Position numbers and translations under genes: made by a program. Under the pieces are notes generated by a model. The model saw only the letters and a list, made by a program, of their open reading frames with translations, was not told the origin of the DNA and ran no database searches. Source: Escherichia phage Ecwhy_1. Taken from it: a stretch of DNA of 64,000 nucleotides. This document shows, piece after piece, positions 1 through 64,000 of this stretch. The stretch is from the sequence record MH791411.1; one strand, written 5' to 3'. Numbering within the stretch: position 1 is the stretch's first letter; every line of letters starts with the position of its first letter.

Positions 1-1473
1 AATGGAAATGAAGTTCTTGTTATGATTAACATCAAATATACTGCTGAAACCTGGGAATTTGATGCGAATGGCGTTGAATATGTGTTCGTTGGTGGTGATA
101 AAGTTCGTTTTTACTTCGTTTCTTCTAAAAAGATAACTGATATTAGTACTGGTAGTGTTCAAAGTGACAAAATTGAAATTTTATCATCAAATACCACAAG
201 CAATAGTAATGCTGGGTTGACAAGTAACATAGATTTCCAAATTTATGACACAATTCAACAAGAAAACGGGTATCTTGATGGTTCTCGTGTGGTTATCACC
301 TCTGAAAACGTTGATAGTAATGGAATCCCACTAGAACCTAATCAATTCAGAGAAATTGTACCAAATTGGACTGGTGAAGATTCAGTTAAATATGGTGGTA
401 TATTGGTTTTCCAAGAAAACGATGATTTCACTATATCAGTACTGTCATTACCGAATGATACTTTCACTATTCTTGATTCTTCATGGGCTTATACAATGGA
501 TCAAGCACTTGCAGAAACTAATGCGTATAAGAGAAGTGAATTTGTTCGCAACAATGCTATTCGATCAACAACATTGAGTGGTATCTATAGTAAAGGTTCA
601 GGCTTTATAGTTGGCTTTAACTATGATGGTAAATATTACTTCATTGAACAAACTGTTGGTAATAATAATGACCGTTTAAACCAATTAATTGAGAACTTGA
701 CCTATTCTGATGATACAACTGCTGCAACTCCTGAACTTGCGTTTTATCGTGCTATTGTTAATATCGGTACTAATGCTGATGTTAACCAAAAGTTAGATTA
801 TTATGGTTATAAAGATGTAACTTCACAATATACCGTAAAAACGAATGCAAGAACTGGTATTGATTTCCACTGGAAACATTATGCACCAGATGATAATCGC
901 ATTGACCCAAGTAGAACAAACTTGATTGACATGTATGTATTAACCAATTCATACAAAACTGAAGTTGATGTATGGTTGAAGAATGGAACACAAGGTAATA
1001 TGCCTAAACCGCCAACATCTGTTGAATTGAAAGACATTTTTAAAGAAGTTGAACAAAAAATAGTCATCAGTGACAGTATTATTTGGCATAGTGCAGAATA
1101 TCTACCATTATTTGGTGCGAGTGCTGCTGAAGATTATAAAGCAGATTTTAAAGTCGTCAAATTGCCTAACAGTACAATGAGTGATGATGAAATTCGTCAA
1201 AATGTCGTAGCACTAACTAACGAGTATTTTAATGTTGACAACTGGGATTTTGGTGAAAGTTTCTATTACACAGACTTGTGTACATACATTCATTCCCAAT
1301 TAGGACGACATATTAGTACTATTGTTATCGTAGCTCAAAACCCTAACTCTAAATTTGGCTCACTATTTGAAATCCCTTCACGTTCTGACCAGATTTTCTT
1401 AAGTACTGCATCAGTTGATAACGTACAGATAGTCAATTCCTTGGCTAAGAGTAACATTAACATTGGTTCATAA
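1..1473 (+). CDS. Structural protein, 5'-truncated; hypothetical, possibly fibre or tail associated
   Basis: ORF-track frame stays open back to base 1 (NGNEVLV...) so the gene starts upstream of the window. Long ORF with consistent codon usage; contains a DGKYYF motif related to the GDYYY motif in the downstream fibre-like proteins; followed by a hairpin terminator. Confidence 0.6.
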   Translation, partial: NGNEVLVMINIKYTAETWEFDANGVEYVFVGGDKVRFYFVSSKKITDISTGSVQSDKIEILSSNTTSNSNAGLTSNIDFQIYDTIQQENGYLDGSRVVITSENVDSNGIPLEPNQFREIVPNWTGEDSVKYGGILVFQENDDFTISVLSLPNDTFTILDSSWAYTMDQALAETNAYKRSEFVRNNAIRSTTLSGIYSKGSGFIVGFNYDGKYYFIEQTVGNNNDRLNQLIENLTYSDDTTAATPELAFYRAIVNIGTNADVNQKLDYYGYKDVTSQYTVKTNARTGIDFHWKHYAPDDNRIDPSRTNLIDMYVLTNSYKTEVDVWLKNGTQGNMPKPPTSVELKDIFKEVEQKIVISDSIIWHSAEYLPLFGASAAEDYKADFKVVKLPNSTMSDDEIRQNVVALTNEYFNVDNWDFGESFYYTDLCTYIHSQLGRHISTIVIVAQNPNSKFGSLFEIPSRSDQIFLSTASVDNVQIVNSLAKSNINIGS

Positions 1474-1480
1474 CACATTA

Positions 1481-1507
1481 AGGCGTTCTTCGGAACGTCT
1501 TTTTTAT
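1481..1507 (+). terminator. Rho-independent terminator
   Basis: aggcgttc-ttcg-gaacgtct hairpin (8-bp stem, one mismatch) followed by TTTTTT, directly after the stop of the first ORF. Confidence 0.6.
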
Positions 1508-1553
1508 ATCATAAATAAATCAAATGAATGAACGAATTATATGGAGTCCAAAA

Positions 1554-4500
1554 ATGACTAATAATTTTAAGTTTCAACCTACACAGATGGCTGAAGCAGT
1601 ACAGAAGAAGCTTTTCATAAAAAGATTGCCTGAGTGGATGCAAGGCTTAGAAGATATTCAGAAAGTCAGTGATGATGTTATCCAACAATGGTTTAATCCG
1701 GCTGAAAACGAATTAGTTGACGGCTACATTGGTGACATGGGTTCTCCGGCAGCAGCAGGGAACATCTTCTTACACGAGTCAACAGTCGCACGTCAACTAT
1801 ATCAGTTGTCCACTGCGTATGTCTCAAGAAATGATGACTCCAGCATTCGTTCAATTCAATTTTATGATGATCTAGTTGGCTATATGAATCATTACGGTGC
1901 ACTAACCGAAAATGAAAGCCGTTTGTTTAATGGTAAGTTCTATTCATGGACCCCACCAATTAACCCAAATAAAATGAACAACTACAGTTCATACCTATGG
2001 GATTCCAAGAATAGCTATAATATCACAACTCCAGATTATATTGTAATGGAACGTGGTGCAGAAAATGGTAACACTTGGTCACTACAAAACTTCTGGTACA
2101 CATTAGGTGAAACTTTAGAAGATGGTACTATCCTAACTGAAGAACTAATGCAAGATTCCCGTTTTGTTCGTGCTCGTGCACCAATTATCGAATACAATAA
2201 AAATATCGAACTAATGAACTACGGTACTAAATTCCGTGGGACAGTTGATTTGTTCTCTGATATTATTAAACCTGAAGATATCGTACAAAAAGATATTAAC
2301 AGCGGTATACGTATTGATGGTATTATTCCACAAGATGGTATGCGTATTCTTTTCACCAGTATTGGTAACAATGGTGAAAACAACCGAATTTATAAAGTAT
2401 ATGTTAAACGTATGCAAGATGGAACACGTGTGTATGGTCTAGCATTAGATCCAGACGAAGAATCTGAAAGCCGTCCGAGTGGTGAACCACAAGATGGTGA
2501 CGTAGTTCTTATTATCAAAGGTAATGAATTTGGTAACAGTTCCATGTATTGGGACGGTTCTCATTGGATTCAAGCACAGTCTAAAACTTCTGTGAACGTA
2601 TTTCCACAATTCCAATTGTATGACCGTAATGGTGTTAAACTAAACAACACTACTACCTATCCATCAAGTACTTTTACTGGTTCTTCACTATTTGGTTTTA
2701 AAATTAACTATAATTATGCAACTGATAGCGTTTATGGTTATAATATTGAACTAGGTGATTACAATTATTACACATATGAGAATTTCCTACAATCAACTCG
2801 TTATACTTACGAGCATTTGGGTGTGGAAGTTGAAATTGATGGACTATATTACTATAACGTAATTGGTGAAGGTAATACAATGAACCTAGAAACTGATTGG
2901 GTTCGTAGTACTGAATACTCCAAACAATATGTTAAACAAACTCCACAGGTTGAACGTACAGTAATGTTCCGCGTGTTCAGTACTGTTTATGACATGGAAA
3001 GTTTCAAAGACCCAGTTGAAGGAATGTATGCTTATGTAATTGAAGTTGACAGAACTTATCAATATTACAAAGCAGAACGTGAAACATATCTTGATTGGCA
3101 TGTTATCGTTGGTGATGGGGTACAAAGCGTTAAGTACAATCATACATTTGAATTGGCACAAAAAGTACTAGATAATTCTGATGATATTATCGAACTAGTT
3201 GTTGATGGTGTGGAAATAAAAGAATACACCAAAACTGTAGTTAATAATCAAGTACAAAGTATTACAATTGATAGCTCTGTTGATTTGGATGAAGATTCTG
3301 TTGTACAAATCAGAACTTATAGTAGCACTATCACTCCTAATAAAGAGTTGGGTGCATATGAAGTTCCAATTAACCTACAAAATAACCCATATAATTCAAA
3401 CATTGAATACATCAACCAAGGTGATTACACCCTGCACTTCCAAGATATTATTCAAAAGAATATTACATCTGGTTCTGCTGATGACTTTAACAATTACGAA
3501 GAACGTTTGGCTGCTGGTTTGGTTAATAATGGTGTAGGCACTAAAATTATTCAAAACGAAGCGTCCATGTTACCACTAATGGCACATACCGCTAATGAAG
3601 ATATTGATTTGTTTGAATCAATCATGTTTATGCAAGCAGAATACTTCCGCTTCATTAACAAGTTCAACACTCAAATGCTTCGTTTGTATGAAGAAGACCC
3701 AAGTGCTTTTCTTGGTAATAGTGCATCAAACATCGTAGATGCGATTCTAACAGCTATTAATATGGGACGTGATAGTACATTCCCATTCTACTATGACAAC
3801 GTTGCAAGCACTGCTGGGTTTATTCGTGCATTTGTCCCACCAACTCCACAGTTCTTGGGTATTTTGCAAGCTTATACACCACAAAAAGCAACATTCTTAA
3901 CTGCTGGTAGTAAATCTAGCTGTTATAATATCAGTCATACTGGTATTATTTCAAAAGCATACCGTGTTATCAATGGTGTTGATAAAATGGATGACGTAGT
4001 TTTTGAATTGGAAAATCGTATCTTTAATAGTATTGATCTTACTTTCAAGGATATTGATTATAAACCAGTACTAAACAGTGAAGACCTATTCCCAACTCCA
4101 TATTTCACTGGTACTGATTATAGTGCAGAAGAAAAGAAAACTCTATTACTACGTGGTTACATTAACTTCACAGCAACCAATGGCATTAGTAACAGTACTC
4201 ATGATTATGATGCAAATAACTGGAGAACTTGGAACTATACTGGTAGTTATTATGTTGTTGATGGTCAACGTACTGAAATTCCTGCTCGTGGTTCATGGCG
4301 TGCAATCTATACTGACCAATATGGCACATATCGTCCAGCAACCCATCCGTGGGAAATGATGGGCTTCTCTCAACGTCCTACTTGGTGGAACCAAGAATAC
4401 GAACCAACCGCAGTTCAAGTTGGTGAACGTGAGGGTGATGTTGTTTATGTGTATGAAGCACTAGTAATGAATGAAAATGGTGATTTGGTCCCAAGTGGAT

Positions 4501-7500
4501 TGTGGGATATTGATGGTACTATCGGTGATAGCAGTACTGGTACTATTTTGTCAGGTGAACGCCGTGGTCAATATGACAAATACAAGCGTTTCGGTGTACA
4601 GCCATTTAAAATCACTAAGACTGGCGAGAAAACCAGTACTGGTATTGATATTTGTGAAGTTGAGTATATTGCACCTGAAGTTTTAGGTCTTGTTAGTGGT
4701 AATTTAGATCATCGTGCAGAACCGTGGTCTTATGGTGACATGGGTGACATGGAATTCACTTACATGAACACTGCGATGTTTGCTTATGACCAAATGCTTC
4801 TTCTATACAAAGCAAAACCAGCACAGTTTGCAAACTATTACTGGGATACCCGTAATGATAACCTTAAACCAGTTTATACTGATGGTTCACAGTTCCTTTA
4901 TGGTGAAACTCGTAAGCGTCTAAACTTTGACAGTACTACATTAGTACATGGTGAGAAAAACACCCGTACTATCGGTTATCAAATGTTTGTTAGTGACTAT
5001 TTGATGTATCAGAATAAGAACATTACCACCAAATACGGTGACGTTGTTCGTTCTTCTTATGTCAATGTCGCTCACAAAATTGGTGGCTTTACTAAAGCAG
5101 ACCAATTGACATTCACTGCTAAATCTTTCGGTTTGATTTCACAAGAAAACCAAACTATCGGTCTAGTTCGTTCCAATAACATTCGCGATGAGCAAATGAG
5201 TGCAGTAAAAATTACTTGGAATGGTAGTGCATATCAAATTGATGGTTATGATTTAGTTGGTGCTAAATTTAAATATAAAATTCCAGTTAAAAATGGAAGA
5301 AAAGTAACTCTTAAATTGGAAGACAGAACTGTTGTTCATTACAATGAATGGAAATCTGAAGGTACATTAGAATATGGTAAAATATTCAATACATACCAAG
5401 AAGTTTATACTTTCATTTGTGGATATGGTGAATATCTAAAAGAACATGGCTGGATTTTTGAAGATGTAAATGATAGTGGTACTCAACAAGACTGGACAAC
5501 TATTGCTAAAGACTTTGTTATTTGGAGTCAGAATAATTTAAGTACTGGTGAGTTCATCTCCTGCACTCCAAGTGCAGCTAATGCTAAATTTGGTGCGGAT
5601 TTTGGTTCAGTTCAATCTGTTACACAGAATAGTGGTGGTGTTTGGTCACTACTCGATGATGAAAACCAAGGTATCCGTCAATATGAAATCGAAACTTCGC
5701 GTATCGGTAACGTATTCACAGTGAGAACTACATCTGAATCACAAAAACGTATGGCGTTGATTCGTTTGAGCCTAAGTTCATATGAACACGCAGTTGTTTT
5801 TGATGATAAAACTATCTTTGGTGATTACATTTACCAACCAACTTATGGTGCTATTCAAGAATTGATTAAAATGTATGGTTACATTACTGGGTCATGGACT
5901 GGTCGCCTACAAGCACCTGGTTTCATTATCCTAGAAGCAGGAACTTTACCATCATTTGAAAAATTAGTAACTGATTTTGAATTATATTATAATAGTGAAA
6001 CTCCTGTGAGTGATGTTCAGCTTCAAGAGTTATCAAATCACTTGATTGGCTATCAAACTCGTGATTATCTACAACGTATGATTAGTAGTGATGTTAGTCG
6101 TGTTGATTTCTATAAAGGATTCATTCATGACAAAGGTACTAACCAAGTAATGGAAAAAGTACTACGCGTTTCTAAATCTTACGACACTGATGAATATAAA
6201 GCACTTCAGGAATGGGCATTTAAGATTGGTACTTATGGTAATATCAATGGTAAGAAAAATCTACAATTTAAACTAATCAATGACCAATTTAAACAACAAC
6301 CACAGATGGTTTCGTTTGATGTTAATGCTACATCAAATGGTACTGGTAATGGTATTGTTTATTACGGTGAACAAGGGGTTGACTCACGCTGGATTACTCG
6401 TCCAAATGGTAAGTTTTCATTCCCAATGCGTAGTGGAAGAAGTGAGAATATCCAACTTCCAGACATTGGTCCTGTAACACTAGATGAAATTTCATACGTT
6501 ACTAAAGATTTCAGTACTGCATATAATGATCGTATCAATTATATGAATAACAGTGGTGAAATCCCAGATTCTGTATGGATGTTTAAAGATGGTAATGATT
6601 TGTGGAATATTTTCGAACTAGTAGACACTGAAGTTGAGATGCTCTCTATCGTTCCAATTGAAAATACCGATGTATATGCAGAACAATTCTGTAAAGTAAC
6701 TCTAAGTGATGATATCCCACTAAATGATGGTGATTATTATTACTTTGTTGATGAAACTAACTTTATGCCAGATACATTGACTATAGAAAGTCAATATTAT
6801 ACTGCGGGTAATGACCCTAGAGTTATGGTAGTTCCGTTTGACACTTCAATCACTATTGACTTCACTGATCCTGATACTCGCCCACGCTTGTATCGTTATG
6901 TTTCACGATTCAGTACTGAAGAGATGCGTCAGGAATACATTGACAGAAAATATAGTTTTAAAGCTCCACAAAGTACTTTGTTTGACCGCCCAACCACATA
7001 TGATGAGCGTACTAACATTACTGCGTTGTACCTAAACGTGTTTGACCCAATCAACGGTGTTATTCCTGGTGCAGCGATGCAGAACGTTACCTACACATCT
7101 CCAGTTGACCCAGCACAATACAACAGCAATGGTGAATTGATTCAAGCATGGGGTGCTGATAAAGTTGGTCAGGTTTGGTGGAACACCAGCACTGCTTTCT
7201 ACTTAGATTACACTCGTGCAATCTATGATGCTGATGGTAATGTGGATGTTGATGCAACAAATGAATATAAACGTTATAACTGGGGCAGATTGCTACCGCA
7301 CAGTACTGTTGATGTTCTTGAATGGGTATGTTCACCAGTTGAACCATATAACTGGGACAAATACTGCAAAGACGTTGCTAACAAAAATAAAAACAACACT
7401 ATGTACCTACCAAGCGGAACCGCATTGGAAGATAATTATAGTACGTTCTTAGAATATGATAGCACAACTGATACTTATGTTACAAAATACTATTTCTGGG

Positions 7501-10500
7501 TTCGTGATACAATCTATGTACCACCATTGCATTCCAGAACTAAATCTTGTACTGATATTGCTCGTATTATTAAAGAACCAGCACAGCTTAACATTCCTTG
7601 GTTTGCACCAATCAATGAAAGCTCGTTCATTCTAAGTAATATGCAATTTGAAGTCAACGATGACACAAGTATTTTAACTGTTTCTTATTACATGGATAAT
7701 ACTGAAGTTATTAAACATGACCAGTATCAATTATGTAAAGAAGGTGATAGCTATAACTTCAATCCATCAATCTGGACTTCTATGTGGAATTCTATGATTG
7801 GTCAAGAAACTACTGAATCAGGAACTGTTATTGATTTACTATATCCTTTAGTACCAAACGGTTTAGGTTCTAATAAGACTTGGTTCCAAGATGTAATTGA
7901 AGCTCGTAGAAACTTTGTAGAAAGTGCAAATAACTATTATCGCTCACAGAATATAACAACTAACACTGTTCTAATGGACGAAGTGTTTAATGTTAAAACT
8001 ACTGAAGTTAACCCGAATGAAGTATCATATCGTGTACTAACTTACAATAGTGAATTAGTCATTGCACCTGAAAGTGACAAGTTCAAAGAAAACGACGCAG
8101 TACTAGTAAGTACTAGTGGTGTATTACCTAACCCACTATCAACTAGCTCTGTATATTTTGTGCATATTGATGCTAATGGTTATATTCATCTAATGAATAG
8201 TCCATCAAGTGCTGGTAGTGTGGTTACCATTACATTGGAAAACCGTGGTGAAGGTCAACAGAAAATGATTAAACAATCAGACTATGTTGAAGCACTAGGA
8301 ACTTCATTGGACATGACCCAGTACTGGTCACTAGCAGATTGGTATGATATTGGCTACGATAAAAATACTGCATATACACAAGAATCCAGCCTAGAAGATG
8401 CAAACACTAAGAACTATCAAGTTGGTGACATTATCAGAATTACAGATGTTGATGGCATCTGGACATTGTACATTAAAGCACAATCACGTGATTCAGTTTA
8501 CTGGAAAGCAATTGGTCGTGAAAATAGTACAGTTGAATTGAATGATATGTTATACGCTGACTATACAGTTCGTGATGCTAATGGTTCGTTGAGTAATCGT
8601 GAGATTAACGTTCGTAAAGCACTAGCTTTATTGAAGAACTCATTCGACTTACATCAGAGTGAAATTGTGTTTGATATGGTTAAGTATGTTCACGTAGAAC
8701 AAAGCGTTGTTGATTGGGTATTCAAAACATCTTACATTTATATTGTAGGTTTAGAACAATCATTAGTACAGAACTATTCCAACGACAACTTGATTAATCA
8801 AATCGTTGAGTACTTTGAAGAAGTTAAACCATATAGAACTAAGATTCGTTCCCAGATTGAACAGAAAACTTCAGATGATGATTTAATTAAAGGTTTGTGT
8901 AATGATTTAGATCCTAATGGCTATATATTTGCAGATGGGACTTGGGTTAAAACGGAAAAAGACATTTGGGATTATGAATATGCTCAATTCAATGAGGTAA
9001 CTCAACGTTGGGAGCAAGTTGGTGAATTGCCAAGTGATTTCGTAACACCTAATCGCCGTTTCCAAGAAATTGATGTTATCATGCACTACGACAACACTCA
9101 ATGTAAACCAAATGATAATTTGGCAAGTGTTGATGTATTGGAAGAAGTGAATAAGAAATATCAATCTAATGCACAAGATGTTGTTAGTAATTTTGAATTA
9201 CAACGTTACAAATATACATTCCCAGAATACAGTGATGAAGATTTCGACCTATTGGTTGCTTATCAGATGCAATTGTATTACCCAGAATTGAACGTAACTC
9301 TAGGGATTGCTTACGGTGTTAACCAATGGTATGCAGACCATGCAGATGATTTGGTAGCAACCGCAGAATTCACAGAAACGTTGAATCGTGTATATAAAGA
9401 ATCAACACAAAATGAAATGTTTAATGACGTAAATCATTATGTTCAGTATAACACACTCTCTAACCGTTTGAAATTGTACACAGGTGCAGATGATGAAGTA
9501 ATTCATGATGAGGTTGGATGTGGATTTAGTGGGTTAACCTATGATGATAATCCAAGCACCAGACTACCGTTTGGTTATGCATCCAGTACTGATTATAACT
9601 TTGGTTACTTTGAAGTTAGTAGTGAGTTGTATAAAAAGTATGTTTCTTTAATTAAAGAAAACAATACTACTGCAACTGATGATGAAGTTAGAATTATACT
9701 TGAAGTTGAATATGGTGTTTATTCATATCGCCATGTAGATGAAGATGGAAATCAACGATTCTACAATGACGCAATTCATGTATTGTCTGGTATGCGTGGT
9801 TTGTATGACAAAGATGCTACCGACCATTATGAAAAGGCTGAAGAAATACTAAGTAGAATGCCTATTGATATTCATGCATTTACTATGATGCCACGAAAAT
9901 ATGTTTATGTTAATGTTAATGGTGTATACGAGAGTATCCCAGATGACCAAAGCATTGATGATTTCATGGAAGACAAATTCATAACTGACGGTCAACTAGT
10001 TCAATTGGCAGAAATAAATCTTGATGACTTACCTCTTGATAGAAATAACCCAATGTACAGTGATTATCAGCACATCCTAGATAGCATCACCGATGCTAAG
10101 TACTACGATGATATGAATGCATTTGATAACCTAGCACTTGAATCACAAACTTCCGAGTTAAAATGGGAAGTTGAAGGTGACGAAGTAGATCCGTACATAA
10201 TCGACATTTCTGATATTAACCCATCAGGAAGAAAGATTGGTCAGATTCGCTTCACAGTTGATGGTTATGGATTCAATAGTGTTTCACTAGTTCAATTGAG
10301 AGACAATAGTAGATATAAAACTGAAGGTATGGTTATCATCAACCCTTATAAAACAACAGAAGCAATTGTTAGTATTCCTTCTTACGCTAAGATTGAAAAT
10401 GATATTAGTAAATCATACAGTAAGTATGATGAAAAATACTTCTATAAAATTAAATCAATTGTTAGTGATACAGAAGCTGAAGTAATTGACAATACCCTAT

Positions 10501-11525
10501 CTGATGGTGATAAGGTTATGATATTCACAACTGATGGTGAAGATTATGTGAGATACCAAAACAATGCATGGGAAACCATCTTGAGTGTATCAAAAATCAA
10601 AACTGACACCACACCAACCTTGTACACAGTAAGAAACACTGCGAACGGAACTGTAGAACTACTAGATAGTACTGGAGTTGTACTTCGTTATGATAACATC
10701 ACTAAACAACAACAGAATGAACCAGCAATACCTCTAGCATTGAACATCGTTCGTATTAGAACCTTTGCTGATCCAGAATTCTTGGTTGATGGTGTTAAGT
10801 TGTATGAAACAAATAGAAACTATGCTATCGACGCAATGAACTATGAAGTATTCTACGACACAACACTATACGGTGGTTCTTATAATGATGGAATTACACC
10901 AGATGACGTTGATGTTTGGGTAGTGTCTAACGAGATATTTGAAGTTGATGGTGTTACCATTGATAACGGATATAACTTACCAATTACTGGTGCAGGTGTT
11001 CTTAGTGAGTTAGTGAGAACCAAAATGACTGATAGTGTGGAAATTAACGTGTTCGAGTATGATGTTGGTATTATTCAACCAGTACTGAATACTGAAGGGG
11101 TATGGGAATATGCATATCCACTAGTTAGTGATACATATATTGGTGTAGTTGGTGGAACCGTAACTAACATTACTGCTATCAGTGAAGAAAATACTACTTA
11201 TGTTTCACAACCAGATTCAGTTAGTCCATATAGTGTTACTAATAATGTTCTATCTGGTGCTGGTGCAAGTATGAATGATATTATTTCTCTTGGTTTTGAA
11301 AAAGTTGAAGTACGTTTTGCAAATAACTTACTCCGTGGGGTAATGTATAGTGCAGAACACGACTTTAAAGAGAATGTGACATATTCATTTAATGGCTTGA
11401 ACTTAGGTAAAGTTAATTTACTAAAACGTTATAGTGTTAACAGTTATCCAATCGAACTATCTGTTTACTCCGATAGTTTGCAAATAAGTGGTACTGACAT
11501 TAAAAATCTATTAGAAGTTAAATAA
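1554..11525 (+). CDS. Giant protein of about 3,320 aa; putative virion (tail/baseplate or fibre-associated) protein of unknown function
   Basis: One uninterrupted ORF of about 10 kb. The likely start is the ATG at 1554, which has GGAG 10 nt upstream (tggagtccaaaaATGact); the ATG at 1524 has no ribosome-binding site. Sits among structural genes and contains the DGDYYYFVDE motif shared with neighbouring fibre-like proteins. Internal antisense ORFs are short and AT-biased. Confidence 0.8.
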   Translation: MTNNFKFQPTQMAEAVQKKLFIKRLPEWMQGLEDIQKVSDDVIQQWFNPAENELVDGYIGDMGSPAAAGNIFLHESTVARQLYQLSTAYVSRNDDSSIRSIQFYDDLVGYMNHYGALTENESRLFNGKFYSWTPPINPNKMNNYSSYLWDSKNSYNITTPDYIVMERGAENGNTWSLQNFWYTLGETLEDGTILTEELMQDSRFVRARAPIIEYNKNIELMNYGTKFRGTVDLFSDIIKPEDIVQKDINSGIRIDGIIPQDGMRILFTSIGNNGENNRIYKVYVKRMQDGTRVYGLALDPDEESESRPSGEPQDGDVVLIIKGNEFGNSSMYWDGSHWIQAQSKTSVNVFPQFQLYDRNGVKLNNTTTYPSSTFTGSSLFGFKINYNYATDSVYGYNIELGDYNYYTYENFLQSTRYTYEHLGVEVEIDGLYYYNVIGEGNTMNLETDWVRSTEYSKQYVKQTPQVERTVMFRVFSTVYDMESFKDPVEGMYAYVIEVDRTYQYYKAERETYLDWHVIVGDGVQSVKYNHTFELAQKVLDNSDDIIELVVDGVEIKEYTKTVVNNQVQSITIDSSVDLDEDSVVQIRTYSSTITPNKELGAYEVPINLQNNPYNSNIEYINQGDYTLHFQDIIQKNITSGSADDFNNYEERLAAGLVNNGVGTKIIQNEASMLPLMAHTANEDIDLFESIMFMQAEYFRFINKFNTQMLRLYEEDPSAFLGNSASNIVDAILTAINMGRDSTFPFYYDNVASTAGFIRAFVPPTPQFLGILQAYTPQKATFLTAGSKSSCYNISHTGIISKAYRVINGVDKMDDVVFELENRIFNSIDLTFKDIDYKPVLNSEDLFPTPYFTGTDYSAEEKKTLLLRGYINFTATNGISNSTHDYDANNWRTWNYTGSYYVVDGQRTEIPARGSWRAIYTDQYGTYRPATHPWEMMGFSQRPTWWNQEYEPTAVQVGEREGDVVYVYEALVMNENGDLVPSGLWDIDGTIGDSSTGTILSGERRGQYDKYKRFGVQPFKITKTGEKTSTGIDICEVEYIAPEVLGLVSGNLDHRAEPWSYGDMGDMEFTYMNTAMFAYDQMLLLYKAKPAQFANYYWDTRNDNLKPVYTDGSQFLYGETRKRLNFDSTTLVHGEKNTRTIGYQMFVSDYLMYQNKNITTKYGDVVRSSYVNVAHKIGGFTKADQLTFTAKSFGLISQENQTIGLVRSNNIRDEQMSAVKITWNGSAYQIDGYDLVGAKFKYKIPVKNGRKVTLKLEDRTVVHYNEWKSEGTLEYGKIFNTYQEVYTFICGYGEYLKEHGWIFEDVNDSGTQQDWTTIAKDFVIWSQNNLSTGEFISCTPSAANAKFGADFGSVQSVTQNSGGVWSLLDDENQGIRQYEIETSRIGNVFTVRTTSESQKRMALIRLSLSSYEHAVVFDDKTIFGDYIYQPTYGAIQELIKMYGYITGSWTGRLQAPGFIILEAGTLPSFEKLVTDFELYYNSETPVSDVQLQELSNHLIGYQTRDYLQRMISSDVSRVDFYKGFIHDKGTNQVMEKVLRVSKSYDTDEYKALQEWAFKIGTYGNINGKKNLQFKLINDQFKQQPQMVSFDVNATSNGTGNGIVYYGEQGVDSRWITRPNGKFSFPMRSGRSENIQLPDIGPVTLDEISYVTKDFSTAYNDRINYMNNSGEIPDSVWMFKDGNDLWNIFELVDTEVEMLSIVPIENTDVYAEQFCKVTLSDDIPLNDGDYYYFVDETNFMPDTLTIESQYYTAGNDPRVMVVPFDTSITIDFTDPDTRPRLYRYVSRFSTEEMRQEYIDRKYSFKAPQSTLFDRPTTYDERTNITALYLNVFDPINGVIPGAAMQNVTYTSPVDPAQYNSNGELIQAWGADKVGQVWWNTSTAFYLDYTRAIYDADGNVDVDATNEYKRYNWGRLLPHSTVDVLEWVCSPVEPYNWDKYCKDVANKNKNNTMYLPSGTALEDNYSTFLEYDSTTDTYVTKYYFWVRDTIYVPPLHSRTKSCTDIARIIKEPAQLNIPWFAPINESSFILSNMQFEVNDDTSILTVSYYMDNTEVIKHDQYQLCKEGDSYNFNPSIWTSMWNSMIGQETTESGTVIDLLYPLVPNGLGSNKTWFQDVIEARRNFVESANNYYRSQNITTNTVLMDEVFNVKTTEVNPNEVSYRVLTYNSELVIAPESDKFKENDAVLVSTSGVLPNPLSTSSVYFVHIDANGYIHLMNSPSSAGSVVTITLENRGEGQQKMIKQSDYVEALGTSLDMTQYWSLADWYDIGYDKNTAYTQESSLEDANTKNYQVGDIIRITDVDGIWTLYIKAQSRDSVYWKAIGRENSTVELNDMLYADYTVRDANGSLSNREINVRKALALLKNSFDLHQSEIVFDMVKYVHVEQSVVDWVFKTSYIYIVGLEQSLVQNYSNDNLINQIVEYFEEVKPYRTKIRSQIEQKTSDDDLIKGLCNDLDPNGYIFADGTWVKTEKDIWDYEYAQFNEVTQRWEQVGELPSDFVTPNRRFQEIDVIMHYDNTQCKPNDNLASVDVLEEVNKKYQSNAQDVVSNFELQRYKYTFPEYSDEDFDLLVAYQMQLYYPELNVTLGIAYGVNQWYADHADDLVATAEFTETLNRVYKESTQNEMFNDVNHYVQYNTLSNRLKLYTGADDEVIHDEVGCGFSGLTYDDNPSTRLPFGYASSTDYNFGYFEVSSELYKKYVSLIKENNTTATDDEVRIILEVEYGVYSYRHVDEDGNQRFYNDAIHVLSGMRGLYDKDATDHYEKAEEILSRMPIDIHAFTMMPRKYVYVNVNGVYESIPDDQSIDDFMEDKFITDGQLVQLAEINLDDLPLDRNNPMYSDYQHILDSITDAKYYDDMNAFDNLALESQTSELKWEVEGDEVDPYIIDISDINPSGRKIGQIRFTVDGYGFNSVSLVQLRDNSRYKTEGMVIINPYKTTEAIVSIPSYAKIENDISKSYSKYDEKYFYKIKSIVSDTEAEVIDNTLSDGDKVMIFTTDGEDYVRYQNNAWETILSVSKIKTDTTPTLYTVRNTANGTVELLDSTGVVLRYDNITKQQQNEPAIPLALNIVRIRTFADPEFLVDGVKLYETNRNYAIDAMNYEVFYDTTLYGGSYNDGITPDDVDVWVVSNEIFEVDGVTIDNGYNLPITGAGVLSELVRTKMTDSVEINVFEYDVGIIQPVLNTEGVWEYAYPLVSDTYIGVVGGTVTNITAISEENTTYVSQPDSVSPYSVTNNVLSGAGASMNDIISLGFEKVEVRFANNLLRGVMYSAEHDFKENVTYSFNGLNLGKVNLLKRYSVNSYPIELSVYSDSLQISGTDIKNLLEVK

Positions 11526-11560
11526 CAAAAAGGAGAGCAAATGCTCTCCTTTTCTTTTTT
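11526..11560. terminator. Bidirectional intrinsic terminator
   Basis: AAAAA-aggagagc-aaat-gctctcct-TTTCTTTTTT; perfect 8-bp stem with an A-run on one side and a T-run on the other, lying between the convergent giant gene (+) and the ClpA-like gene (-). Confidence 0.8.
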
Positions 11561-13847
11561 ACGCAATAACTTTTTCTACTGCTTTAGTGCGTTTAGGTTT
11601 GATAGCCAATTTACCATCAATCACATCAAACGTCACGTTACCACCATTAACTAGAGAACCACACAACATCTCTTTAGCTAGTGGAACACGGATGTTTTGC
11701 TCAATAGTGCGTTTCATTGGACGTGCACCCATCCCAACTTTAACACCATTTGTTGCCAACCACTCACGTGCCGCTTTAGTCAGGGAAACTTTAACTTTGC
11801 GGTCTTTGATTTGTTCATTCAGACTACCCATGAACTTATCAATGATGCTGTCAATCGCTTCGCTGCTTAGGTCTTTGAATGTCACAATACTATCGATACG
11901 GTTGATGAATTCAGGTGGCAAGAATGCTTTAATAGCTTTATCTTGTGCTGTATCACTACCGCTCATCCCAATACTACGCTTGGTTGAATCTGCTGCACCA
12001 AGGTTAGTCGTCATAATAACAGTTACGTTATTGAAGTAAACAGTTTTACCTTGTGAACCAGTCAAACGTCCTTCGTCCAGAACCTGTAGGAAGGTTAGTA
12101 GTACTTTACGATCAGCTTTTTCGATTTCATCAAGCAACAGTACTGCATTCGGGAACTGCTCAATCTTGTCGAGTAGCAGACCGTTACCAGAATCGTGACC
12201 AACATAGCCTGGAGGTGAACCAATCAGTTTAGCAACAGTATGTTCCTGTGAAAACTCGGACATATCGAAACGAATCAGTTCGGAACCAGTTGCATCAGCC
12301 AGTGCTTTGGTAATTTCAGTTTTACCAGTACCAGATGGACCAACAAACATGAATGCACCTTGAACACTTGATTTATCACGCAGACCAGCACGAGCTACCA
12401 TCACGTTATCAACCAGTTTCTGTACTGCTTCTTCTTGACCGTATACACGAGAACGGAGTGCATCTGGTAGATTACGCATACGTTCACTTTCAGTGCAAGC
12501 AACCACGTTAATATCTAGGTTTGCGATACCTGCAACAACTTCTTGAATCAGTGCAACAGTGATGATGTTATCATCAGTTTCACGAGAACGTACTTTCGCT
12601 GCTGCCGCATCCATTAGGTCGATTGCTTTGTCAGGGAAGTGTTTGTTCTTCAGGAACTTATCACTTAGTGTAATAACTGCATCCATTGCTTCAGTACTGA
12701 ACTCTACGTTATGGAAAGTTTCATAAGTAGATTTCAAACCATTCACAATCGCACGGGTTTCATCAATTGTTGGCTCAACTACATCAATTTTCATGAAACG
12801 GCGAGTTAGTGCACTATCTTTTTCGATGTTTTTACGATATTCATCGTAAGTTGTTGCACCGATTACACGAATCTCACCACGAGATAGTGCAGGTTTGAGC
12901 ATGTTGCTCATATCCATAGAACCGTTGCTTGCTGACCCAGCACCAACCATAATATGGATTTCATCGATGAACACAATAGTGTTTTCACGTTTCTTCAGTT
13001 CTTTTAGTAGGTTATCGATACGTTCTTCGAACTCACCACGGTACTTAGTACCAGCAGTCAGTGCACCTACGTTCAGAGACAGAATTTCAACATCTTTAAG
13101 ATGCTCTGGTACTTCACCATCAGCGATTGCCTGTGCTAGACCATCAATGATTTGAGTTTTACCAACACCAGCTTCACCAGTCAGGATGGCATTCTTCTTA
13201 GTCTTACGGGCCAGAGTTTCAATCAGTGCAGAAAGCTCTTTCTGGCGACCAATCATTGGGTCAAGTTTACCTTCTTTTGCAAGTGCGGTTAGGTTAGTGG
13301 TGTAATCTTCTAAACCTTTTTGTTTGGACGATGGTTGCTGTTGTGCCACTTTTTTCTCCCCAGTTGGCTCATCACTAATGCTTTGAAGGTTGATTCCGTT
13401 GTCGATTGCTTCTACGTGCTTCTGTAGAGTTCGTGCTGCTTCAGTACAAGTGATACCCTCTTCACGCAATGCTGCTTCTAGTGCAGTATTTGGGAAGGAC
13501 AAACACTCAAACAGTACAAAATAAGCATCAATTGAGAAATCATCACGTTTAAGTTGCTCAATTACTGATTTCTTAGAAAGTTCCTGAACTACACGGTTCA
13601 CGAGAAGTGATGTGCGGTTCGCTTCATCACCATCAGCACTTTTAGGTGCATGTGGGAATGTTGTATTCTTCAGATATGCAATCAAACGACCGTGTAGGTT
13701 GTCTGCATCGATGTTCATATCTTCAAATACTGCTTTGATGCTATCGATTGTCAGTACTGTAGCACTTAGATGGTCAATAGTCAAGAATGTATGACCCAGA
13801 GAAGTTGCCAGTTCGTCGCTTTTTTTGAATAATTGGGTAAGATTCAT
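11559..13847 (-). CDS. clpA: ClpA-type ATP-dependent protease ATP-binding (unfoldase) subunit homolog
   Basis: ClpA-like N-domain (MNLTQLFKKSDELATSLGHTFLTIDHL...). Two AAA+ modules with Walker A motifs GEAGVGKT and GPSGTGKT and sensor/arginine-finger regions. KRSIGMSGSD aligns with the E. coli ClpA ClpP-docking IGL loop. The start is the ATG at 13847, preceded by AGGAGA; the ORF track's GTG at 13871 lies inside the promoter/5'UTR. Confidence 0.85.
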   Translation of the reverse strand: MNLTQLFKKSDELATSLGHTFLTIDHLSATVLTIDSIKAVFEDMNIDADNLHGRLIAYLKNTTFPHAPKSADGDEANRTSLLVNRVVQELSKKSVIEQLKRDDFSIDAYFVLFECLSFPNTALEAALREEGITCTEAARTLQKHVEAIDNGINLQSISDEPTGEKKVAQQQPSSKQKGLEDYTTNLTALAKEGKLDPMIGRQKELSALIETLARKTKKNAILTGEAGVGKTQIIDGLAQAIADGEVPEHLKDVEILSLNVGALTAGTKYRGEFEERIDNLLKELKKRENTIVFIDEIHIMVGAGSASNGSMDMSNMLKPALSRGEIRVIGATTYDEYRKNIEKDSALTRRFMKIDVVEPTIDETRAIVNGLKSTYETFHNVEFSTEAMDAVITLSDKFLKNKHFPDKAIDLMDAAAAKVRSRETDDNIITVALIQEVVAGIANLDINVVACTESERMRNLPDALRSRVYGQEEAVQKLVDNVMVARAGLRDKSSVQGAFMFVGPSGTGKTEITKALADATGSELIRFDMSEFSQEHTVAKLIGSPPGYVGHDSGNGLLLDKIEQFPNAVLLLDEIEKADRKVLLTFLQVLDEGRLTGSQGKTVYFNNVTVIMTTNLGAADSTKRSIGMSGSDTAQDKAIKAFLPPEFINRIDSIVTFKDLSSEAIDSIIDKFMGSLNEQIKDRKVKVSLTKAAREWLATNGVKVGMGARPMKRTIEQNIRVPLAKEMLCGSLVNGGNVTFDVIDGKLAIKPKRTKAVEKVIA

Positions 13848-13885
13848 GTATTCTCCTAAATGAGTAGTCACTCTAATTAATAAAC

Positions 13886-13913
13886 ATTATATCACATTCT
13901 TTGCGTTTGTCAA
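13886..13913 (-). promoter_or_regulatory. Sigma70-consensus promoter, TTGACA-N16-TGaTATAAT, reading leftward
   Basis: Minus strand reads ccTTGTTGACAaacgcaaagaatgTGaTATAATg: perfect -35, 16-nt spacer, extended -10. Sits about 33 nt upstream of the ClpA ATG. The same 12-mer (cattatatcaca on the + strand) recurs at 43184 and 55526. Confidence 0.7.
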
Positions 13914-13943
13914 CAAGGTAAATAAAGATATACCCGATTTATT

Positions 13944-15452
13944 TTGGAGACAAACATGGCATATAGAATGTGGAAAAAAGGTAGAACCAATGATTACAAG
14001 TTCATTGACTCTGCCATAGCAGAACAATACAACATCGGTGGTGTTGACATGTGGCTTTATGCCTATGTCGGACCAAAACAAGTCGCTGATAACACTGATT
14101 TATCATACGGCGGTGATTATTATGGATCAGATAGTACCGTTGTGTCAAGCATTGGTGATTTAATTTTTGGTGACACTCCAAGTCGTAACTATAATCTCGA
14201 AGCTATCACCTTAAGTTGCGTCTACCAAGTCCAAGAAGCAACTCCTGACTTGAAAATCCCAGGATTGTTCTTCAACTTTAACACTATGGACATCACAATT
14301 CATTATAACACAATGATTCAGCGTTTGGGAAGAAAAATTATGCCAGGTGACGTAATCGAACTTCCTAACTTACGTGATTTTGATGTACTTGGTAAAGATT
14401 CTGGTTTAAACCGCTTCTATGTAGTACAAGATGGGTTTAGAACGTCAGAAGGTTACTCAGTTACATGGCAACATCACATTTACAAACTCCGTGTTAAACC
14501 TCTTACTGATTCACCAGAGTACTCTGACCTTCTAGGTAACAATAACTACCCTGATGACCCAGATGATCCAAACAACGGCAATGGTAATACTGATGATGGC
14601 TCTTCAGAGAACAGCAGCTATGGTAATGAAATGGATATTATGAACCGTATCATTATGCAAGCTGATGATGAAGTACCATACATTCATTTTACTAACGAAC
14701 ACTTGTTCGATGACAGACCAGATACTGTTGATTTGTCTAAGTATATGCTAAATGGATACGAATTACCAGAGGAACCAGCAAATAAAATGTATTTCCTCAA
14801 GAAAACTTACCCAGTACTGAAAGAACTATCTAATGATACATGGATTTCTGTAGAAGTCAAGCGTGGAACAATCTTTCCTCGCAAACCGATGGATGGTGAC
14901 TTCTTCTTTAAAGAAAACGAGGCTGATGTCACTGGCTTCTCATTGTATCAATACGATAAATCTGCCAAAAAGTGGCTAAATTGTGATGTTGAGTATACTA
15001 CAGAAAGCACACCACCACAAGGGGTTGATGATTTTTATATTGAATACAAAGAACCACACATTTATCAGTACTTAAATGGTAAATGGGGAGAACCAGAAGT
15101 AACTTACGTTAATGACCCATTCACTTCTAATAGTGTTTATGGAAATATCGATTCACAACAAGATTATCGTCCTAAGATTCCTCCAGCACGAGGTACAGTT
15201 CCTGAAGGTAATATGTTCCCAAGTGATGCAGTTGATGGTGATTACTACTATCGTACCGATTATACACCAGTAACCCTATGGGAATACAGTGCGTCCAAGA
15301 ATTCTTGGGTGATTTTCGATTACGGTGGTAGAAAACCGTGGGAAGGTGCAGATCTTGCTCTAACAGAATTTGTTAATAGCCCGAACCGTGTACCATTACA
15401 TGATGCAGTTAAACCTAATACAGCGTATCGTATACATAAGGATTCAGAATGA
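13944..15452 (+). CDS. Structural protein, putative tail fibre or receptor-binding component (hypothetical)
   Basis: RBS tTGGAGAcaaacATG. Asn/Asp/Gly-rich linker (NNYPDDPDDPNNGNGNTDDG). Repeated C-terminal modules carrying DGDFFFKEN and DGDYYYRTDY motifs that are also present in the giant ORF and the 654-aa fibre. ATGA-coupled to the next gene. Confidence 0.6.
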   Translation: METNMAYRMWKKGRTNDYKFIDSAIAEQYNIGGVDMWLYAYVGPKQVADNTDLSYGGDYYGSDSTVVSSIGDLIFGDTPSRNYNLEAITLSCVYQVQEATPDLKIPGLFFNFNTMDITIHYNTMIQRLGRKIMPGDVIELPNLRDFDVLGKDSGLNRFYVVQDGFRTSEGYSVTWQHHIYKLRVKPLTDSPEYSDLLGNNNYPDDPDDPNNGNGNTDDGSSENSSYGNEMDIMNRIIMQADDEVPYIHFTNEHLFDDRPDTVDLSKYMLNGYELPEEPANKMYFLKKTYPVLKELSNDTWISVEVKRGTIFPRKPMDGDFFFKENEADVTGFSLYQYDKSAKKWLNCDVEYTTESTPPQGVDDFYIEYKEPHIYQYLNGKWGEPEVTYVNDPFTSNSVYGNIDSQQDYRPKIPPARGTVPEGNMFPSDAVDGDYYYRTDYTPVTLWEYSASKNSWVIFDYGGRKPWEGADLALTEFVNSPNRVPLHDAVKPNTAYRIHKDSE

Positions 15453-16792
15453 AAATAGATTATTATTATGATGGTCAATTTCGTCGAGTACTGAAACATC
15501 TTATCAGAGTGTTTGGTGAATTTCAAGTACAAAATGGTGTTGATGCTGACGGAAAACCAAAATATAAGAAAGTTCCTTGCCGCTATGCAGATATTTCACG
15601 TATGGCAGCAGCAATTATTAATGGTAACAGTGAGAACGTGCTTCCAACAGCACCAATCATGACCATTAGTGTAAACCAACTTAAACTAGATCGCAAGTCA
15701 GTTCGTTCAAACGCAAATGAAACATTAGTTATGGGGACTAACAAGTCCCCTGGAATTAACGAATATACTAAAGACTTAGATAAACAGTATAAAGTAACTC
15801 GTCATAACCCAGTACCTTGGACATTTACGTTTGATGTTAATATTTGGGTTACACAAACACAAACTAAAATGGAACTATTTGAGCAAATTTCAACATTGTT
15901 TGCTCCTAGTATTCAATTACAACTCTCCGAGAACCCACTGGATTGGACATCATTGAGTGATGTGGAGTTGATTGACTGTCAATTTACTACTCGTGGTTTC
16001 CCACAAGGAACCGATAGTGATTTGGATATAATGGTATTGACATTTGAAACCACAATTTGGTTCTCTTTGCCAGCTATTGTTGAGAAACCAAAACTTATCC
16101 AACAAATCACCACCAATATTAAAGGTGCTCGTGATGAACTTGATTTTGAAATTGGTAATTACTCGGATATCATTACTGATGTATTCACACCAAAGAACTT
16201 ATGTATTAAAGTTGATGAAATAACAAACTCTGAACTTAATATTCCAGATACTTACCAACTCACTCTTGTTAGTCAATCACTATCAGAAACATCACCAAAT
16301 GGTGGGATTTATTCATGGGAAAAATACCTTAAGTACTTGGACCCAGAATATGAAGACAAGACTGTAGGTATTAAATTCCAACAAGCTATAGAAGAGGATA
16401 ACCCACTAAAAGGACATATCTCTTCATTTGGGGAAGGGGCTGATTCTAACAAGATTGTAGTTCAGCTTGATAATAGTAATTATACTGTTGATTATACAAT
16501 ACATGGATTCATTAGTAAAGACTCTTTGTTATATAACGCACTACCTGAACAATATTATGTAAATAATAGCATACATAACATCATTTACAAAGAGACTGAA
16601 ATCCCAGCGAACTATTTGTTTAAAATTACCAATGATGGAGCAGAACTTATTGAGCCATCGCGAGTACACAACTATGTTTATAATATGGAAGATAGTGGAT
16701 ATTATAGATATAATGACAAATTCAAATGGCATAAGAGTATTATGTCAGTATATCGTCAGGGATATTGGAAAATAACTTTCACTGACAAATAA
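15449..16792 (+). CDS. Hypothetical structural protein
   Basis: Start overlaps the upstream stop by 4 nt (ATGA). Long ORF in the same transcription unit as the structural genes. No recognisable catalytic motif. Confidence 0.6.
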   Translation: MKIDYYYDGQFRRVLKHLIRVFGEFQVQNGVDADGKPKYKKVPCRYADISRMAAAIINGNSENVLPTAPIMTISVNQLKLDRKSVRSNANETLVMGTNKSPGINEYTKDLDKQYKVTRHNPVPWTFTFDVNIWVTQTQTKMELFEQISTLFAPSIQLQLSENPLDWTSLSDVELIDCQFTTRGFPQGTDSDLDIMVLTFETTIWFSLPAIVEKPKLIQQITTNIKGARDELDFEIGNYSDIITDVFTPKNLCIKVDEITNSELNIPDTYQLTLVSQSLSETSPNGGIYSWEKYLKYLDPEYEDKTVGIKFQQAIEEDNPLKGHISSFGEGADSNKIVVQLDNSNYTVDYTIHGFISKDSLLYNALPEQYYVNNSIHNIIYKETEIPANYLFKITNDGAELIEPSRVHNYVYNMEDSGYYRYNDKFKWHKSIMSVYRQGYWKITFTDK

Positions 16793-16804
16793 GGAGGTGT
16801 TGTT

Positions 16805-17269
16805 ATGAATGAAGCAGTAGGTGCTATATTTTTATCTAAAAGTACTGGACACATGATGTTAAACTTGAGATCAGAAAGAAGTACGTATTCTAACAACTGG
16901 GCATTTGTTGGTGGGAAGCTTGAGTATAATGAAACTCCGTTACAGGGTCTTATGCGTGAGATTAAAGAAGAGCTAGGTGATTCTATTCCAACGATAATAG
17001 ATATTATACCATTTGATGTATTTTGTACGAAGAATGGTAAATTTAAATATTATTCATTTGTCATTGTAGTTGAAAATGAATTCGTACCTACTTTAAATCA
17101 TGAGAGTTCTGGTTATGCATGGGTTAAGATTGGCTCATGGCCCAAACCATTACATCCTGGTGCAAAAAACACATTACTCAACACAAATTTAATGAAGGAT
17201 TTCTATTCATTGTGGGAAAGTATACGACAAGGTACACAGTTTGTCAACAGCTTACCATATCGATATTAA
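16805..17269 (+). CDS. Nudix hydrolase
   Basis: Nudix box GGKLEYNETPLQGLMREIKEELGD matches GX5EX7REUXEEXGU. GGAGG-type RBS (aaggaggtgttgttATG). Followed by a bidirectional terminator. Confidence 0.75.
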   Translation: MNEAVGAIFLSKSTGHMMLNLRSERSTYSNNWAFVGGKLEYNETPLQGLMREIKEELGDSIPTIIDIIPFDVFCTKNGKFKYYSFVIVVENEFVPTLNHESSGYAWVKIGSWPKPLHPGAKNTLLNTNLMKDFYSLWESIRQGTQFVNSLPYRY

Positions 17270-17278
17270 TAAAAAAAA

Positions 17279-17307
17279 GGAGCCAATGGCTCCTTTTTTC
17301 TTTTTAT
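17279..17307. terminator. Bidirectional intrinsic terminator
   Basis: AAAAAAAA-ggagcc-aat-ggctcc-TTTTTTCTTTTT between the convergent Nudix gene (+) and the 366-aa gene (-). Confidence 0.75.
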
Positions 17308-18404
17308 ACCCCAATTAGTGGGATACCTGTTATATTAAGTAGAACCGATGCTTGAAGCTTAACTGACTCACCTGCCGAAAGGTTGTTTACTATACCATCG
17401 ACGCGGAACCCTAAGTTTTTATTAGAGTTAAGAGAGTTAACCACCCAGTTTTCGTAATCCGCTTTTGTAATACCATTCGGATTTGGGAGAGTTGGGTCAA
17501 CACCATTAATTACCATAGATACATCCCAATTAGGGCGACTACTTGTAATTACATCCTTGATTGATTCTAGTTGTGTTATGCGACGTGGGTCTGGAATCTG
17601 ACTTGCACCAATTGAACCAGGAACAAATGTACCTTGGTTATCAACATAGAACTGACCTTTAATGAAAAATGTTTTTGAATTATACGGAAGAGAAACAATT
17701 TCACCTGATGAATCACTAACTTCACGAATCATAATTTTCAATTCATAAAAATAGTTACTACCAAATTCAAACACACCAGTACCATTTGTAAATGTTGTCC
17801 AGTTATTTGAATCAACCTGTGAAGTACCACCCATATTGAAGTACGCTAATGGCTTAGTACTGTTACTTTGTGTAAATTCAATATATTTCTTACCTGTATC
17901 ATAGTTGATATCAAGTAGTGTGGAGTACTCTTTATTTTCTGGACGAGATGTTTGAATTTCACGCCATTCTTTATTTTTCATTAGGACACGAAGGGAATCA
18001 CCATTACTGGTAAGAACCATACGACCCATAATACTATTTTCACCATCTGGTACTGTGTTGAAAATTGAAATCATTGGGATAGATGCCCAGTCAGCTTCAG
18101 ATGCAGTATCTACTGGCTGACGAGCATTATCAACTAATGCAAGAAGTAGTTCGCCAGTGTTGCCAGTATTTCTGTACCAAATCTGACCATTAACGTTACC
18201 ACGAGGTGCAGTAGCTCCACTGAAGTTCTCAACCAAGTGGAGGAAGTTTTCGTTCCATGCTTGACCGTAACCAACTTTATTTCGACCTGCAAAGTTTAAC
18301 GGTACTGGGTTACTACCAGGTTGGTTTGGTCCTAATATTACGTTATTTGGAATGGTAGCATAAACGCTACCATTACTTCTATAAATTGTATAACTTACAC
18401 TCAT
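17304..18404 (-). CDS. Hypothetical structural protein (tail/baseplate candidate)
   Basis: 366-aa ORF, first of three tightly packed minus-strand ORFs (366/202/165 aa) separated by 9-12 nt. Asn/Gly/Thr-rich beta-type composition. Confidence 0.55.
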   Translation of the reverse strand: MSVSYTIYRSNGSVYATIPNNVILGPNQPGSNPVPLNFAGRNKVGYGQAWNENFLHLVENFSGATAPRGNVNGQIWYRNTGNTGELLLALVDNARQPVDTASEADWASIPMISIFNTVPDGENSIMGRMVLTSNGDSLRVLMKNKEWREIQTSRPENKEYSTLLDINYDTGKKYIEFTQSNSTKPLAYFNMGGTSQVDSNNWTTFTNGTGVFEFGSNYFYELKIMIREVSDSSGEIVSLPYNSKTFFIKGQFYVDNQGTFVPGSIGASQIPDPRRITQLESIKDVITSSRPNWDVSMVINGVDPTLPNPNGITKADYENWVVNSLNSNKNLGFRVDGIVNNLSAGESVKLQASVLLNITGIPLIGV

Positions 18405-18416
18405 ATCATCACCTTA

Positions 18417-19025
18417 TTATTGTAGTTGGACACGAACTGTGTATTTGATTTGCAAAACACGGTTAGCACTTTTCTCAACTGGGTGAAAAATAATATGGGT
18501 AAGTGGAATACCGCTATCACCATTTGTATATAAACCCAATTCGTCAAATACATATGTCCCATCCATGCTAGTACCAGAGCTAACACCTTGGTCAGATGGC
18601 TCACCTAAACCTAATGTACAAATACAGACGATATCAGTGTAAGCTTGACCTGGAATGTGAACAGTTGTAATGTTGTTATATTGTGAATCAATACCAGCAG
18701 AGATACGTGGGTTGATTTTTTTCAGATAAGTCTGAGAATATAGACCACCGAAAGAAGTAACGCGTGGTTTCTTGTATGTGATACGACCAGTACTCAAAAC
18801 TACTGTTCCACCATTACCAAAACGCATCTCACTAATAGATCCAATAGGAATACCAGTACTATCTTGATTATAAGCCAACGCATTAGCAATAGCAGTACTC
18901 ATATTTTCAGGGTGAATTGCGTTTGATTTATCCAAAACGATTTTTTGGTTAGATGGATCAGTAACGTCAGTAATTAGTACATGACCCTTAACAAATAGTT
19001 TTGGTTGTTCTGTTTCTAATTTCAT
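18417..19025 (-). CDS. Hypothetical structural protein
   Basis: 202-aa ORF translationally close to its neighbours on both sides. Confidence 0.5.
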   Translation of the reverse strand: MKLETEQPKLFVKGHVLITDVTDPSNQKIVLDKSNAIHPENMSTAIANALAYNQDSTGIPIGSISEMRFGNGGTVVLSTGRITYKKPRVTSFGGLYSQTYLKKINPRISAGIDSQYNNITTVHIPGQAYTDIVCICTLGLGEPSDQGVSSGTSMDGTYVFDELGLYTNGDSGIPLTHIIFHPVEKSANRVLQIKYTVRVQLQ

Positions 19026-19034
19026 TTCTAATCC

Positions 19035-19532
19035 TTAGTAGTTAATTAAAATTTGTTCTAACTTACCAGCTAAACTTTTTTGTACATCAGATGGATACTT
19101 GCTAATGTAATCACGGTCAATACCAACTTTCAGATAGGTAAAGTTTCCGGTTAAGGTTTCAGCGAATGTACCAGTTGTACCTTGTTCTCTAATAAGGTCA
19201 CCACCATTTGGGTTAAGAATGACATTATCAGTAAATTCAAGATAGAAGTTGCAGCTTTCGGTAAATTTAATTGGGAACCAATCATCGTCAGATGGATTAC
19301 TTGCCAGTGTAGCGAGTACGTAAATTCTACCAATGAAGTTACGTAGGGTAAAGGATATTGTATGTAATCCTGTAGTACTACCATAATAGCCGCCACTAGC
19401 TAATGGTAATGTTTGTTCGTTCCAATGATAATCTAAGTTAGCAGGATACCAGCTATCTGATTCAGGAAATTCTTGCCATGAACCATCTTTAGTTTTTCTT
19501 TTGAAGAGGAAGTCTTTTGATCTTAATGCCAT
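19035..19532 (-). CDS. Hypothetical structural protein
   Basis: 165-aa ORF; first gene of the leftward three-gene unit, divergent from the collagen-like fibre gene. Confidence 0.5.
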   Translation of the reverse strand: MALRSKDFLFKRKTKDGSWQEFPESDSWYPANLDYHWNEQTLPLASGGYYGSTTGLHTISFTLRNFIGRIYVLATLASNPSDDDWFPIKFTESCNFYLEFTDNVILNPNGGDLIREQGTTGTFAETLTGNFTYLKVGIDRDYISKYPSDVQKSLAGKLEQILINY

Positions 19533-19641
19533 TGTTAAGCCCTTTTAGTAGTGAACTTTCATTTATTTATTAATGGCAACGAAATGTATTTTGTACTGAT
19601 AAATATTGGTATATGACATTAACTCATACAAGGGAAATATT

Positions 19642-20769
19642 ATGACAATTTCATTCAACAATGGGTCAGGTGGTTCATGTAATAATTCTGGCATCAAAAG
19701 TTTAGTTATTAACGCTGCTGGACATTTAATTGTAACCTATTCCGACAATACAATCCAAGACCTAGGTCTAGTGGTTGGACAAAATGGTGCTAACGGTAGA
19801 AACTTTTATCCAAATGAGATAGGTTTTGAAGTTCCTAATGAACTCTTCCGTGTTGGTGAAGAACTAGGGTGGTGTTATCTTAGTCTTGCAAATGGCACTA
19901 GTACTTTATATTTCAAATCAAACGATGCACAAGAAGCAATTAGTACTTGGAACCGTGTAGAGTTTGGTAAAGGCGATACTGGTGAAACTGGTAAACCATT
20001 CCACATTGACAGTTCTGGTACGGTGTTTCCAACAACTGGTCTTTTCAATAATTACACATTCTATAATACTGAAGATGGTAAATTATATTTCTATCAAAGC
20101 GTAACTGCAACATGGAGTGATGGTATTCCTTTCCGTGGTGAACAAGGTCTACGTGGTCGTTTCCATATTGATAGTACTGGTAGTCAATTCCCAAGCATTG
20201 ATAATCTACCACAAGATTATTGCTTCTATAACACGACAGATGGTAATTTGTATTATGTCGATATCGTAACTACATCATCAACCCCAACTAAAGAGTGGAG
20301 TGCTGGTATCTTATTCCGTGGAAAAGACGGTGAAGAAGGTAAGCAAGGTGAACAAGGTATTCAGGGTGAACCAGGTAAAGATACAGTTGTTATCATCAAC
20401 ACTATTGATCATTCATGGACTAACGCATTGTTAGTTATTGGTACATGCCCTGCTGGATACCTAGTAACTAATATCGAAGTTGATATTAACCAAGCATATG
20501 ATGAACCAGTAAATGAAATGTTTGTACGTTTCGGTGGTGAAGCACAAGAAGATATTGGTGGTACTGTAATTGCACCTGTTGATTATTTCGATATCAACCG
20601 CAAAATGCGTTACATTGTTAACGAAACCAACCACGAAGTATCAAGTAAAGATGAAATCATTTCTTGTGTATTCAATGATTCCGTAAACAACAGTTCATTT
20701 GGTGAAATGAAGATCGTTTGTACTTTATCATGGCAAGCACCTATTCAGCCTATTCAAGATAACATTTAA
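19642..20769 (+). CDS. Collagen-like repeat tail fibre protein
   Basis: Gly-X-Y triplet run GKDGEEGKQGEQGIQGEPGKD plus shorter runs (FRGEQGLRGR). Two repeated beta modules (FHIDSSGTVFPTTGLF.../FHIDSTGSQFPSIDNL...). Likely start is the ATG at 19642 (aagggaaatattATG); the ORF-track start at 19606 is a TTG. Confidence 0.7.
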   Translation: MTISFNNGSGGSCNNSGIKSLVINAAGHLIVTYSDNTIQDLGLVVGQNGANGRNFYPNEIGFEVPNELFRVGEELGWCYLSLANGTSTLYFKSNDAQEAISTWNRVEFGKGDTGETGKPFHIDSSGTVFPTTGLFNNYTFYNTEDGKLYFYQSVTATWSDGIPFRGEQGLRGRFHIDSTGSQFPSIDNLPQDYCFYNTTDGNLYYVDIVTTSSTPTKEWSAGILFRGKDGEEGKQGEQGIQGEPGKDTVVIINTIDHSWTNALLVIGTCPAGYLVTNIEVDINQAYDEPVNEMFVRFGGEAQEDIGGTVIAPVDYFDINRKMRYIVNETNHEVSSKDEIISCVFNDSVNNSSFGEMKIVCTLSWQAPIQPIQDNI

Positions 20770-20783
20770 AAGAGGGTTGATAA

Positions 20784-22925
20784 ATGGCAGTTTTTTCCAA
20801 TTTAGAAGGGACCATGATGCCAACATTCAAGTTGGGTAAACGTGGTGCTTCTATTAATTTTGTAAACGATTCTGTCGCAATCAAAGACTTTTTAGGCGAA
20901 ACGTTCCTACCTGTTAAGGTGGGAACTCCTAATGACGATGATTCCGCAGTAAACGTTAGGTATCTTGAAGATAACCCAAATGCTTTATTTGGCGTACTTC
21001 CACCAACAAATGACATTGGTAAAAATAACAACACTTATTTTCAAGTTGATTCTGAGGGTATTGTTGATATCTTTGCAAAAACAAATGATGTTTGGGTAAA
21101 ATCATTATACATTAATAAAAATGTCCTTTCCAGTGTTAACGGTGCTGATTATATCGGACTTATTACTGGAGGAACACTTCAACAGGCACAGTTTTACATA
21201 ACTCCAGAAGAGTTTGGTGCAAAAGGTGATGGCATCACTGATGACACGGCGGCGGTTAACGCATGTGCAGTTTATGCTAAAGAACACAAAATCCAAATTC
21301 AAGCTGGTGGTAATTATCGTATCAGAACTGCTGTTTATTTGAATGATATTCAATGGTTTGGTGGTACAATCACTGGTAACGGTGGCACAATGGTATCGGT
21401 ACTGAATAGTACAATCCAACAAGCAACATTAACAGGATGTTATTTAAAATTCTTTGGTGGTAATGGTAAATTTTATTTTAATAAATTTATTAATATTACA
21501 AGTACTGCTGCATTTCTAATGCAAGGTATGACTGAATCAGGTACTATCGACTTCTGCTTTAATGAAATGACACAATGTAAGTACGGTGTTCTTCAGCAAG
21601 GCACTGGTGAGAAAATGACCGTTGGGCGTTATTCATACAACCACATCCATGATATATATGGTGATGCAATTGAATTGAACGTAGTCAACTCACATTACCC
21701 AGACGGATTTGTAATAGAAGGTAACTTGATTGAAAACGTAGATGGTACAAATGCACCAATTCCTCTTTCAAACTGGGGTATTGGTATCGGTGTTGCAGGT
21801 TCTGGTCCTTATGATGTGAATGCTGATGATTCACAATATGTAAAAAAATTCGTTATAAAAAATAACCGCTTGTACAATGTCCGTCAATGTATTCACGTTG
21901 AGTTGGGTAAAGACTTTAAAATTCTCAATAATGAAGTTTATCCATCAACGTTGGTATCAATTGGTACTGGTTTGACAACCGCTGGTGTAATTACTTATGG
22001 TTCTGTTGATTTTATTATTGATGGCCTATCTGGGCATCTATTAAATGATCCATCAGTAACTAACCGTATGGTTTCTATTAACTGGGGCGTAACATCTGGT
22101 AAATTTGCTGGTCCTCCACGAAACTTTAAATTATGTAATCTCCACATTCCTGAGTCGTCTATTATTGTGTATACTTCAGGCTCTGATAATTGGCTAAATA
22201 CTACTGAACTTTCTAATATTACATGTAGTAGAATTCAATGGCGTGGATTGCCGTCATCTTCCAAGTTTAATAATATCAGTACTAAAGAACTTGATGTTAT
22301 TGGACAACACCTTGCAACTGAAGGTGAAGGAGGGGGCTTATATACTCGCTCTAAATATACATATACCAACTGGACTAATTGTGTTGTTCAAGATGATTGT
22401 AACATATCAAAATATAGTTTCTCAAGAATGTATGTTGACCGTATTGACCAATCATCTAATAACTTTAAAGTAACCACTGCAATTGATGGAACGGGTCATC
22501 GTGGACCTGTAGTAATACCTGTAGTTGAACAGTATTACGTGCCTTATGATGTTTTTCCTGGTGGGAGATATTTCCCAGCAGGAACAATTATCCATAAACA
22601 ATCAGGTGGAAAATTTATTGTTACAGTAGGTGGTTCTTTCTTTGGTCGATATGACACAATTAGACAAACAGTTGCAGGACAAACTTATATCGAAGCATTG
22701 GGTGTATCATGGGGTGATAATCAATATGCTAAAGCTGCTGGAACCGAAATCCTAATCACAGGAGCAGGGGAAAATGGCGAAGATTTAAAAACATATATCA
22801 CTAGAGCAGTTTATGTTGTTAATAATGCGTATCGTATCGATATTGCCGATCCGATTGTTACTGCTACCGCAGCAGGGGCATTATTGAAAGCTGCTCAACC
22901 AATAACATATATCACCCTATCTTAA
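20784..22925 (+). CDS. Tailspike/depolymerase with pectate-lyase-like beta-helix domain
   Basis: ITPEEFGAKGDGITDDTAAVNAC is the hallmark N-terminal motif of pectate_lyase_3/P22-tailspike-like beta-helix proteins. Repeated NN.L.N blocks are typical of parallel beta-helix rungs. The N-terminal 11 aa MAVFSNLEGTM are shared with the next gene. Confidence 0.75.
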   Translation: MAVFSNLEGTMMPTFKLGKRGASINFVNDSVAIKDFLGETFLPVKVGTPNDDDSAVNVRYLEDNPNALFGVLPPTNDIGKNNNTYFQVDSEGIVDIFAKTNDVWVKSLYINKNVLSSVNGADYIGLITGGTLQQAQFYITPEEFGAKGDGITDDTAAVNACAVYAKEHKIQIQAGGNYRIRTAVYLNDIQWFGGTITGNGGTMVSVLNSTIQQATLTGCYLKFFGGNGKFYFNKFINITSTAAFLMQGMTESGTIDFCFNEMTQCKYGVLQQGTGEKMTVGRYSYNHIHDIYGDAIELNVVNSHYPDGFVIEGNLIENVDGTNAPIPLSNWGIGIGVAGSGPYDVNADDSQYVKKFVIKNNRLYNVRQCIHVELGKDFKILNNEVYPSTLVSIGTGLTTAGVITYGSVDFIIDGLSGHLLNDPSVTNRMVSINWGVTSGKFAGPPRNFKLCNLHIPESSIIVYTSGSDNWLNTTELSNITCSRIQWRGLPSSSKFNNISTKELDVIGQHLATEGEGGGLYTRSKYTYTNWTNCVVQDDCNISKYSFSRMYVDRIDQSSNNFKVTTAIDGTGHRGPVVIPVVEQYYVPYDVFPGGRYFPAGTIIHKQSGGKFIVTVGGSFFGRYDTIRQTVAGQTYIEALGVSWGDNQYAKAAGTEILITGAGENGEDLKTYITRAVYVVNNAYRIDIADPIVTATAAGALLKAAQPITYITLS

Positions 22926-22939
22926 AGGAGATTATAAAA

Positions 22940-23839
22940 ATGGCAGTTTTTTCTAATTTAGAAGGAACCATGAAGAAGACCTTCATACTTGGTAAAAATG
23001 GTGCACAAATTGCCACTAATGGTAATGTTGTTCAAATCCAGAACTACACGGGTACACAACTTCTTCCTGTTTCAGCAGGTGACCCAACCGCAAATACACA
23101 CTTGGTTACATTGGGTTATTTGAATACACATAGCGGTGGTGGTGGTGGTTCCGGTATTTTACGTGGAACTATTGCACCATCTGAATCAATCGGTGTAGAT
23201 GGTGACGCTTACTTCTTAGTTGACAGTACTAATATTATTCAGATCTATATTAAAGACCTTGGTGTTTGGAAGCCTCTCCAAAGCACAACTCCAGGTACTG
23301 ATAGTTCTTACGTTACTACTGAAATCGTTCCTGTATCGGCATTTACATTAGTTCCTGGAACAACAGATCAATATACTTATTCTTTGCCTGAATCAGTACA
23401 TGGTCGTGGTCCAGATATTATGGTTCAGCTACAGGGTGATCCTGGTAACATCCCACTTGACACTGTATTCCAAACTAACGTCACTGTGAGTGGTATTGGT
23501 GACATTACGATTGATGTTATTGGTCAAATCACTGAATACACAAGTGTCAAAGTCAACATCATAGGAGCAACAACAATGACAGTACCTTATAGTAAATTAA
23601 TTAATATAGCAGATTGGGTAGCATCTGGTGATGATTACACCATTACTGTTCCAGCGTCAGAACATAACCAAACACCTGACAATTTGTATATTTCTATATA
23701 TTCAAATAAAACACCAGGCAGTACAGCAGCATCACCATTTGAACTGGTAATAACCGAAACTCAAATTGATGCAAGTGGTAATGTTACATTCACTTCTGAC
23801 GAAGCGTTTAGTGGTAAAATAGTAATTTCCGGTAAATAA
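22940..23839 (+). CDS. Second receptor-binding protein (short fibre/spike) sharing an N-terminal anchor with the tailspike
   Basis: Begins MAVFSNLEGTMKKTFILGKNGA against MAVFSNLEGTMMPTFKLGKRGA in the upstream gene; about 30 nt are near-identical at DNA level. Poly-Gly linker GGGGGSG. Followed by a terminator. Confidence 0.65.
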   Translation: MAVFSNLEGTMKKTFILGKNGAQIATNGNVVQIQNYTGTQLLPVSAGDPTANTHLVTLGYLNTHSGGGGGSGILRGTIAPSESIGVDGDAYFLVDSTNIIQIYIKDLGVWKPLQSTTPGTDSSYVTTEIVPVSAFTLVPGTTDQYTYSLPESVHGRGPDIMVQLQGDPGNIPLDTVFQTNVTVSGIGDITIDVIGQITEYTSVKVNIIGATTMTVPYSKLINIADWVASGDDYTITVPASEHNQTPDNLYISIYSNKTPGSTAASPFELVITETQIDASGNVTFTSDEAFSGKIVISGK

Positions 23840-23847
23840 AAAAAATA

Positions 23848-23881
23848 GTCCAGACTATGATTCATCTAGTCTGGATTTTTT
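23848..23881 (+). terminator. Rho-independent terminator
   Basis: ccagacta-tgattcatc-tagtctgg hairpin followed by ATTTTTT. Confidence 0.65.
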
Positions 23882-23887
23882 ATATCA

Positions 23888-23913
23888 ATAACTAAATATA
23901 TGTATATTAACAA
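23888..23913 (+). promoter_or_regulatory. Conserved upstream element (putative late promoter) of fibre gene 1
   Basis: aactaaatatatgtatattaacaagg is almost identical to aaactaaatataagtatattaacaaaag upstream of fibre gene 2 at 28971. About 45-65 nt upstream of the respective ATGs, while the 5'UTRs otherwise differ. Confidence 0.5.
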
Positions 23914-23957
23914 GGTCAAATGTATTTTATGCTTTTTGCCTATTTGGAGGGAACTAA

Positions 23958-26900
23958 ATGTACTCGATTAAAACAGATCTCGATATAACTGGTGGTGCAA
24001 CGGTTGCTAAAGATCTTCTTGTGAAAGGCGATGCAGTATTCAATAAAAATCTAACAGTTAATGGAACTGTAACTTTTGCTGACGCTGTATTCACTGCAAT
24101 TGAAGCAGAAACTGTAGACATTTCATCTACACTAGATGTTGCTGGTAAAGCATCATTGAATGGTGGAATTGAAGTTCATGGTAATTCCGTAATTGGTAAT
24201 TTGCCTGTTGGTTCTGATACTGCAACGATTAATTCTAATGCACAATTCCAAAGCCCAGTATCAATGGCAGGTAATCTAACACAAACCGCTGGCACTGCTG
24301 TACTAAAAGATACCCAAGTGGCATCAATGGATGTTCTTGGGACTTCTTCATTTAAAGGTAATATTACTGCTGAAACTGGCACTACCGCAGCATTTGACAA
24401 AATAACTGCAACTGATGCAACATTCACAAACACTGCAACTACTGATATCACATCAACTGGAACTGCAAACTTTAAAGATGTGAATATTTCCGGTACACTA
24501 GGTGGAACATTTAGTCTATCTGATGTTAATGCAACAACTCTAACTGTTTCTGGTTTAACCAGTCTACAAGGTGGTGTTACATTAGGTTCCAACATTACTG
24601 GTGTGAATAGTAGTGCAAACTTCCGTGATATTAAAATTGGTTCCAATGCTGCAAACACTAACTACCGTTTGAGCTTTAACTATTCTGCTCCAAGTCTTCG
24701 TCCAACTGTAATTCTACAGAACGAAATCCAATCAGAATTGATGTCTCCAGCTACCCTAAGTGTATTGAAAACTGCATCTTTTGGTGATTCGTCACTATCC
24801 ACTTTTGGTATTACTGGTAATGGTCTAAACAAACTAGATTACCTAACAGTATCTGGTAACTCTGTTCAAGATCCAACAACTCCACTATTACAAGTAACTT
24901 CAGGTAAAACTAAAGTTCATGATTTCGAAGTAACAGGAACTGCAACTATTCCTAACATTGAAAGTACTGGTACTGCTAATTTTAATAACATCAACGTATC
25001 TGGTACACTCGGTGGTACTTTCAGTCTTGATGATATTGAAGCAAACACACTAACTGTATCCGGTTTAACTAGCCTTGTTGGTGGTGTAACTTTAGGTGCT
25101 GATATTTCCGGTGCTAATAGTACTGCTAATTTTAAAGCAGTAAGTTTAGGACAAAACGCCGCCGATGCTAACGTTAAGTATGGTTTTGCTTATTCTGCCC
25201 CTGGTGCTCGCCCAACTGTAATTCTACAAAATGAAATTCAGTCTGAGCTAGTATCTCCAGCAGTACTTAATGTACAAAAAACTGCAACCTTTGGTGATGC
25301 ATCTCTTGCAACCTATGGTATCACAGGTAACGGTCTAAACAAACTAGATTATCTATCTATTACTGGTAATGGTACACAAAGTCCAGCTACCCCACAACTA
25401 CAAGTTGCTGGTAAATCAGTACTAAATGATGTTGAATTCACTGGTACTGTAACTGGTCTAACTGTTGATGTGAGTGGACAAGATCTAACTCCTAAATCAG
25501 TAGATGCTGCTGAAGCAATCAAAGGTCAAACCCTTGAATCAGTTGGTCAAACCACAGTAGGAACTAACCTACAAGTTGGTGGAACTGCTAATGTTGTTGG
25601 TGCACTAACTGGTACTGCTGCTACCTTCACTGGTGATGTAAGTGCTGCTAAAGGTACTTTCAGTGGTGATGTTAGCGTTACTGGTCAAACTGTAACTGTA
25701 CGTGATTTAGTAGTAACTGGTACAACTACTGGTGTAACTGCCCAAGCTGATGTTGATGGTCTTGATATCGCCCCAAATAAAGTTGATGTTACAACAACAC
25801 TATCTGTTGCTGGGGACACTACTTTAGCTGGCCTAACTGCTAGTTCAGTAACCAGTACTGGTGATGTTACTGGTGCGTCTGTATCTGGTAATACAGTAAC
25901 TGCGGCTGGGGCACTATCTGGTGGTTCTCTTGCAGTAACTGGTGCTGGTTCTATGGCTTCACTAACTGTTCCAAGTATTACTGGTGACACTACTTTTGCT
26001 AATAACGTAACTATTACTGGAACACTAACTCCGAGTAGTATAGATTTAAGCACTACTGATGTAAGTGCTGCTTCTTTAACAACTACTGGTAACGTAACTG
26101 TTGGTGGTTCTCTTGCAGTAACTGGTGCTATTGATTTGTCTGCTGCTGATGTAGTAACAAAATCAGTTAGTGCAACTAACCCAAGTACATTTGGTGTAAT
26201 TAATGCATCTTCTGTTGCCGCAACTGGTGACGTTTCAGGTGGCACACTAACTACTACTGGTGCAGCGAAAGTAGGAACACTAACTAGTACTGGTGTAGTA
26301 TCTGGTTCGCGTTTGTCTTCTGGTACTGCAACAATCACAACTTCTGTAACAGTTCCAACTTTACAAGCTGAAGCTGCTGGTGCTGGTACACTAAATCTAG
26401 CAAGTAATGTTGTCGCGGCAAAAGATCTAACTGTCACTGGTGTATTCAAACCTGAAGGTGGTCTTGATCTAACAACTGTTGATATTACTGCAAACTCACT
26501 AACTACTACTGCTGATGTTAATGTTGGTGGAAACTTAGTAGTTGATGGTACTTTTGACCTAAGTGCTGCTGATGTGTCTGTGAAATCTCTTGCAAGTGCA
26601 GAGACAATTACAAGTGCTGGTGTTATTACCGTTACCGATTCAACCAATACTAGTTCGTTACCTAAAATTACTTCAACTGATGCAACACTCTTTACAGTAA
26701 ATGCAGGTACTATTAATGCAACTGGTAACAGTGTACTACAAAGTGTATCAGCTACTCAAGTAACTGCTAATAGTGCTGAATTTTCTGGTGGTGGCCTTGG
26801 TCTTCAAGTTGATAATGATGCAAACGTTGGTGGTGCATTATCTGTTGGTGGCATTGCAACTGTTGGTTCTTTAACAACAACTGCTGCTTCTCTTAATATT

Positions 26901-28892
26901 GCAAAAAATACTGCAATCACTGGTGATTTAGCTGTATCTGGCACACTAACTGCTGGTTCAATCGACCTAAGCAATACTGATGTAACCGTTAAATCTCTTG
27001 ATTCACTAGGTAACGCACACATTGCTGGTAACCTAACTGTAGATGGTGCATTCGACTTAAGTGCAACTAACCTTGTAGCTGCAAGTCTAGCAAGTACTGG
27101 TTCTACTACTGTTGGAACTGATCTAGTACTAACAACTGGTGTTGTGACTGGTAGCCCAGCTATCTCTGGTAATACAACAATCGGTGGAACTCTTGGTGTA
27201 ACTGGTGCTGTTAACCTAACTGATATTGTTAATATCGGTAAGAAAGTAACAGTGAGTACTGGTGGTATTCAGGTAGTTGATGGTGGTATCAATACTAACA
27301 CAATTAACGTTTCTGGTGCTTCTACTCTAGCAGGAACTTCCATTACTGGAACTTTAGGTGTAACTGGTGCTTCTACTCTAGCAGGTGTATCTGCGACATC
27401 ACTAACAGTTTCTGGTGACAGTACTGTTCAGAAACTAACTGTCCAAGGTGAATTGATCCCACAAGGTGGTCTTGACCTAAGCGGTGCAGACATTACTGCT
27501 AATAGTCTAACTACTGCGACAACTATCAATGCAACTGGCCTAAGTACTCTAAGTGGTGGTGTTAGTACTTCTACTGTGACTGCATCTGGTCTAGCAACTG
27601 TTGGAAGTTTAACTTCTACTGCAAACGCATCAGTTGGTGGTAATTTGGGTGTAACTGGAACTCTAGGTGTTACTGGTGCAACTACTGTATCTTCACTAAC
27701 AGCTACTGGTGCAGTGAAAACTGGTACAACCCTAACTGTTGGTACTCCAGTTGGTGAACAACCTGAAACTGTACAGATCATTCCAGATACTTATATTGCT
27801 GGTAAATTGCGTGTAATCGGTGGTATTAACGCTGAAATCGACGTAAGTGGTCAAACACTAGAACCATATGCAATTGAAGCTGCTGCAACACTATCTGCTG
27901 TTGGTAACATTACTTCTGGTGCAACCATCGTTTCTAAAGCTGCAACAATTGGTGATGTTGGTTCACAAAACAACAACCTAACTGTTAATGGTAACGTAGT
28001 AACTAATGGTGACTTCACCGTTACTGGTGTACTAAATGCACAATTGAACCAAGCAGATTCCGATGTAGCTGTTAAGTCTTTGACTGCAACTAATAACGTT
28101 GCGGCTGGTACTTCAATCACTGCTGGAACATCCATCACTGCATCAGGCTTACTAAAAGGTAATTCGTTAGAAGTCACCACTACTGGTTCATTTGGTGGTG
28201 CAGTAACTATGTCAAGTGGTGCAAACATCACTGGTACTGTTGGTATCACTGCTGGTGACCTAACAGTAGGTGGTAATATCTCTGCAACTGGTACTGCTGG
28301 ATTCGGTGCAACAACCGTTTCTACCATTACAACATCAGGTTTAGCTACCCTTGCAAGTGCATCTGTAACTGGTGCTCTAACTGTAGGTGGTACATTAACT
28401 GCAAATGGTAACACTGTGATTGGTGATGCTGCTGCTGATACTTTAACTGTAAATGCAACATCTACATTTAAAGAGAACGCAACATTTGATAAGAACCTAA
28501 CAGTGACTGGTTCTATTAACACCACCACTGCAAACTTCACTACAAACAACATGGTAACTAAGAAATATTCTGTTATCCCTGCTAGTGTTACTGCTTCTAC
28601 TGCTGCTGTAGGTGGCACTTGGACACCAGATGGTACTACTAACGTATATCGCTTAACTCTTGACCAAAGTGTTACAATGGATTCCATCGCGGGTCTAATT
28701 GGTAGTGGTCAAGCATGTTCAGTGTATATCTATGTAACTCCATCTGTTGCTGATACTACTTTCACCTTCGGTGGTGCATACTCTGTAGTTTCTGGTACAG
28801 TAAGTGCTGTAGTTGGTCAAACAAGTATTATCCAAGTAATCTATGATGGTTTCAGTACTGTGTTTGATACCTTCGTTGCACAACGTGTATAA
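23958..28892 (+). CDS. Giant repeat-containing tail fibre protein 1 (1,644 aa)
   Basis: RBS tttggagggaactaaATG. Thr/Gly/Ser/Val/Ala-dominated beta-strand repeats (…TGT.TV.G.LT…). N-terminal, C-terminal and several internal blocks are collinear with the downstream 1,899-aa paralog. All long antisense ORFs here are codon-bias artefacts. Confidence 0.85.
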   Translation: MYSIKTDLDITGGATVAKDLLVKGDAVFNKNLTVNGTVTFADAVFTAIEAETVDISSTLDVAGKASLNGGIEVHGNSVIGNLPVGSDTATINSNAQFQSPVSMAGNLTQTAGTAVLKDTQVASMDVLGTSSFKGNITAETGTTAAFDKITATDATFTNTATTDITSTGTANFKDVNISGTLGGTFSLSDVNATTLTVSGLTSLQGGVTLGSNITGVNSSANFRDIKIGSNAANTNYRLSFNYSAPSLRPTVILQNEIQSELMSPATLSVLKTASFGDSSLSTFGITGNGLNKLDYLTVSGNSVQDPTTPLLQVTSGKTKVHDFEVTGTATIPNIESTGTANFNNINVSGTLGGTFSLDDIEANTLTVSGLTSLVGGVTLGADISGANSTANFKAVSLGQNAADANVKYGFAYSAPGARPTVILQNEIQSELVSPAVLNVQKTATFGDASLATYGITGNGLNKLDYLSITGNGTQSPATPQLQVAGKSVLNDVEFTGTVTGLTVDVSGQDLTPKSVDAAEAIKGQTLESVGQTTVGTNLQVGGTANVVGALTGTAATFTGDVSAAKGTFSGDVSVTGQTVTVRDLVVTGTTTGVTAQADVDGLDIAPNKVDVTTTLSVAGDTTLAGLTASSVTSTGDVTGASVSGNTVTAAGALSGGSLAVTGAGSMASLTVPSITGDTTFANNVTITGTLTPSSIDLSTTDVSAASLTTTGNVTVGGSLAVTGAIDLSAADVVTKSVSATNPSTFGVINASSVAATGDVSGGTLTTTGAAKVGTLTSTGVVSGSRLSSGTATITTSVTVPTLQAEAAGAGTLNLASNVVAAKDLTVTGVFKPEGGLDLTTVDITANSLTTTADVNVGGNLVVDGTFDLSAADVSVKSLASAETITSAGVITVTDSTNTSSLPKITSTDATLFTVNAGTINATGNSVLQSVSATQVTANSAEFSGGGLGLQVDNDANVGGALSVGGIATVGSLTTTAASLNIAKNTAITGDLAVSGTLTAGSIDLSNTDVTVKSLDSLGNAHIAGNLTVDGAFDLSATNLVAASLASTGSTTVGTDLVLTTGVVTGSPAISGNTTIGGTLGVTGAVNLTDIVNIGKKVTVSTGGIQVVDGGINTNTINVSGASTLAGTSITGTLGVTGASTLAGVSATSLTVSGDSTVQKLTVQGELIPQGGLDLSGADITANSLTTATTINATGLSTLSGGVSTSTVTASGLATVGSLTSTANASVGGNLGVTGTLGVTGATTVSSLTATGAVKTGTTLTVGTPVGEQPETVQIIPDTYIAGKLRVIGGINAEIDVSGQTLEPYAIEAAATLSAVGNITSGATIVSKAATIGDVGSQNNNLTVNGNVVTNGDFTVTGVLNAQLNQADSDVAVKSLTATNNVAAGTSITAGTSITASGLLKGNSLEVTTTGSFGGAVTMSSGANITGTVGITAGDLTVGGNISATGTAGFGATTVSTITTSGLATLASASVTGALTVGGTLTANGNTVIGDAAADTLTVNATSTFKENATFDKNLTVTGSINTTTANFTTNNMVTKKYSVIPASVTASTAAVGGTWTPDGTTNVYRLTLDQSVTMDSIAGLIGSGQACSVYIYVTPSVADTTFTFGGAYSVVSGTVSAVVGQTSIIQVIYDGFSTVFDTFVAQRV

Positions 28893-28911
28893 CATTTTAA
28901 ATTAATAATTA

Positions 28912-28944
28912 AAGCCAACTTTTTTAGTTGGCTTTTTCTTTTGT
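28912..28944 (+). terminator. Rho-independent terminator
   Basis: aagccaact-ttttt-agttggctt hairpin followed by TTTTCTTTT after the fibre-1 stop. Confidence 0.75.
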
Positions 28945-28970
28945 ATTAGATAATAGTGTTTTTGTGAATT

Positions 28971-28998
28971 AAACTAAATATAAGTATATTAACAAAAG
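28971..28998 (+). promoter_or_regulatory. Conserved upstream element (putative late promoter) of fibre gene 2
   Basis: Near-identical copy of the 23888-23913 element. Confidence 0.5.
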
Positions 28999-29041
28999 AT
29001 GGGTTATGAATATATAGTTCATCGTTATAGGAGGGGACTCT

Positions 29042-32000
29042 ATGTACTCGATTAAAACGGATCTTGATGTATCTGGTAATTCCACGGTAGGTAAGGATCT
29101 TTTGGTCAAAGGTAATGCAGTATTCAGTAATGACCTAACGGTTAATGGGGAAGTGTCTTTTGCTAACGCAGTATTCACTGCAATTACCGCTGGTTCTGTG
29201 AATGTCACAGGTGCATTGGATGTTGCTGGTAAGGCAACCTTATCCGGTGGTGCTGATGTTTCAGGTGCTGCGACATTTGCAGGAAACATTACTGCTGCTG
29301 GCGGCACAACTGCAAAATTTGATAACTTAGAAGCTAATTCAGGATCATTTGATTCTGTTGAATCAACTGATATTACTTCAACTGGCACAGCAACTTTTAA
29401 AGATGTAAACATTTCTGGTACACTTGGTGGTACTTTTAATCTTTCTGATATTAATGCTACAACACTTAATGTGTCTGGTGCTTCAGCACTAACTGGTTCA
29501 GTCACATTGGGTGCAAATATCACTGGTCTTGCAAGTACTGCAAACTTCCGTGATATTCGTATCGGGCCTAATGAAGCAGGTCAAGCATATAGACTAAACT
29601 TTGGTTACACCGTTCCAGGACAACGACCAACCGTTCTTCTACAGAACGAAGTTCAATCCGAACTAATGTCACCAGCTAAGTTGAATGTTCTACAAACTGC
29701 AACATTTGGTGATTCTTCACTTTCAACTTACGGTATTACAGGTAATGGTTTAAACAAATTAGATTATGTAACTATTTCTGGTAACGCAATTCAATCACCA
29801 ACCACTCCTTTACTTGAAGTAACTAAAGGTAAAACTAAAGTTGTTGATTTAGAAGTAACTGGTGTAGCAACTATTCCTAATATCGAAAGTTCTGGTACTG
29901 CAAACTTTAACAACATCAACGTATCTGGTACTATTGGTGGTAGTTTTGATTTAGATGATATCCAAGCAACAACATTATCAGTATCCGGTGCTTCAGCACT
30001 AACTGGTGCAGTTACATTGGGTGCAAACATCACTGGTCTAGCAAGTACTGCAACATTCAAAGCAATCAATTTGGGTCAAAATACCGCTGATGCTAACGTT
30101 AAGCTAGGTTTTGCATATACTGCACCTAGTGCACGTCCAACAGTCTTGTTAGCAAACGAAGTTCAATCTGAACTAATGTCTCCTGCTAAGTTGAACGTTC
30201 TACAAACTGCAACCTTCGGTTCTGCTGCACTATCTACCTATGGTATTACTGGTAATGGTCTAAACAAATTAGATTATCTAACAATTACTGGTAACGCAAC
30301 ACAAAACCCTGCTACTCCACAACTTCAAGTTGGTGGTAAAGCAATTCTTAATGATGTTGAATTTACAGGTACTGTAACTGGCCTAACTGTTGATGTGAGT
30401 GGACAAGATCTAACTCCTAAATCAGTAGTTGCTGCTGAAGCAATCAAAGGTCAAACTCTTGAATCAGTTGGTCAAACAACTGTAGGTTCATCTCTACAAG
30501 TTGGCGGTACTGCAACTGTTACTGGTGCATTATCTGCTGCCTCTGGTACTTTCAGTGGTGATGTTAGTGGTTCTAAAGGTATCTTCAGTGGTAGCGTATC
30601 CGGTACAAGTGCAACCTTTACTGGGGATGTTAGCGGTGATAACGCAACCTTTAGTGGCGATTTATCTGCTGTAGCTGGCACTTTCAGTGGTGATGTAACC
30701 GTAACTGGTCAAACAATCACTGTTAAAGACTTGGTAGTAACTGGAACTTCAACTGGTGTAACTGCAATCGCTGACGTTGACGGTCTTGATATTGCTCCAA
30801 ACAAAGTTGATGTTACAACAACTCTATCTGTTGCTGGTGAATCAACTCTTGCTGGTATTACAGCAACTTCAATCAATAGTACTGGTGCAATTGCAGGTAC
30901 TGCAATTTCTGGCTCTACTATTACAGCAACTGGTGAAATTTCTGGTGCATCATCTGTAGTAACTGGTCTTTCTAAATCTGGTAGCGTTGAAACTGGTGCT
31001 CTAAAGGCATCTTCTGTTGAAACTGCAATCATTAGCAACACTGCTGGTGTGTCAATAACAAACAACACTTCCATTGCAGGTAATCTATCTGTGACTGGAA
31101 CTGTTACCCCTGGTGCAATTGACCTAAGCACTACTGATATTGATGCTAAGTCCCTAACTACAACTGAAGGTGCTAACATTGGTGGTAACCTAGTTGTTGC
31201 AGGTACAGTTGATCTAAGTGCTGCTGACGTTGCTGTTAAATCTCTAACCAGTACTGGTGCAGTTATTAGTTCTGAAGGTACTGTAAGTAGTGTTCTACCT
31301 AAACTTTCCAGTACTGAAGCTAATATTACCACAGTAACTGCAACCACTGCAAATGCTACCACACTAAATGTAACTGGTACATCAACTCTAGCTGGTGTTA
31401 ACGCTTCTGGTGCTATTACTTCTGCAACTAACATTACCGCTACTGGTGTATTAAAAGGTGCATCTGTTGAAACTGCGTCAATCAGCAATGCTGATGGTGT
31501 AGCAATTAACAATAACACTACAATCACTGGTAATTTGGACGTATCTGGGACATTGACCCCTGGTGCAATTGACCTAAGCACTACTGATATTAGTTCTAAG
31601 TCTCTAACCACAACTGAAGGTGCTACAATTGGTGGCGATCTTGTGGTAGCAGGTACTGTTGACCTAAGTGCTGCTGATGTGTCTGTGAAATCTCTTGCAA
31701 GTGCAGAGACAATTACAAGTGCTGGTGTTATTACAGTTTCGGATACAGTGAATTCTAGCACTCTACCAAAACTAATTACTACTGATGCAACTATTGGTGC
31801 TGTCCATGCAGCTACTATTGAAACAACTGGTTCAAGTACACTAAAACAAGTATCTGCTACTGAAGTAACAGCTACAAGTATTGTACTAAATTCAGTTGGT
31901 GAAGGTTTACGTGTTGACAATAATGCAAACATTAATGGTATATTAAGTGTTAATAATATTACTTCTACCAATGATACTATTGCAATTGCGAAAAGTGCTG

Positions 32001-34741
32001 CTATTACTGGTGATCTGACCGTATCTGGAACTGTTACCCCTGGTGCAATTGACCTAAGTACTACCGATATTAGTTCTAAATCCCTAAGTACTACTGAAGG
32101 TGCTACAATTGGTGGTGACCTAGTTGTTAATGGTTCAATTGATTTAAGTTCTTCCAATGTTTCAGCAATTACCCTTGCTAGTTCTGGTAATACTACCGTT
32201 GGTGGTAACCTAGTACTAACAACTGGTGTTGTAACTGGCAGCCCATCTGTATCTGGCAACCTTTCAGTTGCAGGTACTGCGGCAGTAACTGGTGCAACTA
32301 CCCTAACTGATATCGTAAATATCGGTAAGAAAGTAACTGTAAGCACTGGTGGTATTCAAGTAGTTGCAGGTGGTATTAATACCGACGCTATATTAGTATC
32401 CGGTGATACAACTTTAAACAACACTACTGTAAACACTACCTTAAATGTAACTGGTCAAAGTACAGTAGCTGCACTAAGTGCTGCATCTTTGAATGTATCT
32501 GGTGATAGTACTGTTCAAAAACTAACAGTTGAAGGTGAATTGGTTCCACAAGGTGGTATCGACCTAACTGGTGCAGATATTTCTGCTAATAGTCTTGCAA
32601 CTGCTTCAACAATCACTGCAACTGGACTAAGCACACTAAGTGGTGGTGTAAGTACTACTAATGTTACTGCATCTGGTACAGTGAATGCTGGTAGTTTGGA
32701 TGTTACTAACAACGCAACCGTTGGTGGTAATTTGGGTGTAACTGGTTCATTAACTTCTGGTCCATTGAGTGTAACAGGTATTGCGAATATTACTGGTGTA
32801 ACAACTGTTGGTTCATTGGTTTCCGGTGCAGTATCTGGTAGTACTGGTACATTTAGTTCAACATTAGGTGTAACTGGTGCAGCTACATTTGACAATGACG
32901 TAACTGTTGAAGGTGTATTCACCCCAGCAGGTGGTTTAGACCTAACAACTTCTGATATTACGGCTAAGAGTTTGTCAGTATCTGAAACTATTCACTCTGA
33001 TGGTGCAGCTTCCTTTGGTGGTAACACAACAGTAGGTGGTACATTGGGTGTAACTGGTGCAGTAACTGCTCCATCGGCAACCCTAAGTGGTACTGGTACT
33101 GCACTAGCAGTAACTAATAATGCAACTATTGGTGGTACATTAGGTGTAACTGGTCAAGCATCACTTGGTTCTATAGTAACTTCTGGCGTTTCTGCAACAA
33201 GTGGCTCTTTCAGTACTACTCTTGGCGTTACTGGTGCTGCGACATTTGGTAACGATGTAACTGTAGTTGGAACACTAACTCCTGGTAGCTTAGATCTAAC
33301 TGGTGCAGATATCTCTGCTAAAACACTAACTCTATCTGAAACATTAAATGCAACAGGTAATACTACCCTTGGTGGAACATTAGGTGTAACTGGTTTAGCA
33401 ACAATTGGTGGAACACTAACGTCTGGTGCAGTAACTGCTCCATCTGCAACCTTGAATGGTTCAGGTACTGGTCTAGCAGTAACTAACAACGCAACCGTTG
33501 GTGGAACATTAGGTGTAGTTGGTCAAACAACACTAGGTTCTGTTAAAACTGGTGCAACTCTAACAGTTGGTACACCATTAGGTGAGCAGCCTGAAACTGT
33601 ACAGATTATGCCAGACACTTATATTGCTGGTAAACTACGTGTTGAAGGTGGTATTAACGCAGATATCGATGTTGGTGGACAAACACTAGAACCGTTTGCA
33701 GTAATAGCATCTGATTCTTTATCTTCTGCTGGTAATATTACTGCTGGTGCAGCAATTATTTCAAGTTCTGCAACAATTGGTGAAGTCGGTTCACAAAACA
33801 ACAACCTAATCGTTAATGGTAACGTTGTAAACAACGGTAACTTCACTGTTACTGGTGTACTAAATGCACAATTGAACCAAGCAGATTCCGATGTAGCTGT
33901 TAAGTCTTTGACTGCAACTAACAACGTATCTGCTGGAACCACATTAAGTGCAGGTACTGCAATTACTGCTGGTACTTCCATCACTGCAACTGGATTACTT
34001 AAAGGTAATACTTTAGAAGTTACTACTACTGGTTCATTTGGTGGTTTAGTAACTATGTCAAGTGGTGCAAATATCACTGGTGCAATGACCACTGCGGGTA
34101 ACATAACAGTGGGTGGCAATATCACTGCAACTGGTACTGCTGGATTCGCTGCAACAACCGTTTCTACAATTACAACAACAGGTTTGGCTACAATTGCAAG
34201 TGCATCCATTACTGGTAACGCAACAGTAGGTGGAACACTAACTGCGAATGGTAACGTAACATTAGGTGACGCAGCGGCAGACGTTCTAACCGTTAATGCA
34301 ACTTCATCATTTAAAGAAAATGCTGTGTTTGATAAGGCAGTAACAGTAACTGGTGCACTAACCACTACTAATGCTAACTTAACTACTACAACAGTAACTA
34401 CCAAAAAGTATGATGTAATCCCAACTCAAGTTACATCATCAGTAATTGCTCCAACCGGAACATGGACTCCAGATGGTACAAGTAACGTATACTTCATCAC
34501 TCTAGACCAAGATACCACGTTGGCTCCAATTACTGGCCTAATTGGTGGTGGTAAAGCTGCATCAGTATACATCTATGTTAAACAAGATACAACTGGTAAC
34601 AGAAACTTTACAACTGATGGTACTTATGCTGTTGTTGATGGTGAACTAAACAAAACTGCTGGTAGTGTGACCATTTACCAAGTAATTTATGATGGTGTAA
34701 GTCCAGTTACTGATTTGTTCATTGCACAACGTACTGCTTAA
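29042..34741 (+). CDS. Giant repeat-containing tail fibre protein 2 (1,899 aa), paralog of fibre 1
   Basis: RBS ataggaggggactctATG. Same N-terminus (MYSIKTDLD...) and C-terminus (…IYQVIYDG.S.V.D.F.AQR) as fibre 1. Carries three internal repeats of about 470 bp (31090, 31545, 32025) encoding SGTLTPGAIDLSTTDI.SKSLTTTEGATIGGDLVVAGTVDLSAADV.VKSL. Confidence 0.85.
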   Translation: MYSIKTDLDVSGNSTVGKDLLVKGNAVFSNDLTVNGEVSFANAVFTAITAGSVNVTGALDVAGKATLSGGADVSGAATFAGNITAAGGTTAKFDNLEANSGSFDSVESTDITSTGTATFKDVNISGTLGGTFNLSDINATTLNVSGASALTGSVTLGANITGLASTANFRDIRIGPNEAGQAYRLNFGYTVPGQRPTVLLQNEVQSELMSPAKLNVLQTATFGDSSLSTYGITGNGLNKLDYVTISGNAIQSPTTPLLEVTKGKTKVVDLEVTGVATIPNIESSGTANFNNINVSGTIGGSFDLDDIQATTLSVSGASALTGAVTLGANITGLASTATFKAINLGQNTADANVKLGFAYTAPSARPTVLLANEVQSELMSPAKLNVLQTATFGSAALSTYGITGNGLNKLDYLTITGNATQNPATPQLQVGGKAILNDVEFTGTVTGLTVDVSGQDLTPKSVVAAEAIKGQTLESVGQTTVGSSLQVGGTATVTGALSAASGTFSGDVSGSKGIFSGSVSGTSATFTGDVSGDNATFSGDLSAVAGTFSGDVTVTGQTITVKDLVVTGTSTGVTAIADVDGLDIAPNKVDVTTTLSVAGESTLAGITATSINSTGAIAGTAISGSTITATGEISGASSVVTGLSKSGSVETGALKASSVETAIISNTAGVSITNNTSIAGNLSVTGTVTPGAIDLSTTDIDAKSLTTTEGANIGGNLVVAGTVDLSAADVAVKSLTSTGAVISSEGTVSSVLPKLSSTEANITTVTATTANATTLNVTGTSTLAGVNASGAITSATNITATGVLKGASVETASISNADGVAINNNTTITGNLDVSGTLTPGAIDLSTTDISSKSLTTTEGATIGGDLVVAGTVDLSAADVSVKSLASAETITSAGVITVSDTVNSSTLPKLITTDATIGAVHAATIETTGSSTLKQVSATEVTATSIVLNSVGEGLRVDNNANINGILSVNNITSTNDTIAIAKSAAITGDLTVSGTVTPGAIDLSTTDISSKSLSTTEGATIGGDLVVNGSIDLSSSNVSAITLASSGNTTVGGNLVLTTGVVTGSPSVSGNLSVAGTAAVTGATTLTDIVNIGKKVTVSTGGIQVVAGGINTDAILVSGDTTLNNTTVNTTLNVTGQSTVAALSAASLNVSGDSTVQKLTVEGELVPQGGIDLTGADISANSLATASTITATGLSTLSGGVSTTNVTASGTVNAGSLDVTNNATVGGNLGVTGSLTSGPLSVTGIANITGVTTVGSLVSGAVSGSTGTFSSTLGVTGAATFDNDVTVEGVFTPAGGLDLTTSDITAKSLSVSETIHSDGAASFGGNTTVGGTLGVTGAVTAPSATLSGTGTALAVTNNATIGGTLGVTGQASLGSIVTSGVSATSGSFSTTLGVTGAATFGNDVTVVGTLTPGSLDLTGADISAKTLTLSETLNATGNTTLGGTLGVTGLATIGGTLTSGAVTAPSATLNGSGTGLAVTNNATVGGTLGVVGQTTLGSVKTGATLTVGTPLGEQPETVQIMPDTYIAGKLRVEGGINADIDVGGQTLEPFAVIASDSLSSAGNITAGAAIISSSATIGEVGSQNNNLIVNGNVVNNGNFTVTGVLNAQLNQADSDVAVKSLTATNNVSAGTTLSAGTAITAGTSITATGLLKGNTLEVTTTGSFGGLVTMSSGANITGAMTTAGNITVGGNITATGTAGFAATTVSTITTTGLATIASASITGNATVGGTLTANGNVTLGDAAADVLTVNATSSFKENAVFDKAVTVTGALTTTNANLTTTTVTTKKYDVIPTQVTSSVIAPTGTWTPDGTSNVYFITLDQDTTLAPITGLIGGGKAASVYIYVKQDTTGNRNFTTDGTYAVVDGELNKTAGSVTIYQVIYDGVSPVTDLFIAQRTA

Positions 34742-34807
34742 TAATTATAATAAAAAAAACGGTGTCATCAATTATGGTGACACCATCTTAACAAGTGAGG
34801 TAGATAT

Positions 34808-35587
34808 ATGTTTACATATGTAAAAGGTAGTTCTAAAGAAAATTATGAATTGGGTAACATCATCTCCAACCCAGTTGGTGTTAAGGGTTTAAAAGAACGC
34901 CCTGGGGCAACTCCAGATGATGAACAAACATATCGTTATTTGTACAGTGATATCCGTGCACTTTATGGTATTTCAAGTAAAGATGGTTCTGAAATTGAAC
35001 CTAATAACGCTGTTCGCAAAGAAGAGGGTTTCTGGTGGTTGGAATATAAGAATGTTGGTAATGTGAACGCAATTAATGAGAATTTGGAATATATTAAACT
35101 ACAAGATAGTAATCAACCAGTCATCACATTCTTAGAAGAAGCAGAAGGTGAATATAAAGAGTTAACAGTACTGAAAACTTATAATTATGTTGATATGGAC
35201 ATTGCAGCAGTTAAATCTGATCTGAAAGCACGCACAGTATCATCTCGTAGTGATCGTATTAATGCTGGTTATATGTTTAACGGTCATCGTTATAGTACTG
35301 ATCTAGCTGGTCGTCAAATGCTTCTTAATTATTATACACAAGTAACTTCCGGTTCTGATAGCGTTTCGATTTTCCTTGATGACGCAATTGTAAAACTATC
35401 TGCTGCTGAAATGACTCAACTATACACTGAAGCATTTGCTATGGTTGAATCCCTATTTGCAGAGTGTAATAAGCAATGTGCTGACATTGATGCAGTTCCT
35501 GATGCTGATGAAGATGCAATTTATAAAGCACAACAGGCGGCTGTATGGGTATATGAAGGTATTGATATTCCTGAGCGTATTCGTTAA
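34808..35587 (+). CDS. Hypothetical protein, putative fibre assembly/chaperone or fibre-associated protein
   Basis: 259-aa ORF immediately after the fibre genes; RBS gtgaggtagatatATG. No catalytic motif recognised. The functional call rests on position only. Confidence 0.5.
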   Translation: MFTYVKGSSKENYELGNIISNPVGVKGLKERPGATPDDEQTYRYLYSDIRALYGISSKDGSEIEPNNAVRKEEGFWWLEYKNVGNVNAINENLEYIKLQDSNQPVITFLEEAEGEYKELTVLKTYNYVDMDIAAVKSDLKARTVSSRSDRINAGYMFNGHRYSTDLAGRQMLLNYYTQVTSGSDSVSIFLDDAIVKLSAAEMTQLYTEAFAMVESLFAECNKQCADIDAVPDADEDAIYKAQQAAVWVYEGIDIPERIR

Positions 35588-35600
35588 TTTATATTTTTTT

Positions 35601-35630
35601 AAAGGTCAACTATGGTTGGCCTTTTCTTTT
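35601..35630 (+). terminator. Rho-independent terminator
   Basis: aaaggucaac-uaug-guuggccuuu (10-bp stem with one G-U pair) followed by TCTTTT. Confidence 0.65.
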
Positions 35631-35678
35631 ATCTAAAATAAATACTTAATATATAATCTATTCTGAGGAAATATTTAA

Positions 35679-37643
35679 ATGAGTATAAATCGAATTAGAG
35701 GTGATGGTGGTGTAATTATAGATAGTCAGGCATTTCTAGAATTACCTAAAGCACCGACTAAAGAAACCGCTGATGTGGTTAGATCAGGGATGATTAGATA
35801 CAATAAAGGATGGAAAGCATTTGAAGGTGTACTAGACTTTGAAGATGGTTCAATGGCATATCGACGTTTTGCAAACCTAGATGCAAACGGTAAACTTCTT
35901 ACTTCCCAATTACCAGATTCAGTAACTAGTGGTTTACAATTTGTTGGTACATATAATCCCATCCCAGATGATATCGATCCACCTTTAGCACAAACTCCAC
36001 TACCAGCACCATCACCATCGCTTAATGGTGATTATTATGTCGTTCGTGGTATAATGGATGCCGCACAAGCACATTATGAAGCAAATAATCCACAAACAAG
36101 TCCTGTTACATTTACACCTACAAATCCAACTGGACAAGGTAATTGGATTGAAATTTTATATTATGTTGACTCTAATCCAAATATATCTGGTGCTAAACTA
36201 GTAACATACGCTTTTGCTAGAATTATTACTGCATCTATTCCCAGTACTGGACATGATGGCCTTGAAAATTTAGCAACAGATACTGACTTGACCAAACCAT
36301 TTGCATCTGGTGTTCCAATGAACCAAACTGCACTTTCAGATGGTGATTGGATTATTATAACTGAAGATAAGAATATACGTCTTCGTCAGTCAAGAACAAG
36401 CATTTCCGCTGCTTCAGTATTATATGACAATACTGTAATGATTGCAAATCATCGCCAATTTAGAACAAACGCAGGGACCGTTCAAACATCCATAGATAAC
36501 GTTGTGATTGAGTGTTTACGTAGAACTGGCGATTCCATGTATAATGATGGAACAGACGGCTCTGGGCGTTTTGGGGTGGTGTATGGCAGTGCAGCAGCAC
36601 CAGCATTGACATTTAATAATAATCCGTTTGACCCAACGAACAACCCAGGTAATGACCCAACTAAGTGGTCCGATGCTAATACTGGTATATTCCATCCAGC
36701 AGATGATGCAATTGGTTTTACAACAGCCGGAACTGAGCGTGTTAGAATTAATAATGGAACATTAACATTATTCCAAACTACCGCTACACCAGCAGCTACG
36801 CCAGTAATACGTTTTGATAATGCATCAAACACAAACGTAGGGATAAGTGCAAGTAGTAATATTATTTCTTTAAGTTCAATGAATAAAGTTCAAGTTGAAT
36901 TTAAAAATGGTGAATCACATTTTCATGGAAATATTATTGTAGATGGATCAACATCACTAACTGGTGATTTAAACGCAGGTAACATCACTGCCAGCGGGAA
37001 TTTAGTTGTTAAAGGTAATACAACACTAGGCGACACTACTGGTGACACTATTACAGTTAATGGTGTTAGTACTTATAATGCAAATACTAATTTCAATGGA
37101 ACTAATAACAAATTCAAAAACATAAACTTACTAGAGAATGGTGTATTCACATTAGAAAGTACTACAAACCAAAGTGATATAAAACTACTTGGTGCAGACT
37201 TACGTTTCACTATGGGAAGTTATGCTGATGTAAGTATATATGATAACGGTGTTATTCGTACTCGTTTCAACCGATATGGTATTCAATTACCAGTACTGGC
37301 TACAATTGATAACTCAGTTGGTGTTGATGGTATGATTGCATACTCAAATACCGAACGTACATCGATGCAGAAGGTCCAAGGACAATGGGTTCCAATTGGT
37401 TCTGGTTCTGTACGTACTGACCCGTTTACTGCGTCAGCGTGGGTTTTAAACGGCTCATATTACACATTAACAGTAACTGCTAGTAACATAGTAACTGCTG
37501 AAATTCAAGAACTCGTAAGTACTGGTGTTTACACTCGTGTTGAAGTTGATAGTGTTACATTCAATGGAACAAGCGTAGTGTTCAGTATTCCTGCAACTCC
37601 TGATGTGAGATTTGCCGGACGTACACTGGTTACATTAAGATAA
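35679..37643 (+). CDS. Tail fibre protein (654 aa)
   Basis: RBS tgaggaaatatttaaATG. Beta-rich segment with NGTLTLFQTT and TGDLNAGNITASGNLVVKGNTTLGDTTGDTITVNG repeats like the giant fibres. SLNGDYYVV motif. Confidence 0.75.
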   Translation: MSINRIRGDGGVIIDSQAFLELPKAPTKETADVVRSGMIRYNKGWKAFEGVLDFEDGSMAYRRFANLDANGKLLTSQLPDSVTSGLQFVGTYNPIPDDIDPPLAQTPLPAPSPSLNGDYYVVRGIMDAAQAHYEANNPQTSPVTFTPTNPTGQGNWIEILYYVDSNPNISGAKLVTYAFARIITASIPSTGHDGLENLATDTDLTKPFASGVPMNQTALSDGDWIIITEDKNIRLRQSRTSISAASVLYDNTVMIANHRQFRTNAGTVQTSIDNVVIECLRRTGDSMYNDGTDGSGRFGVVYGSAAAPALTFNNNPFDPTNNPGNDPTKWSDANTGIFHPADDAIGFTTAGTERVRINNGTLTLFQTTATPAATPVIRFDNASNTNVGISASSNIISLSSMNKVQVEFKNGESHFHGNIIVDGSTSLTGDLNAGNITASGNLVVKGNTTLGDTTGDTITVNGVSTYNANTNFNGTNNKFKNINLLENGVFTLESTTNQSDIKLLGADLRFTMGSYADVSIYDNGVIRTRFNRYGIQLPVLATIDNSVGVDGMIAYSNTERTSMQKVQGQWVPIGSGSVRTDPFTASAWVLNGSYYTLTVTASNIVTAEIQELVSTGVYTRVEVDSVTFNGTSVVFSIPATPDVRFAGRTLVTLR

Positions 37644-37644
37644 T

Positions 37645-37678
37645 AAAAAAGGGAGACATAAGTCTCCCTTTTCTTTTA
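37645..37678. terminator. Bidirectional intrinsic terminator
   Basis: AAAAAA-gggagac-ataa-gtctccc-TTTTCTTTT between the convergent 654-aa fibre gene (+) and thyA (-). Confidence 0.8.
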
Positions 37679-38605
37679 TACAGCCATTGGTGCTTTGATT
37701 GTTGGCATTGGATCGTAATTAACTAATTTGAAAGAATCCATAGTGAAATCTTCAATATCAGTAATAGTAGGATCTAGCCATAATTCTGGTAATGTACGTG
37801 GTTCACGTTGGAGTTGCTCTTTTACTTGTTCAATATGGTTTTGATAGATATGGCAGTCGCCACCATTCCAAATAAATTCACCAACATCTAACCCTGTAAT
37901 TTGTGCAATCATATGAGTTAGTAGTGAGTAACTACTAATATTAAATGGCACACCAAGGAATAGATCAGCACTACGTTGATGAAGAATACAACTTAGTTTA
38001 CCCTGTACAACACAAAACTGCACAAAGCTATGACAGGGTGGCAAAGTCATAGCATCAAGCTCACCAACGTTCCATGCACTTAGAATGTGACGACGACCGT
38101 ATGGATCAGTATTGATACCTTCAATAACTTGTTTTAGCTGGTCAGTTACACGACGCATAATAACACCATGTGAACCAGTATAATCAATAACTTTATACCC
38201 TTTATCTTTTAGTTCTTGAATTTCTTCAGTACTGGAACTGAATTTATAATCTTCCCATTCACGCCATTGTTTACCATAAACTGGGCCAAGCTCACCATCA
38301 GAATACCCAAGGCTTACACCTTGATTAAGGTAGTTGTCTGTCCAAATTGTTTTCTTTTCTACATCACGTGTCCCGTGTAAAATTTCACACAGACGACGCT
38401 CATCGTGAGAACCTTCAATAAACCATAACAATTCTGAAGTCATTGCTTTCCAAGCCAAACGTTTAGTAGTTACTGCTGGGAAACCTTCTTTTAGGTCAAA
38501 ACGCATTTGTTGTCCGATTAGCTTGATAGTGCCAACACCAGTACGATCAACGCTTTCGACACCTTGATCCAGAATTCTTTGATATAGTTCTTGTAGTTGT
38601 TTCAT
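37676..38605 (-). CDS. thyA: Thymidylate synthase (ThyA family, T4 td-like with insertion)
   Basis: Near-collinear with E. coli ThyA: DRTGVGTIKLIGQQMRFDL, VTTKRLAWK, ELLWFI, catalytic PCH, SAWNVGELD, LGVPFNISSYSLLTHMIAQ, GDCHIY, KAP. Contains an insertion of about 50 aa (…EDYKFSSSTEEIQELKDKGYKVIDY…) as in phage T4 td. Confidence 0.9.
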   Translation of the reverse strand: MKQLQELYQRILDQGVESVDRTGVGTIKLIGQQMRFDLKEGFPAVTTKRLAWKAMTSELLWFIEGSHDERRLCEILHGTRDVEKKTIWTDNYLNQGVSLGYSDGELGPVYGKQWREWEDYKFSSSTEEIQELKDKGYKVIDYTGSHGVIMRRVTDQLKQVIEGINTDPYGRRHILSAWNVGELDAMTLPPCHSFVQFCVVQGKLSCILHQRSADLFLGVPFNISSYSLLTHMIAQITGLDVGEFIWNGGDCHIYQNHIEQVKEQLQREPRTLPELWLDPTITDIEDFTMDSFKLVNYDPMPTIKAPMAV

Positions 38606-39198
38606 TTTACGTCCTTGAAAAATGTAATAAAGTGTTCCATGTGTTTTTGTGTAGCATTACGTGAACCAATCCCAGTCCAATTACCGTGTGGTGCTGGTAT
38701 TGAGAATGTTTCAGTAAACTCTTTCAGTACTGTATCATAATAAAATACAGAGCGAGTGTTCATATCATAACAATATATTTCTGGATTGTCAACTGAATCC
38801 ATATACATCTGTACGGCCCATGCAGTTCCACCTGAAACTTGCGTAGGTGATGTAATATTTGCAATACAATATACTCTTTTTGTATTAAGTATCTGGTAAC
38901 TATTCCTTGCAAGTAAGTTATATACATACGAACCAGGCTTAGGAACTTTACGGCGTAAAGAGTAACATGCAATGTTTAATTGTTTTAATATTGAACTATC
39001 ACAAAGGATATTGGGTGGAATTTCTAATATAGTATTTTCATCTACGCTGCTTTGGTGACCCTTGAATGAAAAATTTATTACTTCAAATCCATTGTCTTTT
39101 GCATAGATAGAAAAAAGGCGGTCAGCACCTGCTGCCCCGCCACTGAAACATACATTAGATAAACCATTGATTGCTTCATCTAATTCTATTTTATTCAT
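38602..39198 (-). CDS. DprA/Smf-like Rossmann-fold (SLOG superfamily) protein
   Basis: CFSGGAAGADRLFSIYAKDNGFEV matches the DprA (S)GxAxGIDxxAH glycine-rich loop. LARNSYQILNTKRVYCIANITSPTQVSGGTAWAVQMYMD matches the DprA FPxRNRIIxGLSxxVxVVEAxxxSGSLxTA segment. Stop overlaps the thyA start (ATGA). Confidence 0.55.
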   Translation of the reverse strand: MNKIELDEAINGLSNVCFSGGAAGADRLFSIYAKDNGFEVINFSFKGHQSSVDENTILEIPPNILCDSSILKQLNIACYSLRRKVPKPGSYVYNLLARNSYQILNTKRVYCIANITSPTQVSGGTAWAVQMYMDSVDNPEIYCYDMNTRSVFYYDTVLKEFTETFSIPAPHGNWTGIGSRNATQKHMEHFITFFKDVK

Positions 39199-39203
39199 TT
39201 ATA

Positions 39204-39857
39204 TTATTTTGCTTTACGTTCAGCAAATGCCTGTTTAACTTTCTCAATTGCTTTGGTTTGTGAAATTCCTTCTGGGATTTCAATATAGAAAGTTTTGCTA
39301 TCAGGTGCTACAGGTGTTGCTTGAACTTGTGGACGTAGAGATGGTTCTAAGTTGTAAGCACGTTCAAAGTGCTCTTTAGCCAACTGCTCATAACGTTGTG
39401 CATCTTTAAGTAGTTGCTCAACAATGGTAGCTTCTTCAACAGAAGTATCGACTTCTTGTGGCTTGAATGGGTTGTATTCTTTAACTTTACCATCTTCATG
39501 TTTTTTAGCATCATTATCATTGATTGCGTTGTTTAGAACATCAAGAGAAATCTTACTGTTTCCACCAACATGCATATCAATATCACAAGTACGTGCACGA
39601 CGCAAATGTTGTAGATTATGAAGAACATCTAGCATTTTGCGACCGTCTAGATGACCAATCTTATGCATAACTTCCCACAAATCTACATTCGATTGACCTT
39701 GATTCATTACTAAATCTGCAACAGATTGAGCATATGCTTCAGGAAGTGAGTCGCGATAAACAATGAGACAATGTTCTGGATCATCAGGGAGTGAACGCCA
39801 TACCACAAATACTCGTGAACCCGTATTACGTACTACACCAACGTGACGAATAGCCAT
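39204..39857 (-). CDS. Hypothetical protein (217 aa)
   Basis: ORF in the same leftward operon, 2 nt from the downstream gene and 2 nt from the upstream one. Charged coiled-coil-like C-terminal half. Confidence 0.55.
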   Translation of the reverse strand: MAIRHVGVVRNTGSRVFVVWRSLPDDPEHCLIVYRDSLPEAYAQSVADLVMNQGQSNVDLWEVMHKIGHLDGRKMLDVLHNLQHLRRARTCDIDMHVGGNSKISLDVLNNAINDNDAKKHEDGKVKEYNPFKPQEVDTSVEEATIVEQLLKDAQRYEQLAKEHFERAYNLEPSLRPQVQATPVAPDSKTFYIEIPEGISQTKAIEKVKQAFAERKAK

Positions 39858-39859
39858 TA

Positions 39860-40105
39860 TTATTCTCCTTTATTTTGTTCAGCAGCAGCTTGTGCAGCAT
39901 CAGCTTCTTCTTGTGCTTTGATATCTTCGAGTGCAGAGTTAGCAAACTCAACAAACTTAGATACGACTGGAGCAACATCAACAAGTTCTTCGACTTTAAA
40001 TGAATTACGAGCCACAGCAGCTTCCATGATTTTAGCAGCGTTGATTAGGTCGATTAGGGTTAGTTGAATTTTTTCTGGTTCTTGTTCCATTTTAATACTC
40101 TCCAT
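39860..40105 (-). CDS. Small acidic hypothetical protein (81 aa)
   Basis: The ORF-track start at 40189 overlaps the promoter. The ATG at 40105 (MESIKMEQEPEK...) sits 20-25 nt downstream of the TGaTATAAT -10 element. Acidic and Ala/Glu-rich. Confidence 0.5.
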   Translation of the reverse strand: MESIKMEQEPEKIQLTLIDLINAAKIMEAAVARNSFKVEELVDVAPVVSKFVEFANSALEDIKAQEEADAAQAAAEQNKGE

Positions 40106-40119
40106 GTATGTTGTTACAA

Positions 40120-40140
40120 ATATAATTATATCACCTTTTT
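40120..40140 (-). promoter_or_regulatory. Extended -10 promoter (TGaTATAAT) for the leftward DprA-like/thyA operon
   Basis: Minus strand reads aaaaaggTGaTATAATtatatttgtaacaacatacATG. No good -35, but the TGn extension is present. Located just downstream of the VWA-gene terminator. Confidence 0.5.
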
Positions 40141-40156
40141 CCAAGCTGTCCCGCTG

Positions 40157-40187
40157 AAAAAAGTAGAGAACGGAATTTTCCGTTCTC
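40157..40187 (-). terminator. Rho-independent terminator (minus strand)
   Basis: gagaacgg-aatttt-ccgttctc, 8-bp perfect stem. On the minus strand it is followed by TTTTTT; placed after the VWA/metallopeptidase gene stop at 40200. Confidence 0.75.
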
Positions 40188-40199
40188 ATTATTTAGTAC

Positions 40200-41609
40200 T
40201 TAGCTACGTTGACGCTTTTTGTCAGCTTCATATTCGTAGTGTACAGTTTCGCCAAATGGTGCTTGTTTGTTAGGATTACTGTGGATAACAAACAGTGTCT
40301 TACAGTAATCAGGATCACCCCATGACTGCCACGGCTCACCATCTGTAAACATAATAAGCTGTTTAGGCTTATAGTTGTCATGCTTCATATGAACCCATAC
40401 TGCTTCAAAGTCAGTACCACCACCACCTTTCACTGGATATTCGAGAATCTTACTCTCTTCACCAGTTTTGTAATCTTTCACAGTATAAACTTCAGTATCG
40501 AACGTCATGATACGGATTTTAAATTGTTTAAACTGCTTAGTGATACCCAGTACTTCACTGATGAAATCACGGAGCATATCTTCAGAGATAGAACCGGATG
40601 CATCTAGTGCAATTGCAATATCAATATCATCATCTGGTTTCATACCAGGGAAGATTGGATTCCCGTAGAATGAACCAGAACTACCAAAACCAGCACCCCA
40701 TGAACGACGATTAGGATTTTGATAAGTTGCATCAGACTTCAACCAGCTACGCAGTGTGCGGTGAAGTTTGGAACGCCAGTCAATCTTAGGTTCTTTGAAG
40801 TTGTTAATCATACGTGCGATTTCAGCAGGAGTACCACCTGCACGAGCAGCATTCATCATTGCTGTTTTGAAATCATCCATATAATCACGTTTTTGTTTAT
40901 CACTTGAACCACCTTCTTGACCTTCTTGTGGAACGTCATGCTGGTCGATTGTTGTACCTTTGCCTTTACCATCTTTGATATCACCAAAAGTACCGCGTGA
41001 TTTACCTTCACCCTCACCACTACCAGCCTGTGGATTTCCTTCACCTTCTCCGTCTTGATCCTGCTTATCTTCTTCTTCGAGAATGTTATAAATCTCTTCA
41101 GCAGTCATACCATCGTACTTTTTATCGTACAGCCATTGGCTTTGGATTTTACCAATTTTATCACGAACAAGAATCTGGTTAATTGCATAGTCAGCAGCAC
41201 GGTTATAACGCTGCGGGTCACGCATACCACGACGCAAGAAGTGGTCATATGCACAGTGAAGAATCTCATGACAGATAACTGCAATCAGGTTTTCATCGGT
41301 CAAACCTTCTGTCATTTCTTTAAGTTGTTCTTCAGTTACTTCAGGATGTTTCTCACGAATTGCTTCTTCGTATGCTGACTTTTTGGATTGGTCCTGAATA
41401 CCCATGATGAATTCTACGTTGTAGAATAAATGCTTACCATCTACAGCCAAAGTACGACACCATGTGTTGTTTGCAACTGGACGCAGACGAGAAGCCAGTA
41501 CACCAAAGAATGGGAATGTTAGCATTAAAGATGTGCGAGCTAAGATCAGACGATCTTGACATTCTTTCTGGAGAGCCGGAGTAACATCACTGAAACGTTT
41601 ATCTGACAT
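40200..41609 (-). CDS. VWA-domain protein with N-terminal HExxH metallopeptidase-like domain (DUF2201-type partner of a MoxR ATPase)
   Basis: Zinc-binding motif VICHEILHCAYDH in the N-terminal half. C-terminal von Willebrand A domain with MIDAS motif IALDASGSIS, and …ILEYPVKGGGGTDFEAV…IMFTDGE. Gly/Glu-rich acidic linker between the two domains. Confidence 0.8.
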   Translation of the reverse strand: MSDKRFSDVTPALQKECQDRLILARTSLMLTFPFFGVLASRLRPVANNTWCRTLAVDGKHLFYNVEFIMGIQDQSKKSAYEEAIREKHPEVTEEQLKEMTEGLTDENLIAVICHEILHCAYDHFLRRGMRDPQRYNRAADYAINQILVRDKIGKIQSQWLYDKKYDGMTAEEIYNILEEEDKQDQDGEGEGNPQAGSGEGEGKSRGTFGDIKDGKGKGTTIDQHDVPQEGQEGGSSDKQKRDYMDDFKTAMMNAARAGGTPAEIARMINNFKEPKIDWRSKLHRTLRSWLKSDATYQNPNRRSWGAGFGSSGSFYGNPIFPGMKPDDDIDIAIALDASGSISEDMLRDFISEVLGITKQFKQFKIRIMTFDTEVYTVKDYKTGEESKILEYPVKGGGGTDFEAVWVHMKHDNYKPKQLIMFTDGEPWQSWGDPDYCKTLFVIHSNPNKQAPFGETVHYEYEADKKRQRS

Positions 41610-41632
41610 TTGTATTTCCTCGTTTAGTTAAG

Positions 41633-41660
41633 ATAAAAGAAGGATACCATGTGGTATCCT
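41633..41660 (-). terminator. Intergenic hairpin/partial terminator between the MoxR and VWA genes
   Basis: aggatacca-tg-tggtatcct inverted repeat. On the minus strand it is followed by TCTTTTAT. Lies in the 75-nt gap between the MoxR stop (41685) and the VWA start (41609). Confidence 0.45.
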
Positions 41661-41684
41661 CCTTGTCAACACTCTTTTTAATTA

Positions 41685-43013
41685 TTAACCAAGAGAGCGT
41701 GCTTTACGTACTAGGTCAGAGTACTTCATAACGAAGTCTTTAAACGCTGGTACATCTTTAATCGTAATCGCTACTTTATGAAGCGTGATGGTACGAATCG
41801 CCAGTACTGCCAGTTCTGCTTGAGTTGCAGAGAAGTTATGGTCTAGGAAGGTGATGAAGTTGTTGCACAGCTTACCCCAATCTTCCACTGGTAGACGTTG
41901 TTCTTGCTTCTCATTGTAGAGGTCGATAATTTTGTAAACCAGATTCAGAGTGATGAAGTAGTTCGCGGAAATATCAAGCGAAGCATCAATCTCTTTAATC
42001 TCACCCTGTAGGATGGACATGGTATCTGGTAGTTTAGCTACGTTATCAACATACTCGATGTATTCAGTTGCTACGCCTTCACCAACACGACCTGCAATCA
42101 TCGCACGGAACACTTCTTTATCAATGTTCTTAACTTTCTTCAGATCTTCGTAGCGTGCTACTGCTTCCCATGAACGTGGAGAAGTACCACCACAGTGAGA
42201 AGGATCTTGTGGGCTAAGGGTGTTGAAGTGTTTAGCACCAGTGTTGTTGATGAACGCTACAGTTGCTGGGTTCAAACGCTTACCAATCGCATAATCGTTA
42301 ATCCAATCTTGATGATAAGGAATCATTTCGATGTGGGTCATACGGTCACGCAGTGGTGTAGCTAGAGAGAACGTTACACCGCCATCAGTTTCACGGTTAC
42401 CTGCTGCGAGAATCAGTGCAGTCTTAGGTAGCTTCATCTCACCAACACAACGGTCGAGGATTAGCTGATAAGACGCTGCCTGTACAATCGGCATTGCAGA
42501 GTTGATTTCGTCAAACAGAATAACACCTTTCCAATCTGGAGACAGTTTCAGTACTTTAGGTGCTGCCCACACAACTGCTGTTTCAGCGATGTAATCTTGT
42601 GCACTAGCCAGTTCAGATTCAATCAGTTGCTTACCATCCATATCAAGGAACACTTTCTCTGGAACTGGGATACCGCGAAGGTCACTTGGTTCAATCTGAG
42701 ACAAACGGAAATCGATAAAGTTAGTGTCTTGGTCGATTAGTTTGGCTTCAAACGCTGCCAGTTCACGGCGAAGTTGATCAGCATTTTCAGTATCAGCTTC
42801 GATTTGTTGTTTCATGAACTCAATTTTTGCCACGTTATCTTTACGCAGTGGGTAGTTCTCATCAGCGTATTGACGTGCGATAGCAGATTTACCGATACCA
42901 GGGCTACCCCAAATCATCAGGCTATCTTGAATCATGTCAGCCAGTGCCATTGCTTCTTTAGCTTTCTTAGGAGTCAGTTTTACGTTCAGGATATCGTTGT
43001 TTTGAGTAGACAT
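41685..43013 (-). CDS. MoxR/CobS-like AAA+ ATPase
   Basis: Walker A IWGSPGIGKSAI, Walker B VILFDEINSA, sensor region TALILAAGNRETDGG. A coiled-coil insertion of about 50 aa lies between Walker A and B (EFMKQQIEADTENADQLRRELAAFEAKL). Adjacent VWA partner. Confidence 0.8.
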   Translation of the reverse strand: MSTQNNDILNVKLTPKKAKEAMALADMIQDSLMIWGSPGIGKSAIARQYADENYPLRKDNVAKIEFMKQQIEADTENADQLRRELAAFEAKLIDQDTNFIDFRLSQIEPSDLRGIPVPEKVFLDMDGKQLIESELASAQDYIAETAVVWAAPKVLKLSPDWKGVILFDEINSAMPIVQAASYQLILDRCVGEMKLPKTALILAAGNRETDGGVTFSLATPLRDRMTHIEMIPYHQDWINDYAIGKRLNPATVAFINNTGAKHFNTLSPQDPSHCGGTSPRSWEAVARYEDLKKVKNIDKEVFRAMIAGRVGEGVATEYIEYVDNVAKLPDTMSILQGEIKEIDASLDISANYFITLNLVYKIIDLYNEKQEQRLPVEDWGKLCNNFITFLDHNFSATQAELAVLAIRTITLHKVAITIKDVPAFKDFVMKYSDLVRKARSLG

Positions 43014-43053
43014 GTATATTTTCCTTTTGTTGGATAAAATCGTTTAGGTTTCT

Positions 43054-43082
43054 ATTATAGCCAATCCGTGGGCAAAAGTAAA
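43054..43082 (-). promoter_or_regulatory. Proximal promoter P3 (TTTACT-N17-TATAAT) for the MoxR gene
   Basis: Minus strand reads cTTTACTtttgcccacggattggcTATAATagaaacc, about 40 nt upstream of the MoxR ATG. Confidence 0.4.
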
Positions 43083-43120
43083 GGAACTGTGTTAAAAGAA
43101 TTTTTAACTTATCAGTTCCT
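43081..43120 (-). promoter_or_regulatory. 5'-leader stem-loop
   Basis: ggaactg-(23 nt)-cagttcc inverted repeat in the leader transcribed from the upstream tandem promoters. Confidence 0.3.
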
Positions 43121-43178
43121 TTGTTACTTCATGAATCATCCGTGTATTTAAAAAGGCATTTCTCTTTGCCGTCTTGAT

Positions 43179-43222
43179 GTGGTCATTATATCACATCGTT
43201 CAGGCTTGTCAACAACTTTTTT
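43179..43222 (-). promoter_or_regulatory. Tandem promoter copy 1: TTGACA-N16-TGaTATAAT (minus strand)
   Basis: + strand gtggtcATTATAtcacatcgttcaggctTGTCAAcaactttttt. Reverse complement gives a perfect -35 and an extended -10 with 16-nt spacer. Confidence 0.7.
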
Positions 43223-43269
43223 ATTTCTTTTTCAATCTCACATCTTGTGATTTTGAAAACTTGCTTCGT

Positions 43270-43315
43270 GGTGGTCATTATAACACATCATTCGGCGTTG
43301 TCAACATCTTTTTTT
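43270..43315 (-). promoter_or_regulatory. Tandem promoter copy 2: TTGACA-N16-TGtTATAAT (minus strand)
   Basis: + strand gtggtcATTATAacacatcattcggcgtTGTCAAcatcttttttt. A direct repeat about 91 bp from copy 1 with the same architecture. Confidence 0.7.
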
Positions 43316-43329
43316 CTTTATTTTCGAAG

Positions 43330-43707
43330 CTACATGTGCATCGAAAATAACATTCTAAAATCATCACCACACAATGTTAACTCTGTAACTATCATTGCGT
43401 CCGAGAGGTATATGTACTGCCCTTCTACATAGTAGGGTGAAGTACATATCCTATCAAGCGATGTAAAGATTATAGAACTTTTGAACTCTCTTTGCAAGGG
43501 GATTTTTGTAAATTCGTAAAGAATGTTTTCTTTACAAATTGTATATCCAAACTTGCTAAGTCTTAAACCACCGCCAGTTCTGAAATTTTCAAAAATTGAC
43601 ATCAGAAGCATACGGTCTGTTAATTCAGCGTCTGATCCATGTACTTCTCTAACTTTTAAAAGTACATCGTTTTGAAATTCAGTACTGTTGTGTGGTTCAG
43701 GAATCAT
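43330..43707 (-). CDS. Hypothetical protein (125 aa)
   Basis: ATG lies 4 nt after the stop of the upstream 130-aa gene (tightly coupled). No motif recognised. Confidence 0.45.
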   Translation of the reverse strand: MIPEPHNSTEFQNDVLLKVREVHGSDAELTDRMLLMSIFENFRTGGGLRLSKFGYTICKENILYEFTKIPLQREFKSSIIFTSLDRICTSPYYVEGQYIYLSDAMIVTELTLCGDDFRMLFSMHM

Positions 43708-43710
43708 AAA

Positions 43711-44103
43711 TTACATCCCCACGAAACCCTGTCTTGCTGCATATGAAGGAGCATCTTTAACTTTATAGTCTTGGACACCATCTTTACCAATTTTCGGACC
43801 CATATCTTTGGTTCCGAAGCAGCAATCAGTGGATTCATCAACTTCTTCAGTACTTTCATCATTATATCGAACATCCGATAAAATGTCACACGCTTTTTGA
43901 AGCTTTTCTACGATTTCTTTTTGATCTTCACCTGATTTAACCTTATCCACAATGTGGATAAGGCATTCGGTGATATCTTTAAGTAAATCGGTGGCAACAG
44001 CATCAGAAGGAGTCTCAACTGCAAAACTTTCTTCTTCAGTAGATTCTTCACTAGAAGTGATTTCATCTAATGCTTCAACCAATTCACGATAATTATATCC
44101 CAT
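43711..44103 (-). CDS. Acidic hypothetical protein (130 aa)
   Basis: Start 2 nt after the stop of the 330-aa acidic protein gene. Glu/Asp-rich. Confidence 0.5.
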   Translation of the reverse strand: MGYNYRELVEALDEITSSEESTEEESFAVETPSDAVATDLLKDITECLIHIVDKVKSGEDQKEIVEKLQKACDILSDVRYNDESTEEVDESTDCCFGTKDMGPKIGKDGVQDYKVKDAPSYAARQGFVGM

Positions 44104-44104
44104 C

Positions 44105-45097
44105 TTATTTGTCCCCTAGAAATTGTTGATATTTCTTCTGGAGACTTTCGAAAATGTCTTCGACTTCTTCATCGCTTTCATCTTCTAGTTCTTCGTTACC
44201 TTCCACTGACTCATCACTCTCATTAACATTGAGTGGGTTGTCACCTAGAGCAGTACCTGGAAACTTAGGTTCAAATTTGTGAACACGGTTCTCGTTACCG
44301 TCATTGTCATAGTACTCTGGTTCAGGACGATTGTCAACATCTTCATCAACGACACGTCTCCAGTAGAACTTGTTACCCTTGGTAATAACAACAAAGTGGT
44401 CACCTTCTACACCATTAGTTTTAGCTTGACCGTCACGAACAGCATCAGCTTCAGTGTTGTAAGGACCAAAATCAGTACTGTCACCTTGTTCTTCATCTTC
44501 AGAGATGGTTAGGTCTGGTAGGAAAGTGTTTTCTTCAACTTTAACTTCAGTATCTGGGTTACCTTCTACTGAATATTCATCTTCTGGTTCGTCTTGAAGA
44601 CCAGCTAGAGATAGCATACGACTGAAATCGAATTCTTCTTCGATGATTTCTTCTTCTTCTTCCTCTTCTTCAACTGATTCTAGTTGAGGTTGACCGGAAA
44701 GATCTAAAGAAAACTCTTCTTCATCTGCAACACCAGGCTCTTCGAACTCTGCATCCATACTTACTTCTTCAGAATCACCACCAAAATCACCAGCTTCAGC
44801 AGATAGTGAGTCAGCAGCTACTTCCAATGGGTCTTCAACTGGTGCATCAATCGCACCATCCATTGTACCACCAACTTCTTCTTCAGCACCCGCACCAATG
44901 GAATCCATGTCGAGTGGAGCGATTGGTGGTAGAGAAGGGGTCATAGACCCCATAGAAGGAACTGGAGCAGCAACAGGAGAAGCTTGACGCTCTGCTTGAC
45001 CAGCTAATGCAAGCATACGAGATAGTGTTTCTAGATCTTCAGATTCTAGACCTGCGATATCGATTTTAACTTGTGCTTCATTAATTTTTTTAGCCAT
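44105..45097 (-). CDS. Highly acidic protein with poly-Glu tract (virion assembly/internal protein candidate)
   Basis: EEEEEEEEIIEEEF run and very low predicted pI. Part of a leftward array of small acidic or coiled-coil proteins upstream of the tail tube/sheath genes. Confidence 0.55.
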   Translation of the reverse strand: MAKKINEAQVKIDIAGLESEDLETLSRMLALAGQAERQASPVAAPVPSMGSMTPSLPPIAPLDMDSIGAGAEEEVGGTMDGAIDAPVEDPLEVAADSLSAEAGDFGGDSEEVSMDAEFEEPGVADEEEFSLDLSGQPQLESVEEEEEEEEIIEEEFDFSRMLSLAGLQDEPEDEYSVEGNPDTEVKVEENTFLPDLTISEDEEQGDSTDFGPYNTEADAVRDGQAKTNGVEGDHFVVITKGNKFYWRRVVDEDVDNRPEPEYYDNDGNENRVHKFEPKFPGTALGDNPLNVNESDESVEGNEELEDESDEEVEDIFESLQKKYQQFLGDK

Positions 45098-45119
45098 TTT
45101 AAATAAATCCTTTTAGTTA

Positions 45120-46631
45120 TCAATCATTCTTATTTAATGATTTTAAAATTTGCACTGTTTCATCCTTTTTACCAGATAGTAAAATGTCAGCAGCAATTAG
45201 AGAAACCTCATCACCACGCGTTAAGAGTACTGTAATTTTCTTAGCGTAAGGTGATTCTTTAATTCGTGAAGCCAATGATTGAACTTCATCACCAGGAGCA
45301 GGAACTTCAGGTTCTGGCTCTGATACAGGTTCTGGTTCTTTAGTAGGTTCAGCTTTTGGTTCAACTACATCAGTACTTGATACTTCAGCATCTACTTTCT
45401 CTTCAGGTTCTTCTTCTTTCTTATCAGCATGTTCTGCATCATAACGAGCAAGAATGTCATCAGCAGTTGATTTTGGAATCAATTTACCTTCTGCACTGAT
45501 AAAGCGGTTACCACCGATATAAGAATACTCTGTGCCTTTCTTAGATTTTACTTTAGTTCCGATTTTCATTGCACCAGAACTGTTATGGCGAATTATATCA
45601 CGTTGAGCAGCACGTTCAACACTTTTTGCAGCACTAGAATTTAGTTGTTTTTTAGTTTCTACATCAAACCATGCATTTTTTTGTTTAATGTATGTTTTAC
45701 CTTTATTTGAAGTAATGCGGTAACCATGTGGAACCACAACAGATTCAGTTTCTTCAATCTCTTCATCTGCTTCATTAATGGATTCTTTTGTTGCGAATAC
45801 TGGCTGTTTTACTGGTTGTTTAGGTTGTTCTGGCTTTTCACCTGAACCAAAACGTTGTTCACCTGATTCATGATCACCAGTTAGTGAAGGAAAATCACCA
45901 GGGTTAGCCTTAACAAATTGCTGATATGCATTAAAGATTACATGTGCATTTTGTTCTGGAATTACAACATTACCATCATTATCACAAAATTCTTTACCAT
46001 TCCATTCTGAACGAGTATTACCTTGTACTAATGTAGATTTAATTGGAATTAGTTTGTTTTTTGGTGCTAATTGGCGAGCAATACGCATACCTTCATCGGA
46101 AAGTTTACGTGTCATTGCTGGGTCAACTGGACGTCCAGATTTTGCATCAACAAAACGGTGATTTTTAGGGATGAATTTAAATCCACTAACTTCCATACCT
46201 GCTGGAATAGAAATATCATCAGCATATGGTGGAAGGATATAGAATTTTAGGGAGTTCCATTCTTTTTGTAGAGTTTCTTTTGAAACATTATATACACGGT
46301 GGTCATCTGCCATTAGTTCAGTGATAATTTCACTTTCAGTTAGTAGAATTCCATCTTTAGAATTGAAACGATTTTCACCAAGAAATGTACACTCTTTACC
46401 TTCAAGAATATATTTTTTACCAATTTTATATTCACTAGAAGATAGATTGTGCTCAACAATCTGTTGTCGAGCACTTGCGTACATGGATGGGTATTTTTTA
46501 GGGTCTACCATTAACATATTATTGTCGTTAAACCAGAAACCTTCTAGAAATACATATTTGCCACCAGTGTGAGAAGTATATACATATCCATTAGGTACTG
46601 TGGTAGTTTCAGTACTGAAAAAATTATCCAT
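45120..46631 (-). CDS. Hypothetical protein with three internal YxxTSxxGxxY-type repeats and a Pro/Glu-rich linker
   Basis: Likely start is the ATG at 46631 (taAGGAGAatcaacacATG). Repeats: YVYTSHTGGKYVF, YRITSNKGKTYIK, EYSYIGGNRFIS. Acidic PEPEPV linker near the C-terminus. Confidence 0.55.
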   Translation of the reverse strand: MDNFFSTETTTVPNGYVYTSHTGGKYVFLEGFWFNDNNMLMVDPKKYPSMYASARQQIVEHNLSSSEYKIGKKYILEGKECTFLGENRFNSKDGILLTESEIITELMADDHRVYNVSKETLQKEWNSLKFYILPPYADDISIPAGMEVSGFKFIPKNHRFVDAKSGRPVDPAMTRKLSDEGMRIARQLAPKNKLIPIKSTLVQGNTRSEWNGKEFCDNDGNVVIPEQNAHVIFNAYQQFVKANPGDFPSLTGDHESGEQRFGSGEKPEQPKQPVKQPVFATKESINEADEEIEETESVVVPHGYRITSNKGKTYIKQKNAWFDVETKKQLNSSAAKSVERAAQRDIIRHNSSGAMKIGTKVKSKKGTEYSYIGGNRFISAEGKLIPKSTADDILARYDAEHADKKEEEPEEKVDAEVSSTDVVEPKAEPTKEPEPVSEPEPEVPAPGDEVQSLASRIKESPYAKKITVLLTRGDEVSLIAADILLSGKKDETVQILKSLNKND

Positions 46632-46644
46632 GTGTTGATTCTCC

Positions 46645-47190
46645 TTAAGAAAGCATACGCAAAAGTTGTTCACGCTGCTCTGGACTTAATTTTTGTAGAG
46701 CATCAGGGATACTAGAACCTTGTGCTTTTGGCTGTTCCTGTGGTGCTGGTTGTGGAGCATTGTCAGGTTGAGCTTGTGGTGCAGGACGTTGTTGTTCTTC
46801 ACCTTTATCATCATCACGATAATCATTCATCAAGTCACGTGCTGCTGCCAATAGAGCAGAACCAACATCTTTAGGAGTAAAAGTACGACGACTGTTATTT
46901 CCCAGGTGTTTTATATCAAGGTTATTTCCTTTGAAGAATTGTGCAACATCAGCATATGGTACTGATGGCTGTGCTTTACCGTATTTGCGACCAACATAGC
47001 GTTTAAATTCAGCCCAAAGACGGTTTGCTTCTGCACCAACTTCTTGTGCACCTTGTTCTACTTGACCACTACCGAAAAAGCCTTTTACTTTTCCTTTTGC
47101 ACTATCTACTGCACTTTGTGAACGACTATATGGACGAGCTTCATTTAGCTCTTCATCATTATAGTCTAACATTTCATTAAGTATACTCAT
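46645..47190 (-). CDS. Hypothetical protein (181 aa) with Gln/Pro-rich low-complexity C-terminus
   Basis: QQRPAPQAQPDNAPQPAPQEQPKAQ tract. Start 3 nt after the upstream gene stop. Confidence 0.5.
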   Translation of the reverse strand: MSILNEMLDYNDEELNEARPYSRSQSAVDSAKGKVKGFFGSGQVEQGAQEVGAEANRLWAEFKRYVGRKYGKAQPSVPYADVAQFFKGNNLDIKHLGNNSRRTFTPKDVGSALLAAARDLMNDYRDDDKGEEQQRPAPQAQPDNAPQPAPQEQPKAQGSSIPDALQKLSPEQREQLLRMLS

Positions 47191-47193
47191 GTC

Positions 47194-47727
47194 TCAATCC
47201 TTTTTACCAAAACCAGCACTCATATATTGAGAGTATTTATTGTCACTTTTAACTGCTTCAATCGCATCTTTAACTGCGGTTACAGCACGTTCTTCACCAG
47301 CTAAATCATGGCTGTCTTCTGGTTTGCCAAAATCAACACCAATTACTGGTTCGTAATCGTCAAAGTCAATATCATCTTCGAGTTCGGTCATTTCTTGTTG
47401 ACGTGGTTCATCTTTACTACGTACACGGATTAGAGCTTCAGTCATACTTAGTAGGTTGCCAATTTCATACATTAGTACGTTTGATTGAACACCACGGTGG
47501 CATTTGAAATCAAACATCCAAATTTCACCACAATCTAATTCATAAAAATCTAGTGGTCTTTCCATGAAAATAGTTTTCTTTAGTGCACCAATATCAAATG
47601 CATCATAACGATCCATTAGGCGTTGTGATACTTTACTTAGTTGCTCATTGGTAGGTTCAACTGCAAACTTGACTCGGTATTCAAAAACTGGTTTTTTATC
47701 CGTTAGGATTTGTTGTAATCTATTCAT
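47194..47727 (-). CDS. Hypothetical protein (177 aa)
   Basis: ORF with an acidic C-terminal region; tightly spaced with its neighbours. Confidence 0.5.
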   Translation of the reverse strand: MNRLQQILTDKKPVFEYRVKFAVEPTNEQLSKVSQRLMDRYDAFDIGALKKTIFMERPLDFYELDCGEIWMFDFKCHRGVQSNVLMYEIGNLLSMTEALIRVRSKDEPRQQEMTELEDDIDFDDYEPVIGVDFGKPEDSHDLAGEERAVTAVKDAIEAVKSDNKYSQYMSAGFGKKD

Positions 47728-47754
47728 TTTAATAACTCCATAAGGTCGTTTAAG

Positions 47755-48771
<1,017 letters not shown>

Positions 48772-49866
48772 TTAAAAATCTCCTAATATGTTACCTAATC
48801 CGAATTTTGAGCTTGCAGAAGAAACGATGCTTCCTAAACCAATAGCATTTGCACCTCTTGTCACTGCGGAACCTATGTTTCGGATGGTATCAGGAGTAAT
48901 GTCACCACGAAGGATATCACCAGCACTACTGATTATATCACTAACTGATGTTCCTGCTCGGATAATTTTACCAACTGTCGAAATTCCTTTAGTTTTGTCA
49001 TCAAGTTCACCAAAGTACTTAAAGAATCCACTCACACCAAGACCTTCAGTATCGGTGATGAGTTGTGCAATTTCCATTGTAGGGACACCAATACTCAAGT
49101 ACCCTTCAGGACCAAAGTTGTTACACGCTTCATAACGCATAGTCAAAGATAATAGTGCTGGGTCACCTTCACTTTCCATAGATTTAGTTTCTAATTGTAT
49201 ATCTTCGATGAATACATTTATCATGTTATGAACTGTATAGGTTTCATTATCAATTTCATAGATATTAATTGATTTGAAAAAGTACTGGTTGTCGTAGTTA
49301 CCATTGTTCATTACAGAACGACCCCAGTTTCCACCTAAACCATTGAAATTTTCGGGTGTACTGAGTACGTCATTTCGGTAAGATTGTGGGTTCTTGTCAA
49401 AGAAGTCACCATAGTAGAACTTACGATATGCGTCCATTAGGAGATATCCAGCACCATCAACAGTATCGTAGAAGACAACATTACTTGGTTTATAAACAAT
49501 ATCACCAGTAACTAAACGTTTTTTGTTGTATTGGTTTACGGTTTCAACACTAAAAGAAAAACTAGGAAGTGTTACATCTTTTACAAAGCACGATACATTA
49601 TTAACATCAAAATCAGTATGTGTATCTGGGAGTTGGGTTTTAATAAAGTTCTTTGCGAACGGGGTTAGTACAAATTCGATAATAAAACTGTTCTTAAATT
49701 TTGGTAAATTATAGAATGAAAAACCCATTTCACCTGCTGTACCAAACACACGTTGTGCAGCGTTATAATTCTCAAAAGCTGGTTCTCTAATGATGTTGAT
49801 ATTGTCAATAACACCATTAACTATACTAGTTCCAGTACTGACAAATGAATCAAAAAAATCACTCAT
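48772..49866 (-). CDS. Hypothetical tail/baseplate protein (364 aa; tube-initiator-like by position)
   Basis: Start 1 nt after the stop of the 142-aa gene; lies directly downstream of the two tube-like genes. Gly/Ser-rich C-terminus. The functional call rests on position only. Confidence 0.45.
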   Translation of the reverse strand: MSDFFDSFVSTGTSIVNGVIDNINIIREPAFENYNAAQRVFGTAGEMGFSFYNLPKFKNSFIIEFVLTPFAKNFIKTQLPDTHTDFDVNNVSCFVKDVTLPSFSFSVETVNQYNKKRLVTGDIVYKPSNVVFYDTVDGAGYLLMDAYRKFYYGDFFDKNPQSYRNDVLSTPENFNGLGGNWGRSVMNNGNYDNQYFFKSINIYEIDNETYTVHNMINVFIEDIQLETKSMESEGDPALLSLTMRYEACNNFGPEGYLSIGVPTMEIAQLITDTEGLGVSGFFKYFGELDDKTKGISTVGKIIRAGTSVSDIISSAGDILRGDITPDTIRNIGSAVTRGANAIGLGSIVSSASSKFGLGNILGDF

Positions 49867-49877
49867 GGGTTATCTCC

Positions 49878-50654
49878 TTATAATCCAATGCTACCGAAAA
49901 CACGGTCAATGATATCTAATCCTTGGTTTACGTTTTCAGGTAAAAGTGAATTTATTCTAGTACTGTACATTTCTTCGATATTATCGAATTGGATACAATT
50001 ATCAGGTTTTATTGTAATAACCATTTCAACAGGAGAACTTGAACTATAGTCAAGTGAATCATATGATATATTTTGTATAACACATCCTGTTAGTACAAAG
50101 TACTCCATAACGCCAGCACTATTGTATGATGAACCACCAATGAACTGATCAACAGCGTTGACTAATCCAGTATTGTTGGTAGCGGCAGTTGTTGCATTAA
50201 CTAATGTGTTTCTTCCCAAGTCTTCTAGTGTATCATCAGAGTTGCGACCATTCAACATCTGAATGACAATTCCGAACTTATATGAACCATAATCATGGTC
50301 AGTTCTGGAAGTAATTCTTCGTTGAAAATCTAATTGTTTCTGTAATTGTCTTGACAAGGCTTTTGCTGATGCATTACCAACTGAATCACGGATAGTTAAA
50401 GTAATTGGGTCCCAATCGTGACTACCAATGTAAGATGTATTTGTTGTAAATTGATATAGTTTATGAGTACTGAAAGTAACAGTAGGTCTATCAACTTTAT
50501 CAACATCTAATGCAATGTGATCACGCTCATCTATATCAGTACCGAAATTATATACAATAACACGAAATTTGTATTTTGCTTTCGGTTGTAACATTGAACG
50601 GTTACGTCCTGATGGTAGAGGAACGCCATATTTATTAATCATGTTATTTGCCAT
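49878..50654 (-). CDS. Tail tube-like protein, paralog 2
   Basis: N-terminus MANNMINKYGVPLPSGRNRSMLQPKAKYKFRVIVYNFG is clearly paralogous to the 228-aa gene (MATMLDRYGVPLAGGGRISMKQPKAKYKFRVVFFGFG). Located downstream of the sheath gene. Confidence 0.5.
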   Translation of the reverse strand: MANNMINKYGVPLPSGRNRSMLQPKAKYKFRVIVYNFGTDIDERDHIALDVDKVDRPTVTFSTHKLYQFTTNTSYIGSHDWDPITLTIRDSVGNASAKALSRQLQKQLDFQRRITSRTDHDYGSYKFGIVIQMLNGRNSDDTLEDLGRNTLVNATTAATNNTGLVNAVDQFIGGSSYNSAGVMEYFVLTGCVIQNISYDSLDYSSSSPVEMVITIKPDNCIQFDNIEEMYSTRINSLLPENVNQGLDIIDRVFGSIGL

Positions 50655-50703
50655 AGCAACCTCTTTTATTTTATAAGGTATTATACTTTATTTAGCATAA
50701 AAA

Positions 50704-50732
50704 AAGCCCCGAACTAGTTCGAGGCTTACGTT
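50704..50732 (-). terminator. Rho-independent terminator (minus strand)
   Basis: aagcctcgaac-tagttcggggctt palindrome followed on the minus strand by TTTTTTT, between the two tube-like genes. Confidence 0.65.
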
Positions 50733-50743
50733 TAAAAGAAAAA

Positions 50744-51430
50744 TTAATTTTCGTAGAAGTTACTATCTGGTAGAGTAGTACTACTAATGTTGGTTTGTGC
50801 ACCACTAATAGAGGTAGCAGTGGATGGGTTACCGAAACCAGTAATTTCATCACCGAACGCTTCACCATTAGGACCGAGTTTTGCACAGCCGTCTGGTTGA
50901 ATTGTCATAGAAATAACTTGTGCTTCACTTGAGGAATAATCCCAGTCACCAAAGTTACTAGATTCGATAAAGCAGCCTTGACATACCCAAGTACTCAAAG
51001 TACCTTCAAAAAGGTTAGAAGTGTTTTCACTATTGGAGCCATCTAGCTCTTGAATCCACATTTCAAATTTGAACTGGGAATCAGTCATACGAGATTCTTG
51101 ACTGTAATAGTTAAATTCTTTACGCATTTGGTTATAAAGAGCTTTAGCAGAAGCATTACCAACTGAATCACGGAAAGCCACATCAATAGTATCCCAAGTA
51201 TACTTACCTTTATAGTGAGCAGAACTGTTATAACTATGCACAGTGACGTTTTCATGTGATACAGATACAGCACCAACGGTGTTGGTATCTAGGGTAATCA
51301 TATTGCCATCGTCGTTAGCACCGAAGCCAAAGAAAACAACACGGAATTTATATTTTGCTTTAGGTTGTTTCATAGAGATACGACCACCGCCAGCGAGCGG
51401 AACGCCATATCGATCAAGCATTGTAGCCAT
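50744..51430 (-). CDS. Tail tube-like protein, paralog 1
   Basis: Paralog of the 258-aa protein. First structural gene after the sheath, with its own upstream AT-rich promoter-like element (gataaataatataaag) and RBS caggagaatataaATG. Confidence 0.5.
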   Translation of the reverse strand: MATMLDRYGVPLAGGGRISMKQPKAKYKFRVVFFGFGANDDGNMITLDTNTVGAVSVSHENVTVHSYNSSAHYKGKYTWDTIDVAFRDSVGNASAKALYNQMRKEFNYYSQESRMTDSQFKFEMWIQELDGSNSENTSNLFEGTLSTWVCQGCFIESSNFGDWDYSSSEAQVISMTIQPDGCAKLGPNGEAFGDEITGFGNPSTATSISGAQTNISSTTLPDSNFYEN

Positions 51431-51587
51431 TTATATTCTCCTGTTATGGAATGACATCTTTATATTATTTATCTATTACTTACACTTTTATTGAAGTATC
51501 TCATCAACAGGAAACCAATCTATATTCACACAATACAAGTACTTTTTTTCTTGTTTATGATCTGTATAGTTTACACCAACCGACCAT

Positions 51588-51734
51588 TTACCATTTGTGT
51601 AAACATTGTATTCTCGAATTATACCGACAATGTTCCAAATTTTGTATAAAAGCTTTAAGGATTTTTACGGCATCGTCCTGTGTTGCTACAGTTTTACTTA
51701 CATCTTGTAATGTTTTTTTAAGTATTTCTTCCAT
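51588..51734 (-). CDS. Small ORF (48 aa) between the sheath and tube genes
   Basis: Not in the ORF track (below its length cutoff). ATG preceded by AGGAAtaat; translation MEEILKKTLQDVSKTVATQDDAVKILKAFIQNLEHCRYNSRIQCLHKW. Confidence 0.3.
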   Translation of the reverse strand: MEEILKKTLQDVSKTVATQDDAVKILKAFIQNLEHCRYNSRIQCLHKW

Positions 51735-51788
51735 ATTATTCCTGATCGTTGAATTAATAACATAACGTATTTAATTTTAAACAATAAA

Positions 51789-51812
51789 AAAGGGAACCAA
51801 AAGGTTCCCTTA
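51789..51812 (-). terminator. Rho-independent terminator (minus strand) after the sheath gene
   Basis: gggaacc-aaaa-ggttccc hairpin flanked by AAAAAA (+), which gives a T-run on the minus strand. Confidence 0.75.
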
Positions 51813-51817
51813 GTGTT

Positions 51818-54481
51818 TTATTGAGTCTTTTCAATACGAATAGGTACGTAAATGAAGTTGATAGACTTAGTAGGTTGGATTGCAATATCCATCCAAAGTT
51901 CGTTACGGTCAATACGTTCAGAAGTGTTGTTACTTTCGTCACAAACTACTGCGAAGTTATATAGACCTTGTTGTTGAACGATTTCAGCTAGGAAGCTATT
52001 CACTACACCACTGAATTCCTGACGAGTACTTGGAGTATTCAAACGGAATAGGAATGGTTCAGAGATGATTTCTAGTTGACGACGAATGTAAACAACCAAA
52101 CGAGCAACGTTAACACGGCTTAGTGCAGAGGTTTGGTTAGCAGATAGTGTTTTATCACCATATACTAGCAAGCCACGGTTAGGACGCATTGCAATTGGGT
52201 TAATGTTGTTGGTATACATCACGTCACGTTGACCTTGGTTGTATACTACTGGTTGATATTCACCTTCACTGTTAATGAAACCAGTACTTGCAGCGTTGGT
52301 TACAACACCACGAGTAGTACCAGCAGGTGGATACCACACATAACTAACACTATCACTGTACGCATAGGTACGCATTGCAACAGTACTGCCTGGAACTGCA
52401 ACTTCTTCACCATCAACGTTAGTACTTAAACACCAGCCCATGTACTGAGCAGCATAATCATATGCAGAAGTACGGCCTACTGAACCATTACTTGGTGCGT
52501 TGTTTGCGTTGGTAGCCCATTCTTGAACTGCACTACCGTTTCCGGTTGGGTTCAAACGAGCAGGTACATCAGTTACGATAAACGCTGTTTCTTTACGATC
52601 AGTGTTTAGGGTAATACATTCATCTAGAGTTTCTACATAACCAGGAACACAGATTAGGTTAAAGTTGATGAATTCAGAACGGATATCATCATTACCGATG
52701 ATTACAGCAGCTAGTGCTTCAACGATTAGTTTGCGTTGTGCTGCACGACCGAATAGACCTGCACCATCAAGACTAACACCACTAACAACTTGCCATTGAC
52801 CATTAACCATTTTCTTAACAACACCTTCGGTATTACCGAGGTCAATTGCAAGCATACCATTCTGATAAAGAGCAGCAGAAGCAACTTGTTCAGGGAAGTT
52901 AAAGTCAGCGAAAATCATACCGTTTAGAGTACTTTGGTCAGTATTGTCTAGTTTAACCCACTCACCATCAACGTTACGATAGAAATCATAACCATCAATT
53001 CCTTGAGATAGAGGGCGTACCCAAATTAGACGGTCTGCCGAAGGTTCATCAACTTGAACATATTTGTTATCTTCTTGTACTAGATCCCATTCGTCATTTG
53101 CAACATCTGCAATGTACATGGTAACAGTTAGGTTATCGGAATTACCGAAATCATACCAAATAGTACCGTCTTTAGCAATACTACGTGGAACAGAAGAGCT
53201 AACACGTAAGTTATTAACGTTAACTAGAGAATAGTTGTTACTATCTACAGTTAGTTTAGCTAGTTCATTCGCTGCAAAAATATCATCACCGCTTTGGGTA
53301 ACTTTAAAGCTATAACCTTTGGTGTTTGTAACTACCAAACCGCCATTAGATTCACGTTTGAATTTGAATCCATCATTGATAAGATCAGCACTAACATTTA
53401 GATTATCGATGATAGTTTGAGTATTAATTACGCCACCTTGTGGTACTGCAAGTACTTTAACAGATTTGTTTAGGTAAGCGAAAGTCAAATAACTATTTTC
53501 ACCAGCTTGCTCAATAACAGTTTCACCTAGTGGTACTGCTGGAGCACTAATTGCTGATAGTTTTGCACTTTGAATATAGAAAGAGAAACTCTTACTATCG
53601 TCATCAAAACGGCAAGCAATATAACTGTTGTTTAGTACACCACTCTTAGCTTCAACTTCTTGGAAAGAATTACCAGTATATGCTGGAACGATATTCCAAA
53701 CTTGAGTTAGAGATGCATAACGTTTTAGAACAAAGCGAGTGCCAAAATAGTTTGAACCATTTTGAGTATAACCATCACGAATCCATACGTTACCTTGTTC
53801 AACAGTTGAACCAACTGGAACTTTGTTGATTGGTGATAGATAAGTTTCAACCTGTACTAGACCAGATGCTGCACGTTTGTACATAAGCATTTGACCATTA
53901 CTTGGCTTATAACGTAGAACTAGATCATCAACGTTTAGACCAACTAGGCTAACATCGTCAACTTCTTCAGAACTTACGATGGTAACAGGCTTCAATTGCC
54001 AGTCATAGAAGCTGCTTGGGCTGTCTTTCTTAGCAACATAAGCTTCAATTTGTGATTGAGCAGCATCAAACCATAGAGTACCATTTGGTACTGGACCAGT
54101 TGGTGCAGTTGCACTTGGTGATAGTTGAGCTAAATCGATATCAGCACGAATAACATATGCACGGTTGGTGATGCCTAGATAAGAATACACAGCATGTAGA
54201 CCATATTCGTTTAGTTCGTCACCTTGAACAACTGAACCATTGTTCATTTGGAAAATTGGTGAGCCAAATGTATCTAGTGAGCTTTTCTGTGATGTTAGTA
54301 GCTGTAGTTTACCAGCGTTTGCTTTAGTGGTTCCCGCAGCGATTGCACTGCTACCAGGAACAAGTTTGTCTTCAGCAGTAGCGATTACAAATAGTGGTAC
54401 TGTGCCAGGAGCAGCAGCAGTACTCATACTTTCATCAGTTACTGAAATGGAAACGCCAGGTGAGAGTAGATCTCCTGCCAT
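51818..54481 (-). CDS. Contractile tail sheath protein (887 aa)
   Basis: N-terminus MAGDLLSPGVSISVTDES matches the conserved sheath N-terminal signature (T4 gp18 MTLLSPGIELKE…). Size and position next to tube-like genes fit. RBS tttggaggatttaatATG. Confidence 0.65.
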   Translation of the reverse strand: MAGDLLSPGVSISVTDESMSTAAAPGTVPLFVIATAEDKLVPGSSAIAAGTTKANAGKLQLLTSQKSSLDTFGSPIFQMNNGSVVQGDELNEYGLHAVYSYLGITNRAYVIRADIDLAQLSPSATAPTGPVPNGTLWFDAAQSQIEAYVAKKDSPSSFYDWQLKPVTIVSSEEVDDVSLVGLNVDDLVLRYKPSNGQMLMYKRAASGLVQVETYLSPINKVPVGSTVEQGNVWIRDGYTQNGSNYFGTRFVLKRYASLTQVWNIVPAYTGNSFQEVEAKSGVLNNSYIACRFDDDSKSFSFYIQSAKLSAISAPAVPLGETVIEQAGENSYLTFAYLNKSVKVLAVPQGGVINTQTIIDNLNVSADLINDGFKFKRESNGGLVVTNTKGYSFKVTQSGDDIFAANELAKLTVDSNNYSLVNVNNLRVSSSVPRSIAKDGTIWYDFGNSDNLTVTMYIADVANDEWDLVQEDNKYVQVDEPSADRLIWVRPLSQGIDGYDFYRNVDGEWVKLDNTDQSTLNGMIFADFNFPEQVASAALYQNGMLAIDLGNTEGVVKKMVNGQWQVVSGVSLDGAGLFGRAAQRKLIVEALAAVIIGNDDIRSEFINFNLICVPGYVETLDECITLNTDRKETAFIVTDVPARLNPTGNGSAVQEWATNANNAPSNGSVGRTSAYDYAAQYMGWCLSTNVDGEEVAVPGSTVAMRTYAYSDSVSYVWYPPAGTTRGVVTNAASTGFINSEGEYQPVVYNQGQRDVMYTNNINPIAMRPNRGLLVYGDKTLSANQTSALSRVNVARLVVYIRRQLEIISEPFLFRLNTPSTRQEFSGVVNSFLAEIVQQQGLYNFAVVCDESNNTSERIDRNELWMDIAIQPTKSINFIYVPIRIEKTQ

Positions 54482-54575
54482 ATTAAATCCTCCAAAAATA
54501 ATTGGTTATTCGAATTATATTCGTATAGTCTTATTTATTGAAGGATTTGAATGTCAAGTCCTAATTGTTTTAATT

Positions 54576-55202
54576 TCACTTATTGGCATAAATAACGCTC
54601 AATGCTTGTTGGTGCAACGCTTCAATTGTGCTATTATTTTGTACAATGATATCAGGATTATTGATACCAATCCACGCCCATTCAGATTCATGAACTGATT
54701 CTAACTCAATTGGTTTCATGCTAATATCACCTTTATTAAAAGATGCTGCTAAACCATACCAGTGTGGGAGGGTACGCTGAACTTCAATCACAATACCATT
54801 TAATGAACGAATCATTTTTAGTTCATTTGGAAATCGGCAGTCAGTAATGATAATATTCCCTTCAACAGATTGCATTGACTTCTCTAAGCTATGGACCCAA
54901 ATATCATTATGAAAGTACTTACGCAAAATATTAGTACCGTAATTCTGTAATACCCAACGAGGGGAAACATCATCACGCCCCAACTTCTCACACCAGTACT
55001 GGTCTGGCTCTTCACGGAGTTTACGACTTTCCTTAGTCGAACCCTCAAGCATTTCACGATCCCATCCAAAGATAGCAGCAACTGAATCTTTAAGATTAGT
55101 TGCAAATGACATTCTTGTGTAACCATTATTGATAAAAGTTTCACCAAAAGTATCTTTGCCACTACCGATAGTACCGTTAATTGCAATTATTTGTCTTTCC
55201 AT
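54576..55202 (-). CDS. Deoxynucleoside monophosphate kinase (T4 gene 1-like)
   Basis: P-loop AINGTIGSGKDTFGE (T4 gp1 has FLSGVKRSGKDTTAD). ITDCRFPNE block resembles T4 VPDTRQDHE. Confidence 0.6.
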   Translation of the reverse strand: MERQIIAINGTIGSGKDTFGETFINNGYTRMSFATNLKDSVAAIFGWDREMLEGSTKESRKLREEPDQYWCEKLGRDDVSPRWVLQNYGTNILRKYFHNDIWVHSLEKSMQSVEGNIIITDCRFPNELKMIRSLNGIVIEVQRTLPHWYGLAASFNKGDISMKPIELESVHESEWAWIGINNPDIIVQNNSTIEALHQQALSVIYANK

Positions 55203-55220
55203 AATACTTCTCCATGTATA

Positions 55221-55499
55221 TTATATAAGTACTACTAAATCCTTTCCTACTAAACATTCAAGTAATCCAACTATAAACTCACTCCCATAATATATAGTAA
55301 CATAAGTGATGTAGAATGTTTCTCCATTATCATCACGACATATACTCGCCCACGCGTTTATTCGATCTCTACCGAAAACATCTACGATTGATTCTTTTAT
55401 AAATTTCCAGTTCTTTTCGGTTGATTCATAATCCAATGTAGGTGCTCCACAAGTATATTTGTTATACATTGCATACACTGCATCTATGTTGTTATTCAT
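55221..55499 (-). CDS. Hypothetical protein (92 aa)
   Basis: ORF directly downstream of a TGTGATATAAT element; RBS aaaggaacctgacATG. Confidence 0.5.
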   Translation of the reverse strand: MNNNIDAVYAMYNKYTCGAPTLDYESTEKNWKFIKESIVDVFGRDRINAWASICRDDNGETFYITYVTIYYGSEFIVGLLECLVGKDLVVLI

Positions 55500-55525
55500 G
55501 TCAGGTTCCTTTAGATTAATATTAT

Positions 55526-55537
55526 CATTATATCACA
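55526..55537 (-). promoter_or_regulatory. Extended -10 promoter element TGtGATATAAT (third exact copy of the cattatatcaca 12-mer)
   Basis: Exact 12-mer cattatatcaca on the + strand. No TTGACA at -35 because the terminator hairpin sits there. 28 nt upstream of the 92-aa gene ATG. Confidence 0.45.
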
Positions 55538-55540
55538 ACA

Positions 55541-55570
55541 TATAAAAAAAGACCCCATATAGGAGTCTTT
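55541..55570. terminator. Bidirectional terminator
   Basis: AAAAAAA-gacccc-atat-aggagtc-TTTTTTTT (imperfect stem) after the 263-aa gene. Confidence 0.55.
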
Positions 55571-55578
55571 TTTTTGTT

Positions 55579-56370
55579 TTATCCGATAATCATTCCAAGT
55601 GGGTCACCACCATCTTTGTATCTCTTCAACTGTTCTTTAAGCTGTTCTTGAAGTTGTGCACCTTCATTACGTAATGTATCACCATCCATAGAGAATGTAC
55701 CCTGTGGTCCAGGCAATGTAGCAAATTTAGCACGGTTGCGACCCAACATAATCATAGCTTCAGACAATGCCCAGTCACGTAGCCAAGGATAGCTTTGTTG
55801 ACGTTGGAATAGCAATGGTTCAGGTATATTATGATATACATGTAATAGCACTTCTTCAGTACCGCGAATATCACGATCAATTATTAGTTTTTTGGTCATT
55901 GGGTTGAACTGGAAGATGATTTCTCTACCAAACATACGCCCAACTAATTCTTGGAATTGAAAACTAAAATCATAAGTAGTTAAGTCATAACCACCAGCGT
56001 TACGTGCAGACGTTAAAAGGTAAGTGTTGGTAAATGCGAGTGAAAAAGGGTCTACTGAGTTACCACTACCAGAACTTAGATAACCGTTACCATAACGATA
56101 AATCTGTTTGACAATTTCAACTTCAGTAGGAAGCATGTATACAGATTGTGAATCATAGAATTTCATGTTCAAGAATGCTTCTTCTTTTGAAGCAGAACTC
56201 CATGCTCGGTAGTTTGATACCGCATTATCAATTGCAATTTCCAATTGACCATCAGTAATTTCAACTTCAACTGCACCAGCACCTAACATTTGAGTGATAA
56301 CATCTTTCAGTTTTTCACGATGATCAAAGTTTGGAGCATCTGGGTTTCCACCCATATAATCGTAAGACAT
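55579..56370 (-). CDS. Hypothetical protein (263 aa), possibly virion or neck associated
   Basis: Likely start is the ATG at 56370 (aatGAGGTGcttttttATG); the ORF-track start is 5 codons upstream, inside the SD. Confidence 0.5.
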   Translation of the reverse strand: MSYDYMGGNPDAPNFDHREKLKDVITQMLGAGAVEVEITDGQLEIAIDNAVSNYRAWSSASKEEAFLNMKFYDSQSVYMLPTEVEIVKQIYRYGNGYLSSGSGNSVDPFSLAFTNTYLLTSARNAGGYDLTTYDFSFQFQELVGRMFGREIIFQFNPMTKKLIIDRDIRGTEEVLLHVYHNIPEPLLFQRQQSYPWLRDWALSEAMIMLGRNRAKFATLPGPQGTFSMDGDTLRNEGAQLQEQLKEQLKRYKDGGDPLGMIIG

Positions 56371-56420
56371 AAAAAAGCACCTCATTAATGTTTATATACA
56401 TTATTTAGAGGTGCTAATAG

Positions 56421-56639
56421 TTATTTGGAATTATACAAGCAATACAAGTATACCATAGGAGCAAAATGTTCGGTATCAACTAAGTATATTAACTGGGTGT
56501 CATATATACCGTACAAATCTCGAAATTTATCTCTGTACAGCAACAATGACTTATTGTTGTGTGGGTCAACCCAGTACTTTAAGTCATTGTAGTGCAACGT
56601 GTTATTACGGTAACCTGATAATATTTGTTTTTTAGCCAA
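56421..56639 (-). CDS. Hypothetical protein (72 aa)
   Basis: ORF whose start overlaps the stop of the 125-aa gene by 8 nt. Confidence 0.4.
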   Translation of the reverse strand: MAKKQILSGYRNNTLHYNDLKYWVDPHNNKSLLLYRDKFRDLYGIYDTQLIYLVDTEHFAPMVYLYCLYNSK

Positions 56640-57009
56640 CTTTTTTACAATTACTTAGTAAATGCATGATGGCATCAGCGGTAAATGGTCCCAGTACTAA
56701 AACTTCTTCTCCATTACCGAAGATACTCAATGGTACAGATTGTTGTCCTGCTAGATATTCGATTTGTTCTAATTCGAAAATGTCATCAGCAGCATAAACA
56801 ACCTGTTCCATTTCATTATCTTTAATCCATGACTGCCAATGTTCTTTAAACTGCTTCGCTTCGTATTCCAGTACATAGTTAGGTGATTCTGGATTGTACT
56901 GATGTAGCATTGTCATACCAGCCATAACCAGTTCTTTTGGTGATGGAGTAGAATCTTTCAGTACTACGATAGCTTGGATAGTTTTAACTTTAACGTTTTG
57001 AGCAGCCAT
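56632..57009 (-). CDS. Hypothetical protein (125 aa); weak resemblance to Pth2-type peptidyl-tRNA hydrolase
   Basis: Segments KTIQAIVVLKDS… and …EEVLVLGPFTADAIMHLLSNCK resemble the start and the C-terminal …IGLGP…KITGKYKLL of Pth2 proteins. Judged by eye only. Confidence 0.3.
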   Translation of the reverse strand: MAAQNVKVKTIQAIVVLKDSTPSPKELVMAGMTMLHQYNPESPNYVLEYEAKQFKEHWQSWIKDNEMEQVVYAADDIFELEQIEYLAGQQSVPLSIFGNGEEVLVLGPFTADAIMHLLSNCKKVG

Positions 57010-57021
57010 TAGATACCTCTA

Positions 57022-57339
57022 TTATAGAATGATTTTGTTATCAGGAACAATCAGTGCTGGTTTTTCTTCGATAGCCTTGATTGCTTCAACATAAGCTTCA
57101 ACTAGTGCAGGGTTTGCATCGCTGATGCTAATGATGTTGGATTTATAAAAAATAACGCCTTTTTCAGAACTAATGAATTCTAGATAATCACGTAGAATGA
57201 TTTCACCTTGTTCGTCAGTACCTAGCTGTGCTGGGTAGTTAACTACTACTGCTTCTGGTGCATCATTTTGTAGAATTGCTAGTACTGGGCCAACGCTGTT
57301 GATGTTTAGTAGTTTAACGGTCATAGTCATTTTTGTCAA
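57022..57339 (-). CDS. Hypothetical protein (105 aa)
   Basis: ORF 12 nt upstream of the 125-aa gene. Confidence 0.45.
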   Translation of the reverse strand: MTKMTMTVKLLNINSVGPVLAILQNDAPEAVVVNYPAQLGTDEQGEIILRDYLEFISSEKGVIFYKSNIISISDANPALVEAYVEAIKAIEEKPALIVPDNKIIL

Positions 57340-57349
57340 GTCCTTTTGT

Positions 57350-57829
57350 TTATTTTAGAATGTATAAGTGTTTTTCTGCATTAACCAGTCTGTGGTCAAT
57401 GATTTCTTTGATAACGTTCCAGTTACCACCGCCTAAATCGGCTCCAATTTTCGGGAAGTGTACATGGATCTCTTGTGGTTCATTTTTAATGAATTCATTC
57501 ATCGAGTTAAATGCAAGGTCAATCGCATCATAACTTACATACTTCTTACCATCATTACCATAATACTCTTGTGTAATGCAGTTTGCAATAATTAAGTTAT
57601 TATTTGGTGCTGCATAGACAACTTCACCCAATTTCAAACCATTCTGATTGGTATAACGTGTATGATACACATCATATGCCAATTGGTGACGCTTTCTTAA
57701 TTCTTTTGCAAAACCAGAACCCATCTTACCCTGAGCGTTACAACCATGAGCGATAATATGTAATGCAGTTTGATCAGTAGTAACAGTACTGAATAAATCA
57801 AACAGATTACCACAATGTTCATGTATCAT
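57350..57829 (-). CDS. Macro-domain protein (ADP-ribose binding or processing)
   Basis: HIIAHGCNAQGKMGSGFAKEL matches the macro-domain core (…H.CN…G.MG.GIA…); about 160 aa is typical of a stand-alone macro domain. Confidence 0.6.
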   Translation of the reverse strand: MIHEHCGNLFDLFSTVTTDQTALHIIAHGCNAQGKMGSGFAKELRKRHQLAYDVYHTRYTNQNGLKLGEVVYAAPNNNLIIANCITQEYYGNDGKKYVSYDAIDLAFNSMNEFIKNEPQEIHVHFPKIGADLGGGNWNVIKEIIDHRLVNAEKHLYILK

Positions 57830-57848
57830 TATATTCTCCGAAAAGAAA

Positions 57849-57870
57849 GGACTCTGTAATCAGAGTCCTT
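57849..57870 (-). terminator. Rho-independent terminator (minus strand)
   Basis: aggactctg-taat-cagagtcct, 9-bp stem. The minus-strand T-rich run comes from + gaaaagaaag. Confidence 0.65.
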
Positions 57871-57880
57871 AATTTATATT

Positions 57881-58138
57881 TTATTCTTCTTCACCGAATC
57901 GAATTTTTTTCAATTCTTTTCGTTGTTTGCGAGCAATGGTACTTTTGTGAAGTCTATTACCACGTTTTGTGTCTTTCGTAATGTACCATGAATCTTCTGG
58001 TGCATTATAATCACAATAACCATCTTCTGTAATCGTCCCTAAGAAAGCAGACTTTTTAGGAATGGATGTTTGAGCTTTAGCAGCGAATTGGCCTTTTGCT
58101 AATTGTTCACGAAAACTGAGCATAATAGTATCTCCCAA
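57881..58138 (-). CDS. Hypothetical basic protein (85 aa)
   Basis: Lys/Arg-rich C-terminus. Confidence 0.45.
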   Translation of the reverse strand: MGDTIMLSFREQLAKGQFAAKAQTSIPKKSAFLGTITEDGYCDYNAPEDSWYITKDTKRGNRLHKSTIARKQRKELKKIRFGEEE

Positions 58139-58168
58139 ATTGTTACGAAGAACTTGTGTTCTTCATTA

Positions 58169-58411
58169 TTATTTAGGGTTGCTCGAAACCTCTACTGAAG
58201 CGATGAATGCCAAAATATCATCTTTACTGAAAGCTTCAATAATATAAGCAACCGCTTTATCGTACTGTTCTTTCTTAGTAGTGTATTCTTTCATTTTGTG
58301 AATTTTACGTTGTGCTTTAACTTTTGCAGCTTCCATATCAGGCATTTTAAATTCAACACCCAATGTGTCAGCTAAATGTTTTGCACGAGATGATACTTTA
58401 TCAATATTCAT
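58169..58411 (-). CDS. Hypothetical protein (80 aa)
   Basis: ORF whose stop overlaps the glutaredoxin gene start by 1 nt. Confidence 0.45.
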   Translation of the reverse strand: MNIDKVSSRAKHLADTLGVEFKMPDMEAAKVKAQRKIHKMKEYTTKKEQYDKAVAYIIEAFSKDDILAFIASVEVSSNPK

Positions 58412-58659
58412 TAATTCCAGCGACCTTCTTTAAGACCTTCAACGAAACCAGTACAGCCACCTGGAACGTAAACATCGTTTACGAAAATTTGTGGAACCTG
58501 TCGTACTGGCTCACCACATAGTTCAGATAGTTTAGCACCATCAATACCAGCGGTAACAATATCGATAAACTCCATATCAAATTTGTTATTTTCACATACT
58601 GCTTTAGCAGTGTCGCAGAATTTACAACCAGTAGTGCGACCATAAATTTTAACTTTCAT
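58411..58659 (-). CDS. nrdC: Glutaredoxin/NrdH-like thioredoxin-fold protein (T4 NrdC-like)
   Basis: MKVKIYGRTTGCKFCDTAK has the CxxC active site inside the beta-alpha-beta start of a thioredoxin fold. Overall size and layout resemble T4 NrdC (KVYGYDSNIHKCVYCDNAK). Confidence 0.7.
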   Translation of the reverse strand: MKVKIYGRTTGCKFCDTAKAVCENNKFDMEFIDIVTAGIDGAKLSELCGEPVRQVPQIFVNDVYVPGGCTGFVEGLKEGRWN

Positions 58660-59062
58660 TTCTTTTCCCTTTATTTCGTTGAAACATTGTAACAGCCTTT
58701 ATTATACTGTTACACATTCGTTCAGTCAAATACTTTTGACAATCTAGTACATCAATGTACATGAACTTATCCAATTCTGGGTGACTTCTACCATATCTGT
58801 TTGTGTAAGTACTTTTACACTCCAACTCTTCTGGTATAGGCTTATCTTTGGCTGTATAGAAAAATAAAACTAAACGTTTCCCCTTTCTATACGATACATC
58901 ACCAAGAAACAGAAGATCATCTTCATCGATTTCATATCCTGTCTCTTCGTAGCATTCACGTACAGCAGCCTCTTTAAATGTTTCTGTACCTTCAGTTTTA
59001 CCTTTAGGTAAGTCCCAGTGATTCTGTCCGTGTTGTATGCCCGATAAGTATCTGACCATCAC
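58649..59062 (-). CDS. Nudix hydrolase (second copy)
   Basis: Nudix box LPKGKTEGTETFKEAAVRECYEETGYEI (GX5EX7REUXEEXGU). Confidence 0.75.
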   Translation of the reverse strand: MMVRYLSGIQHGQNHWDLPKGKTEGTETFKEAAVRECYEETGYEIDEDDLLFLGDVSYRKGKRLVLFFYTAKDKPIPEELECKSTYTNRYGRSHPELDKFMYIDVLDCQKYLTERMCNSIIKAVTMFQRNKGKRNES

Positions 59063-59168
59063 GATAAAATATTATACCACAGCTATAACGCATAATCTTA
59101 TCTCTTTATCATCAAGTGATGTTCAGATACTAGTAATTATATCAGAAGATGTTAACTTGTCCCAGCTT

Positions 59169-60284
59169 TTAGAACATTTGCTTGATTGCTTCAATACGCA
59201 ATTCAGCAACAAAATCACGAATCTCCGATGTTTGGAGTTCACCATCTTTCACTAACTGCTGAATATCAGGTAATTCAACATCAGTATAACGATCATAAAC
59301 TTTAATAATCAAATCTTCAAGTTCAGAATCAATTTCTTTGTTCAAAATGAAGTTTTCCAGTACTTTGTAAAGGAAATCTTCACCACCATTGTTTTTGATA
59401 TTCATATCCAGTAAGATTTGTCCCATTTCAACTGGGGTCTTCTTACGGAAGGTTTTAATATCTTCACGGAAACGCTTGATGTAATTACTAAACTTAACGT
59501 ACTTAACTGGAACCTTAATGGAACCGTTAAGTACTGAATCATTATTTACTTCTTCATTTTCAAGAAGTACTGTCCATAAGAAATATGGTTTATATTCTTC
59601 TGTACAATTTGCAGCGATAGAATCAATTAATTCCAGACGTTTCTTGGTAACTGGAACTGTAGTAAATGCCTTTTCGTAATAACCAAATTGTACCAGAGTT
59701 TTGATAAACTTGGAAGGGTTTTCTTCAGAAAGTGCTTTTTCGAATTCAACAAAAACACGATCTGGAACTAGATGGTCTAGTTCACCAGTACTAACCATAT
59801 CTTTACACATTGTCATAGTATCATCATGGATTGTAAAGTCGGAGTAACGCGTAGCGAAACGGGCCAAACGTAGAACACGCAATGGATCTTCTTTAAAGTG
59901 TTCTGATACATGACGAAGTACTTTGTTCTTGATATCAGCTTTCCCGCCATAAGGGTCGATGTGAATCTGGAGTACTGGATCATATGCAATACTATTGATT
60001 GTGAGATCACGACGATATAGATCTTGTTCTAGTGTCACACCTTTTGTATTCACTTCGAAGCCACCATATCCAGTACCAGTTTTACGCTCAGTACGGGCTA
60101 ATGCGTGTTCATTACCTTCTGGACTTAGATATACAGGGAAATCCTTACCTACTTGCTTGTATCCAATACTTTGCAAGTATTTAATATCGGATTCGGTAGC
60201 ACCGACAATAACATAATCTTTGTCTTTTGCACGGATACCCATTAAACGGTCACGAACGTAGCCACCAACCAAATACTTTTTCAT
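59169..60284 (-). CDS. cca: CCA-adding tRNA nucleotidyltransferase (class II, head/neck/body only)
   Basis: MKKYLVGGYVRDRLMGIRAKDKDYV, GYKQVGKDFPVYLSPEGNEHALARTERKTGTGYGGF, RRDLTINSIAYD and EDPLRVLRLARFATRY are collinear with the E. coli CCA N-terminal half. No HD domain. Confidence 0.85.
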   Translation of the reverse strand: MKKYLVGGYVRDRLMGIRAKDKDYVIVGATESDIKYLQSIGYKQVGKDFPVYLSPEGNEHALARTERKTGTGYGGFEVNTKGVTLEQDLYRRDLTINSIAYDPVLQIHIDPYGGKADIKNKVLRHVSEHFKEDPLRVLRLARFATRYSDFTIHDDTMTMCKDMVSTGELDHLVPDRVFVEFEKALSEENPSKFIKTLVQFGYYEKAFTTVPVTKKRLELIDSIAANCTEEYKPYFLWTVLLENEEVNNDSVLNGSIKVPVKYVKFSNYIKRFREDIKTFRKKTPVEMGQILLDMNIKNNGGEDFLYKVLENFILNKEIDSELEDLIIKVYDRYTDVELPDIQQLVKDGELQTSEIRDFVAELRIEAIKQMF

Positions 60285-60285
60285 A

Positions 60286-60408
60286 TCATTCCCCCATCAA
60301 CCAATCACGTAGACGTTCCCAGAAGCCTTTTGGCTGATATTCTGGATATTCATATTCATCTGTTCCTTGCTCGGAAACACCCCAATCTTCTTCTAATACT
60401 GTAATCAC
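60286..60408 (-). CDS. Acidic micro-ORF A (40 aa), translationally coupled to cca
   Basis: Not in the ORF track (below its length cutoff). GGAGG-cattGTG start. Translation VITVLEEDWGVSEQGTDEYEYPEYQPKGFWERLRDWLMGE. Stop TGA lies 1 nt before the cca ATG. A paralog sits at 61418-61543. Confidence 0.4.
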   Translation of the reverse strand: MITVLEEDWGVSEQGTDEYEYPEYQPKGFWERLRDWLMGE

Positions 60409-60419
60409 AATGCCTCCAA

Positions 60420-60857
60420 TTAAATTAATCTATCACGTAGACGGTCGTAATATTTTGCATGTATATCTAGTATACACTGAAATGATGGATAGTCAATACT
60501 AAATGTATCATCAATGAACATGTACTGAAGAAGTGTTTCTGGTCCATTATCAACAACTGGTAATGTCCCTTCTTTTTTTGATAGGGTGTGCCACATCAAC
60601 TCACTTTCAATATGGTGAGTTGCGTATGTCAATTCAATCTTACTTTTTCGTAGTAAAATTAACAATTCATCATTGTCATCGAGTGCATTACGAAATTTAA
60701 TACGAACTGTACCCTGGAAATTATTAGTGTACATAACACGATGATGATTGTATGAAATTAAACCACGTCTTTCAGTACTGATTTCATGTTCAGCAAAGTA
60801 CTTTAACGTTTCATTAAATTTTGGAATTTTACTTGCGTCCACCAATGTAATCCTCAT
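60420..60857 (-). CDS. Hypothetical protein (about 145 aa), paralog of the adjacent 137-aa protein
   Basis: Shares the motif LLQYMFIDDTFSIDY with YLQYQFIDDTFGFDF in the adjacent 137-aa gene. Confidence 0.5.
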   Translation of the reverse strand: MRITLVDASKIPKFNETLKYFAEHEISTERRGLISYNHHRVMYTNNFQGTVRIKFRNALDDNDELLILLRKSKIELTYATHHIESELMWHTLSKKEGTLPVVDNGPETLLQYMFIDDTFSIDYPSFQCILDIHAKYYDRLRDRLI

Positions 60858-61242
60858 ATACATGATATACGTTCATTATACTATTATATAGTTCAAAGTC
60901 AAATCCAAATGTGTCATCAATGAACTGGTATTGCAGATATTCTTCATATGAAGCATCAATTGGTAATGATCCAGCACGAATATCATCTGATTTAAAATCG
61001 TCAATGTATCTTAATGTTATGTCTTCATCAACAGTAATATCTATCATCAACGTATCGTCACTGTACCAAAGGTTATGTATACGGATGTAAAGTTTCTTAG
61101 CACGATTAAAACTAGATACATTGGTATTGCGATGGAGTTTATCTAAGTTGAAGTAAAAACCAGGCTCGTTTTTACTTATGTTTTTCATATGTTCTGCAAT
61201 CGAATCAATTATATAATCAATGTTGAATGTTCTCATAAACAA
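60829..61242 (-). CDS. Hypothetical protein (137 aa), paralog of the adjacent 145-aa protein
   Basis: Tandem duplicate. Its 3' end overlaps the start of the next gene by about 29 nt. Confidence 0.5.
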   Translation of the reverse strand: MFMRTFNIDYIIDSIAEHMKNISKNEPGFYFNLDKLHRNTNVSSFNRAKKLYIRIHNLWYSDDTLMIDITVDEDITLRYIDDFKSDDIRAGSLPIDASYEEYLQYQFIDDTFGFDFELYNSIMNVYHVYEDYIGGRK

Positions 61243-61418
61243 ATCTCATAGCGGTTTGTGTTTGGATTGTAGCAATAGGTATCATTAATTTTAACACCAG
61301 GTTTAAGTGTTATTGTTGTTCCTACTTCAGTACTGGGTTCTGCATCACAATAAATCATCACACCAACGCCACAGATTAAAGCTAAGATACAAATAATAGC
61401 ACATATTGTATATTCCAT
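61233..61418 (-). CDS. Small single-pass membrane protein (61 aa)
   Basis: MEYTICAIICILALICGVGVMIYCDAEP…: one hydrophobic helix followed by a Cys-containing soluble tail. SD gatGGGGGAGtgATG. The ORF-track start is a TTG 6 codons upstream. Confidence 0.45.
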   Translation of the reverse strand: MEYTICAIICILALICGVGVMIYCDAEPSTEVGTTITLKPGVKINDTYCYNPNTNRYEICL

Positions 61419-61543
61419 CACTCCCCCATCAGCCAATCAAAGAGACGTTCCAAGAAGCCATTAGGCTTGTATTCTGGTTCTTTGTTCACGTCGGTTTCTT
61501 GTTCATAAACACCCAAATCTTCTTCAAGTATAATTGTATTCAT
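61418..61543 (-). CDS. Acidic micro-ORF B (41 aa), paralog of micro-ORF A
   Basis: Not in the ORF track (below its length cutoff). MNTIILEEDLGVYEQETDVNKEPEYKPNGFLERLFDWLMGE. Its ATG overlaps the upstream TAA by 1 nt and its TGA overlaps the downstream ATG by 1 nt. Confidence 0.4.
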   Translation of the reverse strand: MNTIILEEDLGVYEQETDVNKEPEYKPNGFLERLFDWLMGE

Positions 61544-61926
61544 TATATATTATACTCTATTATACCATCATCACTTTCACCAGACAACCACTTAATGTAA
61601 TTTACTTTGTAGAAATTAATCAATGCATAAGTGCTGTACTCAATCAACAAGTGATCTCTCAAGAATTCGTCTTGAGCATATCCATCTTCATCCAAATCTG
61701 TTGGAATATCAGTTTCTTTGTCTTGAATGTGTAAAGTTATTGTGTCTTTTGTTATACAAATTGTTATATGATTACAAATAGTAATGATGATTATGCTATA
61801 TGTTCTATTGAAATATATTGTGAAATCTTCATTAATATTATATCTTCGACTTTCTTCATATTTCTGATATGGGTCGAAATGTGATAAATTAACTTTAATT
61901 AATGTATTTCTCAACTTACACCTCAA
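61544..61926 (-). CDS. Hypothetical protein (127 aa)
   Basis: ORF translationally coupled to micro-ORF B. Confidence 0.45.
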
Positions 61927-62307
61927 TCATATAAAGTAATTATACATTTTATTGTACAATATAAAAAGGTCTTTAACATTATCATAAGTAATATCAGATA
62001 CATCATGAATTAATGATAACTGGAAAAATGATGCTTCGTCTATCTCTACTGGGATTATAACATCATAGTCTTCGTCAATTTTATGGGTGTAGTATTTTAT
62101 GTGATCAGCATTCAACACAAGGTTGTATTTTGTATCATCTTCAATTAATCCGACAAATTGAGATTTTTGATTAATAAAAAATCCAATCCCAACACAACGG
62201 TTATCTGGATATGGATAGTACCATCTATTAATAACTAGGTGTTCAGGTAAGTCCATATCATGTGTTGATATTAAAGATTTTACAATTCCCATCCAGGAAT
62301 AATTCAT
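61927..62307 (-). CDS. Hypothetical protein (126 aa)
   Basis: ORF abutting the next gene with no gap. Confidence 0.45.
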   Translation of the reverse strand: MNYSWMGIVKSLISTHDMDLPEHLVINRWYYPYPDNRCVGIGFFINQKSQFVGLIEDDTKYNLVLNADHIKYYTHKIDEDYDVIIPVEIDEASFFQLSLIHDVSDITYDNVKDLFILYNKMYNYFI

Positions 62308-62327
62308 AATTAAAACTCCATAAGAAA

Positions 62328-62349
62328 AGGGACAGAATAATCTCTGTCC
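62328..62349 (-). terminator. Rho-independent terminator (minus strand)
   Basis: gggacaga-ataatc-tctgtccc, 8-bp stem with T/A-rich flanks, after the HPF gene. Confidence 0.65.
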
Positions 62350-62361
62350 CTTTATTATATC

Positions 62362-62694
62362 TTACTCTTCGTCTTCAGTCAAGTCTTCTTGAACTGGATG
62401 TTCGGGGTGGTTACGGCGATGCAATTTGATGCTTTTGTCTTTACCTAAGACAGTTTCCATTTTTTCAAATGAATCACCAATTGCTTTGTATAAATCTGCA
62501 TCATCGGCGGTGACAATCTTACCACCTGATGTTAAAGTTACGGAATATTGATTCTTATGCTCTTTCTTCACATGAACACCGATATAAAGTACTGAAGAAT
62601 CACTAAACTTCGTTAGTGCATTTGCTTCTGCATGAATCGCGTCATTGATTGCTGGAGTAATATCAACATTACCTTGGATAACTAAATCTAGCAT
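62362..62694 (-). CDS. hpf: Ribosome hibernation-promoting factor/RaiA family protein
   Basis: MLDLVIQGNVDITPAINDAIHAEANALTKF…VHVKKEHKNQYSVTLTSGGKIVTADDADLYKAIGDSFEKMETVLGKDKSIKLHRRNH is collinear with bacterial HPF (M.LNITG.HVEITPAL…L.V.G..I.A….D.Y.AID….KL.RQL.KHK). Confidence 0.7.
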   Translation of the reverse strand: MLDLVIQGNVDITPAINDAIHAEANALTKFSDSSVLYIGVHVKKEHKNQYSVTLTSGGKIVTADDADLYKAIGDSFEKMETVLGKDKSIKLHRRNHPEHPVQEDLTEDEE

Positions 62695-62719
62695 AATTTA
62701 CCTACCTTTTTTTTTAGTT

Positions 62720-63646
62720 TTAAAGATTACTAACTAACAATTCTGCACGGTTTCCTACTTGACGATACCATAGAGAATTCTTAATTTCTTTTTTGAACTT
62801 GTTATTATTTTGATTATCAACGCTTTTCCATAATTTATTGAAAGTATTTAACTTATCAACTCCTAATGTAAATGCCATCTCAAATAAAATTCGTTGTTGT
62901 TCAGCCGTAAGGTTTGTTGCATTTCTTTTCTTCAATAATAAAACTAAATCATTATTAGTTCGTTCCATGTCAGACAATAAAAGTTTATGTGCTTGTGACT
63001 TCGTAATACCATTACGATACTTACTTGCATCTGATTCTTTCTTTCCAAGATAATGTCCGTACCCAATAGTGAAGTTACCTTTTATATCACGATACGGATA
63101 AAATTTAGAATTTCGATATGGAACTCCAACTTTCCCACCAAGTAAACGTCGTTTGTTCTTGGACTGAAATTCAATAGAACCTTCAGCTTCTTTGATGTGA
63201 TTGACAATTTCTGGATCTTTATAATCAAACAGTACAGTCACATCTGGTAACAATACGTGCTTCAAATCCTCTTTTGTTGGGATAAAGATACCCTGAGAAG
63301 TATGAAGAGTTGCATTTAAGTTGATGTTCTTCAACAAAATGACATAATCTTCAATCTGTACATTTTTAGGTTTAAATTTCTGTGCAATAGAATAATAACT
63401 ATCACCAGGTTGAACCGTATAATGTTTCTCGCTGCTTGGAACTGCTTTTGGTACTGACACCTGTGGTAGTTCCTGCTTTTGAATTTGCGTAACTTGTGGT
63501 TTTAAATTATGCACCTGACTTTCGTCTAATGATGATGCACGATCACTTTGAGAAAAACCATAAAATCCAATCGCAGCGAATAGGGCTGATGAAACTAATA
63601 CGCCTACGGCAATTTTAGTTTTCAGTTCTTTTTTCGCTTTTTTCAA
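62720..63646 (-). CDS. Peptidoglycan hydrolase: signal-anchor (SAR-like) + LysM + GH24 lysozyme
   Basis: Probable TTG start 4 nt after AAAGGAGG. The N-terminus then reads MKKAKKELKTKIAVGVLVSSALFAAIGFYGF, a basic n-region followed by a Gly/Ala/Ser-rich helix. LysM (YTVQPGDSYYSIAQKF). T4-lysozyme-like core (GNFTIGYGHYLG…ITKSQAHKLLLSDMERTNNDL…ILFEMAFTLG…SLWYRQVGNRAE). Confidence 0.75.
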   Translation of the reverse strand: MKKAKKELKTKIAVGVLVSSALFAAIGFYGFSQSDRASSLDESQVHNLKPQVTQIQKQELPQVSVPKAVPSSEKHYTVQPGDSYYSIAQKFKPKNVQIEDYVILLKNINLNATLHTSQGIFIPTKEDLKHVLLPDVTVLFDYKDPEIVNHIKEAEGSIEFQSKNKRRLLGGKVGVPYRNSKFYPYRDIKGNFTIGYGHYLGKKESDASKYRNGITKSQAHKLLLSDMERTNNDLVLLLKKRNATNLTAEQQRILFEMAFTLGVDKLNTFNKLWKSVDNQNNNKFKKEIKNSLWYRQVGNRAELLVSNL

Positions 63647-63762
63647 AACGCCTCCTTTGTTGGTTGTTAACAATGAGCAATCACAAAGAGGGCAAAGAGG
63701 CCATTTGCAAAAGCCTCATTGGACTTTCTACAGTACTCAGTTGTTCTTTGGAACATTTAAGT

Positions 63763-63790
63763 AGTATAGCATACTTTTTAGTTATATCAA
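63763..63790 (-). promoter_or_regulatory. Candidate sigma70 promoter TTGATA-N16-TATACT for the lysin gene
   Basis: Minus strand reads TTGATAtaactaaaaagtatgcTATACT, about 115 nt upstream of the lysin start. Confidence 0.35.
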
Positions 63791-63813
63791 GACCTATTTA
63801 CCAAATAACCACA

Positions 63814-64000
63814 TTAATCGTAGTATGTTCTACCAATGGTGATGTGATATTTGAAATATTTAGATGCCAAACCCAGTTCATTACGAATATGTGCAATGAA
63901 ATCATCTTCAAACTCTATGATAAAGAATGACCCAGGTTTCTTATTGTCTTTTACTTCTTCGATGAAAGGATCGAACTTAATCTTAACTTTCATACCATCG
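63814..64000 (-). CDS. Hypothetical protein, 5'-truncated by the window edge
   Basis: Open minus-strand frame from the window end to the TAA at 63814 (…FIIEFEDDFIAHIRNELGLASKYFKYHITIGRTYYD*). Only about 62 C-terminal residues are visible. Confidence 0.4.
   Translation of the reverse strand, partial: DGMKVKIKFDPFIEEVKDNKKPGSFFIIEFEDDFIAHIRNELGLASKYFKYHITIGRTYYD

Follow-up and report, generated by a model that had tools for sequence, protein, structure and literature searches.

The product of the clpA-like gene of Escherichia phage Ecwhy_1 (MH791411.1) is probably the ATPase/unfoldase subunit of a ClpA-ClpP-ClpS protease supplied by the phage. The stretch analysed here (the window) comprises 64,000 nucleotides, is collinear with the Asteriusvirus jumbo phage vB_Ec-M-J (OQ718158.1) with 98.4-98.9% identity, and derives from an E. 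coli jumbo phage of the 350-380 kb type. The partners of the unfoldase would be encoded beyond the window; in vB_Ec-M-J they are EcMJ_201, a peptidase of the ClpP family, and EcMJ_400, an adaptor-like protein with a ClpS domain. An earlier note on this DNA had listed neither clpP nor clpS in the window, and a tblastn search of the 64 kb likewise found no ClpP, ClpS or ClpX match. The gene looks like an orphan because the view is restricted to 64 kb; in vB_Ec-M-J, clpP is located about 87 kb from clpA and the clpS-like gene about 82 kb. That Ecwhy_1 itself carries ClpP and ClpS we infer from the genomes of these relatives.

The clpA gene and its signals

The clpA-like ORF is real and intact, is located on the minus strand (11559-13847) and encodes 762 amino acids plus a stop codon ending at 11559. 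The protein is 100% identical to that of five public phage records (vB_Ec-M-J, fEgEco12, EC.P1, WPEC3 and WPEC5). The longest ORF call reaches a GTG at 13871, but the likely start is the ATG at 13847, which is taken in the GenBank annotations of the relatives and has a Shine-Dalgarno sequence, AGGAG (13853-13857, minus strand), 5 nt ahead of it. Upstream, a sigma-70-type promoter (13886-13913, minus strand) was read from the sequence, with TTGACA and a TG-extended TATAAT matching at 12 of 12 positions and separated by a 16-nt spacer (optimal, 17 nt). The dedicated promoter and ribosome binding site described in the earlier note were thus found as stated. A hairpin with a 12-bp stem and T-runs on both strands (11527-11554) forms a bidirectional terminator, common to clpA on the minus strand and to the convergent gene on the plus strand encoding a 3333-aa virion protein. 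clpA is a stand-alone transcription unit, situated within the tail/baseplate module next to this giant virion-protein gene and oriented against the surrounding genes.

Perfect 12/12 promoter sites number 41 in the vB_Ec-M-J genome; all are on the strand of clpA (41:0), and they cluster in the terminal-repeat and early-gene regions. The promoters of clpA and clpP are of one kind, namely host sigma-70 promoters with the TGTGATATAAT extended -10 element and a 16-nt spacer.

Class and domain organization of the phage ClpA

Judged by its sequence, the protein is a ClpA-type double-ring AAA+ unfoldase and not ClpB, ClpC or ClpX. The NCBIfam ClpA model TIGR02639 gave a single end-to-end match (residues 3-741) of 751.6 bits, which is under the equivalog cut-off of 993.15, and NF008263 scored 648.7 bits against a cut-off of 1350. 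As both scores fall under the curated thresholds, the protein is best called ClpA-like and not an NCBIfam 'equivalog'. Comparison with E. coli ClpA (1ksf) by phmmer gave an E value of 5.6e-178. The ClpB, ClpV, ClpC, ClpK and ClpG models each gave only two separate partial matches, with the break near residue 421; such split matches to ClpB, ClpV and ClpC indicate that the phage protein has no M-domain. The profile check proposed in the earlier note thus came out in favour of the ClpA class, and identity with the ClpB/Hsp104 disaggregases was rejected since the coiled-coil insert in D1 is absent. ClpX, which has a single AAA+ ring and a zinc-binding domain at its N-terminus, was rejected as well, its models matching the D2 small-domain region only (about 42 bits); E. 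coli ClpX itself cross-matches D2 only (E=3e-6).

The full ClpA architecture proposed previously, with an N-domain and two AAA+ rings, was confirmed by TIGR02639, by the motifs and by a model of the N-domain. All of the following features are on the minus strand. The divergent Clp N-domain (residues 1-150; 13398-13847) was modelled by AF2 with a pLDDT of 82.7, and in a Foldseek search of the PDB all of the top 50 matches were N-domains of Clp/Hsp100 proteins; the ClpA N-domain 1r6o_B, for example, was matched with 20% identity and a TM score of about 0.6, and identity to the N-domain of E. coli ClpA is about 19-20%. A low-complexity linker follows (residues 151-190; 13278-13397), with pLDDT below 50 from residue 159 on. 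Motifs and alignment with E. coli ClpA delimit the D1 AAA+ module (12528-13277), which contains the Walker A motif GEAGVGKT (residues 224-231; 13155-13178), the pore loop KYRGEFE (residues 268-274; 13026-13046), the Walker B motif IVFIDEIH (residues 291-298; 12954-12977) and the arginine finger ALTRRF (12795-12812). The D2 AAA+ module with its small domain (11613-12527), delimited likewise, contains the Walker A motif GPSGTGKT (residues 503-510; 12318-12341), the pore loop GYVG (residues 547-550; 12198-12209), the Walker B motif VLLLDEIEKA (residues 569-578; 12114-12143), PEFINRID (11892-11915) and GARP (residues 707-710; 11718-11729). In an alignment of 27 homologues the AAA+ motif columns are almost invariant and all catalytic motifs are kept. 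The phage ClpA has every catalytic and pore element of an active double-ring unfoldase.

The putative docking loop and its drift

The segment KRSIGMSGSD (11952-11981, minus strand), which the earlier note had taken for the ClpP-docking loop, is homologous to the IGL loop of E. coli ClpA. In the phmmer alignment 'rksiglihqd' of E. coli pairs with 'krsigmsgsd', and IGM (residues 626-628; codons at 11964-11972, minus strand) falls on IGL 617-619 column for column. The homology thus stands, but the tripeptide is non-canonical and poorly conserved in the clade. The consensus of the docking tripeptide is (L/I/V)-G-(F/L) (PMC8745299), and IGM departs from it by a Met at position 3. Alignment of the loops of the phage clade by MAFFT with fast settings revealed the variants IGM, LGL, IGV, IGA, IGG, MNM and MSM, with a canonical tripeptide in about 19 of 111 cluster representatives (~17%). 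The length and position of the loop are kept in all members of the clade. The drift could mean that docking is dispensable. Every loop class has its own variant of the ClpP pocket; however, every class also corresponds to one phylogenetic clade, so the covariation of loop and pocket is no independent evidence.

ClpP and ClpS-like proteins of the related phages

EcMJ_201 of vB_Ec-M-J is a ClpP, matched over its full length by Pfam CLP_protease (E=1.3e-41) and 36% identical to E. coli ClpP. Models of cellular ClpP score 153-156 bits against it (TIGR00493 clpP, 153), compared with 51 bits for the head-maturation model. The catalytic triad S97, H122 and D171 is kept in all nine phage ClpPs examined, the ClpP of the relatives retains a ClpP-type N-terminal axial segment, and a C-terminal extension of 20 aa is conserved. 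Among the residues that contact the IGL loop in E. coli, only Y62, M92 and R192 are identical in the phage ClpP. Among the matches listed, ClpP was found in 40 of 40 phage records with ClpA, and in the eight records whose ClpA is at least 99% identical, ClpP shows 96.1-100% identity. A role as prohead protease was ruled out for this ClpP: a T4-type prohead protease (Peptidase_S77) is encoded separately in the head module, beside the portal and capsid genes, and ClpP is therefore not needed for head maturation.

Three other products of vB_Ec-M-J were considered and rejected. EcMJ_208, the second product labelled 'head maturation protease', matches the ClpP fold weakly (E=4e-4) and has a hydrophobic N-terminal segment resembling a signal peptide; EcMJ_295 ('ATPase') and EcMJ_290 ('Hsp70') have no Clp relationship.

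EcMJ_400 is a divergent ClpS-domain protein. Its gene was traced through the label 'ATP-dependent protease', the synteny of the IF-3/ClpS pair of phage GAP32 and a family profile. A tblastn search of the vB_Ec-M-J genome with E. coli ClpS found nothing, a false negative, and EcMJ_400 on its own had no Pfam match at E<=0.01, that to Pfam ClpS being below threshold (E=0.014). EcMJ_400 is 38% identical to GAP32_314, which itself matches Pfam ClpS with an E value of 9.4e-11. Of 19 members of the family, 18 match Pfam ClpS, and in the PDB the family profile retrieved ClpS chains and nothing else, that of E. coli with an E value of 4e-7. The gene occurs in 71 records, every one of them in the RaK2-like clade. 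By hand alignment several residues of the N-degron pocket are altered, and the protein has additional N- and C-terminal segments.

Distribution of clpA among phages

The rarity of viral unfoldases of this type, asserted earlier, was borne out: out of 50,697 phage records, about 195 contain a match to the ClpA protein, and in 96 the match covers 80% or more of its length. Identity to the proteins of phages 121Q and PBECO4 is 93%, and the RaK2 protein is 75% identical. The gene also keeps its genomic position in phAPEC6 and in RaK2, which belongs to a different genus, and clpA, clpP and the clpS-like gene occur together across the RaK2-like jumbo-phage clade. The phAPEC6 orthologue gp246c is missing from the virion proteome of 62 proteins, in which its neighbours gp244, gp245 and gp248 were detected.

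Dozens of public jumbo-phage genomes already list this gene under the label ClpA-like or ATP-dependent Clp protease subunit. Most RaK2-like phages share a highly conserved ClpA (PMC6102473); this conservation and the phage ClpP and ClpS have been published (PMC6102473, PMC7824862), and public records of 121Q (gp581, gp464 and gp48) already name Clp genes of the trio. The papers on fEgEco12, Sharanji and PA5oct contain nothing usable about Clp genes, and a literature search found no tests of interaction, activity, expression or substrates for the phage ClpA-ClpP-ClpS trio.

Probable function of the phage ClpA

As subunit of a phage-encoded protease, clpA would be transcribed by the host RNA polymerase in the early or middle period, apart from the late tail/baseplate genes. 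ClpA hexamers would then dock through their IGM loops on a phage ClpP tetradecamer, the pocket of which may have diverged along with the loop, while the ClpS-like protein could sit on the N-domain and set the choice of substrates. During infection the complex would degrade a selection of proteins of the host or the phage. As the docking tripeptide drifts and the phage ClpP pocket is unlike that of E. coli, the interface may be private to the phage. Taken further, the RaK2-like jumbo phages may possess a private, orthogonal ClpA-ClpP-ClpS machine with re-coded docking, used for the early destruction of host proteins chosen by the phage, such as defence or regulatory proteins. Its insulation from host ClpP, ClpA and ClpX is suggested by the drifting tripeptides, the remodelled ClpP pocket, the ClpP extension and the altered ClpS-like adaptor; we put this forward as a tentative possibility.

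The earlier note had proposed that the unfoldase, an orphan with neither clpP nor clpS nearby, could form a chimeric protease with the ClpP of the host, and had named as a refutation a phage clpP elsewhere, which would make it an ordinary complete protease. Such a clpP is present in every sequenced relative, together with a ClpS-domain protein, and the orphan view was given up; nor is cross-docking on host ClpP any longer needed to explain the gene. A hybrid enzyme, in which phage ClpA acts mainly on the abundant host ClpP, with or without the phage ClpP, and so redirects host proteolysis, nevertheless has some points in its favour: IGM is chemically near IGL and lies in the homologous loop, R192, Y62 and M92 are kept in the pockets of both ClpPs, and an early-type promoter is compatible with host takeover. 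Yet the phage family always has a ClpP of its own, the phage loop has Ser and Gly in place of the E. coli contact residues I620 and H621, and relatives whose enterobacterial hosts have canonical ClpP carry IGG or MNM, a misfit to (L/I/V)-G-(F/L) (PMC8745299). We regard the hybrid as rather unlikely.

ClpA could instead work independently of ClpP, as an unfoldase or chaperone in virion assembly, with the 3333-aa virion protein and other tail or baseplate parts as candidate clients. Iyer et al. (2021) raised such a role in a general way for the ClpA and ClpX of jumbo phages, and a translocase or assembly role was proposed elsewhere (PMC7824862). It would suit the location inside the tail/baseplate module adjoining the giant gene, which is conserved in phAPEC6 and RaK2, and the drift of the tripeptide suggests weak constraint on ClpP binding. 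But clpA, with its own strand, sigma-70 promoter and terminator, is transcribed separately from the late structural genes; phages that have it also strictly retain ClpP and the ClpS-like gene, and loop length and position are unchanged in all members. This role too seems unlikely. Only the slightly raised GC content over clpA (0.41 versus ~0.36) would speak for a host clpA captured recently as a passenger (moron) gene with no phage-specific role. The nearest bacterial ClpAs found show only about 40% identity, whereas the phage proteins form a discrete clade of at least 53% identity over at least six genera, in syntenic position across genera and with all catalytic motifs conserved. This deep clade structure effectively refutes recent capture, which we consider highly improbable.

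Thus the phage-encoded protease is the reading we favour. The drift of the tripeptide and of the ClpP pocket could provide a natural data set for the co-evolution of an AAA+/peptidase interface, a modest lead and no discovery.

Comparison with known systems

The closest cellular counterpart is ClpA of the E. coli ClpAP/ClpS system (PDB 1ksf, 6w1z, 7uiv), which at 758 aa is of one length class with the phage protein of 762 aa. The two align end to end, with the same order of N-domain, D1 and D2 and no M-domain. Each ring has Walker A and B motifs, and the two proteins share the pore loops (KYR and GYVG), arginine fingers, the GARP sensor and a loop at the ClpP-docking position. They differ in the loop itself, where the phage protein has IGM for IGL followed by SGS for IHQ; the phage loop is also 3-4 residues shorter than in the aligned bacterial ClpAs. 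In contrast to the clpS-clpA operon of E. coli, the viral genes for the ClpP and ClpS partners lie scattered, at distances of about 82-87 kb from clpA. The ClpAs of RaK2-like phages (121Q gp581, PBECO4, phAPEC6 gp246c, RaK2 ORF069, GAP32 and Atu_ph07 gp292) represent the same gene at the same position, the sole difference being the tripeptide, which is IGM here, LGL in 121Q-like phages and IGV in RaK2. EcMJ_201 shares the ClpP fold with the ClpP-like prohead proteases (S14, NF045542) and is auto-annotated as 'head maturation protease'; unlike these, it scores as a cellular ClpP, keeps the axial segment and is located far from the head genes.

The clpA gene and its transcription unit

The clpA gene is a long single ORF on the minus strand of the window, ending at 11559 and extending at its furthest 5′ limit to a GTG at 13871. 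Because an AGGAG precedes the ATG at 13847 by 5 nt, and this ATG is used as the start in the GenBank annotations of relatives (2289 nt), ClpA was taken to be 762 aa in length. A sigma-70-type promoter (TTGACA-16 nt-TATAAT with a TG extension, 12/12) was found at 13913-13886 on the minus strand; the dedicated perfect-consensus promoter and RBS described in the earlier note are thus both present. As promoter, RBS and ORF were all found within 11559-13913, these coordinates delimit a monocistronic unit, with a terminator just beyond: a hairpin at 11527-11554 with a 12-bp stem and T-runs on both strands, located between clpA and a convergent gene. The latter (1524-11525, plus strand) is one 3333-aa ORF, orthologous to phAPEC6 gp245 (382 kDa, detected in virions), and has this bidirectional terminator in common with clpA.

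Class and motifs of the phage ClpA

Pfam domains AAA (D1), AAA_lid_9, AAA_2 (D2) and ClpB_D2-small were identified in the product. The top NCBIfam model was that of ClpA (TIGR02639), which aligned in a single stretch (residues 3-741 versus model positions 5-733 of 734); its score, 751.6 bits, falls short of the 993 set as the equivalog threshold for ClpA. The ClpB, ClpV, ClpK and ClpG models matched in two stretches only, broken near residue 421, and therefore the M-domain is missing. The best PDB matches were E. coli ClpA chains (E=5.6e-178; phage residues 17-741 versus 20-734), and chains of ClpB, ClpC and Hsp104 also aligned in two pieces. The full set of catalytic and pore motifs is present. 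The N-domain is highly divergent in sequence; its AlphaFold2 model (pLDDT 82.7), compared with the PDB, retrieved only Clp/Hsp100 N-domains, including that of ClpA in complex with ClpS (1r6o_B; 20% identity, TM ~0.6). In the HMMER alignment, phage 'krsigmsgsd' matched 'rksiglihqd' of E. coli ClpA column for column, and phage IGM therefore corresponds to the ClpP-docking tripeptide IGL 617-619 (bioRxiv 10.1101/820209). The full ClpA architecture and the aligned docking loop had both been proposed from the sequence, and that observation was right in each particular tested.

Relatives of the window

The DNA of the clpA locus is 99.8% identical to that of the Escherichia jumbo phage vB_Ec-M-J (OQ718158.1, Asteriusvirus, 378,573 bp) and shares 84% identity with 121Q and PBECO4. 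Five public records carry exactly this protein (100% identity); its counterparts in 121Q-like phages are 93% identical to it, and those of Klebsiella phages of the RaK2 type 75%. Comparison with the whole vB_Ec-M-J genome placed the window at positions 182,523-118,725 with 98.4-98.9% identity, barring a divergent tail-fibre block and the last 2 kb, which hold a segment of 89.5% identity. The tail-fibre block (window ~30,400-33,500) has no full-length counterpart in the otherwise 98-99% identical vB_Ec-M-J; its matches are to other stretches of tail fibre and reach only 72-78% identity, which suggests exchange of a receptor-binding module. Among cluster representatives from a search of 5.8 billion proteins, the phage ClpAs form a discrete clade (at least 53% identity), and bacterial ClpAs fall to ~40-45%. 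At ~333-351 kb OQ718158.1 also has 14 paralogous genes in tandem (~1.1 kb each), whose annotation is 'regulator of chromosome condensation' (RCC1-like repeats).

ClpP and ClpS-like proteins

Tblastn of E. coli ClpP, ClpS and ClpX against the window found nothing save a cross-match of ClpX to ClpA D2, in agreement with the reported lack of clpP and clpS there. The idea of an orphan without a phage clpP was not borne out, the note's own refuting case of a phage clpP elsewhere being found in relatives: these encode ClpP, such as EcMJ_201 of vB_Ec-M-J (81,671-82,366), ~87 kb from clpA. EcMJ_201 is a ClpP over its full length, with a Pfam CLP_protease match at E=1.3e-41 and 153 bits from TIGR00493, versus 51 bits from the head-maturation model related to ClpP. 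Its identity to E. coli ClpP is 36%, and it retains Ser97, His122, Asp171 and the ClpP N-terminal segment. The prohead protease is encoded by a separate Peptidase_S77 (T4 gp21-type) gene, adjacent to those for portal and capsid. Each of the 40 records that the ClpA query listed was included in the ClpP match list. As judged by sequence comparison, the clpP elsewhere is that of the relatives' genomes, this phage being known from the window alone. Another protein of ClpP fold, highly divergent (202 aa, phrog_26024), is encoded at 85,301-85,909 of OQ718158.1. Its gene is 3 kb distant from clpP proper and, like it, has a promoter of the TAGACA-16-TATAAT type; the N-terminal segment of this protein is hydrophobic and signal-peptide-like.

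A ClpS-like protein of 181 aa (EcMJ_400, phrog_15940) is encoded at 252,760-253,305 of OQ718158.1, adjoining the IF-3 gene and ~82 kb from clpA on the side opposite clpP; direct tblastn of E. coli ClpS against this genome missed it. Along its whole length it shares 38% identity with GAP32_314, a protein also found in an IF-3 context and matching Pfam ClpS (E=9.4e-11), as do 18 of the 19 family members. In the PDB, a profile of the 19 sequences retrieved ClpS chains only, that of E. coli at E=4e-7. The gene occurs in 71 phage records, all within this clade, and the 121Q copy already bears the annotation 'protease adapter protein ClpS'. EcMJ_400 has extra N-terminal (~65 aa) and C-terminal (~40 aa) segments, and by hand alignment its N-degron pocket is altered relative to E. 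coli ClpS (N34D, D36P, M40A, H66N).

The putative ClpA-ClpP docking interface

The published consensus of the docking tripeptide is (L/I/V)-G-(F/L) (PMC8745299), which only ~19 of the 111 full-length phage-clade representatives fit; their tripeptides include IGM, MGM, LGM, LGL, IGV, IGA, IGG, MSM, MNM and others, versus [I/M]GF in the six bacterial sequences. ClpP with an intact triad is kept by phages having IGG (EJP2, Hallingskeid), IGV (RaK2) and MNM (Munch). Of the E. coli ClpP residues contacting the IGL loop (A52, L48, F49, F82, L23, Y60, Y62, I90, M92, F112, L114, L189, E26 and R192; 10.1101/820209), only Y62, M92 and R192 are kept in phage ClpP. A C-terminal extension of ~20 aa (...RNEEGKYLVKRRGGVEEWV) is conserved in all phage ClpPs of the clade and absent from E. 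coli ClpP. This extension immediately follows R192 and N193, both conserved, at the C-terminal strand that supplies the docking-pocket residues L189 and R192. Each loop class has a pocket variant of its own, for example IGG with Y189, Q192 and S26; since every class is also a single clade, this pairing is only suggestive of covariation.

Promoters and interpretation

In the vB_Ec-M-J genome, perfect TTGACA-N16-18-TATAAT sites number 41 and are confined to one strand (41:0), versus ~0.4 per strand expected by a rough calculation from base composition. The clpA promoter is one of these sites, which are densest in the direct terminal repeats (21.5 kb) and in other regions of small genes and suggest a large early-gene class transcribed by host RNA polymerase. 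The clpP promoter is TAGACA-16-TATAAT, with the TGTGATATAAT extended -10 as at clpA. The most economical reading, and to us a fairly probable one, is a phage-encoded ClpA-ClpP-ClpS protease whose genes host RNA polymerase would transcribe from early-type promoters.

The clpA gene lies antisense within the tail/baseplate module, flanked by the 3333-aa virion protein gene and other virion genes, a position kept in phAPEC6 and RaK2. Virion proteomics of phAPEC6 recovered the products of its neighbours, gp244, gp245 and gp248, and not the ClpA-like gp246c; CBB virions yielded a single ClpP peptide. A ClpP-independent chaperone or translocase for assembly, a role suggested in generic terms by Iyer et al. 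2021 (PMC7824862), is unlikely. Docking chiefly on host ClpP, to which the aligned loop had pointed, is quite unlikely; the orphan unfoldase hijacking host ClpP was an appearance, because the view was limited to the window. That this gene, with its complete motifs, is a mere passenger is scarcely credible. A literature search for experimental work on these phage Clp proteins found none.

The earlier note describes correctly a gene that is known and already annotated. What remains as a lead is the interface between ClpA and ClpP, non-canonical and drifting, together with the divergent adaptor resembling ClpS; these could be the mark of an orthogonal phage proteolytic system.

Follow-up and report, generated by a model that had tools for sequence, protein, structure and literature searches.

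In the extended -10 promoters of Escherichia coli, the TGn element is assigned to region 3 of sigma-70 and positions -12/-11 to region 2.4, with the bases at -17/-16 also influencing transcription; TGn makes up for a poor -35 element, and a TRTG -16 motif occurs in Gram-positive sigma-A promoters (PMC2613000). The early promoters of phage T4 are built from UP, -35, TGn and -10 elements (PMC2988021), and T4-like phages furthermore carry PeSLs, composite cassettes of a terminator and an early promoter (PMC2839356, PMC4122927). For the Rak2-like phages CBB and GAP32, one report predicts both RpoD-like promoters, with UP elements in CBB, and 'divergent RpoD-like' promoters with a TGAAACG -35 (PMC5259590). 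A report on the related phage PA5oct places TTGAC/TATAATA promoters at transcription start sites and describes growth as rifampicin-sensitive and dependent on the host polymerase (PMC7318152). Literature searches for Asteriusvirus turned up neither a transcriptome nor a study of its promoters, and the RaK2 and fEgEco12 papers make no mention of promoters.

Here we analyse a window of 64,000 nucleotides from Escherichia phage Ecwhy_1 (MH791411.1), the whole stretch of DNA under study, in which a preliminary description had noticed a 12-mer, TGTGATATAATG, recurring in front of minus-strand genes. A 6-kb stretch is 99.5% identical to fEgEco12, EC.P1 and WPEC3 (~350-385 kb) and ~84% identical to G17, phAPEC6 and Sharanji; the records of G17 and of a further relative, TH47, are classified as Asteriusvirus. 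With E. coli as host, the polymerase to consider is the E. coli sigma-70 holoenzyme. We find that the 12-mer is probably the downstream half of host-type sigma-70 extended -10 promoters in this Asteriusvirus-type jumbo coliphage.

Copies of the 12-mer and their distance to genes

A motif search of the window re-found every site of the preliminary description: the exact TGTGATATAATG at 13885-13896, 43184-43195 and 55526-55537, a one-mismatch copy (TGTGTTATAATG) at 43276-43287 and the shorter TGATATAAT version at 40125-40133, all on the minus strand. The earlier list of near-copies was incomplete, lacking a second TGTGTTATAATG copy at 14301-14312, also on the minus strand. Matches with at most one mismatch to the 12-mer number 5 in the window against 1.02 expected, a count reached in 0/100 dinucleotide shuffles, and base composition predicts 0.03 exact copies per window. 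The sites and the putative elements around them are the following.

13885-13896, minus strand: promoter of the ClpA/B-like gene; TGTGA 13892-13896, TATAAT 13886-13891, G-6 at 13885
13908-13913, minus strand: -35 element TTGACA of the 13885 promoter, with a 16-nt spacer
14301..14312, minus strand: one-mismatch copy in a plus-strand ORF; the -35 position reads CCCAAA
40125..40152, minus strand: weaker, class-B promoter; GGGACA 40147-40152, GGTGA 40131-40135, TATAAT 40125-40130
40166-40187, minus strand: terminator-like hairpin just before the 40125 promoter; an annotated terminator in G17
43184..43230, minus strand: P2, promoter of the MoxR-like ATPase gene, with the exact 12-mer, TTGACA and a UP-like tract; A-rich UP-like tract 43213-43230, TTGACA 43207-43212, TGTGA 43191-43195, TATAAT 43185-43190, G 43184
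43276..43322, minus strand: P1, the one-mismatch copy before the MoxR-like ATPase gene, a tandem duplicate of P2; UP-like A-tract 43305-43322, TTGACA 43299-43304, TGTGT 43283-43287, TATAAT 43277-43282, then G
55526..55537, minus strand: exact 12-mer without a -35; TGn/-10-type promoter for the 92-aa ORF and the dNMP kinase gene
55544-55574, minus strand: terminator-like hairpin and T-run directly upstream of the 55526 promoter
59136..59163, minus strand: additional member of the promoter class, GGGACA-N11-TCTGA-TATAAT before a nudix hydrolase gene; GGGACA at 59158-59163
63763..63790, minus strand: weaker member, TTGATA-N11-TATGC-TATACT, before a lysozyme gene

The preliminary description had placed each copy immediately upstream of a minus-strand gene. 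This is the case at 13885, with 38 nt to the ATG (13847) of the ClpA/B-like gene, at 55526, with 27 nt to the ATG (55499) of the 92-aa ORF that is followed by the dNMP kinase gene, and at 40125, with ~35 nt to a 76-aa ORF heading a string of SLOG (DUF2493) and thymidylate synthase genes. It is not the case at 43184 and 43276, where 171 and 263 nt, including a structured leader, separate the copies from the start of the MoxR-like ATPase gene. The 14301 copy, which was not on the earlier list, is antisense to a plus-strand ORF and lies within it. The gene labels themselves stand: the ClpA/B-like protein has two AAA domains (Pfam AAA_2, AAA, ClpB_D2-small), the MoxR-like ATPase has a weak AAA match in Pfam, and the 92-aa ORF before the dNMP kinase gene and the SLOG-family gene with thymidylate synthase are likewise confirmed.

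We considered the 14301 copy as an antisense promoter and rejected it: it has no -35 element, lies within an ORF, and its counterpart in a 121Q-type relative, TGTATTATAAT, is without the TG. Given that loss, the copy is best taken as most likely a chance match outside the promoter system.

Promoter elements at the individual sites

On the minus strand the 12-mer reads T(-17) G(-16) T(-15) G(-14) A(-13), TATAAT (-12 to -7) and G(-6), and resolves fully into sigma-70 elements: a TGn/TRTG extended -10, TATAAT and G-6. A perfect TATAAT is found at all five sites of the preliminary description, and TG stands at -15/-14 in every one, within TGTGA, TGTGT or GGTGA. The -35 regions among the sites are TTGACA, GGGACA or GGTCTT. 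A perfect TTGACA lies 16 nt before the hexamer at 13885, 43184 and 43276, with A-rich UP-like tracts at the latter two; the UP/-35/TGn/-10 layout is complete at these two, nearly so at 13885, and absent from 55526 and 40125. P2 has the highest PWM score in the window (32.5).

A sigma-70 pattern scan over 20 kb gave 12/12 matches only at 43184 and 43276, both with TG, and a generic scan at 9/12 matches returned the chance level (66 hits vs 65.9 in shuffles). Loose promoter matching is therefore uninformative here, and only the sites with 12/12 matches plus TG stand out.

With TTGACA together with TGn/-10, and UP-like tracts at 43184 and 43276, the three TTGACA sites can be described as 'uber' promoters of the kind seen among T4 early promoters. 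All four elements are shared with those promoters (PMC2988021) at 43184/43276, and most of them at 13885. The likeness extends to the downstream genes, which are of the pre-replicative type (nucleotide metabolism, chaperones). It differs in the -35, which in T4 early promoters is a variant other than TTGACA and here is TTGACA itself. Reliance on the host RNA polymerase also appears to be common to both, the related PA5oct being rifampicin-sensitive (PMC7318152). Such sites would supply very strong and compact natural promoters.

The 55526 and 40125 sites are arranged differently. The 12-mer at 55526 begins 6 nt downstream of the hairpin at 55544-55574, and the promoter at 40125, with the 76-aa ORF and the SLOG (DUF2493) and thymidylate synthase genes downstream, also follows a hairpin directly. 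Both sites resemble PeSLs in composition, with a stem-loop terminator ahead of a sigma-70 promoter close to consensus and then an SD/start codon, and near-identical cassettes are repeated elsewhere in the genome; unlike PeSLs, 13885 and 43184/43276 have no upstream stem-loop. This phage is Rak2-like, a jumbo phage that we take to lie outside the T4-like subfamily. Elsewhere in the window, a 12-bp terminator hairpin upstream of an HNH endonuclease gene (41637-41669, minus strand) overlaps a TTGACA-N17-TATCCT match with TG, which may represent one more terminator/promoter composite or a chance overlap.

Conservation among relatives and occurrence in other viruses

The 12-mer is identical in 121Q/G17-type relatives (~84% DNA identity) at the ClpA/B-like, MoxR P2 and 92-aa loci, while the spacers diverge; the -35 of the ClpA/B-like gene in the 121Q-type relative reads TAGACA instead of TTGACA. 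At the 40125 ortholog in G17, GGGACA and TGATATAAT are kept, with -17/-16 changed from GG to TA. P1 drifts in relatives, reading TGTGATATAATG in TH47 and TGTGATACAATA in G17. Upstream of the MoxR gene, TG[AG]TATAAT is kept in all 18 Rak2-like loci compared, and TGnTATAAT in 19/19 MoxR loci, down to 54% protein identity, and the -35-like box differs by clade (TTGACA, GGGACA or TGAAACG) around this constant TGnTATAAT. ClpA-like relatives outside Asteriusvirus have a different upstream context and for this reason yield no footprint. Together, these comparisons support purifying selection on the 12-mer promoters. The earlier reading of the copies as promoters is borne out by their shared orientation, their position upstream of minus-strand non-structural genes and the retention of the 12-mer while the spacers diverge.

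The composite GACA-N11-TGTGATATAATG is present in at least 120 unrelated viral contigs of IMG/VR, ranging from 4 to 517 kb, with 26-55% GC at the loci fetched. Among the matches listed, the two bases before GACA, which the pattern left unspecified, complete TTGACA in 116/121, and A is enriched at the expected +1. Such a spread over unrelated contigs indicates a generic bacterial-type consensus promoter and not a phage signature, contrary to the earlier designation of the 12-mer as phage-specific.

A predicted promoter class across the TH47 genome

TH47 (352 kb, 98.7% identical) has a record without annotation; a simple greedy ORF procedure called 613 genes in it, of which 87% are encoded on the minus strand. 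The preliminary description had proposed a genome-wide motif search, and this was carried out on TH47. The exact 12-mer was found 7 times vs 0.15 expected, a ~45-fold enrichment, and all 7 copies lie on the gene strand, 28-266 nt before start codons. For GACA-N16-TATAAT (n = 42), 31/42 occurrences lie in intergenic DNA, which makes up 11% of the genome. An iterated PWM converged on 57 sites, every one on the minus strand, which is the gene strand there; most are intergenic and stand 20-170 nt before start codons. Plus-strand blocks contain no PWM site (chance probability 4e-4), and the plus-strand block that falls in the window holds structural (tail-fibre) genes. An equal frequency in coding regions with no relation to gene starts, which the preliminary description had named as counter-evidence, was not what we observed: copies are gene-strand (57/57), mostly near starts and enriched between genes.

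The PWM consensus consists of an A-tract (-44 to -39), KKGACA (-34 to -29), N11, T-17 R-16 T-15 G-14, TATAAT and G-6, and the 11-nt remainder of the spacer carries no information. Among the 57 sites, -16 is A in 27, G in 29 and T in 0, G occupies -6 in 32/57, and -13 is not T. The 42 seed sites, whose flanks were not selected for, agree, with a purine at -16 in 39/42 and T at -13 in 1/42, and anchoring on TATAAT alone also brings out the -35, TG and A-tract signals in TH47. The exact 12-mer makes up 6 of the 57 sites, vs 2.2 expected under independence of positions. By the PWM analysis, the 12-mer is not a discrete word; it represents the consensus extreme of a family of degenerate promoters. 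The spacing between -35 and -10 in TH47 is mostly 16 nt (N16 42 times vs N17 14 times), N15 and N18 also being much rarer.

The first two -35 bases of the 57 sites are GG in 19, GA in 11 and TT in 19, and most TGn-anchored sites read YKGRGACA. The presence of TGn depends strongly on the -35: it is found in 32/38 sites with a non-TT -35 vs 5/19 TTGACA sites (Fisher p = 2.8e-5). The G[GA]GACA subclass is nearly always followed by nRTG[AC]-TATAAT and is dispersed over TH47. As 'hybrids' with a perfect -35 plus TGn, 13885, 43184 and 43276 match the full consensus.

The TTGACA subclass mostly has TACTG-TATAAT without TGn, and its sites cluster in two TH47 regions, 92-106 kb and 128-164 kb, ahead of small ORFs. 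A conserved tACATCAAGG follows the promoters of this subclass, and is also present after P2 at ~43172-43179. Six near-identical terminator-plus-promoter cassettes, GGTTGACTTCGGTCAGCCCTTTTTGCTATAAT, lie at TH47 122858, 124305, 125693, 127278, 131331 and 138449; their hairpin is closed by a TTCG loop, with a TTGACT -35 contained in the 5' arm. By analogy, these resemble PeSL-like mobile regulatory cassettes.

Could the recurrence be a by-product of duplication, or chance in an AT-rich genome, with no selection on each copy? P1/P2 are indeed a tandem duplication of ~45 bp, promoter cassettes elsewhere in the genome repeat each other almost exactly, and the 14301 copy is in-ORF and not conserved. 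Against this, the flanks of 13885, 43184 and 55526 are mutually unrelated, the enrichment holds genome-wide, the TH47 copies are all sense-oriented and intergenic, and the 12-mer is kept in relatives while its surroundings diverge. Conservation and orientation statistics largely refute duplication or chance, to which we assign a next to negligible probability.

Genes behind the TH47 sites include homing endonucleases, ClpP-like and GroES-like genes and genes without assigned function. The 'regulon of early auxiliary genes' of the preliminary description applies only loosely, as a promoter class before non-structural genes, the genes downstream of the ~57 sites being very diverse. The result is a predicted promoter map, UP/KKGACA/N11/TRTGn/TATAAT/G with ~57 sites per genome, for almost unannotated jumbo coliphages of ~350-385 kb.

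In comparing the two genomes, we observed that ~5 kb within two long tail-fibre genes (1644 and 1899 aa; 28394-33526) is lacking or collapsed in the TH47 record, and that 55572-61930 is 87-93% identical to TH47, the remainder of the window being ~98% identical.

Probable recognition by the host sigma-70 holoenzyme, and alternatives

From established knowledge of sigma factors, we infer that sigma-70 reads the promoters. TATAAT would be the -10 hexamer, read by sigma-70 region 2, and the TG at -15/-14 the extended -10, read by region 3; T-17 and R-16 would form a 'TRTG' flank tuning promoter strength, and G-6 would mark the start of the discriminator. Unmodified host holoenzyme would then fire the promoters from the start of infection and so drive non-structural genes, encoding the ClpA/B-like chaperone, the MoxR-like ATPase, the dNMP kinase and thymidylate synthase. 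At 55526 and 40125, TGn would offset a -35 that is missing or weak, immediately behind a terminator, in PeSL-like fashion.

The preliminary description had argued that conservation beyond TATAAT indicates selection for more than sigma-70 contact. We do not find this, as every conserved base of the 12-mer falls at a known sigma-70 position, the spacer is unconserved and TGn is anticorrelated with a good -35. That anticorrelation is the classical sigma-70 compensation, in line with the statement on TGn in PMC2613000. The TG one base before TATAAT, the T-17, the purine at -16 and the compensation by TGn of a weak or missing -35, at 55526 and 40125 as well as genome-wide, are all shared with E. 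coli extended -10 promoters. Differences are the spacer of mostly 16 nt, the near-absence of T at -13 and a -17/-16 preference that, in a phage of a Gram-negative host, is as strong as in Firmicutes (purine in 39/42). No new regulatory principle emerges, the bases beyond TATAAT being those of a textbook extended -10, and the 12-mer can be explained with no factor specific to the phage.

Several observations sit less easily with sigma-70 alone: the dominant spacer is 16 nt and not the 17-nt E. coli optimum, most TGn sites have G in preference to T as the opening two bases of the -35, the box differs by clade (TGAAAC, GRGACA, TTGACA), and the exact 12-mer is somewhat in excess (6 vs 2.2 expected). 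The hosts of the compared clades presumably share the same sigma-70. Together with the G preference, the clade-specific -35 box suggests that the -35 region may to some extent be read in a phage-specific way. A phage activator, or a T4 MotA/AsiA-style sigma appropriation, might read a box on the -35 side, GRGACA here and TGAAAC(G) in CBB-like relatives, leaving only TGnTATAAT to the host sigma-70; the promoters would then be of 'middle' type, and the 12-mer sites with TTGACA dual early/middle promoters. The G dominance at -34/-33, the YKGRGACA of most TGn sites and the change of the orthologous MoxR box from clade to clade (TGAAACG, GGGACA, TTGACA) around a constant TGnTATAAT all fit such a factor. 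T4 middle promoters likewise pair a phage box with a sigma-70 -10, TGn being present as well in roughly half of them (PMC2988021). The second promoter class described for CBB, with its TGAAACG -35, stands before DNA-synthesis genes (PMC5259590).

On the other hand, GRGACA still matches TTGACA at 4/6 positions and is correctly spaced, the TGn/-35 compensation would be expected from sigma-70 by itself, and the three main sites have no need of an activator because their TTGACA is perfect. None of the sites has a MotA box (TGCTT core) at -30, where TTGACA, GGGACA or GGTCTT stand, and the genome-wide box is KKGACA. The activator would moreover bear on the -35 box and not on the 12-mer. Overall, we regard activation of this kind as rather unlikely. 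A broader version, in which the 12-mer is the host-read half of a two-part promoter whose -35 box is read by a phage activator or remodelled sigma, and in which, separately, 43184/43276 drive a conserved structured RNA controlling the MoxR-like gene, also has a low probability.

The phages CBB, GAP32 and PA5oct belong to the same phage group and also show two classes, TTGACA with UP vs a variant -35 with a TATA -10. The variant box of Asteriusvirus is GRGACA, unlike the TGAAACG of CBB/GAP32, and the orthologous MoxR promoter carries TGAAACG in the CBB-like clade and TTGACA in this phage. The TGn/TRTG extension and the compensation pattern are not mentioned in the available excerpts of PMC5259590 and PMC7318152.

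Recognition of the 12-mer promoters by a sigma-70-family factor of the phage itself, a homolog of fEgEco12 g519, was also considered. The g519 protein (322 aa) has Pfam Sigma70_r2 and Sigma70_r3 matches, its best PDB matches are group 1/2 sigmas, and region 3 is the TGn-reading domain in sigma-70. We take W433/W434, Q437, T440, H455 and E458 (E. coli numbering) as the residues that read -12 and TGn. In the HMMER alignment of g519 to primary sigmas, YATWWIRQAITR...IRIPVHMIE becomes YATTTVYMTIYN...VHFPRYMSV, and every one of these determinants is replaced (WW to TT, Q437 to M, T440 to Y, H455 to Y, E458 to V), which makes g519 an unlikely reader of TGnTATAAT. The promoters equal the host consensus perfectly and show no distinct motif, and the composite is used by many unrelated phages (at least 120 contigs). 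The fEgEco12 paper, furthermore, puts this factor among the products completely absent from Ecwhy_1 (PMC13070987). A phage sigma as reader was rejected on the residue substitutions, and we consider it highly improbable. The C-terminal region of g519 is divergent.

Separately, a 110-aa protein (62362-62694, minus strand) corresponds to a 'putative sigma 54' in the fEgEco12 annotation. This label was rejected: the protein is a Ribosomal_S30AE/hibernation-promoting-factor homolog (Pfam E = 7e-11), by sequence a ribosome hibernation factor irrelevant to these promoters.

The leader of the MoxR-like gene

Between P1/P2 and the MoxR-like gene, the following elements are predicted.

43014..43183, minus strand: structured leader or small RNA candidate downstream of P1/P2
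43113-43122 with 43080-43089, minus strand: leader hairpin 1, 10 bp, followed by a U-run (terminator-like)
43060-43073, minus strand: leader hairpin 2, 5 bp, with an invariant GGA loop
43054-43059, minus strand: -10 of a possible third promoter, TTTACT-N17-TATAAT

The 170-nt region from P2 to the MoxR start is conserved above the genome-wide average, and the order of stop codon, promoter, terminator and gene is conserved down to 54% protein identity. An alignment of 15 distinct sequences (14 related loci plus the window) has 88% of cells paired, with 7/15 pairs changing on both sides. The covariation score is 0.265 vs 0.10 in shuffles (0/500), slid controls reach at most 0.14, and the window leader folds with z = -2.9. 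Scans of the whole window with Rfam (gathering thresholds) and for tRNAs returned nothing, and with no Rfam match the leader is unexplained by a known RNA family. The conserved promoter-terminator-gene order suggests a small RNA or an attenuator-type leader. Among the by-products of the analysis, this promoter-then-terminator leader and the clade-specific -35-like box are the two with potential for novelty.

The leader also has UUAAGA and AUGGA motifs upstream, and in several loci a variable mini-ORF from a conserved AUG enters the 5' arm of the hairpin. In the window, ACACGGAUGA of the leader resembles what we take to be the CsrA SELEX consensus.

Timing and late-type motifs

In front of the window's structural genes (tail sheath, tail tube, fibres, neck) stand ATAAATA-like motifs instead of the 12-mer promoter. 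These late motifs, together with the functions of the genes downstream of the 12-mer sites, support placing the promoters in a pre-late class, and we infer that they act early. The promoter model would separate non-structural transcription units from structural ones with late-type ATAAATA motifs.

ATAAATA-/TAAATA-like motifs were noted upstream of 1524, 13955, 19532, 23958, 29042 and 35679, and also of 50654, 51430, 51734, 54481 and 56371. The exact T4-type TATAAATA does not occur in the window; the ATAAATA-like motifs resemble this T4 late motif and the CBB late motif (PMC5259590). The divergent intergenic region at 13872-13954 combines the two types, with a sigma-70-type promoter on the minus strand and an ATAAATA-like motif on the plus strand.

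Follow-up and report, generated by a model that had tools for sequence, protein, structure and literature searches.

The modular construction of phage receptor-binding proteins is a long-established principle. To our knowledge, the adsorption apparatus of the RaK2-like jumbo phages is essentially uncharacterized beyond the long fibers of RaK2 itself. In K1-5, K1E, and SP6, the appendage proteins share a short peptide of 7 or 11 residues, while same-genome appendages with a common N-terminus and differing parts behind it are described for KP32/KP34 (the RBP2 docking peptide), CBA120 (TSP1-4), and RaK2/K64-1 (gp526-534) (PMC6872550, PMC10253068). Latka et al. 2019 also discuss truncated receptor-binding proteins as retained docking sites (PMC6872550). 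Among the enzymes carried by such proteins, gp150 of phage phi92 (PDB 6E0V/6E0W) is experimentally verified to degrade colanic acid and is reported to cleave its beta-1,4 Glc-Fuc linkage (as cited in PMC13450770). Here, we describe two adjacent genes of Escherichia phage Ecwhy_1 whose products share an N-terminal domain, predicted to fold, of ~105 residues rather than a short peptide, and which differ from RaK2 gp098 and the gp526-534 fiber set studied so far (Noreika et al. 2023, PMC10253068).

The window, i.e., the whole stretch of 64,000 nucleotides that was analyzed (record MH791411.1), is 99.9% identical to phage vB_Ec-M-J, and the phage is an Asteriusvirus jumbo coliphage of the RaK2-like type. 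The two genes, ORF713 and ORF299 (Table 1), lie 14 nt apart on the same strand, each preceded by a Shine-Dalgarno sequence of good quality: GAGGG (20772-20776) for ORF713 and AAGGAG (22925-22930) for ORF299. Both products open with MAVFSNLEGTM, and 31 of the 33 leading nucleotides are identical, as an earlier note on this DNA had observed; the motif FGAKGDGITDDTAAVNAC that it read in ORF713 is likewise present. Downstream, ORF1644 and ORF1899 both match phrog_4549 (tail fiber), ORF259 matches phrog_17968, and ORF654 matches phrog_14293. The proposal of six receptor-binding candidates describes the cluster at 19.6-37.6 kb fairly, although PHROG categories are its entire basis.

Table 1. Features of the ORF713/ORF299 locus, with positions counted in the window.
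Feature	Position	Strand	Evidence
Upstream "tail protein", 375 aa from ATG 19642, short collagen-like stretch	19642..20769	+	phrog_13565, E 7.9e-213
ORF713, chimeric tailspike, predicted colanidase, 713 aa	20784..22925	+	phrog_6117 "colanic acid degradation", E 3.5e-252
MAVFSNLEGTM codons (11) of ORF713	20784..20816	+	peptide scan
N-domain of ORF713, residues 1-104	20784..21095	+	BLASTP vs ORF299 N-domain; N-module HMM, E 8.2e-28
Predicted colanidase module of ORF713, residues 96-713	21069..22922	+	phi92 gp150 alignment; PDB 6E0V
ORF299, conserved virion structural protein, 299 aa	22940..23839	+	phrog_10468, E 2.6e-92
MAVFSNLEGTM codons (11) of ORF299	22940..22972	+	peptide scan; conservation in family
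N-domain of ORF299, residues 1-110	22940..23269	+	four parts: peptide, beta-beta-beta-alpha, Gly-rich linker, beta-hairpin repeat
C-terminal part of ORF299, residues 125-299	23312..23836	+	AF2 model: two beta-sandwich (Ig-like) domains
Downstream fiber cluster: ORF1644, ORF1899, ORF259, ORF654	23958..37643	+	PHROG matches

The likeness of the two proteins extends well past the opening peptide. Residues 1-104 of ORF713 align with residues 1-110 of ORF299 at 41% identity (BLASTP, E 2e-19), which at the level of sequence is far beyond chance. Because the alignment spans this whole length, the shared unit is a domain of ~105-110 residues and no 11-residue tag, and the earlier statement that the proteins diverge completely behind the peptide has to be given up: True divergence sets in at ~residue 105 of ORF713, where the match to phi92 gp150 begins. 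Both genes begin MAVFSN[LF]EGT[ML] in each Asteriusvirus examined (PBECO4, ph0011, A4, and SD-6_S16), all Asteriusvirus colanidases examined begin MAVFSN[LF]EGTM, and the RaK2 version of the peptide reads MAIFSNLEGTM. Among 46 members of the ORF299 family, invariant positions account for 8 of the first 10 residues and 12 of the first 21, versus 47 of 299 overall. In a neighbor-joining (NJ) tree of the 66-residue module, built without bootstrap, the colanidase N-domains do not join the ORF299 clade but cluster with further modules of the spike type; the paralogs, 55-60% divergent, would therefore be old, and they may have ceased to share a binding site. The same tree speaks against a recent duplication or gene conversion of the N-domain, as a suggestive result from 66 residues without bootstrap.

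Behind its N-domain, ORF713 closely resembles a described enzyme. Residues 189-801 of phi92 gp150 match ORF713 residues 96-712 with 56% identity over 617 residues, strongly so from ~residue 107, and PDB 6E0V, a solved structure that covers the module, matches the catalytic part of ORF713 at E 4.3e-233. Residues 1-95 of ORF713 gave no alignment with residues 1-188 of gp150, so that the N-terminal parts are unrelated. Judged by homology, ORF713 is hence the N-domain fused at ~residue 105 to a gp150-like colanidase, and presumably, given the 56% identity, it is the same enzyme as gp150. Because the ORF713 N-domain bears no relation to the ~190 N-terminal residues of gp150, this would be the same enzyme on another anchor in another virion. 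In more than 250 phage records, among them phi92-like, rV5-like, and PVP-SE1-like myophages as well as podophages, the colanidase module follows a different N-terminus. As in the modular receptor-binding proteins of the K1-5/SP6, KP32, CBA120, and RaK2 type, the enzymatic module is horizontally exchangeable.

ORF299 is of a different nature. We found 66 full-length homologs across RaK2-like phages, with 44-99% identity at 100% coverage, and a protein of this type (285-300 aa) occurs in Asteriusvirus, Mimasvirus, Eneladusvirus, and uncultured relatives. It is a full-length member of phrog_10468, which includes CBB_227, GAP32_221, and RaK2 gp061, and nothing of substance separates it from CBB_227 and GAP32_221. 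In every RaK2-like phage examined, the upstream neighbor of the ORF299-type gene is the phrog_13565 tail protein gene (RaK2, CBB, GAP32, PBECO4, A4, and IMG/VR loci), and the ortholog always lies between this gene and a long fiber gene. The literature searched yielded no published function or location for the phrog_10468 family. Mass spectrometry of CBB virions detected CBB_227, the ORF299 ortholog (PMC5259590). Proteins of the ORF713 and ORF299 types are absent from the virion mass-spectrometry table of phAPEC6, which is uninformative because the deposited record carries neither CDS. On comparative grounds, RaK2-like phages conserve ORF299 as a core component, and it is no swappable spike, which sets it apart from the variable proteins of the modular systems. 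The idea of a conserved anchor with exchangeable cargo consequently applies to ORF713, a chimera whose N-terminal module also heads unrelated C-termini, but not to ORF299, which is conserved over its whole length.

RaK2 and K64-1 retain only the 115-aa N-domain of ORF299 as an intact ORF; in both, a deletion runs from the end of the N-domain through to the ORF654 ortholog, removing the C-terminal part of ORF299 and the fiber block. This truncated remnant parallels the truncated receptor-binding proteins of Latka et al. 2019 (PMC6872550).

The genome holds exactly two copies of the N-domain. We looked for a third ORF with this N-terminus by six-frame peptide scanning, by tblastn, and with an HMM of the N-module over ~364 kb (the window together with the remainder of the vB_Ec-M-J genome, i.e., essentially a whole genome) and recovered none. 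A weak tblastn match (E 0.16) where ORF259 begins, at 34808, lacked HMM support, and we rejected it as a third copy. The likeness to multi-spike phages drawn in the earlier note, which had suggested a search for further MAVFSNLEGTM ORFs in the genome, was therefore not borne out, and its branched adsorption apparatus finds no counterpart in the related phage phAPEC6, where electron microscopy displays six short baseplate fibers and hair-like fibers and no RaK2-type branched tuft (PMC7247149). Compared with the modular systems described above, the locus has two copies only, and no T4 gp10-like platform was found.

Outside this genome, the N-module is widespread. A word-indexed protein search with the 115-aa N-domain returned only three truncated proteins, and the wider set came from an exhaustive profile search of 1.84 billion proteins, where proteins of 99-1366 aa began with the module (residues 1-65), which lay always at the extreme N-terminus and in no case internally. 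The metagenomic cargoes behind it comprise S74-chaperone spikes, right-handed beta-helix spikes, and BNR-propeller fibers, and the N-terminal peptide is conserved even in distant metagenomic proteins. With a degenerate DNA pattern, we retrieved 19 loci from IMG/VR, of which all except one carried a canonical ORF299-type gene; the exception (L026) is an N-module spike, and another locus (L021, phage 121Q) carries an ORF299-type gene together with a colanidase copy. In one IMG/VR contig, the module is fused to a phrog_19988 tail spike. Hence, we encountered both the same anchor with different cargoes (S74, beta-helix, BNR, and phrog_19988) and the same colanidase with different anchors. Two metagenomic fiber clusters (L038 and L039) contained no multi-copy array of the module but one N-module gene each. 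We found no Pfam family for the first ~65 residues and, in the literature, no description of the MAVFSNLEGTM module.

Structure prediction of the N-terminus, as the earlier note had suggested, gave a confident result. In AlphaFold monomer models, the N-domain forms a small beta-beta-beta-alpha unit, while its invariant first ~10 residues score lower. Residues 1-65 end in a common fiber neck motif, P....D.(V/A)T..Y(L/V)(D/N), which in ORF299 takes the form P..(D)..VT..YL and after which ORF299 has a Gly-rich linker and, at residues 72-112, a predicted beta-hairpin fiber repeat. A comparison lent no support to the notion that the repeat (68-114) is common to the upstream ORF387. The predicted fold is weakly similar to trimerization or anchor units (the phicrAss001 gp21 and P68 head-fiber anchors and the collagen XV/XVIII trimerization domain), with weak scores and no sequence similarity, so the resemblance would be one of fold class only and provides no evidence of homology. 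Residues 125-299 of ORF299 were modeled with a pLDDT of about 90 (AF2), and the Foldseek matches, all of them weak, were to Ig domains in tandem (filamin, E 0.012).

We propose that the paralogous N-domains of ~105-110 residues dock two appendage proteins to the same kind of socket while their cargoes differ, a reading to which we assign a probability of about 0.62. It is supported by the paralogy, the chimeric junction, the occurrence of other anchors and cargoes, the conservation of the peptide, the retention of the N-domain in RaK2 and K64-1, the presence of CBB_227 in virions, and the leading position of the N-module gene in metagenomic fiber clusters. Both proteins would most likely be trimeric, with the N-domain nucleating trimerization and fitting each of them to one shared type of socket, located on the tail or the baseplate complex. 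In such an arrangement, the near-invariant peptide MA[VI]FSN[LF]xGT[MF] would become ordered upon binding, followed by the beta-beta-beta-alpha unit to ~residue 65, a Gly-rich hinge, and one beta-hairpin fiber repeat. The beta-helix colanidase of ORF713, acquired as a module, would strip colanic-acid exopolysaccharide so that the phage reaches the cell surface, and ORF299, with its two predicted Ig-like beta-sandwich domains, may be a proximal adaptor of the giant fibers encoded just downstream.

It is conceivable, yet in our view improbable, that the N-domain, derived from a shared fiber ancestor, serves only to nucleate trimerization or folding and that other parts or proteins attach to the virion, in which case the shared peptide would be no docking signal. 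Residues 45-65 and 65-111 are indeed generic fiber motifs that also occur inside long fibers and HylP hyaluronidases. Against this, the module occupies the extreme N-terminus in every case, conservation peaks in the lower-confidence first ~10 residues and exceeds that of the folded core, and the stand-alone N-domain ORF of RaK2 has nothing to trimerize. We note that a pure trimerization role would account for most of the same data.

Still less probable is an arrangement in which ORF713 and ORF299 form one complex, with ORF299 as an adaptor for the colanidase and/or a giant fiber, or with both in mixed trimers, such that their similarity reflects mutual recognition. The close spacing of the two genes on one strand, the invariable placement of the ORF299 ortholog between the phrog_13565 gene and a long fiber gene, and the first position of N-module genes in multi-gene metagenomic fiber clusters would fit such a complex, but an identity of 41% is low for mixed trimers and no T4 gp10-like branching domain was detected in ORF299. 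Moreover, Asteriusvirus excepted, the genera with ORF299 orthologs lack a second N-domain protein; since they have ORF299 alone, this protein does not need the colanidase. Finally, the notion that the identical start is a mere nucleotide artifact (a signal in the mRNA or for translation initiation, the case that the earlier note itself had named against its reading, or else a gene conversion of recent date) could appeal to the near-identity of the leading nucleotides (33 of 33 for ORF299 versus phage CBB) and to codon use at identical residues (the same codon at 39 of 50 in the first 11 codons versus 111 of 250 beyond, in pooled, non-independent comparisons), but as the sole explanation it is refuted by the protein homology over 105-110 residues, the peptide kept in distant metagenomic proteins, and the fold predicted with high confidence, and the ancient divergence of the paralogs in the NJ tree makes recent gene conversion unlikely. 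An extra nucleotide constraint may nevertheless act on the 5′ end alongside the protein-level homology.

The docking of appendages through the N-domain also admits a bolder version, which we advance tentatively and consider doubtful: MA[VI]FSNLEGTM plus the ~65-residue module might be a universal plug for one type of socket across RaK2-like and related uncultured jumbo phages. The particle would then display any trimeric cargo fused behind ~residue 105, and stand-alone N-domains such as RaK2 gp061 would cap the socket, so that the site stays filled once the distal fibers are lost.

As a case of modular receptor-binding proteins, ORF713 and ORF299 are clean-cut but ordinary. Because the principle itself is old, the gain is limited to a new family of anchors along with a clearly defined example, with no new concept. 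For Asteriusvirus, the capture of a phi92-type enzyme module would be the route to cutting colanic acid. RaK2-like jumbo phages have been explored for therapy directed at E. coli, Klebsiella, Salmonella, and plant pathogens. If the N-domain docks to the virion, ~residue 105 would be the point at which new binding domains or depolymerases could be fused in Asteriusvirus and other RaK2-like jumbo phages, and if the module were a universal plug, this previously undescribed anchor family would offer a simple handle for retargeting jumbo phages.

A gap of 14 nt separates ORF713 and ORF299, both on the + strand. As the earlier note had pointed out, they share an N-terminal peptide and near-identical DNA: both start with MAVFSNLEGTM, with 31 of 33 nt identical at the 5′ ends. 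That note had the two proteins diverge completely after these 11 residues, which is incorrect: in BLASTP, residues 1–104 of ORF713 align with residues 1–110 of ORF299 (41% identity, E = 2e-19), and structure prediction for the N-terminus (AlphaFold2, with a more diverse alignment) returned a folded unit over residues 1–120, with a mean pLDDT of 84.9. Judged from these alignments and the model, the unit common to both proteins is a domain, not a tag or a translation signal; we refer to it as the N-domain, and to its first ~65 residues as the N-module. A six-frame peptide scan and tblastn found no further copy of MAVFSNLEGTM in the window, and an N-module HMM combined with approximate peptide matching found no third N-module ORF in the ~364 kb formed by the window and the rest of phage vB_Ec-M-J (next best HMM match, E = 2.8). 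The additional ORFs with this start for which the earlier note proposed a search were thus not encountered, only ORF713 and ORF299 matching.

Genes of the tail cluster, in + strand order
Feature	Position	Strand	Place in cluster	Family or annotation	Upstream signal
Tail protein		+	first	phrog_13565	
ORF713	20784-22925	+	second	phrog_6117, "colanic acid degradation"	Shine-Dalgarno site
ORF299	22940-23839	+	third	phrog_10468, virion structural protein	Shine-Dalgarno site
Two giant fibres		+	after ORF299	phrog_4549	
ORF259		+	after giant fibres	phrog_17968	
ORF654		+	after ORF259	phrog_14293	

At the nucleotide level, the ORF299 gene opens with 33 nt (22940-22972) that are identical (33/33) in phage CBB (L008:6001-6033), with ~60% identity between the two over the next ~310 nt. 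Identical residues used the same codon in 39 of 50 cases within the first 11 codons versus 111 of 250 later, counts that are pooled over non-independent comparisons. This hints that the 5′ end may be constrained as nucleotide sequence as well as through the protein.

Region 19600-24000 shares 99.9% identity with Escherichia phage vB_Ec-M-J, 98–99.6% with eight further phages (fEgEco12, WPEC3/5, BF17 and CMSTMSU among them) and ~79% with PBECO4, 121Q and phAPEC6; we therefore assign the window to Asteriusvirus, RaK2-like jumbo myophages of ~350–385 kb. For the upstream tail protein, a mechanical ORF call from TTG 19606 gives 387 aa, with 19606-19641 as an extension; the PHROG profile and annotated orthologs begin at ATG 19642 (375 aa), the more probable true start. 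Upstream of the cluster, one 3333-aa ORF occupies 1524-11525; in vB_Ec-M-J it carries the annotation of a virion structural protein (EcMJ_317). Elsewhere, the vB_Ec-M-J record contains an unannotated 1.3-kb gap after nrdG (98.8–100.1 kb; L036:285-1597) with a minus-strand ORF of ~400 aa bearing Gly-rich motifs, and at 333–351 kb (L034:4207-21768) 14 paralogous genes of ~370–395 aa in tandem, for which the annotation reads "regulator of chromosome condensation" (RCC1-like); a virion structural protein gene comes after the array.

Behind its N-domain, ORF713 carries a predicted colanic-acid-degrading enzyme module (colanidase). Residues 96–712 align with residues 189–801 of phi92 gp150 at 56% identity and match the gp150 crystal structure (PDB 6E0V, E = 4.3e-233), while the N-terminal parts (~100 residues in ORF713, ~190 in gp150) are unrelated in the alignment. 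According to Xu et al. 2025, as cited in PMC13450770, gp150 degrades colanic acid by hydrolysing the beta-1,4 Glc-Fuc linkage. The description of ORF713 as a pectate-lyase-type tailspike needs a different footing, since the Pfam match is sub-threshold (17 bits, cutoff 27), but the fold is safe through the gp150 match. The colanidase module occurs in 286 phage records, including Justusliebigvirus, rV5-like and PVP-SE1-like myophages and ~42-kb podophages. The similarity to ORF299 stops where the colanidase module is joined on (~residue 105), so that ORF713 combines a clade-specific N-domain with an imported colanidase. In vB_Ec-M-J (OQ718158, L002) the colanidase is annotated as two CDS (EcMJ_308/307), as is the 1644-aa fibre (23958-28892 in the window; EcMJ_305/304), whereas both are single intact ORFs in the window; either the two sequences differ by frameshifts or one of them contains sequencing errors.

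ORF299, in contrast to the exchangeable cassette that the earlier note took it for, is a conserved core protein. Searching 5.8 billion proteins brought up 66 homologues (44–99% identity), including GAP32, fHe-Yen9-04, pEa_SNUABM_50 and EJP2, with 100% query coverage in all but one and lengths of 284–309 aa, the 309 aa being a single outlier. Mass spectrometry of purified CBB virions identified the ortholog there, CBB_227, from 5 peptides (32% coverage; PMC5259590). Residues 125–299 are predicted to form two beta-sandwich domains (pLDDT ~90; AlphaFold2, 46 sequences), for which the sole Foldseek similarity was a weak one to tandem Ig domains. Against 50,697 phage records, tblastn matches to the N-domain were confined to RaK2-like jumbo phages, at two places in each Asteriusvirus and one in every other genus; Mimasvirus (CBB, GAP32) has the order tail protein, 287-aa protein, long fibre, without a colanidase. 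In RaK2 and K64-1, the ORF299 ortholog is a 115-aa ORF (gp061) that stops right past the N-domain, and the next gene is the ORF654 ortholog; a deletion has therefore eliminated the C-terminal part along with the giant fibres, leaving the N-domain ORF intact. Some 165 nt of non-coding sequence follow gp061 in both (RaK2, L003:9001-9512; K64-1, L001). In phAPEC6, gp254 and gp255 are the colanidase and the ORF299 ortholog; the deposited record (L037, MK817115, 185866-189071) has no CDS for them between gp253 and gp256, so that nothing can be read into the fact that the published mass-spectrometry table of virion proteins does not list them.

A profile of the N-domain, searched against 1.84 billion representative proteins, gave 196 matches at E < 1e-3, which split the domain into sub-modules 1–65, 42–77 and 65–111. 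Residues 1–65 were matched only at the extreme N-terminus, in proteins of 99–1366 aa whose remainders are mutually unrelated: a pectate-lyase-like domain with an S74 chaperone (P0084), a right-handed beta-helix (P0090), BNR-propeller fibres of 1200–1366 aa (P0101, P0103, P0131, P0146, P0171, P0179) and other architectures (P0203, P0110, P0128). Residues 42–77 form a common neck motif, P....D.ATK.YVD, also present in HylP hyaluronidases and the T5 L-shaped fibre, and residues 65–111 are a widespread fibre repeat, with many copies inside long fibres. No Pfam family covers the N-module; 10 of 14 modules matched phrog_4302, a family of unknown function. In the ORF299 family, 12 of 21 residues are invariant at the N-terminus versus 47 of 299 overall. 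The model comprises residues 1–10 at a pLDDT of only 59, three short strands and a helix (14–64), a low-confidence Gly-rich hinge (67–69) and a beta-hairpin unit (73–112). Tailspike N-termini are among the structural comparisons named for it; Foldseek returned nothing significant (best, phicrAss001 head fibre, E = 0.58), which leaves the fold assignment, to a small trimerising anchor unit, tentative.

On the reading best supported by the evidence, the N-domain is a trimerising, virion-proximal attachment module of an appendage-protein family that occurs in jumbo phages of the RaK2-like group and in uncultured relatives. We infer docking, a docking partner and a role for the invariant peptide because the N-module is strictly N-terminal, because its extremely conserved segment is modelled at lower confidence in the monomer, and because RaK2 keeps the N-domain alone; the main rival is that the N-domain serves purely for trimerisation. 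A virion-proximal role also fits two metagenomic clusters of five large fibre genes each (L038 and L039; Logan contigs SRR31175869_973 and SRR25394035_5533), where the first gene, a BNR-propeller fibre of ~1220 aa, is the sole module carrier, the second (587 aa) having only the neck motif in common.

In a neighbor-joining tree of the first 66 residues, which has no bootstrap and is suggestive only, Asteriusvirus colanidase N-modules cluster with spike-associated modules (the L026 spike, P0084, P0090), outside the clade of all ORF299-type modules (Asterius-, Mimas- and Alcyoneusvirus). ORF299-type modules are 59–70% identical across genera and 35–50% identical to colanidase modules. Both the tree and the identities argue against recent in-genome duplication or gene conversion and are suggestive of two old paralogous lineages, of which the spike lineage would change cargo. 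The L026 spike (L026:1172-3226, IMG/VR UViG_3300007747_000141; 684 aa), from an uncultured relative, joins the N-module to a phrog_19988 tail spike. Its gene sits immediately downstream of nrdD/nrdG and ahead of phrog_3573 proteins, at a position that corresponds by synteny to EcMJ_231-236 of vB_Ec-M-J; Asteriusvirus lacks such a gene there. The position resembles a second site for the insertion of N-module spikes within the group.

The proposal of a conserved adaptor with exchangeable cargo thus holds for the ORF713 chimera and the varied cargoes behind residues 1–65, but not for ORF299. Conserved N-terminal anchors or short peptides joined to exchangeable receptor-binding or depolymerase domains are well established, as in K1-5/SP6, KP32/KP34, CBA120, G7C and the RaK2/K64-1 long fibres (PMC6872550, PMC10253068), the latter being different genes from those of ORF713 and ORF299. 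A literature search found no published description of this N-terminal module. As to the branched, multi-receptor adsorption apparatus that the earlier note suggested, the tools used turned up no T4-gp10-like domain, and electron microscopy of phAPEC6 showed six short fibres at the baseplate as well as hair-like ones on tail and capsid (PMC7247149). The principle is already known and would not surprise a phage specialist; new here is a previously uncatalogued anchor family, as a well-delimited example. In Asteriusvirus, it would serve two proteins: the conserved ORF299, with Ig-like cargo and possibly acting as an adaptor for the downstream fibres, and a colanidase spike that would have captured a phi92-type enzyme.
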